The position numbers and the translations under genes were made by a program. Of a stretch of DNA of 64,000 nucleotides, positions 1 through 64,000 are shown piece by piece. Below the pieces are notes generated by a model. That model was not told the origin of the DNA and did not search any database. It worked only from the letters and a program-made list of their open reading frames with translations. The stretch comes from Eledone cirrhosa (taxonomy: Eukaryota). The stretch covers positions 217,248,001 through 217,312,000 of the forward strand of contig OZ024741.1 in assembly GCA_964016885.1 (NCBI GenBank), written 5' to 3'. Every line of letters begins with the position of its first letter. The first letter of the stretch is position 1.

Positions 1-3000
1 TCTCCCTCCCATCCTCTGAGGCAATGTCTTCTCCATCCTGACCACCAGGACCACAAGGCCTTTAACCTGCATTCATAAACCTGAAGACAGTTACACCAAT
101 GTTGTTTAAACAGAGTCAAATGAGAAAACTGAAGTTCATAAAAACTTTAACCCCCCCCCCCCCCCCCCCCCCCAAACTACCCACCCATCGATAAAAAAAA
201 AAAAAATCTTAATAACATTAGTTGTTTGAATCCTATCAAATGTAAATATTCTATGGAGGCACGTGGCCTAGTGGTAAGGGTGTTGGACTTGATCATAAGT
301 CTTGGGTTTGATTCCTTGACTGGGTTGTTTATTGTTCTTGAGCAAATCACTTCATTTCACGTTGCTCCAGTATACTCAGTAACAGTTTAACCTCGCGATG
401 GACTCGCGACATGTCAAGGGAGGAGTCTTGTACTCTCAGTCACTTCACGATACGAAACCGAGATAAGCACTGGGAGGATTGTGGAGGTAGAGTCCTCAAG
501 CACACCTTTCAGCAAGTCCTGTCAGAAGCAACTATCTCCAATTGATGTTAAGGTATTGTTCTATTTTGAGAACAATACCTTAACATCAGTATGAGTGGCC
601 AGTTACAACCGGTTTGAACAGAAAGAGGTGAGAGAATTCTGGCCAGATACGGCCGGTTTAAAGAATTTCTCCTTTAAAATATACTTACAAGATCTCCATA
701 CTCATTCATTGCCAGAGTAAAGTGAAATTTCTGTTCTTTAACTGCTGCATTATGTGACAACACATACATGTAGTTCTTTTCCCAGACGATACGTCTACAA
801 ATACAAAAATTCAAATAAGTGTGTGTCCCAACGCAAATGACCATAATAATAGCTGGTCACTATAAAATATAATTTCTAATTTTGGGTACAAGGCATAAAG
901 TACACTGTGGTGGTTGGGTGAGATAGTACAGTGGTAGAGTGAGATAGAGTACACTGTTGTAGTGAGAAAGAGAGAGTACATTGGTGGCAGAGTATAATAT
1001 GGTAAGGAGAGTAGAAAGGAGTACACACTGTGACAGAATTACACACTATTTTAGGAGTACACACTGACAGTAGTACACTCAGAGTTGTACACACTATTTT
1101 AGAGTACACAGACAGTGGTACACAGTATTTTAGGAGTACACAGACAGTGGTACACACTATTTTAGAGTACGCAGACAGTGGTACACACTATGGTAAGATT
1201 TTTCATTGAACCTGCAACTCGATGGAAACGTAGGGACATACAGTATTTCTAGGGCATAATTTTCTTTAAAACCTGGCAGAGTCCATCTCTTCTCCAAGTC
1301 TGAACATAGCCCCAGTTTCTTCCAGAGAAGGAGAGAGAAGTGAGAAGGAGAGAAGAAGTGAGAAGGAGAGAAGAAGTGAGAAAGAGAGTGAAGTGAGAAA
1401 GAGAGTGAAGTGAGAAAGAGAGTGAAGTGAGAAAGAAAAGCAAAGTTGAATTTGGTGGAATTTGAACTCAGAATACAGCAAGCTGGAACGAATACCACAA
1501 AGTATTCTATCCAATGTTCTAATCACTCTGCCAATTTGATACAAACATTTATTGAAATCAACAGTAAATATATAAAATTTAATAGAAGAAGGAAAAAAAA
1601 TAATGGAATGCAAGATAAGTAAATATTAAAAAAAACATAAAAGGGAAAGCCAAGGCCTCTAGTGTCACAGAAGAATAGGGAAGGGAGATGGTGATTGGGC
1701 TCTGGGGCTAGGGCGCGGTTGTAATGGGGCATGCCCCGGGGACTATGGCCAGCGGATATATATCTGCTACCTAGATGACAAAAGTAGACAAATGGAAAAT
1801 ATTTACCTGAAATATTCCTCAGGTTCTTTCTGGTATACTTTATTAAATGAGTTTTTAAATATGCCCCATTCATCGTCTAAATATGAATTTGTTTCAAATG
1901 GTAACGCTGCACAGGCAGCTACTAGAAGGACAGCCAGGAAAGCATACATTCTGCTGGAGAAAAATAAAAACAAATATAACATATATCACTGAGGGTTATA
2001 TAGTATATATCACTGAGGGTTATATCATGGTTATATAGTATATATCTCATAACGTGACAACCCGTCTAACCTATGCAAGCTTGGGAATGGGCATTAAACG
2101 ATGATGATAAGATATAATATAGGCCCTAATATGTCAAATATCAACAGATATACACAATATAAGCTATAATAACCATCTTTCCAACAACAACCCTGAGCAC
2201 CTTTTTGAATTTCATATGTAACACCCTTGGACTTGCTTACAAAGTCAGAAAACAGCACAGCTCCCATGGCTTTCGTAAACATTTTTTTATGCTCAGAGTT
2301 GCTGAAGCATGGAACAAACTACTTGCATCAGTTGTTAGCTGTCAGGACACTGCATCCGTCATAACCTCCATGCTTCCCCCTCCATACACATGCACGCATG
2401 AGTGTGTGGGTGTGTGTCTGTCATGACTCATACACTGTTCAGTTTCCTGACATTTGTACATTATTCTATGTACTATAATTGCACCTTTGATGAACTGTAG
2501 TGCACCCAGAGGCATAACAAGGGAAAATAACACCTATGGCAAGCAGTGAAATTGTGCCCCTGCCCAGCACTGTATTTTTACCTATGGAGGCCTAATAATT
2601 TATATAAATGGTTTAATGATCCAGCCATCATAGTGTTCTCACCCATGATAATCAGAGAGAGATCATACATCTGAAGGAGTTTCTTTTTTCACTCTCCGAC
2701 GTGGCTTATTTGACTTTAACAGAAGTGGCGCCCATGGCATGTACCATGCTTGCCATATCCTAGTTACACCTCTGAGTACACCTGAGTACTGTACTCAATA
2801 ATTTTTATTATCATCAATATGCCACACCAGTCACAACAAGCAGCAATAAAATGAACAGGTAGACACAATGTAGGTTATAATATAATGTCCAGCTGTGAGA
2901 GACAATGAAACATCTGCAGTGTTTGCTGAAGAGGTGAGATCAATGGGTCATCTCATTGGTCATACATATAGATACTCACACACACACACCTATGTATCTG

Positions 3001-3973
3001 TCCATCTGAATATATATATACATATATGTATACACACACAAACGAATATATATCTATATATCTGTCTATCTATCTATCTATCTATCTATACTTTTTAAAT
3101 TCCATCTGTGATAACATTTTACACGTTTTTATTGTATGTAAACTTCCCCCTTTGTATTTGTCCCCTTCTTTTGTGCCCCTGTGGCTAATAAAAAAATATA
3201 TCTATCTATCTATACACACACACATACACATGCACATATGTATATATAAATATATTTTTCACACACACACACATTATATATATATACATGGTGGCTGCCA
3301 ACTCGTTTTCGAGTATGGCCACTACTTTATATCCATGTCGGAGAACCCCTACCGATACGCTGAACAAGTGTGACATTTTAGTCCAGCCAGCGACTTGAAA
3401 ACTCTGGTACAAACACTACACTTGTGACAATTATTGACACATAGTGCTGGACCCATGGTACCATGTAATGACAAGTGCAGAGAGATCTCCAGATATAAGG
3501 CAATGCCTGTGCCGTGAAGCTTTTATAGTGAGCAAAGGCACTGCACAAAGCCAGTTCCTCTCTCTTAACCAAGATGATATTTACCAAAAAGAAGAACAAG
3601 TCAACATCATTGGATACCATCAGGGTTGCAGGTGTTATATCAGAGTTTTCCTTCTCCTAGAATTCTGCCTTGACAAAGGCTAAGGGGTCATCTCTTCCAT
3701 ACACATACATACATACACACATATATATAAGTATATATAGATATGAGAAAGACAAAAGGCAGCCTAAGAGATTAACACCCCAGATTAATTAATAGTGAGG
3801 ATTAACACATCAACATTAACACCTGAAATACAATTAAAGTATAAATAGAAATATCAACAGGTGAGACTTAAATATACAATGGAAGAGATATATATATATA
3901 TATATTATTTTCTATAAAACCTAACTCATGCTAGCTTGAAAAATGGACATGAAACAGTGATGATGATAATATA

Positions 3974-4186
3974 CAGGGTGACCACAAAAACACTCCAAGG
4001 TTGATTATCGCATTGCTGTTTGCCGAGCAACAAAAGGTGCAGACATCGAGTGTCTATGATGTCAACCAATACCACATGAAACTTTGTTAGTTTATGTAAC
4101 TGTAGCCACCAATATTGTAAGAATATTCATTTAAGTTTTCATATTATAAGTATTTGAAATCAAGGAGTGTTTTTGTGGTCACCCTG
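3974..4186. mobile_element. Tc1/mariner-type MITE
   Basis: TIR cagggtgaccacaaaaacactcc / ggagtgtttttgtggtcaccctg with TA on both sides. Confidence 0.8.
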
Positions 4187-5613
4187 TATAGTCCAGGGTA
4201 GTACTCTATCTATTCTCGGATCCCAAATAATAGAGTGTGGGTGGAATAAGCAAGGCGTGGAAAATCGGTAATTTTTCTAGGTTGTTTCCATTGATATTAT
4301 TAAAAATTAGAATTAGTTGTTTAGTTTACATATTAAGACCCCAATCCATCCTATTTATTTTATAACGTATGGGATTTCTAGTAATATACTTTTTTTGTCA
4401 TATATAATGTGTTTTAATGTCTAAAGAAAATGAATTGTCACCGGAATGCTACCACTTAAAATAAAATTTCTCCAGAGATAGATAAGCAAAATTTAATAAG
4501 CAGATGGGTTGGAAAAAATCTGAAAAATTAATAAGAGGGGATGATTATTCAAGACCTGAGAGTATGGGAAGAAGCAGATTGAGTATAAAGGAAGGTATGA
4601 ACTCGACAGCAACACCTAGCTGTTTTGGTTTGTATTCTGCAATCCTTTTGAAGGTGTACGCCTTTGAAAAGACTTGCTGAATACAAGTTGAAATCACAAG
4701 TCATTGTGGTCAGGTTTGTATCTTCCTTTATATATATATATTATACATAATATGTATATAATTTTTTCCATACGAAATGTGTGTAAAAGACAGATAAATA
4801 TTACCACAGTAACTAACTTCATAACAAGTGATGCTTTCTTTCTGCAACCCTTGATGTTGGCTTGCATATTCATCAACTACATACATGTATATAAATATAT
4901 ATATATGAAAAAAATGAGATCGGATCTAGCTGTTTAAACAGCCAGAGCTCAGCCATTGAGGTCCTGAATTTTCATATTTCCCACTATTATCCCAAGTATT
5001 GAGTACTCTGGTGAGTTATAGTCTAACTGGTTTTTACCACCTCCAATCTGATATATATGTATATATATAATTGATAAATGAAAAAACAAAAACAGGAGGC
5101 AATTTTTAGTTATATTAGGTTCACACACAAAGAAAAAATATACCATGAAATTCATTGTGAAAAGAGCTTTCGGAAATGTGTTGAAATACAATTGTCAATA
5201 GTTGGAAGAAAGCTAATATCCTCCATCGGAAAAATATACTTTAAACTCAAGTGTTTAGAGTTATTAAGTAGCACTTATTTTTCAACTAAATTATAAGAGT
5301 CACATGAATGGTTGTGTAGTTGCCTATACAATCATGTGATTCCATGTTTACTCCCATTATGCTGCACTTTGGACACGTGATTTCTATAGCCAGGAGTTGA
5401 TAAATGCTTTGTTAGTGGAATTTAGTAAACCATAAACTGTACAAGCCCATTGTGTATGTGTGTGTGTATATATAAAGATATATATACAACTAGATCTACC
5501 AACTCATAATATTATAATATAAAATTAAATCAAATTATCTAGAACTACAAGTGAAGTCATTCTTTTCCTTTTTTTTCAAATATACCTAACTGTACGAAGG
5601 ATCTCACACATTT

Positions 5614-5649
<36 letters not shown>

Positions 5650-5785
5650 TTATCGTTTAACGGCTATTTACCACGCTAGTATGGTTTAGACAGGTTGTTT
5701 CATTTGAGACTAGTTGGGTAAGGAGACTGTGTCTTGCTCATACAGAACTGCTTCTGACTTGGCTTCTATGGCTGAATGCCAACCA

Positions 5786-6200
5786 CATTTACAGTGTATA
5801 CTGGGTGCTTTTTGTTGTGACACTTACACAACCACTTTGCAGTGTCGACTGGGAGTTTTTGTTGTGACACCGACATGACCACTTTAGTGTCGACTGGGAG
5901 TTTTTGTCATGACACCGACATGGCCACTTTACAGTATTGACTGGGAGTTTGTCGTGACACCGACATGGCCACTTTACAGTGTTGACTGGGAGTTTGTCGT
6001 GACACCGACATGGCGACTTTACAGTGTTGACTGGGAATTTTTGTCGTGACACCGACATGGCCACTTTACAGTGTTGACTGGGAGTTATTGTCATGACACC
6101 GACATGGCCACTTTACAGTATTGACTGGGAGTTTTTGTCGTGACACCGACATGGCCACTTTACAGTATTGACTGGGAGTTTTTGTCGTGACACCGACATG
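5786..6200. repeat. ~46-47-bp minisatellite derived from the RTE 3' UTR
   Basis: ~9 copies of acagtgttgactgggagtttttgtcgtgacaccgacatggccacttt. Confidence 0.85.
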
Positions 6201-8068
6201 TTCAAACCTGGAGAGGGATGGGCTCTGAGATTTTAATGTCATTGTTTATTTTGAGAATGATATCTTAATGTCAGTATGAGCAGCTAATTATGGCCAGTTT
6301 AAATGCCGTGTTAATCTTTAATGCGCTGTCAATGACACAAGGCACCATAGAGTAATTTCCCCTTAATAGATTATGTAGTGTCAAGGGGAAACAACTCATA
6401 AAAATTACTAGCGTGTTTAAGATTAAACTGGGCAAATAAGGTTATATGCCTTTAAGACAATACATCTGTGGCTACATATTCTAGAGAGGGTTGTGGGGGT
6501 AGAGTCCTCAAGCACACCTTCCAGCAGGTCCTGTCAGAAGCAACCATCTCCAATTGATCCAGCTGGATCCCCAAGCGAGGCCAACCAAGCTCATGGAGGT
6601 TATCCAGCCATCTTGCTCAGGGTCTACCCCTGGGTCACCCACCGGTTGGTTTTTGCACCAACTTCAGCATTTGGTCATCAGAAGCAAGGAGGTAGGTGTA
6701 AAAGCCAAACTCACTATCTTCAATTCGGTATTTGTACCAACCATTGGTCATGAATCTTGGGACAATATATATACTTGTAAAATGTAATTGATGAAGAATA
6801 CAAACATTATGAATGTGTTGTCACAGTTGTCTTAAATCCCAAGTATGTTCAGTTCAAACACTGCTACCCCAGAAAATATGGTAAATATATACATCTACAG
6901 CAGTCTCGTCTTCAATGGGAACTCCCCTCTCACCCGTGTGTTTTAAACAAATCTGATCTCCAAACCCACCGAGCGTGGGGGTTCGAGCTTTTAACGAATT
7001 TGATCTCCAAACCCGCCGAGGATGGGTGTTCATGCTTTCAACGAATCTGACCCCAAAACCAGTCAGAAAACCGTTTTTTTTTTCTTTTAGAAAATGGGGA
7101 GGGAGAGAATGTGTTAAATGTTAAAACTATGGTGATATTCTTTAAACATTTACTGTCCAATTCACATTGCAGTAGCTTGCACACAAAACTATTTTCTATA
7201 CTTCACACAATGCTTCAAGCATAATACCCACACATAATAGTCACTATAATACCCACAAACATAATAGTCACACACACATATGTAGCATCCCAATGAAAAT
7301 ACAGAGGTGACTACTGTAAAAAAAAGTACTCAATACGTTAATAGAGTATAGGTATATTCATTTTATTATAGAAATAACTTCTACAGGACTAGTAGAGTCT
7401 GGTTATATTATATTATATGATAATATATATATAATGTAGACATCCCAAACAGAAAATAATTGTAACCGCATTTGATTGCTATAAATAATTGTTTCTACTT
7501 TTGGCACAAGGCCAGCAATTACTCAGTGCATTACTGGTACTTTATTTTATCGACCCCGTAAGGATGAAAGGCAAAGTAAACCTCGGCGGGATTTGAACTC
7601 AGAATGGCAAGGACCGTAACTATGCGTCAAAGCATGGCGTCCGACCCTCTACCAATACTGCCAATCTATTGTTATAAATAATTGTTTCTACTTTAGGCAC
7701 AAGGCCAGCAATTACTCAGTGCATTACTGGTACTCTATTGCTATAAATAATAGCTTAGAAACAGAAAAAGTGGCCAGCAGTAGTGATAAACTACACAGTT
7801 AAGTACATAGAATGTGTGTGTATATATATATATATATATATAAGCTTTTATATGCGATTGGTGGTATATCGCTATCATACGTACATAGAAAGTTATTAAC
7901 GTTTGGAATCTCATAAAGAATTTTTAAACATCCTGTGTATGTATATATATAAATTAAAGTATAGAAATTGTTGTGAGCGTGAAGCCAACAAGTGACTATA
8001 ACGTCAAAATGGAAAAAATAGTTAACGTAAGATGTGGGAAAATAATTCAAACAAAATATTCTTTACAT

Positions 8069-8109
<41 letters not shown>

Positions 8110-8117
<8 letters not shown>

Positions 8118-8303
8118 TAACCTATAAATAGTGTGTATGTATGTAAAGAATATTTATATATATATATATGATGGATGTGCATGTATGTAAAGAATATTTT
8201 ATATATATATATATATATAAAATATTCTTTACATACATGCACATCCATCATATATATATATATATAAATATTCTTTACATACATACACACTATTTATAGG
8301 TTA

Positions 8304-8310
<7 letters not shown>
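8110..8310. repeat. Palindrome centred on a (TA)n tract
   Basis: aaaagattaacctataaatagt... is mirrored as ...actatttataggttaatctttt. Confidence 0.75.
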
Positions 8311-8385
<75 letters not shown>

Positions 8386-8689
8386 GGAATACTGTTAGCT
8401 TCTCGCTACAACAATTTCTATACTTTTCATTTATATATATATATATATATATCCCTATTCCTTATACTAGAAATCTCGGTCAAAATGGCTTGGTCGTCTA
8501 GCTGGCTTATCAGTTCTACTTGTTGGGTGACTATAAAATACAGCTCACAGTAGAATAAGAAATTTAACATTTTTTTTTATAAATATCGTTGGCAGTTTGG
8601 TTATTCGAACATAATGACTATAAATACAAAACCAGCAGAGACACATAGACATACTTTTGAAAATAACAGACAGTCACACTTCTTCACAC

Positions 8690-8737
<48 letters not shown>

Positions 8738-8840
8738 TTCTCTCTCTCTATAAATATATATATATATATATATATATACATACACCCCCCCTCTCTCTCT
8801 CATATATACACACGTACATATACTCTATACACACACACAC

Positions 8841-8892
<52 letters not shown>

Positions 8893-9242
8893 AATGCATT
8901 TATATATCACAGTTTGATTATATATGTGAATAATTGTTTCTACTTTAGGCACAAGGCCAGCAATTACCCAGTGCATTACTGGTACTTTATTTTATCGACC
9001 CCGTAGGAGCTTGAGCATGTTTTTAAAATACATCGTTTGTTCCTGTATATTGAAATATGCGTTCATATTTACATATATATATATATATAAGCAGTTTCGT
9101 CCAGAAATAGCCGTCGTAACGGCATGAACTCTGCCGTCAGGGTCATACATTTTCCTATTACCCACTCTACTACCCTAAGTATTGAGTACTCTGGTGCGTT
9201 ATGGTCCATCTGGTTCCTTACAACTCCGTTATATATATATAT

Positions 9243-9572
9243 ATATAAATTAATAAAATAATGAATAAACAAAGAAACAGTTCCTTATATTAAAAAAATT
9301 CATCATTTTACGATCGTTTCTAGGATATATGTGTTAGTGTTGGTATGCATATTCTATAGATCTATGTAAAATATTTATACAAACTATCAGAGGGAATATA
9401 CATACCTAGGTATGTTTATTCCCTCTGATAGTTTGTATAAATATTTTACATAGATCTATAGAATATGCATACCAGCACTAACTCATATATATCCTAGAAA
9501 CGATCGTAAAATGATGAATTTTTTTAATATAAGGAACTGTTTCTTTGTTTATTCATTATTTTATTAATTTAT
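9243..9572. repeat. Near-perfect ~330-bp palindrome
   Basis: ~165-bp arms centred on cctagg (9405-9410) with few mismatches. Confidence 0.85.
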
Positions 9573-9996
9573 CTTGACTCCGTTTTCCGTTAATTTTCAC
9601 CGAAAATAGTTTTTGAATGCATCTTCTCTTTTCATGATATCCGGATTACATTGAGTTTCTTCATACGGATTGGACACTACCGTAAATTTTTGGTAGATTT
9701 ATCTACATATATATATAAGAAATATTTTATAATTTTATAAGGATTTCCTTTCTATATGTGTACACTTTGTATGTTTACATATACTTTTGTCTTTCACGTG
9801 TGTTTACTCATGTATGTGTATATATGTATAGTGTCTCTCTCTCTATATGTATATATATGCAGATATAAATATCTGTAATCAAGAAACCACTGGTAAATGA
9901 ATTAATTATCTTATGTTTATTACATAACAAATATATATGTATATATAAATAAAATAACAGGAGGCTAGACTGGTGTAAATCCTTGAAAGGTTTATT

Positions 9997-10054
9997 ATAC
10001 TATGATCATTTCAATGACCGGGTTCCATATGAATCCGGTGATATCATCAGGTAT
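9997..10054 (-). ncRNA. Minimal type I hammerhead ribozyme motif
   Basis: Minus strand reads atac-CTGATGA-stem II (accgg/ccggt core)-GAAA-TGATCA palindrome-TA-gtat. Confidence 0.7.
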
Positions 10055-11153
10055 TCGAAATATAACAAAGGAATATGTAAAAACCATGGGTCCGAAAAAT
10101 CAGAGACAGAGAGGACGACTGACCAACTAGCTGCTCTCACCTCGGCCAGTCGCCCTCAAAGTGAGGGCTACTCGGTCTGCTAATGACCATCTGGTGAGGG
10201 GGAGAAGGCTTATAATGTACTACCACTTCTCCGTCAAAGAATTAAAAAAAGGGAAGAAAGAAAGAAGAAAAAAGTAAGAAGTCAGCGTAAGGGTCACACT
10301 ACAGTCATGCTAGAAAACGCCGCGAAAAAAGTTATTCCAAAGAACCTATATCTTAACAGAGGCATATATAATGGGTGTCTAGAGTATTGTCTAACGTGTG
10401 AACAGAAAATTGGAACGTTAAACTTATGTTACGAGTTATAAGATGAAATTAAATTAAAAAATAATAAATTGAAAAATAAATTTAAAAAATTAAAAAATTA
10501 TTAGAAAATTAAAAGCTAAGGTAGCGAGATTTATTTAATGAACTTACAGAGAGAGTCTTATATGAAAAAGTTAATCTCGATAAGATATCAGGGTGGGATA
10601 TAGAGTAAAGATTAAAGCCTTCGATTGAGAATCGCAGCCAGCACCTCCTAAACACGTGTCAGCCAGTTTCGAGTGGTATCGTCCAGCGAAAGAAATGGAA
10701 ATTAATATTTCCGAGTACTCTAGGAATGTAGCTACCATAGGCCCCGAGTGTGCTAGCGGGAAGTCTACAATTTCGACAGGCCATCGTCTATACCAAACGA
10801 ATACTATTAATTCACACATGAGGGGTTTATTTACGTGCCAGTAGAAGCATGATACAACTAACAGTTATGTCTAAGCCTGGAGTTTATAGATATAAGTATA
10901 ATATGGCGGTCAAAACAGGCGGCGCGGCGGAGCCGGGGCCAAGCCACCCACTCCGAGTAATTTCGTTTACCGAAAGAGGGGAAATTTATTTTTCCAAGCA
11001 CTCAAGGAAGGCTGAACTTTCCCGAGCACCCGGCGCACAGCCATCACTTTGAGGGCGACTGGCCGAGGTGAGAGCAGCTAGTTGGTTAGTAGTCCTCTCT
11101 GTCTCTGATTTTTCGGACCCATGGTTTTTACATATTCCTTTGTTATATTTCGA

Positions 11154-11211
11154 ATACCTGATGATATCACTGGATTCATATGGAACCCGGTCATTGAAAT
11201 GATCATAGTAT
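11154..11211 (+). ncRNA. Minimal type I hammerhead ribozyme motif (inverted copy of 9997-10054)
   Basis: atac CTGATGA tatcactggattcatatggaacccggtcatt GAAA tgatca TA gtat. Confidence 0.7.
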
Positions 11212-11550
11212 AATAAACCTTTCAAGGATTTACACCAGTCCAGCCTCCTGTTATTTTATTTATAATTAACTCCGTATTCGACCCACCAACTACACAAACG
11301 AAGACGGGTGAACTGCACTACGTTGAGTACTCTCCACAATATTACACCAAGATTGACCATACGGAATTACCAATTCTATCCAGTGGTGAACCAACAAACC
11401 TAAAGATATATATATATATATATATAGAAGTGGTACACAACAGTTAGTTCACCACACCGAGAACAATTGTTTCACCTCAGTGGATCACAGTTCGTAAATA
11501 TATATATTTGACTTTTGTCAAATCGGAATATCTTATGTTGTTTATTACAT

Positions 11551-11603
<53 letters not shown>

Positions 11604-11772
11604 TCAAATCGGACCGCGGAAACAATGTCTCCGTTGGTCTTTCCAGTTGCTACTCCAGGTAGAAGGAACAGCGTGAAATAAAGTGTCTTGCTCAAGGACA
11701 TAACGCATCGCCCAGTCCAGGAATCGAACTCACAACCTCAAGATCGTGAATCCAATTCTTTAACCAGTCAGC

Positions 11773-11840
<68 letters not shown>

Positions 11841-11937
11841 CACACACATATACATATACACACACACATATACATATACACACACACATATACATATACA
11901 CACACATATACATATACACACACATATACATATATAC

Positions 11938-12002
<65 letters not shown>

Positions 12003-12605
12003 CAGACACACATATATACACACGCACACATATATGTACGTGTATATAACATTCTAGTTGGTAGTTCTACACTGATGGCATCATCGGTTATAAATAAATC
12101 TTTTTCCTATTTCAAACAAAGAAATAACCAGCCAAACACACACTCGTATACATAATTATAGACATATAGTCTTAAACACTCATACATAGACATACACAAG
12201 GCCAGCAAATTGGGGGGGGGGGGGAGAGAAAGTCGGTTAAATCGAATCCCAAGTGCATTACTGGTGTTTTATTTTATACAGACACATAGTAGCTGTTTAT
12301 ATTTAAAAAAGAAATTAAAATCAAGATAATTAAGTCGCCACCACCATCACCGTCACCATATCATTCTGACCTTTCACTAAAGTACATTAATTACAACGGA
12401 TAGATAAAGCTATGTTATTATTACCATAATAGTTGTTATTGTAACTAGCTGGACTGATCAATAATTATTTTATCGATTCCGGAAGATCGAATGGCAGAAT
12501 TTTAATCTCAGAATTTCCATAAATAGCAAAACTGAATCAAATTAGATTTAGTTCTTTATATACTATAGAAATTGTAGAAGCTTAACTGTAGGGTAGAAAA
12601 TCCTC

Positions 12606-12645
<40 letters not shown>

Positions 12646-12895
12646 GTTCTACTTTAGGCACAAGGCCAGCATTACTGGTACTTTTATTTTATCGACCCCG
12701 TAATATAATATATATATATATATAAATCAAGACGGATTCAGTTTGAAATTAGTCAGACCATTACTCAACAAAGTACTCGATACTTGGAGTAGTAGAGTAT
12801 GGTTATATTATAAAGAATCGGGACCCCGACGGCTGAGCTCTTGCCGTTTCAACAGCTAGTTCCAGACTTTATAATATATATATATATATATACTG

Positions 12896-12960
12896 TATTT
12901 TGTCTGATGAAGGCATACCATGATTTAACTTGGTATCCTTGAAATATATATAATGAAATA
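12896..12960 (+). ncRNA. Minimal type I hammerhead ribozyme motif
   Basis: tattttgt CTGATGA aggcatacca..tggtatcctt GAAA tatata TA atgaaata. Stem I is 8 bp with two G-U pairs; stem II is ~10 bp with one mismatch. Confidence 0.65.
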
Positions 12961-13628
12961 AATATGGTTTTATAAATATAGTTTCCATTTATTAATATTG
13001 TATATCTACTCCAAGTATTTGTCGAGTGCTTTATATCAGTTATAATATTTGCTTGATGTATCCCAACAATTTAAATATAACTTTTGCATATATATATATA
13101 TATATAATATATATATATATAATCTGTGTGAGTGTATAATGTGTATGTGATCGCAAGAGTGATTAGAAATAGCAGCTCTATTTCGCCTCATATCATACTG
13201 TAGTTCTAATGGAAAGAAAAAATACGATGGAGAGATACATTAGACAATGAAGTCCTAGATAAACTGCATGATAGAAAAAACAAAAACAACCATGATGGTG
13301 ACGGTAGAAAGGTCTTTGATCCAAGGCCTGCTAGAAGAGATGTCTCTCCGATGAGGGGTAAAAAAACATCAACACACCAGCATTAACAAAATAAGTTTCG
13401 TAAAAATCAACAACGTGTGTTGGTTTCTGTGTGTGTATGTATATATATATAATGTGTGTGTGTGTTACATTCTGTTGCTACTCTGGGTTTCCCTAACGAT
13501 CGCTATATATAATCATTATATATTATCATTTAGGATAATTGCTGGCATGTGCCAAAAGTAGAAATAATTATATATATATATATATAGTTTTGCGAGGTTT
13601 TTTTATATGAAATCGCGTGTCGAAACAA

Positions 13629-13780
13629 ATATTGTTATACTTGGGGAGGGTCATATTTGTGTAATATTGCCAGAATTAATAACAGAACACACTCACGAAA
13701 ACCAACCAAACAGTGAGTGTGTTCTGTTATTGATTCTGGCAATATTACACAAATATGACCCTCCCCAAGTATAACAATAT
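13629..13780. repeat. Fold-back with ~70-bp arms
   Basis: atattgttatacttggggagggtcat... and its reverse complement; the terminus is shared with 42509-42990. Confidence 0.8.
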
Positions 13781-14199
13781 ATATATATATATATATATAA
13801 AAACAATATTCGTAAAATCTCTCTATATATATATATTAACAGGAGAAAATTCGTCAATATATATATATATACACATATATATAAAGATGTTAAAGTACTT
13901 ACTTGAAATAAGTAAATTTTCTGTTAGCAATAAAATGATCTTAATACAATTTCGTATTTAAATCGACAACAGATTTTACAAACTCTGTCTGAGTATACAC
14001 TGGTGCAAGCTGGCGAGGAATGAGATAGTGAGTGGATACTGGGTATATATTTATATATATCTAGTGTATATACAGTGTATATAGTCTAACAAGTCATGTG
14101 AGCAGTGTGTATAGACTCGTGATTAATTACGTCATCTAAACACATGACTGTGACCTCTCTAAAACATGTGCTCTCTCTACTAAACCATAGAAGGAAAAT

Positions 14200-15830
14200 A
14201 ATAATAATTATTTCTACTTTTGGCACAAGGCCAGCAATTACTCAGTGTATTACTGGTACTTTATTTTATCGATCCTGTAATAATAATAATGATTTCATTT
14301 AATAATAATGATTTCTAATATAGGCACAAGACCAGCAATTTGAGGAAAGGTGGGGATGGGGAAGTCGATTATATCGACCTCAGTACTGGGCTGGTGTTTT
14401 ATTTTATTGACCCTAGAACGGCGGCATTTGAACAATAGAAAATTGTAACTAGATACTTCAAAGCATTTTGTCCGACACTACCATTACTGCCAACACACCG
14501 CCCTTAAAAAATAAGTACAATTATAATAATGGTTTTTGATTTAGGCATAAGACCAGCAATTTTAGGGAGGGAAAAGTCGATTTAATCGACCACAGTGCGT
14601 TATTGGTAGTTTATTTTGTCGATCTCATAAGGATTGAAAGGCGAAGTTAACCCCAGCGGGAATTGAACTCATAAAGAAAATTGGTTTCTGATTTAGGCAC
14701 AAGATTAAACAATTTTTGGGGAGGGGAGAGTCGATTAAATCGACCCCTGTACGTTAATGGGTATTTATTTTATCGACCCCGTAATGATTTGAACTCAGAA
14801 CGTAAAGAGACGTAACTATATGCCCTCAAAGCATGTTGTCCGACGCTCTACCGATACTGCCAAAAAAATAATGATTTCTTTATTAACCACATCAAGAAAA
14901 CATTAAAGATGGTCCATGACGGTAGCACGTGGGGTTTTAAGTGTACAAAAATGTTTAATAAGGCCAACTAGGAGGGACTTTCAAGGGTCACTCATTTAGA
15001 AAACTTATAAAAAGTCACGCCCTAGCTCCAGTTGTTCTCCCACAATCTACAGATGTATACTCAGAGCAGGTCCATTGACTCGGACCATGTCTGCTACTTT
15101 TATCCACCATTCAATAAACTGGCTAGAAGGCTGCACTTCCTTCCCCACCCATATTTTCCTCTACAAGTGAAACCTGGATAAGTTAATCAGGGTCTTCACT
15201 AGAGAGGAAGATGCTTTTCTTCAACCCTTATTAATAATTTGTTCTACTTTTGGCACAAGACAAGCAATTTTGTAGATAGTAGTAGGGGCGGGGGTGAGAT
15301 CGATTAAATTGATCCCCAGTACTTGACTGGTACTTTATTTTATCAACCCCAGAAAGATGAGAGGCTAAGTTAACTTTGGTGGAAATTGAACTCAGAATGT
15401 AAACAGCTGTCAGAGCATTTTGTTCAATGTTCTATCGATTCTGCTAACCCACCACCCTTAAAAGGTTTCTTTATTGGTTTCGATTTAGACACAACAATCT
15501 TTGGGGGGAGGGGGAAAGTCAATGAAATCGACTCCAGTGCGTTACTGGTACTTTATTTTATCGACCCCGTAAAGATGAAAGGCAAAGTTAACCTGTAAAC
15601 TCTATGCCGCAAAGCATGTTGTCCGAAGCTCTACTGAAACTGCCAATCCACCGCCATAATAATAATAATTGTTTCTACTTTTGGCACAAGGCCAGCAATT
15701 ATCTCAGTGAATTACTGGTACTTTATTTTATTGACCCCGGAAGGATGAAAGATAAATTTAACCTCGGCGGGATTTGAACTTACACCGAAAAGGGCTGTAA
15801 CTCTATGTTGCAAAGCATGCCGTCTGACTC
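14200..15830 (-). mobile_element. Cluster of copies of a second SINE family (others at ~7485-7740, 23430-23575, 29870-30410, 43540-43720, 54020-54200, 55880-56100, 61275-61460, 63150-63370)
   Basis: Recurrent ctgagttcaaatcccgccgaggtt.actttgcctttcatcct..ggggtcgataaaataaagtaccag. Confidence 0.75.
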
Positions 15831-16156
15831 TGATGGTGATGTAGAAAATAAACGTTAAACGATGATGATGATGATGGCGATGACGATTCTTTTATTTGTC
15901 AAAAGAGAGCGGAATGAAAGAACCTTACAAAAACAAGTTACATAAAGTGGGTGCGGGTACATAAAACTCTGGTGGAAAAAACTTTTAAAAGAATGTCAGT
16001 AAGCTTTTTCTGAATTTGAAGGGGAAGGACGTTGTTCTACTTAAATTATAGATTCATGGCTGGAAGTGAAAGAAATCGTTATAATGTATCACATAGTTTT
16101 ATTTCTCTTTTCTCTTTTTCATTGATTTCCTTCCTAGGACATTTTGTAAACATATG

Positions 16157-16253
<97 letters not shown>

Positions 16254-16272
16254 CAGATTAAAGTATATACAT

Positions 16273-16322
<50 letters not shown>

Positions 16323-16667
16323 GCATTGGCCTTGCAATCGAAAGGTTGTGAGTTCAATTCTTGTTTCCTTGAGCAAGACACTTTATTTCACATTGCTCCA
16401 GTTTACTCTGCTGTAGAAATGAGATGATAGGGACGGGGGTCCTTATCATTCCATTGCAAAGTGGTCGTGTAGGTGCCACGGCAAAAAAGCACCCAGCACT
16501 CACTGTAAATGAGGTTGGTGTTAGGAAGGGCATCCAGCTGTAGAAATCAAGCCACTCTCTCTCTCTATCCCGTCCCATCCTTGCAAGTAGGGAAAAGGCG
16601 GATGTAAAATGAAATGATGAAATGATATATCATCATCATCATCGTTTAACGTCTATCTTCCACGTTA

Positions 16668-16668
16668 G

Positions 16669-16702
<34 letters not shown>

Positions 16703-17490
16703 CGTATATTAATGCATATACATATATGTATACATAGACACATAAACAAATATATAGGCACGGTTCACATATAAGTACATATAAACACATTGTATAAGTA
16801 TATATATAGTATATATACATGCACATATAAGTACATATTTATATACATACACAAATACATATACACATATACATACATATACACATATATATGAATACAT
16901 ATACATAAGTACATATAAATACATATATATATGTACATATACACACATGTAATTACATATACATACATATACACATATATGAATACATATATGTACATAC
17001 ATAAGTACACATACACATATATAAACTCATATACATATATATGTACATATACACACATATATAAGTACATATATATATACATATATAAGTACATATACAC
17101 AAAAACATATATGTAAGTACATATATATATAAGTACATATACACATATAAATACATATACATTCATAAATATATATACACATATAAATACATATACATAC
17201 ATAAGTACATATACACATATAAATACATATACATACATAAGTACATATACACGTATATAAATACATATACATACATAAATACATATACACACATAAATAC
17301 ATATACATACATAAGTACATATATACACATATAAATACATATACATACATAAGTACACACACATATAAGTACATATACATACACTAGTACATATATAACA
17401 CATATATAAATACATATATATACATTAGTACATATACACATACATATAGAAGTACATATACATACACTAGTACATATATACACACATACA
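16668..17490. repeat. Complex AT/AC-rich microsatellite
   Basis: Reiterated tacatatacacatataa-type motifs. Confidence 0.9.
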
Positions 17491-17939
17491 GTGTTGCTCA
17501 GTTCTTTGAGGTCATTTGCCTAAAAGAAGAACTTTATTTGAGAAAAATTGACATAAATAATCTTGAGGTTCCTCTTGACCTATCTACTCAATGAAGCTAC
17601 TGTTAGCATCAATGTCTGCCTTCTTAATACAGGTTTGAAACATTAACATGCCTGAATCAGATGATCTTTATCTATTTAGGATATTGTGCTAGTTATTGTG
17701 GACTTCAGAGACTTTACATTGTTAAGGAGGTGTTGACTGACTTCTGTAGTCCAATGAATTCAAGTCTGGAGAACTAGGAAGCCATATGTTTGGAGTGGAG
17801 ATTGTAACTCATCCATTTTTGGGTTGTCTTGGCCTTTTGAAATATGGTGCAGTCTTGTTGGTAGGTGTACAGTCTTACTTCGTTCCTGCTCACTTTCCAA
17901 ACTTATTTTGCAGCCATTTTCATGACTCATTGGAGATGT

Positions 17940-18250
17940 GAGTGCTTGCTTCATCTTGCTAGAACCAGAACTTATTCATTAGAGATGAGTACATGGTTTG
18001 TAGCTCTTTTGTGAAGTCCTCCAGGACCTCCACATAATGTTCTTTTGTGACTGTATCAGTGACACAATTTTCTTGGAAGAAGAATGGGCCAATCAACCCT
18101 CTTTCAGAAATGGTAGCCCAAACATTACATTTAACCGAGTGGAGAGGTTTCACAGCCACTTCAGAGGGTTTCTCTGATGCTCCAGAACACATTGATCTTA
18201 GAGTTGATCTTCCCCTCTAAGTGAAAGTGGGCTTCATCAGAGGTGCACAG
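17940..18250 (-). mobile_element. Tc1/mariner-superfamily transposase fragment
   Basis: SDEAHFHLEG..PLHSVKCNVWATIS..IGPFFF..YVEVL..WF.QD; frameshifted. Confidence 0.75.
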
Positions 18251-18257
18251 CATTTTC

Positions 18258-19160
18258 TTAGCCATGGGTGACAAAATCAGCAGTGGAGGAGGGTGCTCTG
18301 AAAGTGTAGTAGCCAGAGTTAGAATGGGATGGAAAAAGTTCAGAGAGCTATTACTGCTGTTGGCCACAAGGGGTTTCTCTCTAAAACTGAAAGGTAGATT
18401 GTATGATGCATGTATACGAATGGCGATATTACATGGTAGTGAGACTTGGGCATTGTGTACTGAAGACCTGCATAGATTAGAAAGAAATGAAGCTTGCATG
18501 CTCCGATGGATGTGTTATAGTAACGTCCGCGAAAGATAAAGCATAAACGAACTAGGAGGGAGACTAAGCATAAGAGGTATCAAATGTTGTGTTCTGGAGA
18601 GGAGATTGCGTTGGTATGGACATGTGATGCGTTTGAAGGATGACAGCTATATAAAAAAGTGCAGGGCAATGAAAATTGATGGAAACTGCGGAGTGGGTAG
18701 ACCAAGAAAAACCTAGGACGAGGTGATAAAAACTGACCTTGCCAACCTACACCTCTCTAAGACAATGACACTGGATCGAGACCTTTGGTGCCATGCAGTT
18801 GTACAGAAGACCCGACTACCATGGCATACAAACCTACAGTTAGTACGCACCTCTTAACTCAATGTACACCTCACTGCCACACCCTATCCCACCCTCCCTC
18901 TCCCGTTCCGTCCACTGTGTCGATGACACAACAGTCCACACTGTAAGGTGGCCCTGTAGGAGACACAGTAAAAAGGCTCCCAGTCCACACTGTAAATGTG
19001 GTTGGTGTTAGGAAGGGCATCCAACTGTAGAAAACCTGCCAGAGATGCTTCCGTGCGAGCGAGACATGGTCTCCTGACTATTCCCGCATCAAATGGAACA
19101 AAACCGTCTAACTCATGCTAGCGTGGAAGATGGACGTTAAACGATGATGATGATGATAGC
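18258..19160 (+). mobile_element. RTE 3' fragment with UTR and (GAT)n tail
   Basis: GDKISSGGGCSES..WKKFREL..HGSETW..RLRWYGHV. Confidence 0.85.
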
Positions 19161-20204
19161 CTTTCTCTTGGTTTTTATCAGTTATAGTAAGTTTTTGTTT
19201 AGTCTGTATTCTGTAGGGCGTCCTTCTTAAGATCCTCTTTGACTACCTTTTTGCAAGGTTTCATAGAGAGACTCAAGGAATAACTTCTGCGCGGCGATCA
19301 TTTTGGGCTCTGTTCAACAGACTCTTGAACTATGTCGACAAATTTCTGTATATGCTTCTAAGGTCATCCAGAGTGGGTAGGATGGTCCTCAGACATTTTA
19401 TTAAGGTTTTCTACTGTCACCATAGGTCTCAAATATCTTCACCCAGTTTCATATATTGATTTTGAAGGGAGATTTGTCCATTCCAAAAAATGCATGAAAT
19501 TGCTCCTGGACCTGCTATCTAAACTATAATAAAGTATTTATAATAGTGTTTCACATAGAAAATCTGGCACTGAAGCTCCCATTTGGGTCTTGTTGTGTTC
19601 TCATATGTTGTATCTGCCATGTCCTGAAATTTAAGGTTGATTGGTTAGAAAATGAATATACAGTGACACAAAATGTGCATGACTTCATATTAAGTAATAG
19701 GGTTATGTAAGATTTCTAATGCAATACAGGATTTCTAATGCAAACATCAAATTCGTCTGTCCCCTTGTCATTGACAAGAGGACAGACGAATTTGATGTTG
19801 CTTGTAAGAGAGTCTGTTACTGTCATCATCATCAACACCATTTAATATCCATGTTTCCATGTTTGCATGGGTTAGATGGGTTGTCATATTATGAGACAAG
19901 TTGGTCGAGAAGACTAACATGCTCATATAGATCTGTATTTTAACTTGGTTTCTACAGTTGGATGTAATTCCTGACACCAACCACATTTCAGTGTGGGCTG
20001 GGTGCTTTTTCTTGTATCACCAGTTGTATCCAGTCGGCTGACTTTGTCTTACTCATACGGGAACTGATACTGGTTTGATTTCTACAGCTGGATGCCCTTC
20101 CTAACACCAACCTCATTTACAGTGAGTGCTGGGGGCTTTTTTTCCATGGCGCCTACACGTCCAGTTTACAGTGTGGGCTGGGTGCTTTTTTGCCGTGGCA
20201 CCTC

Positions 20205-20394
20205 CATGACCACTTTGCAGTGGAATGATAGGGATCCCGGTCCTATCATCTCATTTCTACAGCTGAGTAAACTGGAGCAATGTGAAATAAAGTGTCTTGC
20301 TCAAGGAAACAACACATCACCTGGTCTGAGAATTGAACTCACAACCTTTCGATTGCAAGCCCAATGCTCTAACCACTAAGCCATGCGCCTTCAC
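20205..20394 (-). mobile_element. tRNA-derived SINE (related copies at ~255-470, 11650-11775, 16318-16450, 27800-27950)
   Basis: Head ggcgcatggcttagtggttagagca..gagttcaattc (A/B-box-like), followed by ccttgagcaagacactttatttcac. Confidence 0.75.
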
Positions 20395-22077
20395 TGGTAA
20401 TGAAAGGGTTAAACAACATAGACAGTGTCTTTCATTAGAAATATGGTAATGAAAGGGTTAAACAACATAGACAGTGTCTTTTATTAGAAATATAGTAATG
20501 AAAGGGTTAAACAACATAGACAGTGTCTTTTATTAGAAATATGGTAATGAAAGGGTTAAACAACATAGACAGTGTCTTTCATTAGAAATATGGTAATGAA
20601 AGGGTTAAACAACATAGACAGTGTCTTTCATTAGAAATATGGTAATGAAAGGGTTAAACAACATAGACAGTGTCTTTCATTAGAAATATGGTAATGAAAG
20701 GGTTAAACAACATAGACAGTGTCTTTTATTAGAAATATGGTAATGAAAGGGTTAAACAACATAGACAGTGTCTTTTATTAGAAATATGGTAATGAAAGGG
20801 TTAAACAACACAGACAGTGTCTTTTATTAGAAATATGGTAATGAAAGGGTTAAACAACATAGACAGTGTCTTTTATTAGAAATATGGTAATGAAAGGGGT
20901 AAACAACATAGACAGTGTCTTTTATTAGAAATATGATAATGAAAGGGTTAAACAACATAGACAGTGTCTTTCATTAGAAATATGGTAATGAAAGGGTTAA
21001 ACAACATAGACAGTGTCTTTTATTAGAAATATGGTAATGAAAGGGTTAAACAACATAGGCAGTGTTTTTTATTAGAAATATGGTAATGAAAGGGTTAAAC
21101 AACATAGACAGTGTCTTTCATTAGAAATATGGTAATGAAAGGGTTAAACAACATAGGCAGTGTCTTTCATTAGAAATATGGTAATGAAAGGGTTAAACAA
21201 CATAGGCAGTGTTTTTTATTAGAAATATGGTAATGAAAGGGTTAAACAACATAGACAGTGTCTTTCATTAGAAATATGGTAATGAAAGGGTTAAACAACA
21301 TAGGCAGTGTCTTTCATTAGAAATATGGTAATGAAAGGGTTAAACAACATAGGCAGTGTTTTTTATTAGAAATATGGTAATGAAAGGGTTAAACAACATA
21401 GACAGTGTCTTTCATTAGAAATATGGTAATGAAAGGGTTAAACAACATAGGCAGTGTCTTTCATTACAAATATGATAATGAAAGGGTTAAACAACACAGA
21501 CAGTGTTTTTTATTAGAAATATGGTAATGAAAGGGTTAAACAACATAGACAGTGTCTTTTATTAGAAATATGGTAATGAAAGGGGTAAACAACATAGACA
21601 GTGTCTTTTATTAGAAATATGGTAATGAAAGGGTTAAACAACATAGACAGTGTCTTTTATTAGAAATATGGTAATGAAAGGGTTAATGACATAGACAGTG
21701 TCTTTCATTAGAAATATGGTAATGAAAGGGTTAAACAACATAGACAGTGTCTTTCATTAGAAATATGGTAATGAAAGGGTTAAACAACATAGACAGTGTC
21801 TTTTATTAGAAATATGGTAATGAAAGGGTTAAACAACATAGACAGTGTCTTTTATTAGAAATATGGTAATGAAAGGGTTAACCAACATAGACAGTGTCTT
21901 TTATTAGAAATATGGTAATGAAAGGGTTAAACAACATAGACAGTGTCTTTCATTAGAAATATGGTAATGAAAGGGTTAAACAACATAGGCAGTGTTTTTT
22001 ATTAGAAATATGGTAATGAAAGGGTTAAACAACATAGGCAGTGTCTTTCATTAGAAATATGGTAATGAAAGAGTTAA
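20395..22077. repeat. 49-bp minisatellite, ~34 copies
   Basis: Head-to-tail unit tggtaatgaaagggttaaacaacatagacagtgtctttyattagaaata. Confidence 0.95.
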
Positions 22078-22427
22078 GTAGCAAATTGTTCAAGGATCAT
22101 TATTATTAATCTAAAATAACCTTTGGCACTCAACACAAATTTAGCTGAAATTTCAAAATAAAACTCAACCTAAACAGTATACAATTTCTGGACTCTCACT
22201 ACAGATTCTATTTGGTGCCAAAGTTGAAATTGGTGGAAATAAATTGCAATTGTTTCTCTATTAATTCTGTTTGAATTGTTCAATAAAATAGTATTTTATC
22301 AATTTAAAACTTTGTTAATTGAACCTTGGTTTGTACGACTAACACATATTCTTACTTTTTGGGGTGGGGGACTCTTGTAATAAAATTAAGAAATAGTTAC
22401 ATATGGAATTATATATCACCATTCTCT

Positions 22428-22557
22428 TCATCATCATCACCACCATTATCATTATCACTGTCATCATCATCAATATCACCATCATCGTTATCATTATGAT
22501 GATGATCATCACCATCATCATCACCATTATCACCACCACCACCACCATCATCACCAC

Positions 22558-22628
<71 letters not shown>

Positions 22629-22630
22629 CC
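22428..22630. repeat. (CAT)n microsatellite
   Basis: Long CAT/CAC run. Confidence 0.95.
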
Positions 22631-22923
22631 TCAGTACATAATTATTCAAGTCTGTTATATATTTTATGAAACTGTGTTTGTCTAACTTCTAAGTTCCACC
22701 ATAATTTCATGTGAGAAACTTTGTTAAGTTATGTTCCAAACACCAGCATAATAATGAGAATGTTTGATGCATTATTAAATCCCAACAAATTCTTGATTAT
22801 TTTCAAAATTATTTGAAAGTGTCTTTTCTTAGAAATATAGTAAAGTGTTTATATTTATCTAAAAACCTTCCACCATAATATCATGTAAGAACCTGTTAAG
22901 TTATGTTCCAAACACCAGCTTAA

Positions 22924-23227
22924 CCCTTTAGCATTTAAATCGGCCATATCCGGCCAGGATTATCTCACCTCTTTCTGTTCAAACCGGCCGTAAGTGGCCA
23001 CTCATACTGATGTTAAGGTATTGTTCTCAAAATAAATAATATCAAAATCTTATAGCTTTGATATTATGTGAGATAATTATGTGAGGTAAAGTCTTTACCG
23101 TGAAAATACAATAGTATATATAGAGTAATGTAAATGCTATGGGAGATATTATATGAGATAATTATGAGGTAAAGCCTTTACCGTGAAAATACAATAGTAA
23201 ATATAGATTAATCTAAATGCTAAAGGG
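22924..23227. mobile_element. piggyBac-type MITE (related pieces at ~545-660 and ~45390-46220)
   Basis: TIR ccctttagcattta / taaatgctaaaggg with TTAA on both sides (22920-22923, 23228-23231). Confidence 0.8.
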
Positions 23228-24107
23228 TTAATAATGAGAACGTTAGCTACATTACTAAATCCTAACAAATTCTTGATTAATTTCAAAATTATTTGAAAGT
23301 GTCTTTTATTAGAAATATCGTAAAGAAAGGATTAAAGTGTTTATATTTATCTAATTTTTGTGTAAGAACCTTTGTTAAGTTATATTCCAAAGCCCAGGTT
23401 TTGAAAATAATTTTTTATTGTTTTGAAAACGGTGGATTGGCAGTATCGGTAGAAGGTCGGACGCCATGCTTTGCAACATAGAGTTACGCCCTTTATAGTC
23501 TGAGTTCAAATCCTGCCAAGGTGCACTTTGCCTTTCATCCTTATGGGGTCGATAAAATAAAGTACCAGTAAACAACAAGATCAATTGCGTAGCCGGTATT
23601 CATTATGTAGCCGGTAAAGCTATGTAGCAGGTAAAAGGCTATGTAGTCAGTACGATGTTATATAGCATGAAAAGTTTATATAACCGGTAAATGTTATGTC
23701 GCCGTTAGCATGTGTGTGTGTGTGTGTATTACCGTCAATACACACGTGTGTGCGTATTTCAATGTAGTTTTCGTTAACAATGACGAGAGTACAATCGCGC
23801 CAGAAGCAATTCAATTTCTCATTCTTAACTGCTAGGGACGTTCGCGGGTTCATTAAGTACTTTCAGTAAGGAATAAAAAAAATTAGGGATTGAACCCAAA
23901 ACCACGACATAAACAGGCACCAACAAACGTTTTCTTTGTCCTGTCAAAAAGTGATTGATCCTATCCCTTTCACCTACGACCTCAGTTAGGTCAGGCGAAA
24001 GTCAAATAGACAGGGGATCACCTATGTAGGTACAAACCCTGCTGCGGTATGTCTATTTTTCTATAACACAACTGAAACTGGATTTTAGTCTTCAAATTTA
24101 TTATTAT

Positions 24108-24149
<42 letters not shown>

Positions 24150-24260
24150 GTATACAGATATTTTTGCATACACAGTAACAAGATATAAACAAACGCATTT
24201 ATTTGACGAGGCTCGATAAGGATAAATATATATCAAATATATAAGAACCCTAGAGCAAAT

Positions 24261-24289
24261 CCCGAGCAACACCGGGCCATTCTGCTAGT
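24261..24289 (+). mobile_element. Helitron-like 3' terminus (second copy at 46938-46966)
   Basis: Hairpin cccg-agcaac(a/g)c-cggg followed ~8 nt later by CTAG|T. Confidence 0.5.
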
Positions 24290-24729
24290 TATTATATAAA
24301 AACTGAACTGGACTGGGAAAAGTCAACAGTTGACATGATTTTGATTTTGTATCAGTACTGCCGGTAATATATAATATATATATATGTGTGTATGTGAGTG
24401 GTGTGTGTGTTTGTATGCATGAATGAGTGTTGGTGTGTGAGTGGCGTGTGTGTTTGTAGTTTGTATGCATGAGTGTTGGTGTGTGAGTGTGTGTGCGTGT
24501 CGTGTCAATAAGTGTTTTTTTTTGTTTTTTTATGACCATGCTGTAAAATGGAGGGGTAGAGAGGGCCCTTGAGTCTAATAAGAAATCCTCTCTAGTGCTG
24601 GTGGCACAAATAAAAGTACCCAGTCCATGCTGTAAAGTATCGCTGGTGTTAGGAAGGGCATCCAACCAGTTTATCAATGCCAAAACGCTTATCAGCACAG
24701 CAACAAATAGATAGGAACAACAACAAAAT

Positions 24730-27680
24730 ATGAAGACGTCGCATCTCAGAGTTGCAACACTTAATGTTGGCACTCTCAGAGGTGGATCTGCTGAAATAGC
24801 GGAGATACTGGAGAGAAGGCATGTGGATGTGTGCTGCGTGAAAGAGGTGAGATGGAGAGGTGCCTCTGCGAGACTAGTCGTAGGCAAACATCTTAGCTAT
24901 AAGCTTTTCTGGGCAGGTAAGGATGATGGGTTAGGGGGAGTAGGCATTTTCCTGGCTGAGAGATGGATCAATAAGACAATAGAGGTAGTTCGAGTTAATA
25001 ATCGAATAATTAAGCTTAGATTAGTTGTAGGCAGGAGACTACTGACAATCATCTCTGCCTATGCTCCCCAAGCAGGCCTAGGCAAAGATGAGAAAGACTG
25101 CTTTTACGAGCAACTTTTACAAGCAACCGCAATGACAGAGGACGGAAACATCGTCATGCTAGCAGGGGACTTCAATGGTCATGTTGGACAGCTCCAGGAT
25201 GGTTACACTGGGGTACATGGTGGGCACGGTTACGGCTCAAGAAATGAAGAAGGAGTGAGACTTCTTGAATTTTGTGATGCAAGTACACTGACTATTTGCA
25301 ACACAAACTTCCAGAAACCAGCCAATCACCTAATAACCTACAAATCTGGCGAGCACATAAGCCAGATTGACTTCTTACTAGTTAGGCAGCGGGACAAGCA
25401 GATAGTGTCTAATACCAAGGCATACCCTGGGGAAGAATGTACCCCACAGCATAGGTTAGTCGTTAGTGATATCTCAGTAAGCAAGAGATGGAATGAGACA
25501 TACAGGAAGGTGTAGAGAAGAAAGGTCTGGAAGCTAAAAGACCTTTCACTAAAATACAAATTTAGGAAAGCCCTTCAAGATGTATATGACGAAAAAGAAG
25601 ACGATTTAGAGACGTATGACATAGATAATAACTGGAATTTCTTATGTGACAACTTGCTGCAGGCTACTGATGAAACTTGTGGCTGGAGCAGCGCTCCAAC
25701 CAGACAGAGTGACCTGGTGGTGGAACAGCAAAGTAGATAAGGCCATTAGAGACAAAAGACTAGCATGGAAGGCTTGGAAAAAGGGTGGGAGTAGGGAAGA
25801 ATATACAGCCGCTAAGAGAGAAGCTAGACGTCAGGTGTACTTAGCACACAGGGAGGCTAAGAGTAGGAGGTTCGCCAATGTTCTGCAATGTTTGCCAATG
25901 ATCAGAGGCATGCGGTGTTCCACATTGCAAGGCAGTGTGTCAATGCAAATTAGGATGTTGTTGGAGATAAATGTGTCTGGAATGATGCCGGTGTCACGAA
26001 TGACCAGAATAAGGAAGCCTGGAAATGTCATTATGAGAGACTGATGAATGTGGAGAACAAATGGGAGAGAGAGAAATTACCCTTGGTAGATCCGACAGAG
26101 GAACCAGCTATTGAGATTGACGAATATAGGGTCCAAGATGGGATTAAGGAAATGAAAAATGGTAAGGCTGCTGGACAATCGGGAATAGTTGCTGAGATGC
26201 TGAAGGCATCAGGGGACGTAGGCACTAAACTGGTTGCACGCATCATCAATCAGGCTATATATGGTGATGTCATACCCAAAGACTGGTGCAGCAGTATTCT
26301 CATAAATTGCTACAAAGGTAAAGGGGATGCTTTGGAGAGGAGCAATTATAGGGGTATAAAACTGATAGATCAGGTTATGAAAGTGGCAGAAAGGATATTA
26401 GCACAACTAATTAGAGAAAGGGTCAAACTAGATGAGATGCAGTTTGGTTTTGTGCCTCGGAAAAGTACAACAGATGCCATCTTCTTGGTGAGACAATTGC
26501 AAGAGAGGTTCTTAGAGAAAAATAAGCCACTATACTTGTTGACCTAGAGAAGGCCTTTGATAGGGTACCCCGATCTGTCATCTGGTGGTCCCTAAGGAAA
26601 CTAGGTGTTGAGGAATGGCTTGTGAGGACAGTGCAAACTTTGTACGGAGGTACTCTCAGTAAAGTCAGAGTAGGAATGGAGTTTAGTGAGGAATTCCAGT
26701 TACAAGTAGGAGTACATCAGGGTTCGGTCCTCAGCCTGCTCTTGTTCATTATAGTCCTCCAAGCCATAACAGAGGAGTTTAAGACTGGCTGACCATGGGA
26801 ACTGGCTGTCCAGTTGGAAGCAAGAGGACTGAGAGTGAACCTAGCTAATACAAAAGTGTTGATGAGTAGAAAAGAGGACAACACTCTGATTCCGTCAGGG
26901 AAATGGCCATGTTCGATATGCAGAAAAGGAACTGGCATAAATTCTATAAAATGCACACAATGCAGATCCTGGGTACACAAGAGATGTAGCGGGATAGCAG
27001 GCAAACTAACAGGTAGGGAGAAATATGTATGCAGTAAATGTACAGGGAAATTAGAGAGTAGAAGTCGCAGTGATAGACACATTTTTCAAATGTAGGAGAG
27101 TGCTATAGAAGTGGTGGATAGCTTCCGGTACCTAGGAGATCAGATTAGCATGGGAGGAGGGTGTTCCGAATAGTATCTAGAATAAGGATGGGTTGGAAGA
27201 AGTTTAGGGAGCTGCTTCCTCTGCTGACGAAGAAGGGTTTCTCCCTGTGTACGAAAGACCGCTTGTATGATGCCTGTGTGAGGAGCGTGAAACATGGGCA
27301 GCAACTGCAGAGGATATACGATGCCTGGAGAGAAATGAGGCAAGCATGCTCCATTGGATGTGTAGTGTAAATGTGCGTGAACGACCCAGCATGGATGTGT
27401 TGAGAGAGAAACTGTGTCTGAGAGGGATAGAATGTAGTGTACGGGAGAGGAGACTGAGGTGGTATGGACATGTGATGCGCATGGAGGATGACTGATGGAT
27501 GAAGAAGTGCCAGGAAATGCCAGTTGAAAGAAGACGTGGTAGAGGTAGACCACGAAAAACATGGGCGGAGGTGGTGAGAACAAACCTCAGATCGTTGAAG
27601 CTCACGGAGGAGATGACGAAGGACCGTGACGAATGGAGAGATGCTGTGCTGAATAAGACCCACCCTTTCTCTGCTTGCAA
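24730..27680 (+). mobile_element. Near full-length decayed RTE-clade LINE (AP endonuclease + RT + PHD-like finger)
   Basis: APE motifs (TLNVGTL, AYAPQ, GDFNGHVG, QIDF, QHRLV) and RT motifs (KGKGDALERSNYRGI, QFGF, DLEKAFD, HQGS). Contains stops and frameshifts, and the YADD segment is deleted near 26800. Confidence 0.9.
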
Positions 27681-27969
27681 GGGTGGGACGGGAACTGATT
27701 CTGGCTTGATTTCTACAACTGGATGCCCTTCCTAACACCAACCTCATTTACAGTGAGTGGTGGGTGCTTTTTTGCCGTGGCACCTCCACGTCCACTGTAC
27801 AGTGGAATGATATGGACCCCAGTCCCTATCATCTCATTTCTACAGCTGAGTAAACTGGAGCAACGTGAAATAAAGTGTCTTGCTCAAGGAAACAACACAT
27901 CACCCGGTCTGAGAATTGAACTCACAACCTTTCGATTGCAAGGCCAATGTATATATATATGTATGTATG

Positions 27970-28043
<74 letters not shown>

Positions 28044-28135
28044 TAAACGGAATAGAAAATGCTGACAAATTGTTCACAGACTTCACAAGCAAATCCAGCC
28101 TCCCCTACGGTATCCCAAACACACATATATGCCGT

Positions 28136-28199
<64 letters not shown>

Positions 28200-28347
28200 A
28201 GTGGGTGTAACTAGGGATATATATATATATATATATATGATAGGATATACGTTCCTTCACGCACAAGGCGCCAAGGTACGCATGTATTGTCCAACCAAAT
28301 GCCAGTGTGGTTCAATGGCGGGTTAATAAATTAACGGGCCAGAACAA

Positions 28348-28650
28348 ATATAAACAAGGTTTAGCAAATAATGAAAAAGTTTCAAAATAAATTTTAAAAA
28401 ATTGACTTTACCTACTATAGTTACCTTTACCGATCGGTTTCGAATCCCAAAAATAAAACGGAGACCATACGGCCTTCGTTGCAAAGAAAGATTCTCGTCA
28501 GAAGGTTCTTTTCATTCAAAGAATATAAAATTCCTGAATTTAAATCACAAACTAGCGCTATCAAAACTCTTCCTTAACTATAGTAGGTAAAGTCAATTTT
28601 TTAAAATTTATTTTGAAACTTTTTCATTATTTGCTAAACCTTGTTTATAT
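28348..28650. mobile_element. Fold-back with ~76-bp arms enclosing a hammerhead
   Basis: 28348-28423 is the reverse complement of 28575-28650. Confidence 0.75.
28423..28506 (-). ncRNA. Type I hammerhead ribozyme motif with extended stem II
   Basis: Minus strand reads acctt CTGACGA gaatc...gattc GAAA ccgatcgg TA aaggt. Perfect core, G-C closing pair, palindromic stem III. Confidence 0.8.
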
Positions 28651-28654
28651 ATAT

Positions 28655-29467
28655 CATCATCATCATCATCATCATCATCAACGTTTAACGTCCGTGTTCC
28701 ACGCTTGCATGGGTTTGGACGGGGGTAGTCCCACTTGAGGCAAGAGTGATTGTCTTGCTCGCATAGGACTGTCTGGCAGGTTTTCTACAGTTGGATGCCC
28801 TTCCTAACACCAACCACATTTACAGTGTGGGTCTGGGAGGTTTTTACCGTGTTGCCTACACGGCCACATTACAGCGTGGACTGTGTGTTTTTTTGTCGTG
28901 ACACCTACACGATCTCATTTGTTTCGGCCTCGATGGCGCGGCACCAACATAACTTTACATAGAACGGGGTGGTGTGGATCGGGTGGGGGTGGTGGTGGGA
29001 CGGGGTGTATTTTGTTAGAGATGCCTACTGGCTGGAGTAGGTTTTACTATATATTTAGGTAAGGCGGGTCTTCTCTGTTACTGAGTACCGCCAAAGGTCT
29101 CGGTCCAGTGACATTGTCTTGGAGAGGTGTAAGTGTGTGATGTCGGAGTTTATCAGCTCGTCCCAGGTTTTTCTAGGTCTGCCTATTCCGTGACTACCGT
29201 CTATCTTTATTGCCCTGCACTTTGTTATACAGCTATCGACTTTCATGCGCATCACGTGTCCATACCAACGTAGCCTTCTCTCGAGTAAACAACATCTGAT
29301 CCCTCTTATCTCTAATTTTTTCCTTAGTTCGTTTATGCTTTGCCGTTCACGTATATTACTGTTACACATCCAGCGGAGCATGCAAGCTTCGTTCATCTCT
29401 AGTCTGCGTATATCCTCTGCACACAATGCCCAGGTCTCACTGCCATGCAGCATTGCTGTTCGTATGC

Positions 29468-29470
<3 letters not shown>
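28655..29470 (-). mobile_element. RTE 3' fragment
   Basis: MLHGSETWAL..RRLRWYGHVMR..GRPRKTW plus UTR and (CAT)n tail. Confidence 0.85.
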
Positions 29471-29529
<59 letters not shown>

Positions 29530-30734
29530 GTAGTCTGGGGTGCTAAGTCTAAATTTGCTTGTAATTTCTTCACTAAACTACAATATATTACTGTGTATCA
29601 CAAGAATGTATTTGATGCAAAGGTGAAAGTTTATGACATGGTCCAAAAACAAAACAAAAAAGACACAAAAACAAAACAAAGATATGTCAAAGGTCACAGA
29701 GCTAAGACAAAGTTACAATAACTGTAAAGCCTTTTTGTCTGTCACACAGGCTACACCAAAAGTTCTCAAACTTTATGGCCCCCCGACCCCCTCCTGCCCA
29801 CATAATACCCTCAGTACCCCTTCACTCTTATTTCCAGAGACCTACACGCAAATTGTAAATAATATATAATGGTTTCTACTTTTGGAACAAGGCCAGCAAT
29901 TATTCCAGTGCATTACTGGTACGTTATTTTATTGACCCCGTAAGGATGAAAGGCAAAGTTAACCTCGGTGAGATTTGAACTCAGAATGGCAAGGGCCGTA
30001 ACTCTATGCGTCAAAGCAATACTGCCACTCCACCACTGTGTAAATTGTAAATAATATATAATAAATAAAATCGTTAATTTATATATAATAATTAATATAA
30101 TATATACTATGTATTAATAAATATTTTATATTTTTTGAAAAATAATAATTATGAAATTATTGTGTAGAGTGCTCAGGTGCACTACAACTCATCAAAGGTG
30201 CATGTATAGTACATAGAATAATTGTTTCTACTTTTGGCACAAGTCCAGCAATTACCCCAGTGTATTACTGGTGCTTTATTTTATTGACCCTGTAAGGATG
30301 AAAGACAAAGTTAACCTTGGTGGGATTTGAACTTAGACTATAAAGGGCCGCAACTCTATGTGTCAGAGCACGGTGTCCGACCCTCTACCGATACTGCCAC
30401 TCCACCGCCGTGTAAATTGTAAATAATATATAATAAATAATATAATATATACTATGTATCAATAAATATTTTATATTTTTTGAAAAATAATAATTATGAA
30501 ATTATTGTGTAGAGTACTCAGGTGCACTACAACTCATCAAAGGTGCATGTATAGTACATAGAATAATTGTTTCTACTTTTGGCATGTATAGTACATAGAA
30601 TAATGTACAAATGTCAGGAAAGTGAACAGTGATACTCATATGGATACCAACTGTATCAATGTAGCAGTAGATTACTGGTACGGACTGTTTTAGATGATCA
30701 ACTTACAAACAAAACTAACGAATGGCCTCTTGGA

Positions 30735-33700
30735 ACGTAAAGGAAAACCATGATATTGTTGGGGAGAAGTGTGTCCGTAATGATAATGGTGTACTTGCCC
30801 TCACTGATGCTGATAAGAAGATAGCCTGGAAGTGTCACTACGAGAGACTATTAAATGAGGAGAATAAATGGGAAAAAGGTAGTCTGCCACAAATCGATCC
30901 AATAGAAGGACCAGCGGTGCAAGTTAAAGGTAGTATAATAAGTAAGGCAATCAAAGATATGAAGACAGGCAAGGCAGCTGGGCCTTAGGAGATAGTTGCT
31001 GAGATGTTGAAGGCATCTGGAATAGTGGGACATACTATGGTCACCCGTATAGTTAACCAAGTAATACAGAATGGGGTCATACCAAAAGACTGGCGTAGCA
31101 GCATCATCATTAACTGCTACAAGGGTAAAGGGGATGCTCTAGATAGAGGAAACTATAGAGGCATTAAGTTAGTTGACCAGGTCATGAAGGTCACAGAATG
31201 AGCTATAACGCAACTAATCAGAGAGCGAATTGATCTAGATCACAGGTTCTCAACCCATTTAGACCAAAACTTTTGTCCCTCGAAATCACGAAACGCCCCC
31301 CTACCCTATTTTTCCATTTTTCAATATACTACTGATTTTAATATCAGTAGATTACTAAAAAATTGATTAACAATATTCCAAAAATACCATTGCAGGCAGC
31401 TGAGAGTATAAATACATTCCTTGAAAGGAAATATATAAATTTAAAAAAAAGGAACATAAATGTTCTTTTTTATGAATAAGGACCAGTTGAATTTGTTATA
31501 TTGCCACCAGGCGATACCAGCTATTTTGAACATTTATATAAGAGCAACTCTGTCTATCCCAAGAGTGCTCTTATCTGCAAGAAAGTGGCAATTATATCAT
31601 TTCAAAGCTTTCCAATTTTCCCTTTAATGAAATGGACAGAATAAATGTTGATATCTAACTTGATGTCCCCTCTGCTTTGTGAGCTTAGAGACCACGGAAG
31701 AGGGTTTTCATGACCATGCGGGAGGGTATATTCATTAGTAAACGGTAAAATATATACAACAAATGAGTAAGTGAATTGTAGTAGATGGTTTCCAGTCCAG
31801 TCAGACTGCAACTACAAATAAAAAAATTGTTAATTTGCTTTGTAACAATAGCATATCCAAGTTTTCGGATAAATCAACTTACTTTAACTTTGACCTCATT
31901 TCAATGGGACCCTTGAGCTTCATGGAGTCTAGCTAACTCTTTAACGTCAGGCTGAATTTTTGTAAGATGTAGCCAGAGATCTCCACGTGTAATTACATAG
32001 TTATGCTATCTGCATGCTCATTCAAATGCATTCCCACTGGCTGTCTCAAAGACATATAAATATGGCTTATAAAACTTACCAAAGTAAAGAGCCTTCCAGC
32101 ACTCCTCTAGCGCCCCCCCCCCCCCAAAGCTGCAAACGCCCCACTAACACACCCCTAGAGTTCCGAACCGCCCCCGGAGGTGCATATGCCCCCCTTGAGA
32201 ACCTTTGATCTAGATGAAATGCAATTTGGGTAAAAGTACCACAGACACTTTTTTCCTTGTACGACAACTACAGGAGTACCTAGCTAAAAGTAAACTCTTC
32301 TACTTAGCTTTTGTAGACCTGGAGAAAGTCTTTGACAGAGTCCCCAGCTCCATTATCTGGTGGGCTCTTAGAAAATTAGGTGTAGATGAATGGCTTGTGA
32401 GAGCTATACAAGCTATGTATAAAGAAACAGTCAGTAAGGTTAGAATTAACAATGAATATTGTGAAGAATTTAGTGTAAAAGTTGGTGTTCATCAAGGCTC
32501 TGTTCTTAGCCCCCTCCTATTTATTATTGCCCTTCAGGTTATAACAGAGGAGTTCAAGACCAGCTGCCCATGGGAACTCCTATACGCAGATGATCTAAAG
32601 CTCATAGCTGAATCAATGGCTGAACTAGAGAAGAAATTCCAAACATGGAAGCATGGCCTAGAATCAAAAGACCTTAAAGTTAACTTGTCTAAGACTGAAG
32701 TTCTAGTTTGTAGAAAGGAAAATAGGGCACAGGTGCCCCCAGGGAAATGGCCATGCTCAGTGTGTAGGAAAGGAGTAGGCAGAAATTCAATTTTATGTCC
32801 CAAATGCAAAGTATGGGTACATAAAAGATGTAGTGGGATCACAGATAAACTATCTAAGAACGTTGACTTTATATGTGGCTGATGCTCAGGTGCAATAAGT
32901 AGCAAGTGTCCACAGGATACTAGCTCCTTCTATTGCCCAGATGGTTCTATAGAAATAGTGGACACTTTCCGTTACCTGGGTGACGAAATCAGCAGTGGTG
33001 GAGGGTGTTCTGAAAGTACAGTAGCCAGAGTCAGAATAGGATGGAAAAAGTTCAGAGAGCTTATACCGCTGTTGGCCACAAAAGGTTTCTCTCTAAAAAT
33101 GAAAGGCAGATTGTATGATGCCTGTATACGAACAGCAATGCTACATGGCAGTGAGACATGGGCATTACGTGCAGAGGACCTGCGCAGACTGGAAAGGAAC
33201 GAAGCATGCATGCTCCATTGGATGTGTAATACGTGAATGGCAAAGCATAAATGAACTAAGTGAGAAATTAGGAATAAGAGGGATCAGATGCTGTTTACTT
33301 GAAAGAAGACTACGTTGGTATGGTCACGTGATGCGCATGAAAGACGACAGCTGTATAAAAAAGTGCAGGGCGATCAAAATTGATGGTAGTTACGGAGTAG
33401 GTAGACCCTAGAAAAACCTAGGACGATCTGATAAATTCCGACCTTACACACTTACACCTCTCTAAGACAATGTCACTGGACCGAGATCTTTGGCGCTACG
33501 CAGTAATACAGAAGACCCGCCTTGCCTATGTACAAAGCGAAACCTAACCTACAGTCAGTAGGCACCTCTTAACCAAATATACACCCCAATCCACTACCCC
33601 TACCCTATCCTTCAACTTCCACCAACACCACCCTCTCTCTGTAAAGTTGGTACCACAACATCCAGTCCAAATAAATGAGATAATGAGATTGAGATCGTGT

Positions 33701-33960
33701 AGGTATCACGAGAAAAAAAACACACAGTCCATGCTGTAATGTGGTCGTGTAGGTAACACGGTAAAAAGTTCCCAGTTCCACACTGTAAATGTGGTTGGTG
33801 TTAGGAAGGGCATCCAGCCGTAGAAAACCTGCCAGATAGTCCTATACGAGCGAGACACGGTCACCCGACCAACTTTGCCTCAAGTGGGACAACTCCCATC
33901 TAACCCATGCTAGCGTAGAAAATGGACGTTAAATGAAGATGATGATGATGATGATGATAC
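30735..33960 (+). mobile_element. 5'-truncated RTE LINE with 3' UTR and (GAT)n tail, interrupted by a hAT element
   Basis: RT motifs including LLYADDL at ~32580; the frame resumes after 32207. Confidence 0.88.
31241..32207 (-). mobile_element. Internally deleted hAT (Charlie/Buster-type) DNA transposon
   Basis: TIRs ca(c/a)aggttctcaa; 8-bp TSD atctagat at 31233-31240 and 32208-32215; minus-strand C-terminal remnant GDLWLHLTKIQPDVKELARLHEAQGSH*. Confidence 0.85.
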
Positions 33961-34370
33961 CCTCAGTAGATCCGACAGAGGAACCAGCTATTGAGATTGA
34001 TGAATATAGGGTCCAAGAGGCGATTAAGGAAATGAAAAATGGTAAGGCTGCTGGACCGCCTGGGATAGTTGCTGAGGTTCTGAAGGCATCAGGGGACGTA
34101 GGCACTAAACTGGTTGCACGCATCATCAATCAGGCTATATATGGTGGTGTCATACCCAAAGACTGGTGCAGCAGTATTCTCATAAATTGCTACAAAGGTA
34201 AAGGGGATACTCTGGAGAGGAGCAATTATAGGGGTATAAAACTGATGGATCAGGTTATGAAAGTGGCAGAAAGGATATTAGCACAACTAATTAGAGAAAG
34301 GGTCAAAGTAGATGAGATGCAGTTTGGTTTTGTGCCTGGGAAAAATACAACAGATGCCCTCTTCTTGAGA
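33957..34370 (+). mobile_element. RTE RT fragment, close to 26080-26490
   Basis: DPTEEPAIEIDEYRVQ...QFGFVPGK; cut off by the Penelope-like fragment. Confidence 0.85.
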
Positions 34371-35591
34371 AGAATAAGCCGAATAGAGGGGTTGTTCGGA
34401 AAATTGGATTTGTGATCCTTCAGGGTAAAGTGGGGAGAAATAGGGTCTAGAGGTTCGGTCCGGTCCAGGATGTTGAGATCAGAGGTGATTTTAAACCCAG
34501 CATCGTTGATTTCATTGATGACGCACCGATTAGTTTTACGGTAATCCTTAGTTACAGCATTATGTAGTAGTTGATGGTAAGTACTGCGCTCCACTTGATA
34601 TAGGTTGCCAGTTTTGTCGGAATGGACGTGCACGGCATTAGAATCCTTAATAGAACGAATTCTATTCTTCAGGTCCTGCTGGAAGGAATTGCTCCTATTC
34701 CGAAATTTGATACTCTGTATGAGTTCCAAACCATCATTTTCGAAGGGTAGCAATGCTGGGTTACATGGAGAGTTATTATAGGTTTTAAACCCAAATTTAT
34801 CCTGTTTGTTGTCTGCTTTTCGCGGATTATCGAAATAAAAACACGCCAACGCAACCTTTTAATGAACACGTCTGCTTTTTGTATCAGGAGTTTTAGGTAT
34901 GTTTTCCTGCTTGGTACGCGTATGTTCTTTGTAGAAATATTCAGATGTTGTTTCTGCATGATGAATATAAGTCAATAGAGTGCTCAACCGAGGGAGCCAA
35001 ATAGTAATAATAATAAATTTGAAGACTAAAATTACTTTATTCTTAACTCTGTAGCGGAGAATCATTCGGTTTCCTAGTTAGAATTTTAGTCTACGACTTC
35101 GGTTATACCATTTACGTGGTTTTGTCTTTGTGTGCAATTATTCTCCACACTCTACATATGACGTATTATGTTCGTTTTTTCCATTCATTGCCAGAGAACG
35201 TCTCTATGAACCACCTAAGAGAATATTAGTCTACGACTTCTTTTATACCATAAACGTGGTTCTGTCTTTGCGTGTAATTGTTTTTCACCGCTCCTATTAA
35301 TGACGTATTATATTTGTTTTTTCCCGTTCTTTACCAGGGAACGTTTCCATGAACCAAAGTATCGTCTTCCTGTCTTCCTCGGGTTGCAACGTTTTTTGAA
35401 ATATTCACTTCTGCATTTACAGATTGACTTTGTTAGTTTCAGAAGATCCCGTTAAGGGTGAAAGCAGTGATTCTTTGCTTAAACTTTAATCTGTTTTTTA
35501 ATAAATATTTGCTCTATGGTTCTTATATATTTGATATATATTTATCCTTATCGAGCCCTCTTTGGATTTTAGTCTTAAAATTTATTATTAT

Positions 35592-35596
<5 letters not shown>
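34370..35596 (-). mobile_element. Penelope-like element (probably Naiad-type), N-terminal RT region plus inverted terminal segment; frameshifted and truncated
   Basis: Translations STKNIRVPSRKTYLKLLIQKADVFIKRLRW / FGFKT..PFEND..IQSIKFR..FQQDL..SDKTGNLY..TLKDHKSNFPNNPSIRLI match the PLE N-terminal DKT and KDHK..P.RLI motifs. A ~30-bp inverted repeat pairs ~35000-35030 with 35567-35596. Confidence 0.75.
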
Positions 35597-35641
<45 letters not shown>

Positions 35642-35682
35642 TATATATATATATACAGTATATATATATATATATATATACA

Positions 35683-35722
<40 letters not shown>

Positions 35723-36234
35723 TATATAGAGGTATATATATGCAGTATATAGAAGTATATAAATAATAATAATTATGAAATTATTGTGTACTACAACTCA
35801 TCAAAGGTGCATGTATAGTACATAGAATAATTGTTTCTACTTTTGGCACAAGGCCAGCAATTATCCCAGTGTATTACTGTATAGTACATAGAATAATGTA
35901 TAAATGTCAGGAAAGTGAACAGTGTATATATAACATTTAATATAACTTTCTATTTAATATATAACATTTAATGTAGAGGTATATATATATATATATAAAC
36001 AGTATATAGAGGTATATATATATATACCTCTATATTAAATGTTATATATACCTCTATATACTGCATATATATCACTCATATGGATACCAACTGTATCAAT
36101 GTGTAGATTACTGGTACGGGCTATTTTAGATGATCAACTTACAAACAAAACTAACGAATGGCCTCTTGGAACGTAACTCGTTTATAAGTTTGGGACTTCT
36201 ACTGTATATATATATATATATATACAGTATATAG

Positions 36235-36280
<46 letters not shown>

Positions 36281-36285
<5 letters not shown>

Positions 36286-36600
36286 TAAAAAGGAAAAGAA
36301 AATGCTGACAAATTTTTCCCAGTGAAAAATAGTTTAATTAGGAATAAGTATAAATTAGTAATAAGTATTGGTTAGTATTCAGTTTTAGTTTTAAGATTTT
36401 ACTGGTTGCGCATTTCTAATGCTTTTCAAAAATAATTTTGAGATAGAGCGCTCGTGATGCATTAGAAATGCACAACCGGTAAAAACTTAAAACTAAAACT
36501 GAATACTAACCAATACTTATTACTAATTTATACTTATTCCTAATTAAACTATTTTTCACTGGGAAAAATTTGTCAGCATTTTCTTTTCCTTTTTACTAAT
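36281..36600. repeat. Fold-back with ~140-bp arms next to (TA)n
   Basis: 36281-36422 is approximately the reverse complement of 36458-36600. Confidence 0.8.
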
Positions 36601-36643
36601 ATATCACAACTCGTGTGTCACACCTCTATTTTTTTAAATATAC

Positions 36644-36737
<94 letters not shown>

Positions 36738-37554
36738 TATATATATATACAGTATATAGAGGTATATATCACATTTAATAATGAATTTAAATACTGTAAA
36801 GCTAATGACAATATATTGTTAAAGAAAAAAGTACTTTTTTAATTCTGTGAAAGCAGAATGTTATCCCATATCATAGGTATGTTTTTAGCTTGTTTTTATG
36901 CTGCAAAAGAAGGTATCCAGGGCCCGAAACAGCCCACAAAAATTTCAAACTCGGACAACATTTTTTTCTCTGTGAGAATGTTCGTATTTGTGGAAGTTCA
37001 TAAGTAGGGTGTTCATACGGTGGGGACTTACTGTGTATATAAATACGAAAGGCATTGGGTAATTCTGAAATTCTTAGTAAATATAGAAATGTAATAAAAG
37101 TGATGAAGATCGTTGGTATAAATTCAACATCCTCCGGCCAGCGTCTATCTCACTCAATGAATCTGCCAAATTGCAGTAATGCAGCTCCAATCAACTGTTC
37201 AGAGTGCACACATTTAGTTAACAGTAGATACGTTGGCTGTATTTAGGTAGAGATACATGTAAATATCTCATTTCCTGGACAACATCGTTTTGTGTAATAT
37301 AACTTCACAAAGGCAGAAATATAGAAACAGAAATATAATAAAAGGCCGACAATTTTCAAAATATGGGTACAACAAATATAACAGAAGAAAATATATTTCA
37401 ACATTGTTTTGTTTTATAAAGAGGGTATTTGGCCCTAAAATATCAAATGTATTTTAACATAAGATTTCAGGGCCAAATACCCTCTTTTCAAATGTGGGAC
37501 TGAAACAGTTCACACACACACAAACAAACACACGCACACACATACACACATATA

Positions 37555-38975
37555 TTTTTTATTTATTTATTAGGGCAGGTAAAATTCCTGAGATCCATGG
37601 GTGAGTTCTCTCCAGCGGTCTCTGTCCTTCATTATTGCCGCTATGTCCTGCATCTCCCAGACATCAGTATCTGTCCTTAGGGCATCAACATATGTCAACC
37701 TCAGTCTCCCTTTTCCAGTGGATCTGTGTAGGGGTTCCGACAGTGCAGTGTCAACTCTGAATGTTGGTGAGCATGTCCAGCTTACCTCAGTCTCCTCGGT
37801 CACTTTCAAGCTGGCTTTTGTGAGGCTCCCGTACAGCTCTGAGTTTTCCATCCTCAGTGTATACTGATTAATGTTCAGAGCCATCCTCAGCATTCTCATG
37901 TAGCATCCATTCACCATTTGAGTGAGTGTCTTGGTTAGTGTCCAAGTCTTAGACCCGTACAGCATCACAGACTCAACTTAGCGATGAAGAGATTGATCTT
38001 CAGGTCTTTACAATGGTCATATTTCCACACCGACCTCAAACTGTGACACGCCACCCAGGCTTTGCTCTTCTTCTCTACTACATCATCCTCTGTGTTCCCA
38101 ATCTTTTCTCCTAGATACAGGAAGTCCTGTTCTCTGGCTCCTTGATGTTCTCCACCAGATACTTCAACTTCCTCTCATTCATTCTCAGCCCCATACTCAT
38201 CGACACAGTTGCCATCTGTTGCATCAACGCTTTTGCCTCCTTCACTGTGTTTGTCACCAGAGCTATGTCAGCAAATTCAGCATCTGATATCTTTTTGGCC
38301 TTAACTCTCCTGCTCTGATCCAGTGCTACAGGGAAGCCTGAGTCCTGGTTTTTCTCCAGTACAAGGCGCATACAATAGTCCACTATGATGATGAAAAGGC
38401 AGGGAGTCAATACTCTGGAGAAGATGGGGTGACATCAGAGATGATGAAGAGGTGTGATTTTGATGATATCCTGGAGTTCTGTAACCAGGTACTGGAGAAA
38501 GGAGTTGCTCTACATCAGTGGGGGATCAGTAACAACGTCCAGGGCCAAAGAAGGGATATCTCTCTGACACCAACAACTACAGGGACATCTCACTGACACC
38601 ACTTGTGGCAAAGACCCTCGAGTGGATTATTCTTATCAGGATCCTGCCTGAGATGGAGAAGAAGCTGAAGGACAACGAGAACGGCTTCTGAGAGGAAAGA
38701 TCAACCACAGGTCACACCCTGATGAGGAGGTAGATTCTAGAGGGAGCTAGAGCAAAGAGTCTTCCTGCTGTAATGGTTATTCTTGACTTCAGGAAGGCCT
38801 TTTATTCTATGGACCAAGACTGCCCAATGAAGATCTTGCAGGCTTATGGAATCCCCAAGAAGATATTGAGTGGACTTGATAGCACTGCTTTACACCAACA
38901 CCAGAGTCAAAGTCATCAAACCTGACAGGATAATGTAGTTCTTTGAGATACTGGCTTGTGTGCTCCAGGGCAATA
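37555..38975 (-). mobile_element. Decayed RTE-like LINE of a second family with an inverted 5' half
   Basis: Minus 38410-37570 carries TPCLFIIIVDY..EFAD..LYGSKTW and a (TAAA)n tail. Plus 38415-38975 carries NYRDISL..NGF..DFRKAF..VLQG. Confidence 0.75.
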
Positions 38976-38999
38976 CATACATACACACACACACACACA

Positions 39000-39046
<47 letters not shown>

Positions 39047-39868
39047 AGGGATATTCTAACAGCAGAGGTTTAACAAGCTTTTGACGCCAGATCGATACAA
39101 ATCAAACCTTATATATATATAATGAAGGAAGTGTGGTAAGGAACCAGGTAGACCATAATGCACCAGAGTTCAGATCTAGCTGTCGCAACAGCCAGAGCTC
39201 AGCCATCGGGGATCCTGACTCTTTTCCTATATATATATATATATATACACACACATATATATCTATATATATTCTTAGAAAATGTAGAAATTTCATCATC
39301 ATCATCATCGTTTAACGTCTATCTTCCACGCTAGCATGGATTAGACGGGAGTTGTCCCACTTGAGGCAAGATTGGTCGGGTGACCGTGTCTCGCTCGTAT
39401 AGGACTATCTGGCAGGTTTTCTATGGCTGGATGCCCTTCCTAACACCAACCACATTTACAGTGTGGACTGGGAACTTTTTACCATGTTACCTACACGGCC
39501 GCATTACAGCGTGGACTGTGTGTTTTTTGTCCATTGATATGAATACTAATTGGTTAAAAAATTGGGTAAAAATCCCCATAGACAGAAAAAGGAAAATGAA
39601 TCTCTGTATCAACTTTGTTGTGGCCACTGGCCTCTTTTTTCTATCCTCACCTTCACTGCACAATGCCATCTGTTGACGACCCTGCCACCAGCATAAAATG
39701 TGACCTGACCTATCCCCAACCAGAGTTTGAGGTGTACAGAGTTCTTATAAAAGAAACAAAAATAACATAAAATTATTGCAAAATATATTTTATTTTTGAA
39801 ACAATTACATTTTCAAGATTTTCATACACACACACATGCGCATATATCATCATCATCATCATCATCAC

Positions 39869-39927
<59 letters not shown>

Positions 39928-40397
39928 TATATTTATATATTATATATTACAATTCAGATAAATGAGAAATTGGTTTTCATCAGAGTTCTTGCGTGACTTT
40001 GGTGTGTCTCCAGAGATTTCTTAATATTCACTCTAAATAGCTGTAGCTGCAAAAGAGAAAAATTGAGGCTTTATTGGTTGTGACCCCAGATTTTATAAAA
40101 GGAATGATATAACAAGTTATTACCAGTGTATTATTGCTATTGCTAGACTGAACAAAACAAAATGGAACTTACATACCACCCCTGCTTTGGTTATAGGAGA
40201 TTTATTGGGTGATTTAATGATAAGGAGCCCAGTCCTATCATGTAATAATTCACTCTAATGTTGGTTTAGCTGGCCTCCTATAAAGTTGTTTCTTAAAGGA
40301 GGTTTATTGGGTGTTTTAATGATAGGTGGCCCCCCAGTCCTATCATGGTATAACTCACACCTGTGTAGGTTTAGCTGATTTCCTACAAGGTTGTATC

Positions 40398-41132
40398 TTA
40401 AAATTGATGGAAGCTATAGAGTGGGTAGACCAAGAAAAACTTGGGACGAGGTGATAAAAACTGACCTTGCTTACTTACACCGCTCTAAGACAATGTCACT
40501 GGATCAAGATTTTTGGCACTATGCAGTTATACAGAAGACCCGCCTTCCCTTGCATACAAACCTACAGTCTGTAGGCACCTCTTAACCCAATATACACCCA
40601 CCCCACACCCCCTACTCCATCCTCCCATTTCCGTCCACTGTAAAGTGGTCATGTAGGTGTCACGACAAAAAAGCACGCAGTCCACGCTGTAAAGTGGTCA
40701 TGTAGGTGTCACGACAAAAAAGCACGCAGTCCACGCTGTAAAGTGGTCATGTAGGTGTCACGACAAAAAAGCACCCAGTCCACACTGTAAAGTGGTCGTG
40801 TAGGTGTCACGACAAAAAAGCACCCAGTCCACGCTGTAAAGTGGTCGTGTAGGTGTCACGACAAAAAAGCACCCAGTCCACGCTCTAAAGTGGTCATGTA
40901 GGTGTCACGACAAAAAAACACCCAGTCCACGCTGTAAAGTGGTCGTGTAGGTGTCACGACAAAAAAGCACCCAGTCCACGCTGTAAAGTGGTCGTGTAGG
41001 TGTCACGACAAAAAAGCACCCAGTCCACGCTGTAAAGTGGTCGTGTAGGAGACACAGTAAAAAGGATCCCAGTCTACATGGTAAAAAGGCTCACGTCCAA
41101 CCCATGCTAGTATGGAAGATGGACGTTAAACA
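40398..41132 (+). mobile_element. RTE 3' end containing an expanded 49-bp UTR minisatellite (~40633-41060)
   Basis: GRPRKTWDEVIK followed by ~8 copies of gtccacgctgtaaagtggtcgtgtaggtgtcacgacaaaaaagcaccca. Confidence 0.8.
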
Positions 41133-41347
41133 ATGTATCATGTAAGTCTGCCTAAGGATTATGTTAAGAGGTTAAGAGTACACTCGAAGTGGATGTGGAA
41201 TATTCAGCCACTTGTGCTCTCATTACAATAAGTAGGTAGGAGGAAGTTTAATTGATGGAAATGACTAGAACACAATTTCCTCCTTCCCTCCCCACATTTG
41301 ACATCCATTGAGGTCAATTCTTTCAATATATATATATATATATACAT

Positions 41348-41454
<107 letters not shown>

Positions 41455-41614
41455 AACTGGAATAAATGCTCTGAAATAGCGATATATATGTGAATATAGA
41501 CATAGAATATTCGAAAATATTCTGTATGTTTATAATAAACATTTTGAAGACCTAATCGCTATAGAATAGAATACGTCACGTATTACAATTAGATTCTCGA
41601 TAAAAGCAAGGGAA

Positions 41615-41657
41615 GTAATCTACGCGTTTCATTCTTTTTAGAAATCATCAGGACTAC
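41615..41657 (-). ncRNA. Minimal type I hammerhead ribozyme motif (repeat unit 1)
   Basis: Minus strand reads gtagtc CTGATGA tttctaaaaagaat GAAA cgcg TA gattac. Confidence 0.75.
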
Positions 41658-41924
41658 ATATCCAGTGCTTTTATCGAGAATGACACAGCTAGAGACTTAT
41701 AGAATACTTAGCTGTGTACAGGAACTGGTTTGAAAGAGCGGTTGCCGGTCCGGCAGAAATTAGAAACTGGAATAAATGCTCTGAAATAGCGATATATATG
41801 TGAATATAGACATAGAATATTCGAAAATATTCTGTATGTTTATAATAAACATTTTGAAGACCTAATCGCTATAGAATAGAATACGTCACGTATTACAATT
41901 AGATTCTCGATAAAAGCAAGGGAA

Positions 41925-41967
41925 GTAATCTACGCGTTTCATTCTTTTTAGAAATCATCAGGACTAC
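41925..41967 (-). ncRNA. Minimal type I hammerhead ribozyme motif (repeat unit 2)
   Basis: Identical motif 310 bp from the unit 1 copy. Confidence 0.75.
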
Positions 41968-42222
41968 ATATCCAGTGCTTTTATCGAGAATGACACAGCT
42001 AGAGACTTATAGAATACTTAGCTGTGTACAGGAACTGGTTTGAAACAGAATATTTTCGAATATTCTATGTCTATATTCACATATATATCGCTATTTCAGA
42101 GCATTTATTCCAGTTTCTAATTTCTGCCGGACCGGCAACCGCTCTTTCAAACCAGTTCCTGTACACAGCTAAGTATTCTATAAGTCTCTAGCTGTGTCAT
42201 TCTCGATAAAAGCACTGGATAT

Positions 42223-42265
42223 GTAGTCCTGATGATTTCTAAAAAGAATGAAACGCGTAGATTAC
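42223..42265 (+). ncRNA. Minimal type I hammerhead ribozyme motif (inverted unit)
   Basis: gtagtc CTGATGA tttctaaaaagaat GAAA cgcg TA gattac. Confidence 0.75.
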
Positions 42266-42410
42266 TTCCCTTGCTTTTATCGAGAATCTAATTGTAATAC
42301 GTGACGTATTCTATTCTATAGCGATTAGGTCTTCAAAATGTTTATTATAAACATACAGAATATTTTCGAATATTCTATGTCTATATTCATATATATATAT
42401 ATATATACAT

Positions 42411-42452
<42 letters not shown>

Positions 42453-42508
42453 TTCGTTTCTGAATTTGTTTAGCAAGATTCTTTATCTGAAATCGTGTGT
42501 TGAAACCG

Positions 42509-42982
42509 ATATTGTTATACTTTGGGAGGGTCATGTTGCCAATAAGAAACACACGCACCAGTTGCTTTCACTTCAATTTATTATATATTTATAAATTTAT
42601 AAATTTACAAATCTACAAACTTATAAATTTCTGGTTGGTTGGTTGGTTCCACAACCAGATAGTTGTTTATATATAGTCATAGTCCTTTCGTCACACACTC
42701 TGTGACCTCTTCAGTGACTGGGGATTCCTTTCTTTGTTTCTGTGCCTTTCCTTTCTTCTATCCTACGCCATTTTGTTTCTGTGTGTGTGTTGTGTTCAGA
42801 GTGTGTGACGAAAGGACTATGACTATATATAAACAACTATCTGGTTGTGGAACCAACCAACCAACCAGAAATTTATAAGTTTGTAGATTTGTAAATTTAT
42901 AAATTTATAAATATATAATAAATTGAAGTGAAAGCAACTGGTGCGTGTGTTTCTTATTGGCAACATGACCCTCCCAAAGTAT

Positions 42983-42990
<8 letters not shown>
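42509..42990. mobile_element. Fold-back with ~195-bp arms and a degenerate hammerhead
   Basis: 42509-42702 is the reverse complement of 42797-42990. Confidence 0.75.
42675..42719 (-). ncRNA. Degenerate hammerhead motif
   Basis: agtca CTGAAGA ggtcacagagtgtgtgac GAAA ggac TA tgact. Stem II is off by one base and stem III is not palindromic. Confidence 0.45.
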
Positions 42991-43015
<25 letters not shown>

Positions 43016-43302
43016 ACAAAGGAAATGTGGTAAGGAACCAGGTGGACCATAACGCACCAAAGTACTCAATACTTAGGGTAGTAGAGTGGGTAATAGGAAT
43101 GAGTAGGACCAGAATTAGCCGGAGAAACGGCTTGAGCTCAGCCGTCGGGGTCCTACTCGTTCCTATATATATATATATATATAAACATATATATAGGGAC
43201 TGTAACATCCAGTTACTGTAGGTTCACCAGAGTGAGTACTTGATGCGTAGTTTCCAGTAAGTATAGAGGTGTAGTACTAAGCAGAGTGTAATAATAATAA
43301 AA

Positions 43303-43540
43303 AGAACGGTTTGTTATATCTTCATTACATATATTGAGTAGTGACGCTCATTTCGCTATTGATCAGCTCATGGTTTGATCTGTATCGATCTGGCCCGACT
43401 CTGGAATCAAAAGCTCGTCAGACTTCTGTTGTGGTAATGACAGAGTCTGGCTAGATCAATACAGATCAAACCTTGAGCTGATCAATAGCGAAACGAACGT
43501 CACTTCTCAATGAATGTAATGAAGACATAACAAATCGTCC
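43303..43540. mobile_element. Older imperfect fold-back (~100-bp arms) with a hammerhead
   Basis: Diverged inverted arms around a ~37-bp spacer containing the CTGACGA core. Confidence 0.65.
43337..43427 (-). ncRNA. Hammerhead motif with long stem II (decayed)
   Basis: agaagt CTGACGA gcttttgatt...gatcaatagc GAAA tgagcg TC actact. The opposite arm keeps GAAA cgaacg TC acttct, which completes stem I perfectly. Confidence 0.6.
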
Positions 43541-43714
43541 TGGCAGTATCGGTAAGGGGTCGGACGCCATGCTTTGATGCATAGAGTTACGGCCCTTGCC
43601 ATTCTGAGTTCAAATTCCGCTGAGGTTAACTTTGCCTTTCATTCTTATGGGGTCGATAAAATAAAGTACCAGTAATGCACTGGGTATGCTGGCCTTGTGC
43701 CAAAAGTAGAAACA

Positions 43715-43777
<63 letters not shown>

Positions 43778-43868
43778 AACGTGCCTCAAACAGGACAACC
43801 TGTCTAACCCATGCTAGTGTGGAAAATAGGCGTTAAACAATGATGTCAATGATACAGAGAGAGAAAGG

Positions 43869-43930
<62 letters not shown>

Positions 43931-44244
43931 CATAGTCACCTCTTTCCCTCTCTGTCATTATCATCAACCACCAGCATTTCGGAAGTTGATTCTCTTTCCC
44001 CCAACCCACCACATCTCCACCCTGTTGACTGTGTTTAGAAACTTGCAGGAGGGGTGACCCTATAACGCACACACACGCACATACACACATGTACTATTAT
44101 AACATACATACACGGACACATAGCCACATACACTACTATGACATACACACACACACACACTATACCAACCCACTAAGATTACTTAACTGTTATTTCCATC
44201 CCTGTTCAGTTTTACATAAACACTCCCCTTCCTGTCTCTTTCTC

Positions 44245-44284
<40 letters not shown>

Positions 44285-44368
44285 TCTATATATATATATC
44301 TATATACATACATATATATATATATATATACATATATATATACATATATATATATACATATATATATG

Positions 44369-44453
<85 letters not shown>

Positions 44454-44459
44454 ATATAT

Positions 44460-44493
<34 letters not shown>

Positions 44494-44509
44494 ATACATA
44501 TATATACAT

Positions 44510-44543
<34 letters not shown>

Positions 44544-44557
44544 ACATATATATACAT

Positions 44558-44625
<68 letters not shown>
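44245..44625. repeat. (TA)n/(TACA) microsatellite
   Basis: Seen directly in the sequence. Confidence 0.95.
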
Positions 44626-44628
<3 letters not shown>

Positions 44629-44791
44629 AACCAGTAAGACCCCGACAGCTGAGCTCAAGCCGTTTCGACGGCTAAACGGCTTGAGCTCAGCTGTCGGGGT
44701 CTTACTGGTTCCTATTACCCACTCTACTACCTCAAGTATTGAGTACTTTGGTGCGTTATGGTCCACCTGGTTCCTTACCACATTTCCTTCG

Positions 44792-44795
<4 letters not shown>
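44626..44795. mobile_element. Short (TA)n-embedded repeat family with a terminal hairpin; other copies at ~4915-5045, 9090-9230, 12730-12870, 39120-39225, 43015-43165
   Basis: Shared sequence tacccactctactacc..aagtattgagtact..ggtgcgttatggtcca..tggttcctta; palindrome at 44626-44713. Confidence 0.65.
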
Positions 44796-44879
<84 letters not shown>

Positions 44880-46656
44880 ATAATATATATATATACATAT
44901 ATATATCTAGGACACACACACACATACACACAATTATCTAGTCTCTATTTCTGACTCAACAGTAATAAATGTCAGGCTGGTAGACTAGTAAACCCTAAAA
45001 GTACTGGGTCCACTTTTTGAAAATGGTTTAGAGGAATTAGGGGGGTGTTGAATATGAAGTTCTTAACTCTTTTACTCTTTTACCAGTTCCAGCCATCCGG
45101 CTGAGGCCATGCTGGGGCACCACCCTTGTTGCTACACATTTTATCTCCAGCCTGTATTGGTTGGCCACGGGAGCAAGAGGGAGTTTGTTGCTGCTGCCCT
45201 TAGGTTTCCCTCGTGCCTTGCTGTTGGCTCATCCGGGATCCTGGATAGCAAGGTGTCGAGATGTTTCTTGAAAACATCCACATTCACACCATGCAGATCT
45301 CTCAGATCCCTTGGCATTGTTGGCAGGTTCCCATGACTTATGATGTATCAAATATCTGGTGGGCGTGTTTCATTATTCCTCTATCTTCACCCTTTAGCAT
45401 TTAACCCTTTTGCATTTATATTACTTTATATATACTATAATATTTTCACAGTAAAGGCATAATAATAATAATGAAATTATTGTGTACAGTGCTCAGGTGC
45501 ACTACAACTCATCAAAGGTGCATGTATAGTACATAGAATAATGAACAAATGTCAGGGAAGTGAATAGTGTATGAGTCATGATATACATGTGTGCGTGTGT
45601 TTGGAGGGGGAGTATTAGGTGTAGTGTTGGCGAATCTCGGGAAGCATGGAAGTTTTAAAGGATGCAGTGTCTCGACAGCTAACAACTGATGCAGGTAGTT
45701 TGTTCTATGCTTCAGCAACTCTGAGCATGAAAAAATGTTTCCGAAAGTCATGGGAACTGTGCTGTTTTCTGACTTTGTTGGCATGCCCACGTGTGTTAGA
45801 CACATGGAAATCAAAAAGGTACTCAGGGTTGTTGTTGGCAAGATGGTTAATAATTTTGCGGGTGTGTTATCTCATATAATTATCTCACATAACATCGAAT
45901 CTATGAGATTTTGATATTATTTATTTTGTGAACAATACCTTAACATCAGTAGGAGCAGCCGGTTACAGCCGGTTGGAGAGAATTGTGGCTGGATACGGCC
46001 GGTTTAAAGGCTAAAGTGTTAAAACAGCCATTATCCAGCCAGAATTTTCTCACTTCTTTCTGTTCAAACCAACTGTAACTGGCCACTCATACTGATGTTA
46101 AGGTATTGTTCTCAAAATAAATAACATCAAAATGTTTTAGATTCGATGTTATGTACAATAAAGCCTTTATAAAAAAAAAACAATAGTAAATATAGAGTAA
46201 TGTAAATGCTAAAGGGTTAACCATGTTATCAGCCACCTTGCTGATGTATTGGCCAATGTTCCTATTGAAAGTGCTTGGTTATACCAAAAACTTATCATAG
46301 CACCAACACTATCAACTTACAGAGTGTACTAGGTGTATTCTAACATAACACCAGCACTATCACTTTATAGAGTGCACTGGGTGTATTTTATCATGGCACT
46401 AGCACTGCCACTTTGTAGATTGAACAGCATGCATTTTATTATGGTACCAGTACAACCACTTTAGAGAATGTAGAAGGTGTATTCTATCATGGTATCAACA
46501 CTACCACTTTACAGAGTGTACTGGGTGTATTTTATTGTGACACTAGCGCTACCACGTTACAGAGATCAGGGAGTCAATCCAGGTAAAATCGGGACATCTC
46601 AAAGTCAAGTGATCGCAGTAAAGTTACCAGACACACACACACATATGTATTTATAC

Positions 46657-46794
46657 CTTTAGGTGGACAAAACATCCGTGTACAAGCTATTTCACCATCT
46701 CCAACACAATGACATCTGTTACAGTCTACCATGAATGATTCTCCTGCTGTGAAGTTCTTTCCATCATGGTGGCACATTCCTCTGGTCATATTAA
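46657..46794 (-). CDS. Module exon A: VNMTRGMCHHDGKNFTAGESFMVDCNRCHCVGDGEIACTRMFCPPK
   Basis: Acceptor ttccag at 46800-46795; donor GTATAA at 46656-46651; 138 nt, open frame. Confidence 0.8.
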
Positions 46795-49700
46795 CTGGAA
46801 TATAATTTAGAAATATATATATCATCATCATCATCACCATCTTTAATATAGGTGTCCGACTTTTATTAGGACTTGGTGAACATACGACAAAACTGTTTCA
46901 GAAAGGAGGGATAAACATGCCAATCTATGTTTAGAATCCCGAGCAACGCCGGGCCATTCTGCTAGTGGGTATTAAATTGAAAAATTTTAACCATCAAAAA
47001 ACTAAAAAGCCCAGCTTAGGGCATAAATAAACTGCTACAGCCATTGTTAGTGGGGACCCCTACTGCATGGGGCCTGGAATAATTATCCCTTTGCCTCCAA
47101 TTATATGCAGCTCTGCACAATGCATGTGAGTGGAGTCCTGTTCTTGTCATATGACATATACACAATGTTTAGAGAGACAAATCCAGATTGGTGAGCCAGA
47201 GTAAGTCATCATATTTAGTAATGTGGATTACCTCAAGGTCACCGAGAATTCACCTGATGGGGCAAGCCCGGACAACATGCAGCACTGTCTGGTCAGGGTT
47301 GCTACAATCACATGCTGGGCTGTCCTTCATGTGGGTGGAGAAGTTCAAATATTGTGGGGACATTTTCATGATTGAATCGAAGGCAGGAGAATAAAATAAG
47401 AGCAATAATTGCAGGAGCTGGTGCAGTAATGTGCCAGCTTCAGCATTTGGTCATTAGAAAATGGGAGGTAGGTATAAAAGTAAAACTTGATATCTTCAAT
47501 GTGATGTTTGTACCAACCAACTCTTACCTATATTCATGCATTATGGGTAATGACTGAAATAATATGATTGTAAATACAAATAACCAAAATGTGGTTCCTC
47601 TGAAAGGTTTTGGAGTAACATTACTCAATGGGGTACATTGTTTAGAGAACAGGGAGACACTCCAGTTAGAAGCACAACTTCTTGAAATCAAGTGATCACA
47701 GCAAAGTTACAAGACACAGACACATATGTATGAATACCTTTAGGTGGACAAAACATCCGTGTACAAGCTACTTCACCATCTCCAACACAATGACATCTGT
47801 TACAGTCTACCATGAATGATTCTCCTGCAGTGAAGTTCTTTCCATCATGGTGGCACATCCCTCTGGTCATATTAACTGGAATATAATTTAGAAATATATA
47901 TCATCTTCATCATCATCCTCACCATCTTTAATATAGGTGTCCTCCTTTGCCAAAGATGTGTAGTCACCTCTCCTGTTCATAATCTTCATGAACAGAATTA
48001 ACATGCACAGCCATACTGGAAGAGGTATCAAAACTGATGGTTGTAGGGTCAGTTGGATGACATGTACAGACAACATGGGGCTACTTAACTCATCAGAGAG
48101 TGATCTCTAACATACACTTGATAGCTTTACTGCCGAGTGCTGTTCAGTAGGAATGAAATTAAATATTGTGAAGAGTGAGACTCTTGTCTTCTCAAGGAAG
48201 CCTGTACAGTGCACACTGCCAAGTTTGGATCTAAACCTTGGGTGACCCGAGTCATGTCAGATTTGGGGAGCCCCTGTACATAAATAATTTGAAATACACA
48301 GCAAGATCCCCAATTTTATATGTCAAAGTAATCTTGGCACAAGTAATTGGAATTGAAAAGTTATATATATAGGTATTATATTACAAAAATTTAACCATCC
48401 TAAAACTATAAAGCCCATTTGAGGGCACAAATAAATTACTCCGGCAGTTGCTTGTGGTGACCCCTACTGCAGTGGGCCTGGAATCATTGCCCCATTTACA
48501 CCTAATTAAATCTGGCTCTGCACACGGCATGTGAGTGGAGATTTCTTCTTGTCATATGACATACACAATGTTTAGAGAGACAAATCCAGATTGGTGAGCC
48601 AGAGTAAGTCATCATATTTAGTAATGTGAATTACATCAAGGTCACCAAGACTTCACGTGATGGGGCATTCCTGAACAACATACGGCACTGTCTGTTCAGG
48701 GTTGATATAATCACATGCTGGGCTGTCCTTTATGTGGGTGGAGAAGGTCAAATATTGTGGGGACATTTTCATGATTGATGGAAGGCAGGAGAATAAAGTA
48801 AGAGCAATAATTGCAGGAGCTGGTGCAGTAATGTGCCAGCTTCAGCATTTGTTCATTAGAAAATTGGAGGTAGGTATAAAAGTAAAACTTGATATCTTCA
48901 ATGTGATGTTTGTACCAACCAACTCTTACATATAGTCATGCATTATGGGTAATGAATGAAAGTATATGATTGTTAATACAAAGAGCCTAAATGTGGTTCC
49001 TCTAAAGGTCTTTGGAGTAACATTACTCAATGGGGTACATTGTTTAGAGAACAGGGAGACACTTCAGTTAGAAACATGATTTCTTGAAATCAAGTGATCA
49101 CATCAAAGTTACAAGACATACAGACACATATGTATGTATATCTTTAGGTGGACAAAACATCCGTGTACAAGCTACTTCACCATCTCCAACACAATGACAT
49201 CTGTTACAGTCTACCATGAATGATTCTCCTGTAGTGAAATTCTTTCCATCATGGTAGCACATCCTTCTGGTCATATTAACTGGAATATAATTTAGAAATA
49301 TATATCATCATCATCACCATCTATAATATAGGTGTCCTCCTTTGACAAACATGTGTAGGTCACCTCTCCTGTTCATAATCTTCATGAACAGAATTAACAT
49401 GCACAGCCACACTGGAAGTGGTATCAAAACTGATGGTTGTAGGGTCAGTCGGATGACATGTACAGACAACATGGGGCTACTTAACTCATCAGAGAGTGAT
49501 CTCTGAAATACACTTGATAGCTTTACTGCAGAGTGCTGTTCAGTAGGAATGAAATTCAATATTGTGAAGAGTGAGACTCTTGTCTTCTCAAGGAAGCCTG
49601 TACAGTGCACACTGCCAAGGTTGGATTTAAAACTTGGGTGACCCGAGTCATGTCAGATTTGGGGAGCCCCTGTACAGAATTAATTTGAAATACACAGCAA

Positions 49701-52700
49701 GATCCCCAATTTTATATGTCAAAGTAATCTTGGCACAAGTAATTGGAATTGAAAAGTTATATATATAGGTATTATATTAAACATCCTAAAACTATAAAGC
49801 CCATTTGAGGTCACAAATAAATTACTGCGGCAGTTGATTGTGGTGACCCCTACTGCAGTGGCCCTGGAATCATTGCCCCATTTACACCTAATTAAATCTG
49901 GCTCTGCACACGGCATATGAGTGGAATCTTGTTCTTTTCATATGACATATACACAATCTTTAGAGAGACAAATCCAGATTGGTGAGCCAGAGTAAGTCAT
50001 CATATTTAGTAATGTTGATTACATCAAGGTCACCAAGATTTCACCTGATGGGGCATTCCTGAACAACATACGGCACTGTCTGGTCAGGGTTGATATAATC
50101 ACATTCTGGGCTGTCCTTTATGTGGGTGGAGAAGTTCAAATATTGTGGCGCCATTCTCCTGATTGATGGAAGGCAGGAGAATAAATAAATTAAGAGCAAT
50201 AATTGCAGGAGCTGATGCAGTAATGTGCCAGCTTCAACATTTGGTCATTAGAAAATGGGAGGTAGGTATAAAAGTAAAACTTGATATCTTCAATGTGATG
50301 TTTGTACCAACCAACTCTTACCTATAGTCATGCATTATGGGTAATGACTGAAATAATATGATTGTAAATTCAAACAACCAAAATGTGGTTCCTCTGAAAG
50401 GTCTTTGGAGTAACATTACTCAATGGGGTACATTGTTTAGAGAACAGGGAGTCACTCCAGTTAGAAGCACAACTTCTTGAAATCAAGTGATCACAGCAAA
50501 GTTACAAGACATAGAGAAACATATGTATGTATACCTTTAGGTGGACAAAACATCCGTGTACAAGCTACTTCACCATCTCCAACACAATGACATCTGTTAC
50601 AGTCTACCATGAATGATTCTCCTGCAGTGAAGTTCTTTCCATCAAGGTGGCACATCCCTCTGGTTATATTAACTGGAATATAATTTAGAAGTAAATATAT
50701 CATCATCATCATCATCACTATCTTTAATATAGGTGTCCTCCTTTGACAAACATGTAGGTCACCTCTCCTGTTCATAATCTTCATGAACAGAATTAACATG
50801 CACAGCCACACTGGAAGTGGTATCAAAACTGATGGTTGTAGGGTCAGTTGGATGACATGTACAGACAACATGGGGCTACTTAACTCATCAGAGAGTGATC
50901 GCTGAAATACACTTGATAGCTTTACTGCCGAGTGCTGTTCAGTAGGAATGAAATTCAATATTGTGAAGAGTGAGACTCTTGTCTTCTCAAGGAAGCCTGT
51001 ACAGTGCACACTGCCAAGGTTGGATTTAAAACTTGGGTGACCCGAGTCATGTCAGATTTGGGGAGCCCCTGTACATAAATAATTTGAAATACACAGCAAG
51101 ATCCCCAATTTTATATGTCAAAGTAATCTTGGCACAAGTAATTGGAATTGAAAAGTTATATATATAGGTATTATATTAAAAAAATTTAACCATCCTAAAA
51201 CTATAAAGCCCATTTGAGGGCACAAATAAATTACTGCGGCAGTTGCTTGTGGTGACCCCTACTGCAGTGGGCCTGGAATCATTGCCCCATTTACACCTAA
51301 TTAAATCTGGCTCTGCACACGGCATGTGAGTGGAGATTTCTTCTTGTCATATGACATATACACAATGTTTAGAGAGACAAATCCAGATTGGTGAGCCAGA
51401 GTAAGTCATCATATTTAGTAATGTTGATTACATCAAGGTCACCAAGACTTCACGTGATGGGGCATTCCTGAACAACATACGGCACTGTCTGGTCAGGGTT
51501 GATATAATCACATGCTGGGCTGTCCTTTATGTGGGTGGAGAAGGTCAAATATTGTGGGGACATTTTCATGATTGATGGAAGGCAGGAGAATAAAGTAAGA
51601 GCAATAATTGCAGGAGCTGGTGCAGTAATGTGCCAGCTTCAGCATTTGTTCATTAGAAAATGGGAGGTAGGTATAAAAGTAAAACTTGATATCTTCAATG
51701 TGATGTTTGTACCAACCAACTCTTACATATAGTCATGCATTATGGGTAATGAATGAAAGTATATGATTGTTAATACAAAGAGCCTAAATGTGGTTCCTCT
51801 AAAGGTCTTTGGAGTAACATTACTCAATGGGGTACATTGTTTAGAGAACAGGGAGACACTTCAGTTAGAAACATGATTTCTTGAAATCAAGTGATCACAT
51901 CAAAGTTACAAGACATACAGACACATATGTATGTATATCTTTAGGTGGACAAAACATCCGTGTACAAGCTACTTCACCATCTCCAACACAATGACATCTG
52001 TTACAGTCTACCATGAATGATTCTCCTGTAGTGAAATTCTTTCCATCATGGTAGCACATCCTTCTGGTCATATTAACTGGAATATAATTTAGAAATATAT
52101 ATCATCATCATCACCATCTATAATATAGGTGTCCTCCTTTGACAAACATGTGTAGTCACCTCTCCTGTTCATAATCTTCATGAACAGAATTAACATGCAC
52201 AGCCACACTGGAAGTGGTATCAAAACTGATGGTTGTAGGGTCAGTCGGATGACATGTACAGACAACATGGGGCTACTTAACTCATCAGAGAGTGATCTCT
52301 GAAATACACTTGATAGCTTTACTGCAGAGTGCTGTTCAGTAGGAATGAAATTCAATATTGTGAAGAGTGAGACTCTTGTCTTCTCAAGGAAGCCTGTACA
52401 GTGCACACTGCCAAGGTTGGATTTAAAACTTGGGTGACCCGAGTCATGTCAGATTTGGGGAGCCCCTGTACAGAATTAATTTGAAATACACAGCAAGATC
52501 CCCAATTTTATATGTCAAAGTAATCTTGGCACAAGTAATTGGAATTGAAAAGTTATATATATAGGTATTATATTAAACATCCTAAAACTATAAAGCCCAT
52601 TTGAGGTCACAAATAAATTACTGCGGCAGTTGATTGTGGTGACCCCTACTGCAGTGGCCCTGGAATCATTGCCCCATTTACACCTAATTAAATCTGGCTC

Positions 52701-55700
52701 TGCACACGGCATATGAGTGGAATCTTGTTCTTTTCATATGACATATACACAATCTTTAGAGAGACAAATCCAGATTGGTGAGCCAGAGTAAGTCATCATA
52801 TTTAGTAATGTTGATTACATCAAGGTCACCAAGATTTCACCTGATGGGGCATTCCTGAACAACATACGGCACTGTCTGGTCAGGGTTGATATAATCACAT
52901 TCTGGGCTGTCCTTTATGTGGGTGGAGAAGTTCAAATATTGTGGCGCCATTCTCCTGATTGATGGAAGGCAGGAGAATAAATAAATTAAGAGCAATAATT
53001 GCAGGAGCTGATGCAGTAATGTGCCAGCTTCAACATTTGGTCATTAGAAAATGGGAGGTAGGTATAAAAGTAAAACTTGATATCTTCAATGTGATGTTTG
53101 TACCAACCAACTCTTACCTATAGTCATGCATTATGGGTAATGACTGAAATAATATGATTGTAAATTCAAACAACCAAAATGTGGTTCCTCTGAAAGGTCT
53201 TTGGAGTAACATTACTCAATGGGGTACATTGTTTAGAGAACAGGGAGTCACTCCAGTTAGAAGCACAACTTCTTGAAATCAAGTGATCACAGCAAAGTTA
53301 CAAGACATACAGACACATATGTATGTATACCTTTCAGACACATATGTATGTATACCTTTAGGTGGACAACGCATCTGTGAACAAGCTATTTCACCATCTC
53401 CAACACAATGACATCTGTTACAGTCTACCATGAATGATTCTCCTGCAGTGAAGTTCTTTCCATCATGGTGGCACATCCCTCTGGTCATATTAACTGGAAT
53501 ATAATTTAGAAGTAAATATATCATCATCATCATCATCATCATCATCACCATCTTTAATATAGGTGTCCTCCTTTGACAAACATGTGTAGGTCACCTCTCC
53601 TGTTCATAATCTTCATGAACAGAATTAACATGCACAGCCACACTGGAAGAGGTATCAAAACTGATGGTTGTAGGGTCAGTCAGATGACATGTACAGACAA
53701 CATGGGGCTACTTAACTCATCAGAGAGTGATCTCTGACATTCACATATGTATGTATACATTTAGGTGGACAACGCGTCCGTGTACAAGCTATTTCACCAT
53801 CTCCTACACAATGACATCTGTTACAGTCTACCATGAATGATTCTCCTGCACTGATGTTCATTCCATCATGGTAGCCGCCCACTCTGGTTATATTAACTGG
53901 AAAATAAGTTAGAAAAAAACCCAGCTATATATATATACCATCATCATCATCATTTTATGCCTGTAAGACTTGGGTTGGGCTGTTTGTCACAAATTACATA
54001 CGTACATACAAACATAATAATTGTTTCTACTTTTGACACAAGACAGCATTTACCCCAGTGCATTACTGGTACTTTATTTTATCAATCCTGTAAGGATGAA
54101 AGGCAAAGATCATCTCGGTGGGATTTGAACTCAGATCATAAAGGGCCGTAACTCTATGCTTCAAAGCATGGTGTCTAGCGCTCTACCAATACTGCCAATC
54201 CGCTATGTATTGCATACATACATAATAATGGCTGCATCTCAGTTTTGAGAATTGCCATCCATATGGCCCTGCTCTGTGTGCAGAAAAGGAGTAGGTAAAA
54301 ATTCCATTCTATGTACCAAATGCAAGCAATGGGTGTACAAGAGATGTAGTAGGATCTCAGGCAGGCTAACAAAGATTGTAGGCAAGTGTACATGGGCAGT
54401 AAGTAGCAAGAACCCTCAGGATACAACCACCTTCAAATGCTCAGATGGCTTGGTTGAAGTGGTAGATAGTTTCTGTTATCTATACCAAATCAGTAGTGGG
54501 GGAGGGTGCTCCAAAAGCACAGTAACCAGAGTGAGATCAGGTTGGAGAAAGTTCAGGGAGCTACTACCGTTACTAACTACAAAAGGTTTTTCTCAAAATG
54601 AAAGGCAGACTGTATGATACATGTATATGAACAACAATGTTGCACAAAAGAGAGACCTGGCACTATGTGCGGAGGACCTGTGAAAATTGGAAAGGAATGA
54701 AGCCTCCATGCTTCACTGGATGTGCAATAGCAATATACATGGACGGCAAAGTATCAATACACTGTGTGAGGAATTAAGCTTGAGAGAAATCAATTGTTGC
54801 ATGCAGGAGAGGAGATTGCATTGGTCTGGACATGTGATGCATATGAAGGATGACAGCTGTATAATAAGGTTCAGAGCGCTTAAAGTCGATGGTAGCTGTG
54901 GTATGGGCAGGACTAGGAAGACTTAGGATGAGGTAATAAAAGCTGACCTTGCATAATTACACCTCTCAAAGGCAATGACTCAGGACTGCAACCTCTGGCG
55001 CTATGCAGTTTTACAGAAGACCCACTCTCTATTGTTCTCGCGATGATGCTATACCTAGTAGGCAACACCTTCCTCAACCTTCTATCCCCTCTCATTCACC
55101 TCCCTCATCGGTAACCATACCTTCCCTACTACCCTGTCCACATTTTTTCCCCCAAGCCGCTCCACTCTCGCTAGTCAGATAAAAGTGCCTAGGCCTCACT
55201 GTGTTGTGTCGGTGACACAACAAAGGTGCTTAGTCTACACTGTAAAGAACATCCAGCACACACAGTAAAGTGATCATGTAGTTGTCACAACAAAAAGCAC
55301 CGAGCGCATGCAGTCAATGTGGTTGGCTTTAGGAAGGGCATCCAGCTATAGAAAACCATCCAGAAACTCTCCTATATAAGCAAGACATGGTCACTCGACC
55401 CAACTTGCCTCTAATTGGGACAAATCCATCTAAGCCGTGCTAGTGAGGAAGATAGACGTTAATCGACGATGATGATGATGATGATGAACTTTTTCTCATA
55501 CATGGGTGACACAAACATGATCTTTTAACACTGGCAAGGAGTTAGATTCTTTTCTGCATATGTTGTAGCGAAAGGTAAAAGAAAAGCCCCACGTGAATGT
55601 TGTTTAGATTAAGTGATGTTAGAAGCTCTTGAAGTGAAAAATTGCCTTGCACTAGATCAACCCCAATCTCTGAACAATGGTGACAGGTATCCCCAAAATA

Positions 55701-57204
55701 AGAACAGGTCAACATCATTAACTGCCATTGTGTTGAAGGCTTTATATCAGAGTGTTGTTCCTTCTCCTAGACTGATGTCCTAACAAGAACTAGGAGTTTC
55801 TCACTCCCAGTTGGCTAGCCATGCACTCGGGTACCCCACCAAGTATTTCCATGTCACTGGACACCCATACATAATACATTAATGATTTCTAGTATAAGCA
55901 CAAGGCCAGTAATTTGGGGGAAGGGGAAGGTAGATTAAATCGACCCGAGTACGTTACTGGTACTTTATTTTATCGACCCCATAAGGTTGAAAGGCAAAGT
56001 TAACCTTGGCGGGATTTGAATTCTGACCGTAAAGGGATGTAACTCTTTGCTGCAAAGCATGGTGTCCGACCCTCTACCAATACTGCCAGTTCACCGCCTT
56101 CATAATACATTAATACATATATTTATATATCATCATCATTATTATATATACATACACAGATACATATGTACATAAACTGATACACATAACTACATGCAAT
56201 GTTAAAAGTCACATATGTATATATACCTTTAGGTGGACCAAACCTTGTACAAACTATGTGACCTCTTTCAACACAATGACTTCTGTTACAGTCTATTCTA
56301 AATGATTCTTCTGATGATGATACATATATATATATATAATGAAACATATATATATGTATCATCATCAGTCCATGCTGTAAAGTGGTCATGTAGGGGACAT
56401 GTTAAATAGCACCCAGCACACACTGAAAAAGTTGTTGGTGTTAGGAAGGATATCCAGCCATAAAAACAAAGCCAAAATCAGGAGCAAATCACGGTCCCCT
56501 AACCTGATCTCTCACAAAGGGACAGCTTGTCGAACCTATGCTAGCATGGAAGATGGATGATAAACGATGATGATAATGTTGATGATGATGATGATCATGA
56601 TCATTATCATTTTATGTCTGTAATCCATGCTGACTTGGGTTTGGGGAGTTTGTCCCCAAATACATACATAGTAATGGCTGCATCTCAGTTTTGAGAATTG
56701 CCATCCCTTGACCTTTTTCTCATACGTGAATGTCACAAGGACTTCGATTCCTTTCTGCATATGTTGCAGCAAAAGCTAAGAAAAAATACCATGCTTACAC
56801 AACATATGTGAATGTCGTTGAGATTAAGCAATGCCTGTGCTTGAAGCTTTTTTAAATGAAGAAAGGCTTTGCACTGGACCAATCCCACTCTCTGAACAAT
56901 GGTGACAGGTATCCAAGAAGAACAGGTCAACATCATTGGCTGTCATTGAAGCACAGGTTTTACATCAGAGTTTTTCTTCTCCTAGAATGATGTCCTAATA
57001 AGAACTTAGGGTATTTTTCTCCCAACATGCTAACTGTGCACTTTGGCACCAAACCAAGTATTTCCATGCTCCTGCACATACATATATAATACACACATCA
57101 ATACATACATAATACATACATAAACACATACATGCATATATATCAACATCACCATCATCATCTGTACATGTACAGACACACATAACTACTTGCAATGTTA
57201 AAAG

Positions 57205-57238
<34 letters not shown>

Positions 57239-60200
57239 GGATTACAGACTGGCAACTCAAGCTAGCTGCGGACAAGTGTACCACCATGCATTTTAAGCAG
57301 AAAAACCCAGCATACACATATTCCCTCCACAACACCAATCTCAAGAAGCCTTGTTGTGAACGTGACCTGGGCATTATTGTCAACAGTGATTTGCATTGGA
57401 CCAGGCACATCTCTAAAATTGTCAACAAGGCTCTCCAGCTATCTATCTAAAGCTGTATATAGCTATGGTGCGTCCGAACTGAGAATTTGCATCACCACTT
57501 TGGAACTCCTATCTTGGTCAGAATATTGACCTCCTGGAATGTGTTCAGAGACGTGCAACCAAATGAATACCCTCCATCAGGCATCTACCATACTCTGAAT
57601 GCCTTGCTTCCTTGGGTATAGATACATTAAAGCTCTGATGTCTGGCAACTGACTTGGTAGATACTCACAAAATTATTAACCATCTTTCCAACAGCAACCC
57701 TGGGTGCGTTTTTGAATTCCATGTATCTAAAACCTGTGGACAAGCTTACAAAATCAGTTGTAGTGCACTTGAGCAGTGTATATAGTAATGTTCATTATTA
57801 TATTATTATTATATACCATTAGGTAGACAAAGCATCTGTGTACAAGCTACTTCACCATCTCCAACACAATGACATCTGTTACAGTCTACCATGAATGATT
57901 CTCCTGCAGTGAAATTCTTTCCATCATGGTAGCACATCCCTCTGGTCATATTAACTGGAATATAATTTAGAAATATATATCATCATCATTAATCCTCACC
58001 ATTTTTAATATAGGTGTCTGACTTTGGCAAAGATGTGTAGGTCACATCTCCTATTCATAATCTTCATGAACAGAATTAACATGCACAGCCATACTGGAAG
58101 TTGTATCACAACTGATGGTTGTAGGGTCAGTTGGATGACATGTACAGACAACATGGGGCTACTTAACTCATCAGAGAGTGATCTCTAACATACACTTGAT
58201 AGCTTTACTGCCGAGTGCTGTTCCGTAGGAATGAAATTCAATATTGTGAAGAGTGAGACTCTTGTCTTCTCTAGGAAGCCTGTACAGTGCACACTGCCAA
58301 GGTTGGATCTAATCCTTGGGTGACCCGGGTCATGTCAGATATGAGGAGACCCTGTACATAAATAATTTGAAATACACAGCAAGGCCCCTAATTTTATATA
58401 TCAAAGTAAGTTTGGCACAAGTAATTGGAATTGAAAAGTTATATATATAGGTATTAAATTGAAAAATGTTAACCATCCTAAAACTAAGAAGCCCAGCTAA
58501 GGGCACAAATAAGTTACTCTGGCATTTGCTGGTGGGGTCTCTCACTGAAGGGGGCCTGGAATAATTGCCTTACTAAATCCGGCAAAGAACACGTCATGTG
58601 ACTGGAGTCTTGTTCTTCTCATATGACATATACACAATGTTTAGTGAGACAGATCCAGATTGGTGAGCCAGAGTAAGTCATCATATTTAGTAATGTGAAT
58701 TACATCAAGGTCACCAAGACTTCACCTGGTAGGGCAATCCTGAACAACATACGGCACTGTCTGGTCAGGGTTGCTATAATCACATGCTGGGCTGTCCTTC
58801 ATGTGGGTGGAGAAGTTCAAATATTGTGGGGCCATTCTCCTGATTGATGGAAGGCAGAAGAATAAATTATGAGCAATAATTGCAGGAGCTGGTGCAGTAA
58901 TGTGCCAGCTTCAGCATTTGGTCATTAGAAAATGGGAGGTAGGTATAAAAGTAAAACTTGATATCTTCAATGTGATGTTTGTACCAACCAACTCTTACAT
59001 ATAGTCATGCATTATGGGTAATGACTGAAATAATATTATTGTAAATGCAAACAATCAAAACGTGGTTCCTCTGGAAGGTCTTTGGAGTAACATTACTGAA
59101 TGGGGTACATTGTTTAGAGAACAGGGTGTCACTCCAGGTAGAAGCACGACCTCTCGAAATCAAGTGATCACAGCAAAGTAACAAGACATACAGAAACATA
59201 TGTATGTATACCTTTAGGTTGACAAAACATCCGTGTACAAGCTACTTCACCATCTCCAACACAATGACATCTGTTACAGTCTACCATGAATGATTCTCCT
59301 GCAGTGAAGTTCCTTCCATCATGGTAGCACATCCCTCTGGTCATATTAACTGGAATATAATTTAGAAATATATATCATCATCATCATCATCATCATCACC
59401 ATCTTTAATATAGGTGTCTTCCTTTTACAAACATGTGTAGGTCACCTCTCCTGTTCATAATCTTCATGAACAGAATTAACATGCACAGCCACACTGGAAG
59501 TGGTATCACAACTGATGGTTGTAGGGTCAGTTGGATGACATGTACAAACAACATGGGGCTACTTAACTCATCAGAGAGTGATCTCTAACATACACTTGAT
59601 AGCTTTACTGCCGAGTATTGTTCACTAGGAATGAAATTCAATATTGTGAAGAGTGAGACTCTTGTCTTCTCAAGGAAGCCTGTACAGTGCACACTGCCAA
59701 GGTTGGATTTAAACCTTGGGTGACCCGACTCATGTCAGATTTGGGGAGCCCCTGTACGTAAATAATTTGAAATACACAGCAAGATCCCTAATTATATATA
59801 TCAAAGTAATCTTGGCACAAGTAATTGGAATTGAAAAGTTATATATATAGGTATTATATTAAAAAGATTTAAACCATCCTAAAACTAAAAAGCCCAGTTG
59901 AGGGCACAAATAAATTACTCTGGCAGTTGCTTGTGGGGACCCTTATTGCAGTGGGTCTGGGATCATTGCCCCATTTACACCTAATTAAATCTGGCTCTGC
60001 ACACTGCATATGAGTGGAGTCTTGTTCTTCTCATATGACATATACACAATGTTTGGAGAGACAAATCCAGATTGGTGAGCCAGAGTAAGTCATCATATTT
60101 AGTAATGTGGATTACATCAAGGTCACCTAAACTTCACCTGGTAGGGCAATCCTGAACAACATACGGCACAGTCTGGTCAGGGTTGTTATAATCACATGCT

Positions 60201-63200
60201 GGACTGTCCTTCATGTGTGTGGAGAAGTTCAAATATTGTGGGGCCATTCTCCTGATTGATGGAAGGCAGGACAATAAAGTAAGAGCAATAATTGCAGGAG
60301 CTGGTGCAGTAATGTGCCAGCTTCAGCATTTGGTCATTAGAAAATGGGAGGTAGGTATAAAAGTAAAACTTGATATCTTCAATGTGATGTTTGTACCAAC
60401 CAACTCTTACCTATAGTCATGCATTATGGGTAATGAATGAAATAATATGATTGTAAATACAAACAACCAAAATGTGGTTCCTCTGGAAGGTCTTTGGAGT
60501 AACATTACTCAATGGGGTACATTGTTTAGAGAACAGGGAGTCACTCCAGGTAGAAGCATGACTTCTTGAAATCAAGTGATCACAGCAAAGTGACAAGACA
60601 TACAGAAACATATGTATGTGTACCTTTAGGTGGACAAAACATCCGTGTACAAGCTACTTCACCATCTCCAACACAATGACATCTGTTACAGTCTACCATG
60701 AATGATTCTCCTGCAGTGAAGTTCTTTCCATCATGGTAGCACATCCCTCTGGTTATATTAACTGGAATATAATTTAGAAGTAAATATATCATCATGATCA
60801 TCATCACCATCTTTAATATAGGTGTCCTCCTTTAACAAAGATGTGTAGGTCACCTCTCCTGTTCATAATCTTCATGAACAGAATTAACATGCACAGCCAT
60901 ACTGGAAGTGGTATCAAAACTGATGGTTGTAGGGTGAGTCAGATGACATGTACAGACAACATGGGGCTACTTAACTCATCAGAGAGTGATCTCTGACATT
61001 CACATATGTATGTATACCTTTAGGTGGACAACGCATCCGTGTACAAGCTATTTCACCATCTCCTACACAATGACATCTGTTACAGTCTACCATGAATGAT
61101 TCTCCTGCACTGACGTTCATTCCATCATGGTAGCAGCCCACTCTGGTTATATTAACTGGAAAATAAGTTAGAAAAAAACCCAGCTATATATATATACCAT
61201 CATCATCATCATTGTATGCCTGTAAGACTTGGGTTGGGCTGTTTGTCACTAATCACATATGTAGATACAAACATAATAATTGTTTCTACTTTTGACACAA
61301 GACAGCATTTACACCAGTGCATTACTGGTACTTTATTTTATCAATCCTGTAAGGATGAAAGGCAAAGATAATCTCGGTGGGATTTGAACCCAGATCATAA
61401 AGGGCCGTAACTCTATGCTTCAAAGCATGGTGTCTGGCGCTCTACCAATACTGCCAATCCGCTATGTATTGCATACATACATAATAATGGCTACATCTCA
61501 GTTTTGAGAATTGCCAACCATATGGCCCTGCTCTGTGTGCAGAAAAGGAGGAGGTAGAAATTCCATTCTATGTACCAAATGCAAGCAATGGGTGCACAAG
61601 AGATGTAGTAGGATCTCAGGCAGGCTAACAAAGATTGTAGGTTTTACTCATGGCAGGTGTACATGGGCAGTAAGTAGCAAGAACCCTCAGGATACAACCA
61701 CCTTCAAATGCTCAGATGGCTTGGTTGAAGTGGTAGATAGTTTCTGTTATCTATACCAAATCAGTAGTGGGGGAGGGTGCTCCAAAAGCACAGTAACCAG
61801 AGTGAGATCAGTTTGGAGAAAGTTCAGGGAGCTACTACCGTTACTAACTACAAAAGGTTTTTCTCAAAATGAAAGGCAGACTGTATGATACATGTATATG
61901 AACAACAATGTTGCACAAAAGAGAGACCTGGCACTATGTGCGGAGGACCTGTGAAAATTGGAAAGGAATGAAGCCTCCATGCTTCACTGGATGTGCAATA
62001 GCAATATACATGGACGGCAAAGTATCAATACACTGTGTGAGGAATTAAGCTTGAGAGAAATCAATTGTTGCATGCAGGAGAGGAGATTGCATTGGTCTGG
62101 ACATGTGATGCATATGAAGGATGACAGCTGTATAATAAGGTTCAGAGCGCTTAAAGTCGATGGTAGCTGTGGTATGGGCAGGACTAGGAAGACTTAGGAT
62201 GAGGTAATAAAAGCTGACCTTGCATAATTACACCTCTCAAAGGCAATGACTCAGGACTGCAACCTCTGGCGCTATGCAGTTTTACAGAAGACCCACTCTC
62301 TATTGTTCTCGGGATGATGCTATACCTAGTAGGCAACACCTTCCTCAACCTTCTATCCCCTCTCATTCACCTCCCTCATCGGTAACCATACCTTCCCTAC
62401 TACCCTGTCCACATTTTTTCCCCCAAGCCGCTCCACTCTCGCTAGTCAGATAAAAGTGCCTAGGCCTCACTGTGTTGTGTCGGTGACGCAACAAAGGTGC
62501 TCAGTCTACACTGTAAAGAACATCCAGCCCACACAGTGAAGTGATCATGTAGGTGTCACAACAAAAAGCACCGAGCACATGCAGTCAATGTGGTTGGCTT
62601 TAGGAAGGGCATCCAGCTATAGAAAACCAGCCAGAAACTCTCCTATATAAGCAAGACATGGTCACTCGACCCAACTTGCCTCTAATTGGGACAAATCCAT
62701 CTAAGCCGTGCTAGTGAGGAAGATAGACGTTAATCGACGATGATGATGATGATGATGAACTTTTTCTCATACATGGGTGACGCAAACATGATCTTTTAAC
62801 ACTGGCAAGGAGTTAGATTCTTTTCTGCATATGTTGTAGCGAAAGGTAAAAGAAAAGCCCCACGTGAATGTTGTTTAGATTAAGTGATGTTAGAAGCTCT
62901 TGAAGTGAAAAATTGCCTTGCACTAGATCAACCCCAATCTCTGAACAATGGTGACAGGTATCCCCAAAATAATAACAGGTCAACATCATTAACTGCCATT
63001 GTGTTGAAGGCTTTATATCAGAGTGTTGTTCCTTCTCCTAGACTGATGTCCTAACAAGAACTAGGAGTTTCTCACTCCCAGTTGGCTAGCCATGCACTCG
63101 GGTACCCCACCAAATATTTCCATGTCACTGGACACCCATACATAATACATTAATGATTTCTAGTATAAGCACAAGGCCAGTAATTTGGGGGAAGGGGAAG

Positions 63201-63581
63201 GTAGATTAAATCGACCCCAGTACGTTACTGGTACTTTATTTTATCGACCCCATAAGGTTGAAAGGCAAAGTTAAACTCGGCGGGATTTGAACTCAGACCG
63301 TAAAGGGATGTAACTCTTTGCTGCAAAGCATGGTGTCCGACCCTCTACCAATACTGCCAGTTCACCGCCTTCATAATACATTAATACATATATTTATATA
63401 TCATCATCATTATTATATATACATACACAGATACATATGTACATAAACTGATACACATAACTACATGCAATGTTAAAAGTCACATATGTATATATACCTT
63501 TAGGTGGACCAAACCTTGTACAAACTATGTGACCTCTTTCAACACAATGACTTCTGTTACAGTCTATTCTAAATGATTCTT
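46657..63581 (-). CDS. Multi-exon gene (partial; 5' end lies beyond the window) encoding a tandem poly-domain Cys-rich protein, pacifastin-like serine protease inhibitor / half-VWC repeats
   Basis: 11 full-length 138-nt exons, each preceded by ...ttccag; 9 are followed by a GT donor (mostly AAAG|GTA). All are phase 1-1 and stop-free, and they concatenate in frame as (V)NMTRGMCHHDGKNFTAGESFMVDCNRCHCVGDGEIACTRMFCPPK. Two truncated copies are also present. The CNxCxC-x3-G-x3-CT-x3-C pattern matches the pacifastin core. Confidence 0.78.
47738..47875 (-). CDS. Module exon B (...EVACTRMFCPPK)
   Basis: Intact AG acceptor and GTATTC donor; 138 nt. Confidence 0.8.
49142..49279 (-). pseudogene. Module exon C (VNMTRRMCYHDGKNFTTGE...CTRMFCPPK) with mutated donor; probable skipped exon or pseudo-exon
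   Basis: Frame open and acceptor intact, but the donor reads AAAG|ATATAC instead of GTATAC (position 49141). Confidence 0.65.
50535..50672 (-). CDS. Module exon D (VNITRGMCHLDGK...VACTRMFCPPK)
   Basis: Intact splice sites; 138 nt. Confidence 0.8.
51939..52076 (-). pseudogene. Module exon E, duplicate of exon C with the same GT>AT donor mutation
   Basis: Sequence matches 49142-49279 at an offset of 2797 bp; donor reads ATATAC. Confidence 0.65.
53356..53493 (-). CDS. Module exon F (...EIACSQMRCPPK)
   Basis: Intact splice sites; variant reactive loop; the donor region is duplicated (25 bp). Confidence 0.78.
53759..53896 (-). CDS. Module exon G (VNITRVGGYHDGMNISAGE...IACTRTRCPPK), first Cys lost
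   Basis: AG and GT intact (AAAT|GTATAC); TGC>GGC relative to the paralogous exon at 61018-61155. Confidence 0.65.
54255..55487 (+). mobile_element. Intronic RTE 3' fragment (antisense to the host gene)
   Basis: WPCSVCRKG..CTKCKQW..SSGGGCS..RLHWSGHV; (GAT)n tail. Confidence 0.85.
56227..56310 (-). pseudogene. Truncated divergent module (EESFRIDCNRSHCVERGHIVCTRFGPPK)
   Basis: 3' half of the module with donor GTATAT; the 5' part is replaced by (TA)/(TCA) repeats; two further Cys lost. Confidence 0.55.
57243..57790 (+). mobile_element. CR1-like LINE 3' fragment (related pieces at ~2140-2500 and ~45470-45860 minus)
   Basis: DWQLKLAADKC..ERDLGIIVNSDLHWTRHISKIVNKA..LECVQRRATK. Confidence 0.75.
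57817..57954 (-). CDS. Module exon I (...EVACTQMLCLPN)
   Basis: Intact acceptor; donor AATG|GTATAT; 138 nt. Confidence 0.72.
59212..59349 (-). CDS. Module exon J (CYHDGRNFTA...CTRMFCQPK)
   Basis: Intact splice sites; 138 nt. Confidence 0.78.
60624..60761 (-). CDS. Module exon K (VNITRGMCYHDGK...CTRMFCPPK)
   Basis: Intact acceptor; donor GTACAC; 138 nt. Confidence 0.78.
61018..61155 (-). CDS. Module exon L (VNITRVGCYHDGMNVSAGE...IACTRMRCPPK)
   Basis: Intact splice sites; all six Cys present; 138 nt. Confidence 0.78.
61515..62758 (+). mobile_element. Duplicate of the intronic RTE fragment
   Basis: Near-identical to 54255-55487. Confidence 0.85.
63498..63581 (-). pseudogene. Truncated divergent module, duplicate of 56227-56310
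   Basis: Same sequence at an offset of 7271 bp. Confidence 0.55.
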
Positions 63582-64000
63582 CTGATGATGATACATATAT
63601 ATATATATGATGAAACATATATATATGTATCATCATCAGTCCATGCTGTAAAGTGGTCATGTAGGGGACATGTTAAATAGCACCCAGCACACACTGAAAA
63701 AGTTGTTGGTGTTAGGAAGGATATCCAGCCAGAAAAACCAAGCCAAAATCGGGAGCAAATCACGGTCCCCTAACCTGATCTCTCACAAAGGGACAGCTTG
63801 TCGAATCTATGCTAGCATGGAAGATGGATGATAAACGATGATGATAATGTTGATGATGATGATGATCATGATCATTATCATTTTATGTCTGTAATCCATG
63901 CTGACTTGGGTTTGGGGAGTTTGTCCCCAAATACATACATAGTAATGGCTGCATCTCAGTTTTGAGAATTGCCATCCCTTGACCTTTTTCTCATACATGA

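Follow-up and report, generated by a model that had tools for sequence, protein, structure and literature searches.

A large minus-strand gene of recently duplicated symmetric exons in Eledone cirrhosa is predicted to encode a chain of 'Ancestral' pacifastin-like modules

The 64-kb window analysed here (the whole stretch of DNA at its full length) appears from its sequence to be the 3′ end of one minus-strand gene of ~98 kb, comprising a signal exon, three older modules and 46 recent exon copies. The predicted product is likely a secreted, glycosylated, multi-headed trypsin-type inhibitor, ~1,950 residues long on the assumption that every one of the 42 spliceable module exons enters the transcript. 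Below, an array module is the six-cysteine unit encoded by one 138-nt phase 1-1 exon (45 codons).

Module exons within the window

The minus strand of the window contains 11 full 138-nt phase 1-1 exons, each an open 45-codon module preceded by a ...ttccAG acceptor, and they differ from one another at 0–18 of 138 bases, a likeness far beyond chance. The original prediction was right on their number, length and phase, but only 8 of the 11 are intact: two have AT instead of GT at the donor and one has lost Cys1. Two further copies are decayed relics.

The 3′-most exon (46657..46794) is intact and has the loop C-T-R-M-F-C. The same TRMF loop is found in the intact exons at 47738..47875 (the query for the Pfam, PDB and fold searches), 50535..50672, 59212..59349 and 60624..60761; the other intact exons have the loops SQMR (53356..53493), TQML (57817..57954) and TRMR (61018..61155). 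The two exons with AT donors, 49142..49279 (predicted to be skipped in frame) and 51939..52076, are identical. The copy at 53759..53896 is spliceable, with Gly in place of Cys1 (five cysteines) and the loop TRTR. Both relics are 5′-truncated with three of six cysteines, one at 56227..56310 behind a CAT microsatellite and the other, 84 nt long, at 63498..63581. Position 63581, previously given as the end of the feature, is a cryptic acceptor of this second relic; the array passes the window edge, with an intron (63582..64000) leaving the window and the gene continuing on contig C2 of the assembly (G000).

Further details proposed for these exons held to different degrees. The module has cysteine spacing 16-2-1-7-4, in agreement with the proposed C1–C2 spacing of 16, and unit comparison bore out the co-amplification of introns with exons. 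A spacing of "mostly" ~1.4 kb is true of 6 of the 10 gaps between full exons, the others being 394, 403, 1081 and 4058. The AAAG exon end is present in 9 of 11 (two of these without a GT donor), with one AATG and one AAAT.

The gene beyond the window

In window-extended coordinates (C2 position minus 217,248,000) the array reaches 110969, 47 kb past the window, which holds only its 3′ quarter. Between C2 217,313,599 and 217,358,969 the minus strand carries 33 more copies (30 intact, one without an acceptor, two relics). Across all 46 copies, 38 are intact, with six cysteines and both splice sites, as are all three older modules; the 8 damaged copies comprise two lost donors, one lost acceptor, four relics and one missing cysteine. 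None of the 41 array exons starting TTAAT has a stop or a change of length, and each of the 41 array exons tallied has two sequons, in keeping with the proposed N-glycosylation.

Upstream on the same strand lie the three older module exons (C2 starts 217,360,470, 217,372,759 and 217,376,432), every one led by KR; within the array, none of the 38 intact copies has a dibasic site in its linker. A TATA box and a signal-peptide exon with a GTGAGT donor lie still further upstream at C2 217,385,778-217,385,664 (L008:3778-3664, minus strand). This exon lies 73.7 kb beyond the window and 9.2 kb before the first module, in frame and in phase; it is unique in the genome and homologous to the signal exons of paralogues on contig C26. 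The original prediction had called for a signal exon beyond 64 kb, and its presence there supports a secreted product. No convincing exon was found among acceptor candidates between the signal exon and the modules.

At the other end, a candidate terminal exon on the minus strand (40070..40147) combines a strong acceptor, one Val codon, TAG and an AATAAA 70 nt on. It is single-copy in the genome and has no similarity to the flanks of the C26 paralogues; 10 such sites occur on 528 kb (both strands), giving a chance of ~1 in 8 of meeting one at this distance.

Identity of the module

All three exons scanned matched Pfam Pacifastin_I with 44.0–45.6 bits against a cut-off of 27.9, which upholds the proposed pacifastin-like nature of the module. 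The Pfam VWC profile scored 27.8–28.7 bits in the same three exons, just above its cut-off and only over profile positions 1–38 of 57. In a PDB sequence search the ten best of 21 matches were pacifastins, headed by SGPI-1-PO-2, with which the module has C-T-R-M-x-C-P-P in common; VWF also matched over nearly the whole module (E 0.016). Cysteines and Asn are invariant in both module alignments, the Gly of the C4–C5 loop is invariant among six C2 rows, and the four residues between C5 and C6 fit a C5-x-P1-P1′-x-C6 loop.

The predicted structure is a five-stranded FnI/VWF-E-like sheet (mean pLDDT 86) with hairpin strands at residues 6–9 and 12–15. The best fold matches were FnI/VWF-E modules (Z 5.0–5.7); pacifastin scored lower (Z 3.3 versus 5.7). 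Foldseek with the predicted module gave no match at E≤0.001, and a search of the ESM Atlas gave no usable match. The earlier label 'half-VWC' is better put as an FnI/VWF-E-type module.

VWC domains, like the chordin CR domain, have ten cysteines and a C-terminal CC-x2-C subdomain. The exons could be N-terminal halves of such domains in a kielin/chordin-type BMP binder, completed by further exons, a reading to which the marginal VWC score and the automatic 'kielin/chordin-like' names of homologues lend something. We consider this extremely unlikely, given the partial VWC match, three intervals of only ~400 bp in which the same exon is retained, the even six cysteines per module, and the lack of any further cysteine-rich exon in 264 kb as scanned with the module profile, which was not built for the VWC C-terminal half. 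Intervening exons with the remaining VWC cysteines, named at the outset as evidence against the prediction, were likewise not found in that scan.

VWF/mucin E modules are preceded by VWD, C8 and TIL domains, and no exon for any of these stood out among acceptor candidates before the modules. FnI and VWF/mucin E modules belong to multi-domain proteins of the matrix or plasma and are not known to inhibit proteases; the FnI/VWF-E fold matches count against an inhibitor function.

The module fits a published description instead. The C1–C2 spacing of 16 falls outside the conventional arthropod C1-x9-12-C2 pattern (PMC2689174), and the original prediction saw in it an intermediate between VWC and pacifastin. 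However, this spacing together with an N-terminal hairpin is the architecture of the 'Ancestral' pacifastin-like class, which has a hairpin of 13–20 residues and is common in molluscs (Rodriguez-Aguilar et al. 2026, PMC13388995). Judged by its sequence, the module belongs to this class, so it is no new intermediate.

Paralogues and homologues

The same genome contains long single-exon paralogues with up to 56 modules per exon, mostly without a basic P1: among 202 such modules P1 is Asn in 115, Ser in 39, Lys in 20 and Arg in none. The C26 paralogues have ~3–11 modules in the stretches examined, linkers without KR, and last modules with TLKA and TLKG loops; by sequence the C26 loops are chymotrypsin-type, and paralogues on C1, C4 and small contigs lack an inhibitor-type loop. 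When modules were parsed from the 150 homologues listed, roughly half had a spacing of 16 or 18. A single-exon homologue search with one candidate found nothing; alignment-based searches did find homologues. An Octopus sinensis homologue had no clear orthologue in the genome (37–51% identity among the matches listed) and was 60.5% identical to a C26 exon over 38 aa.

In a tree of 75 rows and 36 columns whose bootstrap had not settled, all 25 distinct C2 modules share a single branch (96/96), and the KR modules, three in number, group together (100/100); the tree does not show the order of the KR and sequon states. The KR linker position of the old modules reads N-M-T or N-I-T, a glycosylation sequon, in the amplified module.

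Age, constraint and copy number

Alignment of 27 full standard units bore out the proposed recent expansion: nearest neighbours are 0.2–4% apart and the introns were amplified along with the exons. Duplication blocks of 6–16 kb, 92–96% alike, are nested within the array. The copy number could in principle be an assembly artefact, with some units only 0.2–0.3% apart and two exons identical. We regard this as very unlikely: no two of the 27 units are identical, the nested blocks differ, and the gene contains no N gap. Three sequencing runs of one sample proved to be genomic DNA, covering introns and repeats and showing no exon–exon joint among the 15 rows listed. In these runs the deepest array contigs listed reached a depth of 134–197 (others 19–89) against 7.6–8.8 for a flank contig, although contig depth is no copy number and the DNA sample may be the assembly's own.

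Variable columns in the full-unit alignment number 23 of 138 in the exon and 248 of 1183 in the intron (p=0.27). An apparent strong exon constraint (0.19 versus 0.58 variable columns) had come from using 250 intron bases with non-homologous flanks, and full-unit alignment abolished it. Distinct exon variants comprise 32 non-synonymous and 6 synonymous, a rough ratio of ~1.4 with multi-hit codons scored base by base; of the 40 distinct variants a single one lies in a cysteine codon, where 5.3 would be expected (p=0.023, post hoc).

These numbers bear on the idea that what functions is a gene for a small inhibitor precursor, a signal and a few modules, and that the array arose by recent run-away amplification and is largely neutral, part-skipped, variable among individuals and decaying. 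It would account for the non-significant constraint, the variant ratio near or above 1, the 8 of 46 damaged copies and the modest module number of the C26 paralogues. On the other side stand the 41 exons without stop or indel and the spared cysteine codons; moreover, the tests have little power because the copies are so young. We judge this idea improbable, though far from negligible.

The reactive loop and proposed inhibition

Of the 38 intact array modules, 32 have Arg at P1 and 31 have the pair Arg-Met. In molluscs, R-M, K-M and K-K reactive pairs dominate (PMC13388995). SGPI-1-PO-2 is a phage-evolved inhibitor reported to bind bovine trypsin with picomolar affinity, K31M being among its six changes (PMC3030363). 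Proteins annotated as pacifastins, one of them 161 aa long, are reported from the proteome of the posterior salivary gland of Octopus vulgaris (PMC7693380).

The explanation that we favour, and think probable, is that the ~98-kb gene gives a secreted and likely heavily N-glycosylated chain of ~40 'Ancestral' domains, predicted to inhibit trypsin-like proteases. The array exons would be spliced together into one chain, with disulfides paired 1-4, 2-6 and 3-5 by homology, and each C5-T-R-M-x-C6 loop would bind a protease in the canonical, substrate-like manner of inhibition, placing its Arg in the S1 pocket. The KR sites would free the first modules while the array remains one piece. Unequal crossing-over would add exon copies and dead copies would drop out with the frame kept, so that inhibitor dose could rise by exon birth and death; gain and loss are frame-safe because all exons are phase 1-1. 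Protease access may be hindered by the sequon beside the hairpin and by packing of neighbours on the 10-residue linker.

An expressed gene might instead make a mainly structural or adhesive glycoprotein of mucus, egg coat or gland secretion, a string of FnI-like beads in which the Arg-Met loop is inherited and not used. The predicted five-stranded fold, the two sequons in every tallied exon, the long same-genome exons mostly without a basic P1 and the matrix-tethered roles proposed for the Ancestral class (PMC13388995) are all consistent with this. However, this gene has a pacifastin-like loop that the long single-exon paralogues lack, no domain for adhesion or cross-linking came to light, and the nearest PDB sequences are inhibitors; we think the structural role rather unlikely.

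More tentatively, the gene may show the published 'liberation' model in reverse, in which KR frees three old modules and the NMT/NIT linker keeps ~38 mostly Arg-Met heads on one glycan-shielded chain as a trypsin trap. If so, the polyvalent trap could protect a venom or mucous gland of the cephalopod from the serine proteases that abound in it, and the array loop would be nature's counterpart to the picomolar pacifastin loop evolved by phage display.

Comparison with known systems

With the Ancestral class the module shares six cysteines, C2-N, the C4–C5 loop Gly, a PLD-only architecture, an N-terminal β-hairpin within the 13–20 range with Gly and an aromatic residue, and mollusc-typical R-M/K-K pairs. 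Unlike that class as published, this gene has ~41 modules, 38 of them near-identical, with one exon and two sequons each. The text of PMC13388995 and two of its supplements make no mention of octopus or cephalopods.

Dibasic sites between pacifastin domains are common in insects, not universal. Conventional pacifastins (SGPI-1/SGTI, SGCI, PMP-C, crayfish light chain; PF05375) have in common with this gene the C2–C6 core, the C5-T-P1-P1′-x-C6 loop, a first signal exon, a multi-domain precursor and dibasic sites, here before the three older modules. They differ in a C1–C2 spacing of 9–12 (PMC2689174), whereas this module has 16 and an extra hairpin, and intact modules of the array are not separated by dibasic sites. 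Trichoplax TAPP-1 is similar in that its signal exon is followed by ~42 pacifastin-like domains with few dibasic sites, but each of its domains spans two exons (PMC2689174), in contrast to the single symmetric, recently homogenised exon per domain here.

Proteins labelled 'kielin/chordin-like' or VWFC in Mercenaria (XP_053408337), Lottia (XP_009055588) and Octopus sinensis (XP_029652328) are tandem six-cysteine modules with spacing 16–18. Such molluscan proteins have loops similar to that of the array (TRMA, TLMA, TKKA, TKKI) and fewer modules (~3 to 19); their names are automatic, with no function shown. We found no literature naming both pacifastin and kielin. FnI and VWF/mucin E modules share the predicted five-stranded fold.

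Significance

On sequence grounds this gene is of a known kind, an unusually large member of a six-cysteine module class already described in molluscs, and it is not new as a system, as Trichoplax already has a 42-domain precursor. It illustrates neatly how exons are born and die in an array of symmetric exons. Not until 2026 was the long-hairpin pacifastin class defined, on the basis of predictions, and its proteins have been filed in databases as 'kielin/chordin-like'. The gene offers a clean test case, since a natural module of 45 residues with a trypsin-type loop coexists in one genome with paralogues that have chymotrypsin-type loops or no inhibitor-type loops. It could show whether the hairpin-bearing class inhibits proteases, which would link pacifastin, FnI/VWF-E and VWC modules functionally.

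The exon array and its extent

Repeat extraction and a reading of 44,000-64,000 recovered all 11 predicted full-length 138-nt exons on the minus strand, each a single open 45-codon module in phase 1-1 behind a pyrimidine-rich acceptor (...ttccAG), with introns amplified together with the exons as proposed. The spacing of "mostly" about 1.4 kb held for 6 of the 10 intervals between full exons, but the other four deviate. Full copies in the window differ by 0-18 bases, and eight of the 11 are intact (six cysteines and both splice sites); two, identical in sequence, have an AT donor and one has Cys1 changed to Gly. Two 84-nt minus-strand relics (63581-63498 and 56310-56227) retain three cysteines. 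Duplications of higher order also occur within 46657-63581: the AT-donor copy sits in a two-unit repeat of 2.8 kb, and a block of 7.27 kb includes a relic together with a LINE-like fragment. The breakpoints of damaged copies lie at a CAT microsatellite (window 56310 and 63581; contig C2, which carries the gene, 217,330,869), which suggests microhomology-mediated deletion. The surrounding DNA is rich in microsatellites and LINEs; elsewhere the window holds a 310-bp exact tandem pair with a third, inverted copy (41451-42470), a near-perfect inverted repeat of roughly 400 bp (42500-43000) and minisatellites of 48-49-bp units at 20395-22077 (34 copies), 40638-41049 (8) and 46293-46564 (6).

The array is real, and larger than the original prediction could see. 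An own-genome search (at least 108 matches, 150 of 566 candidates scored) shows it running past the window, and the 264 kb around the window contain 46 copies between 110969 and 46657 (window numbering, continued past 64,000): 38 intact, one with five cysteines, two without a donor, one without an acceptor and four relics. Read depth, much greater on array contigs than on a flank contig (three DNA runs, one sample), weakly supports its reality.

Upstream lie three older 138-nt module exons beginning with Lys-Arg, at 128432, 124759 and 112470, the latter two with 58% and 64% protein identity to the first. When hydrophobic start exons followed by a phase-1 donor were sought, 16 rows at nine places came up, among them the signal-peptide exon expected beyond 64 kb, at 137712. 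It is single-copy, has a perfect GTGAGT donor and a TATA box 66 nt upstream of its ATG, and resembles the signal exons, identical to each other, that two paralogues on contig C26 carry. Because 10 comparable sites occur on 528 kb, the single-copy candidate terminal exon at window 40147 (one Val, a stop, AATAAA 70 nt on) is only suggestive. A profile built from 56 modules detected no additional module exons in the fetched DNA; using all 42 spliceable module exons, the predicted product has about 1,950 residues.

A predicted hairpin on a pacifastin core

The array module has cysteine spacing 16-2-1-7-4. All three exons scanned passed Pfam Pacifastin_I (44.0-45.6 bits, cut-off 27.9), as the pacifastin-like assignment anticipated; VWC was barely above its cut-off, matching only the first 38 of 57 profile positions. 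Among 21 PDB sequence matches, pacifastins take the first ten ranks and VWF comes next. An AlphaFold2 model from six natural exons has five strands (pLDDT 86), and fold searches favoured FnI and VWF/mucin E modules (best Z 5.7) over a pacifastin (Z 3.3), all below the level that the search tool terms decisive. The model and these matches therefore point to a putative FnI-like hairpin on a three-stranded pacifastin core. The module had been proposed as a VWC-pacifastin intermediate; both profiles do match, but it fits a class already described in 2026.

PMC2689174 gives the classical pacifastin pattern, disulfides and dibasic processing, and a 42-domain Trichoplax precursor; PMC3030363 gives an account of SGPI-1-PO-2. 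PMC13388995, a computational study with 109 molluscan proteins, defines an 'Ancestral' class by an N-terminal hairpin of 13-20 residues, with fewer dibasic linkers than in arthropods; R-M/K-M/K-K are the dominant pairs in molluscs, bacterial members are recorded, non-metazoan homologues are said to be untested in vitro, and cephalopods go unmentioned in the text and supplements examined.

Homologues and paralogues

When 1.84 billion representatives were searched with a profile, 1,150 matches reached E<=0.001. The 150 listed have C1-C2 spacings of 18 (310 modules), 9 (263), 16 (151), 11 (47) and rarer values; no close full-length orthologue appeared among those listed. Named long-spacing matches include Mercenaria, Ruditapes, Mytilus, Lottia, Liolophura, Octopus, Argonauta and myxobacteria, under labels such as 'kielin/chordin-like', 'VWFC domain' or hypothetical. 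Secreted proteins of myxobacteria and other bacteria (P0012, P0221, P0228 and others) carry the long-spacing module with TKKA/TLMA loops, often beside Kazal domains. P0031, labelled Clostridium perfringens (866-bp contig), is similar to the C26 modules and probably represents contamination from an animal.

The P1 residue of the C5-C6 loop is Arg in 32 of the 38 intact array modules (Gln in 5, Trp in 1), versus Arg in none and Lys in 20 of 202 control modules from nine loci of long single-exon paralogues. These paralogues form a large family with one huge exon of up to 56 back-to-back modules (37 aa, six cysteines; open frames reaching about 2,200 aa), at C1 217.32-217.75 Mb (about a dozen tandem copies on this contig), 206.8 and 207.6 Mb, C4 235.3 Mb, and on C157, C440 and C451. 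Most of their modules lack a basic or hydrophobic P1, a few inhibitor-like ones (TKMY) close the proteins, and their products look like structural cysteine-rich secreted proteins. That the array encodes a chiefly structural product seems to us rather unlikely.

At least four further paralogues, with one exon per module, lie on C26 (14.01-14.08 and 10.03 Mb), two facing each other with an identical signal peptide, part of which is common to an Octopus sinensis protein. Together with the abundance of microsatellites and LINEs in the DNA, this would be compatible with an octopod. Their loops span TKKA, TQMM, TWMF, TIML, TRML, TKMM, TEMM, TLKA and TLKG, with TKMM, TRML, TLKA and TLKG among those of 21 modules. 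Pacifastins are listed among cephalopod salivary components in PMC7693380 and PMC5554399, and the C26 genes are good candidates for cephalopod gland pacifastins.

Age, selection and function

The 27 standard units all differ from one another, and similarity between nested blocks as long as 16 kb is 92-96%, a pattern expected of repeated unequal crossing-over. Variable columns (23/138 in exons versus 248/1183 in introns, p=0.27) do not demonstrate exon constraint over introns, and exon variants are 32 non-synonymous versus 6 synonymous; the array is too young for the selection test to answer firmly. Stops and length changes are absent from 41 array exons, and only 1 of 40 variants falls in Cys codons (p=0.023, post hoc). 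These intact frames and spared codons count toward function, and a largely neutral expansion is, in our judgment, unlikely.

The array gene's anatomy, motifs and duplications are observed directly, and we favour, with moderate confidence, a multi-headed secreted inhibitor. The module exons would be spliced into a single secreted precursor, dead exons dropping out in frame, and the Arg-Met loop may act as a canonical inhibitor. Cleavage at KR would free the first modules. Sequons stand at positions 1 and 13 in all 41 array exons tallied, the first occupying the place of Lys-Arg in the older modules, and the array may stay together as a glycosylated chain. A literature search, with most subscription papers outside its reach, found no published cephalopod pacifastin exon array; this gene is a new, unusually amplified member of the class described in 2026.

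What the first reader, a model, noticed from the sequence alone, without database searches (positions are those of the whole stretch)
53356..61155. Variation concentrated in the predicted reactive loop
Seen: the core GESFMVDCNRCHCVGDGE is the same in all full-length copies, while the four residues between Cys5 and Cys6 read TRMF, SQMR, TRTR, TQML or TRMR. The N-terminal segment also varies. Established: in pacifastins this segment is P2-P2', and P1=Arg implies trypsin-type specificity. Inference: specificity is diversifying (P1 Arg versus Gln) inside an otherwise homogenised array, as seen in host-pathogen or predator-prey inhibitor evolution.
Basis: partly seen in the sequence, partly recalled or inferred. 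Interest (0 to 1): 0.7.

Follow-up and report, generated by a model that had tools for sequence, protein, structure and literature searches.

The report
43-copy pacifastin exon array, ordinary variation
These are six of 43 nearly identical exons that likely encode the heads of a secreted protease inhibitor; their predicted protease-binding loop does vary, but not significantly more than the neighbouring introns, so the variation likely reflects ordinary mutation and copying rather than selection for new targets.

Summary
They belong to a 64-kb array of 43 near-identical pacifastin-type exons, plus three older exons and a candidate signal-peptide exon upstream. Arg39 is the predicted P1.

The diversification reading is not supported here. 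The loop varies more than the core (6/12 vs 12/63 sites, p=0.03) but not more than the N-terminus (p=0.52) or introns (5/12 vs 230/1051, p=0.15; CpG-aware P=0.21). The P1 codon holds the majority exon's only CpG, and its variants (CAG x6, TGG x1) are the two deamination products. Five of six Gln copies descend from one cassette exon. All 23 exons with two standard flanking introns keep Arg, and five of the finding's six exons lie at irregular cassette edges. Across the array 34 of 43 keep the core. Exon N:S (35:8) matches neutrality.

Power is low (12 nt; a CpG-blind test gives P=0.07). Expression is untested.

The parts
61018..61155 (-). Pacifastin-type exon, cassette-edge (D) class, loop TRMR
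   Evidence: flanking introns 4443 and 256 nt
60624..60761 (-). Pacifastin-type exon, majority class, loop TRMF; used for the fold and trypsin-complex models
59212..59349 (-). Pacifastin-type exon, majority class, loop TRMF; the only one of the six with two standard flanking introns
57817..57954 (-). Pacifastin-type exon, Gln class, loop TQML (P1 codon CAG at 57836-57838); majority-type core with Gln-class 3' end, a likely conversion mosaic
53897..57816 (-). 3.9-kb cassette intron following the Gln-class exon, with a reverse-transcriptase-like element fragment (recalled likeness) and a degenerate half exon; 97.8-99.0% identical to its three sister cassettes
56211..56313 (-). Degenerate 3' half of an exon (no Cys1 region; Cys3 and Cys6 lost); a second copy lies at 63482-63584
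53759..53896 (-). Pacifastin-type exon, D class, loop TRTR, Cys1 replaced by Gly (5 Cys)
53356..53493 (-). Pacifastin-type exon, loop SQMR (P1 codon CAG at 53375-53377); one base from the SRMR exon further 5' in the array
51939..52076 (-). Exon, loop TRMF, donor reads AT instead of GT
50535..50672 (-). Exon, loop TRMF
49142..49279 (-). Exon, loop TRMF, donor reads AT instead of GT
47738..47875 (-). Exon, loop TRMF
46657..46794 (-). Last (3'-most) array exon found, loop TRMF
46657..64000 (-). Window part (11 of 43 exons) of the tandem array; 1.4-kb exon+intron unit with larger cassettes. It continues beyond the window to G000:C2:217358969, then three older exons (to 217376432) and a candidate signal-peptide exon starting at 217385712

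Best explanation
The six exons are part of a 43-copy tandem array of pacifastin-type exons that likely encodes a secreted, many-headed inhibitor predicted to block trypsin-like proteases, and their loop differences likely come from CpG mutation and from old variants sheltered from gene conversion at cassette edges, not from selection for new specificity. Shown: the exon count, the phase 1-1 structure, the family match, the codon changes, and the link between non-Arg P1 and irregular flanks. Predicted: the fold, and Arg39 as P1 docking in trypsin. Inferred: a 1.4-kb exon+intron unit was amplified by unequal crossing-over, and larger cassettes carrying a Gln-class and a D-class exon were amplified with it. 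Exchange between copies then levels the middle of the exon, while the exon ends next to non-homologous intron keep their differences (3' end in the Gln class, 5' end in the D class). Purifying selection on the cysteine core may add to this. Splicing, secretion and inhibition are untested.
For: Loop not above intron: 5/12 vs 230/1051, p=0.15; 14-15% of 908 intronic 12-nt windows match or exceed it; CpG-aware expectation 3.4 vs 5 seen, P=0.21. The P1 codon is the only CpG of the majority exon and shows both deamination products, CAG x6 and TGG x1, and no other change; 6 of 10 majority-CpG positions in the intron vary against 224 of 1041 others; CpG observed/expected is 0.19 in the array. All 5 TQML exons share a private downstream intron, 96.9-99% identical where compared. 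P1 is Arg in 23 of 23 exons with two standard introns; all 7 non-Arg P1 fall among the 20 with an irregular flank. Gln-class differences from the majority lie mainly in the 3' half (33 of 43 summed over 5 copies), D-class mainly in the 5' half (40 of 64 over 5 copies) (copies not independent). Four-gamete incompatibility rises from 0.17 to 0.39 with distance, showing exchange between units. Exon N:S is 35:8, as expected without selection (p=0.59). The core is low in both N (6 vs 11.6 expected) and S (1 vs 2.6) alleles. Trypsin model: score 0.90, best of 3 controls 0.36, runs agree in at least 98% of contacts, partner pLDDT at least 82; the mark was reached by 51 of 78 solved and 2 of 108 mismatched pairs (eukaryotes: 39 of 65 and 2 of 126); a like complex (2xtt) is solved, so it shows likeness only.
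Against: All 6 loop alleles change an amino acid, and loop pN is 0.12-0.16 against intron diversity 0.046. The CpG-blind test gives 5 vs 2.2 expected, P=0.07. P2' (Phe 23, Arg 14, Leu 6) is the most variable residue of the exon and occurs also in standard units (19 TRMF, 4 TRMR). Twelve bases give little power, and the intron comparison left out 14 of 43 exons, including all TQML and D-class copies. Whether CAG or CGG came first in the TQML lineage is unresolved, since the older exons have AAG, AAG and AGG. Gln is a recurring P1 in relatives: 57 of 862 domains and four TQMM exons in a sister gene. That sister gene also shows non-CpG P1 change.
Confidence: 0.55

Rival explanations
1. Diversifying selection on the loop: the array keeps Arg, Gln and Trp heads and Phe/Arg/Leu at P2' because a mix of specificities is useful, with CpG mutation only supplying the variants.
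For: Loop alleles are all amino-acid-changing; P=0.07 against CpG-blind intron rates; loop vs core p=0.03. Among the older exons loop pN (0.20-0.63) exceeds core pN (0.14-0.33). Sister gene on C26: P1 codons TGG/ATA/AGA/AGA, loop 4/12 vs upstream intron 6/299, p=0.0002 (chosen after seeing it). High P1 variability is typical of the family (PMC2689174 section 14).
Against: No excess over introns once CpG is counted. No non-CpG change at P1 in 43 copies. Arg in 23 of 23 standard units. Loop pN is not above loop pS in most comparisons with the older exons, and P1 stays basic in all 3. The effect of Gln at P1 was described as unknown; it may simply weaken trypsin binding.
Confidence: 0.22
2. The array is largely redundant or decaying DNA: a recent amplification under little selection, with many exons skipped or not expressed, so that loop differences have no functional meaning.
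For: N:S equals the neutral expectation. Five of 43 exons are damaged: two lack a cysteine, one lacks its acceptor, two have AT donors. Four degenerate half exons lie in cassettes. No stop in 43 alleles (P=0.12) and only 2 cysteine losses (P=0.13) are not significant signs of constraint.
Against: The core has 1 shared polymorphism in 63 sites vs 152 in 1051 in introns (p=0.001) and lies in the lowest 0.8% of intron windows by diversity. No stop codon in any exon, and no internal indel against 17 gap intervals in the intron alignment. 38 of 43 exons have six cysteines and AG/GT ends. A signal-peptide-like exon lies upstream.
Confidence: 0.17
3. The modules are FnI/VWC-like binding or scaffold modules, not inhibitors, so the 'reactive loop' premise does not apply.
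For: The model is a five-strand module whose best fold matches are mucin, von Willebrand factor and fibronectin type I modules (Foldseek none at E<=0.001; VIA-align best Z 5.7, rmsd 2.2, 41 aligned). Pfam VWC scores 27.5-29.6 around its cut-off of 27.6. Named homologues are labelled kielin/chordin-like or VWFC.
Against: Pacifastin_I scores 10-17 bits higher than VWC. The best solved sequence matches are locust SGPI-1 inhibitors. P1 is Arg or Lys in 39 of 46 exons, unlike the loops in the intronless tandem genes on C1 and C451. The trypsin model passes, with the memory caveat.
Confidence: 0.06

Closest known systems
Pacifastin family, 'ancestral' lineage (PMC13388995)
   Same: Six cysteines, C2-N-x-C3, Gly in the C4-C5 loop, C5-X-P1-P1'-X-C6 loop, N-terminal hairpin with Gly and aromatic residues; the R-M pair is listed among the dominant trypsin-like pairs in molluscs.
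   Different: Here 43 near-identical one-domain exons in one array with no other domain type found; the three older exons begin with Lys-Arg, which the array copies replace with an N-x-T sequon.
Locust pacifastin inhibitors SGPI-1/SGTI, PMP-C (PDB 2xtt, 2f91, 1gl1)
   Same: Closest solved sequences (E=2.7e-6 for 2xtt_A); same loop register, CTRM at P3-P1' in 2xtt.
   Different: They have a short N-terminus and are released as single peptides at dibasic sites; the array heads have 16 residues between Cys1 and Cys2 and no dibasic site.
Trichoplax TAPP-1 precursor (PMC2689174)
   Same: About the same head count (42), mostly trypsin-type P1, almost no dibasic sites.
   Different: Two exons per domain there, one here; the passages read do not describe its domains as near-identical recent copies.
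Molluscan multi-domain homologues such as Mercenaria XP_053408337.1
   Same: 54-57% identical domains with TRMA, TQMA, TLMA and TKKA loops in one chain.
   Different: Interleaved with other cysteine-rich modules; not an orthologue. No close orthologue was found.
Pacifastins of the Octopus vulgaris posterior salivary gland (PMC7693380)
   Same: Same family, reported as highly expressed in that gland.
   Different: No sequence link was tested; the tissue and even the taxon of this window are inferred, not shown.

Membership tests
Pacifastin domain (Pfam PF05375) | Profile score above the curated cut-off | tested here: met
   39.8-45.7 bits vs 27.9 in 5 of 5 exons scanned
Pacifastin domain (Pfam PF05375) | Six cysteines, C2-N-x-C3, Gly in the C4-C5 loop, four residues between C5 and C6 | tested here: met
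   41 of 43 exons have six Cys; two have five; features from PMC13388995 section 6
Pacifastin domain (Pfam PF05375) | Disulfides C1-C4, C2-C6, C3-C5 | not tested
   The model (mean pLDDT 85.4) was not inspected for bond pairs
Pacifastin domain (Pfam PF05375) | Canonical loop binds a serine protease with P1 at the active site | tested here: inconclusive
   Predicted only: 0.90 vs best control 0.36, residue 39 against trypsin residue 200; a like complex is solved
Pacifastin domain (Pfam PF05375) | Measured protease inhibition | not testable with these tools
   Needs an assay
Pacifastin precursor gene | First exon encodes a signal peptide | tested here: inconclusive
   A hydrophobic 16-codon phase-1 exon lies 9.3 kb upstream of the first domain exon; splicing not shown
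Conventional (arthropod-type) pacifastin lineage | Short N-terminus without a hairpin; dibasic sites between domains | tested here: not met
   16 residues between C1 and C2 with a modelled hairpin; Lys-Arg in 3 older exons, in 0 of 43 array exons
Ancestral pacifastin lineage | N-terminal beta-hairpin extension with Gly and Tyr/Phe | tested here: met
   Strands 6-9 and 12-15 in the model, G11, Y8, F14
Full VWC domain (PF00093) | Whole profile, ten cysteines (number recalled) | tested here: not met
   Only profile positions 1-38 of 57 match; six Cys per exon
Inhibitor arrays with a positively selected reactive loop | Loop substitution density above neutral sites, with CpG accounted for | tested here: not met
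   p=0.15, P=0.21; CpG-blind P=0.07; low power
Inhibitor arrays with a positively selected reactive loop | Site-wise dN/dS above 1 across orthologues | not testable with these tools
   No orthologue found; exchange between copies breaks tree-based tests

The most novel reading that the evidence does not exclude
This animal diversifies P1 in its tandem pacifastin arrays by selection. The sister gene on C26 does so by non-CpG changes against near-identical introns. The 43-head array keeps Gln and Trp heads at cassette edges, where non-homologous introns shield them from conversion, inside an uncleaved, glycosylated polymer that arose by loss of the Lys-Arg processing site.
Probability: 0.2. Interest if true: 0.55.

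Novelty: new member of a known kind. Interest (0 to 1): 0.27.

Why it matters
As found, it is a caution: a variable inhibitor loop beside a constant core can arise from a CpG at P1, gene conversion and the choice of a cassette-edge stretch, with no selection shown. The array is a large, recent example of a known family. If selection were shown here or in the C26 sister gene, it would give a within-genome series of near-identical heads that differ mainly at P1. That series could test what Gln, Trp and Ile at P1 do; for amide residues this was described as unknown in PMC2689174.

Tried and rejected
Expression: no RNA holder listed. The three runs laid are contigs of one sample that cover introns; they say nothing on transcription and their depths were not used as copy numbers. 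Orthologues: one exon gave no hit, the six-exon profile gave 7 hits at 37-60% identity and 1147 distant hits, of which the best 150 were listed; the best match among 155 held proteins was 53-58% identical. The ESM Atlas gave no result. Earlier scan notes: none. Fold searches could not separate pacifastin from FnI/VWC modules. Tree-based site tests were not run because units exchange sequence. An open frame in the last 250 nt of the unit intron was considered as a linker exon and left unresolved: it shows no lower diversity than the rest of the intron. No 3' terminal exon was identified. Literature searches listed no paper whose title or abstract opening describes this array or selection on cephalopod pacifastin loops; most subscription papers are not in that library, and supplements (which may hold molluscan domain lists) were not read.
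Full report
What is there. The finding covers six 138-nt exons on the minus strand, each flanked by AG and GT and in phase 1-1, each encoding one six-cysteine module. Eleven such exons lie in the window (46657-61155). A search of the own genome and 14 fetched neighbouring stretches show 43 near-identical exons over 64 kb (G000:C2:217294657-217358969), three older exons further 5' (40-56% identical to the majority exon) and a hydrophobic 16-codon exon with a phase-1 donor 9.3 kb beyond them. The basic unit is exon plus about 1.27 kb of intron. Four larger cassettes interrupt it, each with a Gln-class exon, a 3.9-4.4 kb intron holding a degenerate half exon, a D-class exon and an intron of about 260 nt. 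The genome has 3.0 Gb; my guess that it is a cephalopod rests on recalled repeat types and comes from no call. Named homologues are molluscan (3 clusters) and myxobacterial (1 cluster) among 7 looked up.

Family. Pfam Pacifastin_I scores 39.8-45.7 bits (cut-off 27.9) in 5 of 5 exons scanned; VWC scores 27.5-29.6 (cut-off 27.6) over profile positions 1-38 of 57. The best solved sequence matches are locust inhibitors. The model has five strands, mean pLDDT 85.4, and fold searches rank FnI, von Willebrand factor and mucin modules first without a clear winner. This fits the 'ancestral' pacifastin lineage with an N-terminal hairpin (PMC13388995: abstract, passages, sections 6, 9, 11 read). A predicted complex of the TRMF head with bovine trypsin scores 0.90 against a best control of 0.36, with at least 98% contact agreement and partner pLDDT of at least 82; residue 39 touches trypsin residue 200 (the catalytic serine, recalled). 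The mark was reached by 51 of 78 solved and 2 of 108 mismatched pairs. A like complex (2xtt) is solved, so the pass shows likeness, not binding.

Checking the observation. In the six named exons the core string is intact and the loops are as stated. Across all 43 exons the core is intact in 34; loops are TRMF 23, TRMR 9, TQML 5, TRTR 2, TRML, TWMR, SRMR and SQMR 1 each; P1 is Arg 36, Gln 6, Trp 1. Variable sites are loop 6/12, N-terminus 18/48, core 12/63: loop vs core p=0.03, loop vs N-terminus p=0.52. The most variable four-codon window is codons 5-8 (8 sites), not the loop (6).

Calibration on introns. I aligned the 29 of 43 units whose downstream intron is 1200-1320 nt; the 14 left out include all TQML and D-class exons. 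In 1051 gap-free intron columns 230 vary. The loop has 5/12 (p=0.15), and 14-15% of 908 intronic 12-nt windows equal or exceed it. With CpG and non-CpG rates taken from the intron, 3.4 sites are expected, P=0.21. A CpG-blind count of amino-acid-changing alleles gives 5 vs 2.2, P=0.07, the result most against my reading. The core is the outlier: 1 shared polymorphism in 63 sites vs 152 in 1051 (p=0.001), low for silent as well as replacement alleles. These tests treat sites as independent and copies are related, so p-values are approximate.

Origin of the P1 variants. The P1 codon CGG holds the only CpG of the majority exon. Its variants are CAG and TGG, the two deamination products, and nothing else. 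The array is CpG-depleted (observed/expected 0.19). The five TQML exons share a private downstream intron, so they count as one lineage; whether Gln is derived there is unresolved, because the older exons have AAG, AAG and AGG. The SQMR exon differs from the SRMR exon by one base, and TWMR is a singleton: three events at most. All 23 exons with two standard introns have Arg; the 7 others lie among 20 exons with an irregular flank, and 5 of the finding's 6 exons are of that kind. Units exchange sequence (four-gamete incompatibility 0.17 rising to 0.39), and the TQML exon at 57817 has a majority core with a Gln-class 3' end. Gln-class differences sit mostly in the 3' half and D-class differences mostly in the 5' half, each beside non-standard intron. 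I infer that conversion levels the middle of the exon and leaves the edges.

Selection on the exon as a whole. Minor alleles are 35 replacement and 8 silent, as expected without selection (p=0.59); no stops (P=0.12) and two cysteine losses (P=0.13) are not significant. Five of 43 exons are damaged. Against the older exons pN/pS is about 0.75-1.06, and P1 stays basic in all three. The array may be young and weakly constrained, or a mix of constraint and selection that these counts cannot separate.

Gln is P1 in 57 of 862 homologous domains, and 32 of 142 multi-domain homologues mix Gln with Arg or Lys (155 proteins examined). A sister gene on contig C26 alternates four TQMM exons, which differ at 1 silent site in 136, with four exons whose P1 codons are TGG, ATA, AGA and AGA. 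There the loop has 4/12 variable sites against 6/299 in the upstream intron (p=0.0002) and 5/129 in the rest of the exon (p=0.003), with no CpG involved; all 9 variable exon sites fall in codons whose amino acid differs. This test was chosen after seeing the pattern, rests on four copies and perhaps two or three mutational events, and concerns another locus.

Comparison with what is known. Many-headed pacifastin precursors, exon duplication and variable P1 are described: Trichoplax TAPP-1 has 42 domains, and 17 different P1 residues were counted in the family (PMC2689174: passages and section 14 read). Pacifastins are reported in the Octopus vulgaris posterior salivary gland (PMC7693380: passages). 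PMC5921304 (passages) reports pacifastin expansion in triatomines; the passages shown held no site test on pacifastins. Other papers were seen only as search listings, and no supplements were read. One local feature is unusual: the three older exons start with Lys-Arg, while array exons have an N-x-T sequon there, and 42 of 43 carry two sequons. That suggests an uncleaved glycosylated chain; it is untested.

Verdict. A real, recently amplified pacifastin-type exon array; new member of a known kind. The loop variation is real but not shown to exceed neutral and CpG-driven change, and the chosen coordinates overstate it. Interest 0.27; the C26 sister gene deserves its own look.

Noticed in passing
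L015:7545 to L016:5700 (G000:C26, about 14,022,500-14,030,700, + strand): Sister pacifastin-type gene with four near-identical exons whose P1 codons are TGG, ATA, AGA, AGA beside almost invariant introns, alternating with four protein-identical TQMM exons; a stronger candidate for P1 diversification than the window's array.
   Followed up: partly
L006:334-468, L007:2623-2757, L007:6296-6430 (minus) versus all array exons: The three older exons begin with Lys-Arg; the array copies have an N-x-T sequon there, so the processing site appears lost at the start of the expansion.
   Followed up: partly
L008, about 5664-5712 (G000:C2:217385712, minus): Candidate signal-peptide exon of the array gene, 16 codons with a phase-1 GTGAGT donor.
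   Followed up: partly
window 51939 and 49142 (exon 3' ends), 53759-53896; L003 and neighbours: Damaged copies: two AT donors, Cys1 to Gly, and beyond the window one Cys4 to Ser and one exon without its acceptor.
   Followed up: yes
L017-L019 (G000:C26, 14.06-14.08 Mb and 10.03 Mb): Further one-domain-per-exon pacifastin-type genes with loops TKMM (x4), TEMM, TLKA, TKML (x2), TLKF.
   Followed up: no
L020:1700-4200 and L021:1900-3750 (C451, C1; further copies on C1, C440, C157, C4): Intronless genes with 17-22 tandem six-cysteine modules at 37-residue spacing and mostly non-basic loops (TNNP, TNKQ), repeated many times in the genome.
   Followed up: no
window 20395-22077: 49-bp minisatellite, 34 copies, 96% matches; related 47-49 bp arrays at 5783-6200 and 40638-41049.
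   Followed up: no
window 24715-27100, 32214-33411, 54249-54617, 61508-61888: Broken reading frames that look like LINE endonuclease/reverse-transcriptase fragments (likeness recalled, not searched).
   Followed up: no
window 41454-42700: Exact 310-bp tandem duplication and nearby inverted copies of the same segment, possibly an assembly or transposon-end feature.
   Followed up: no
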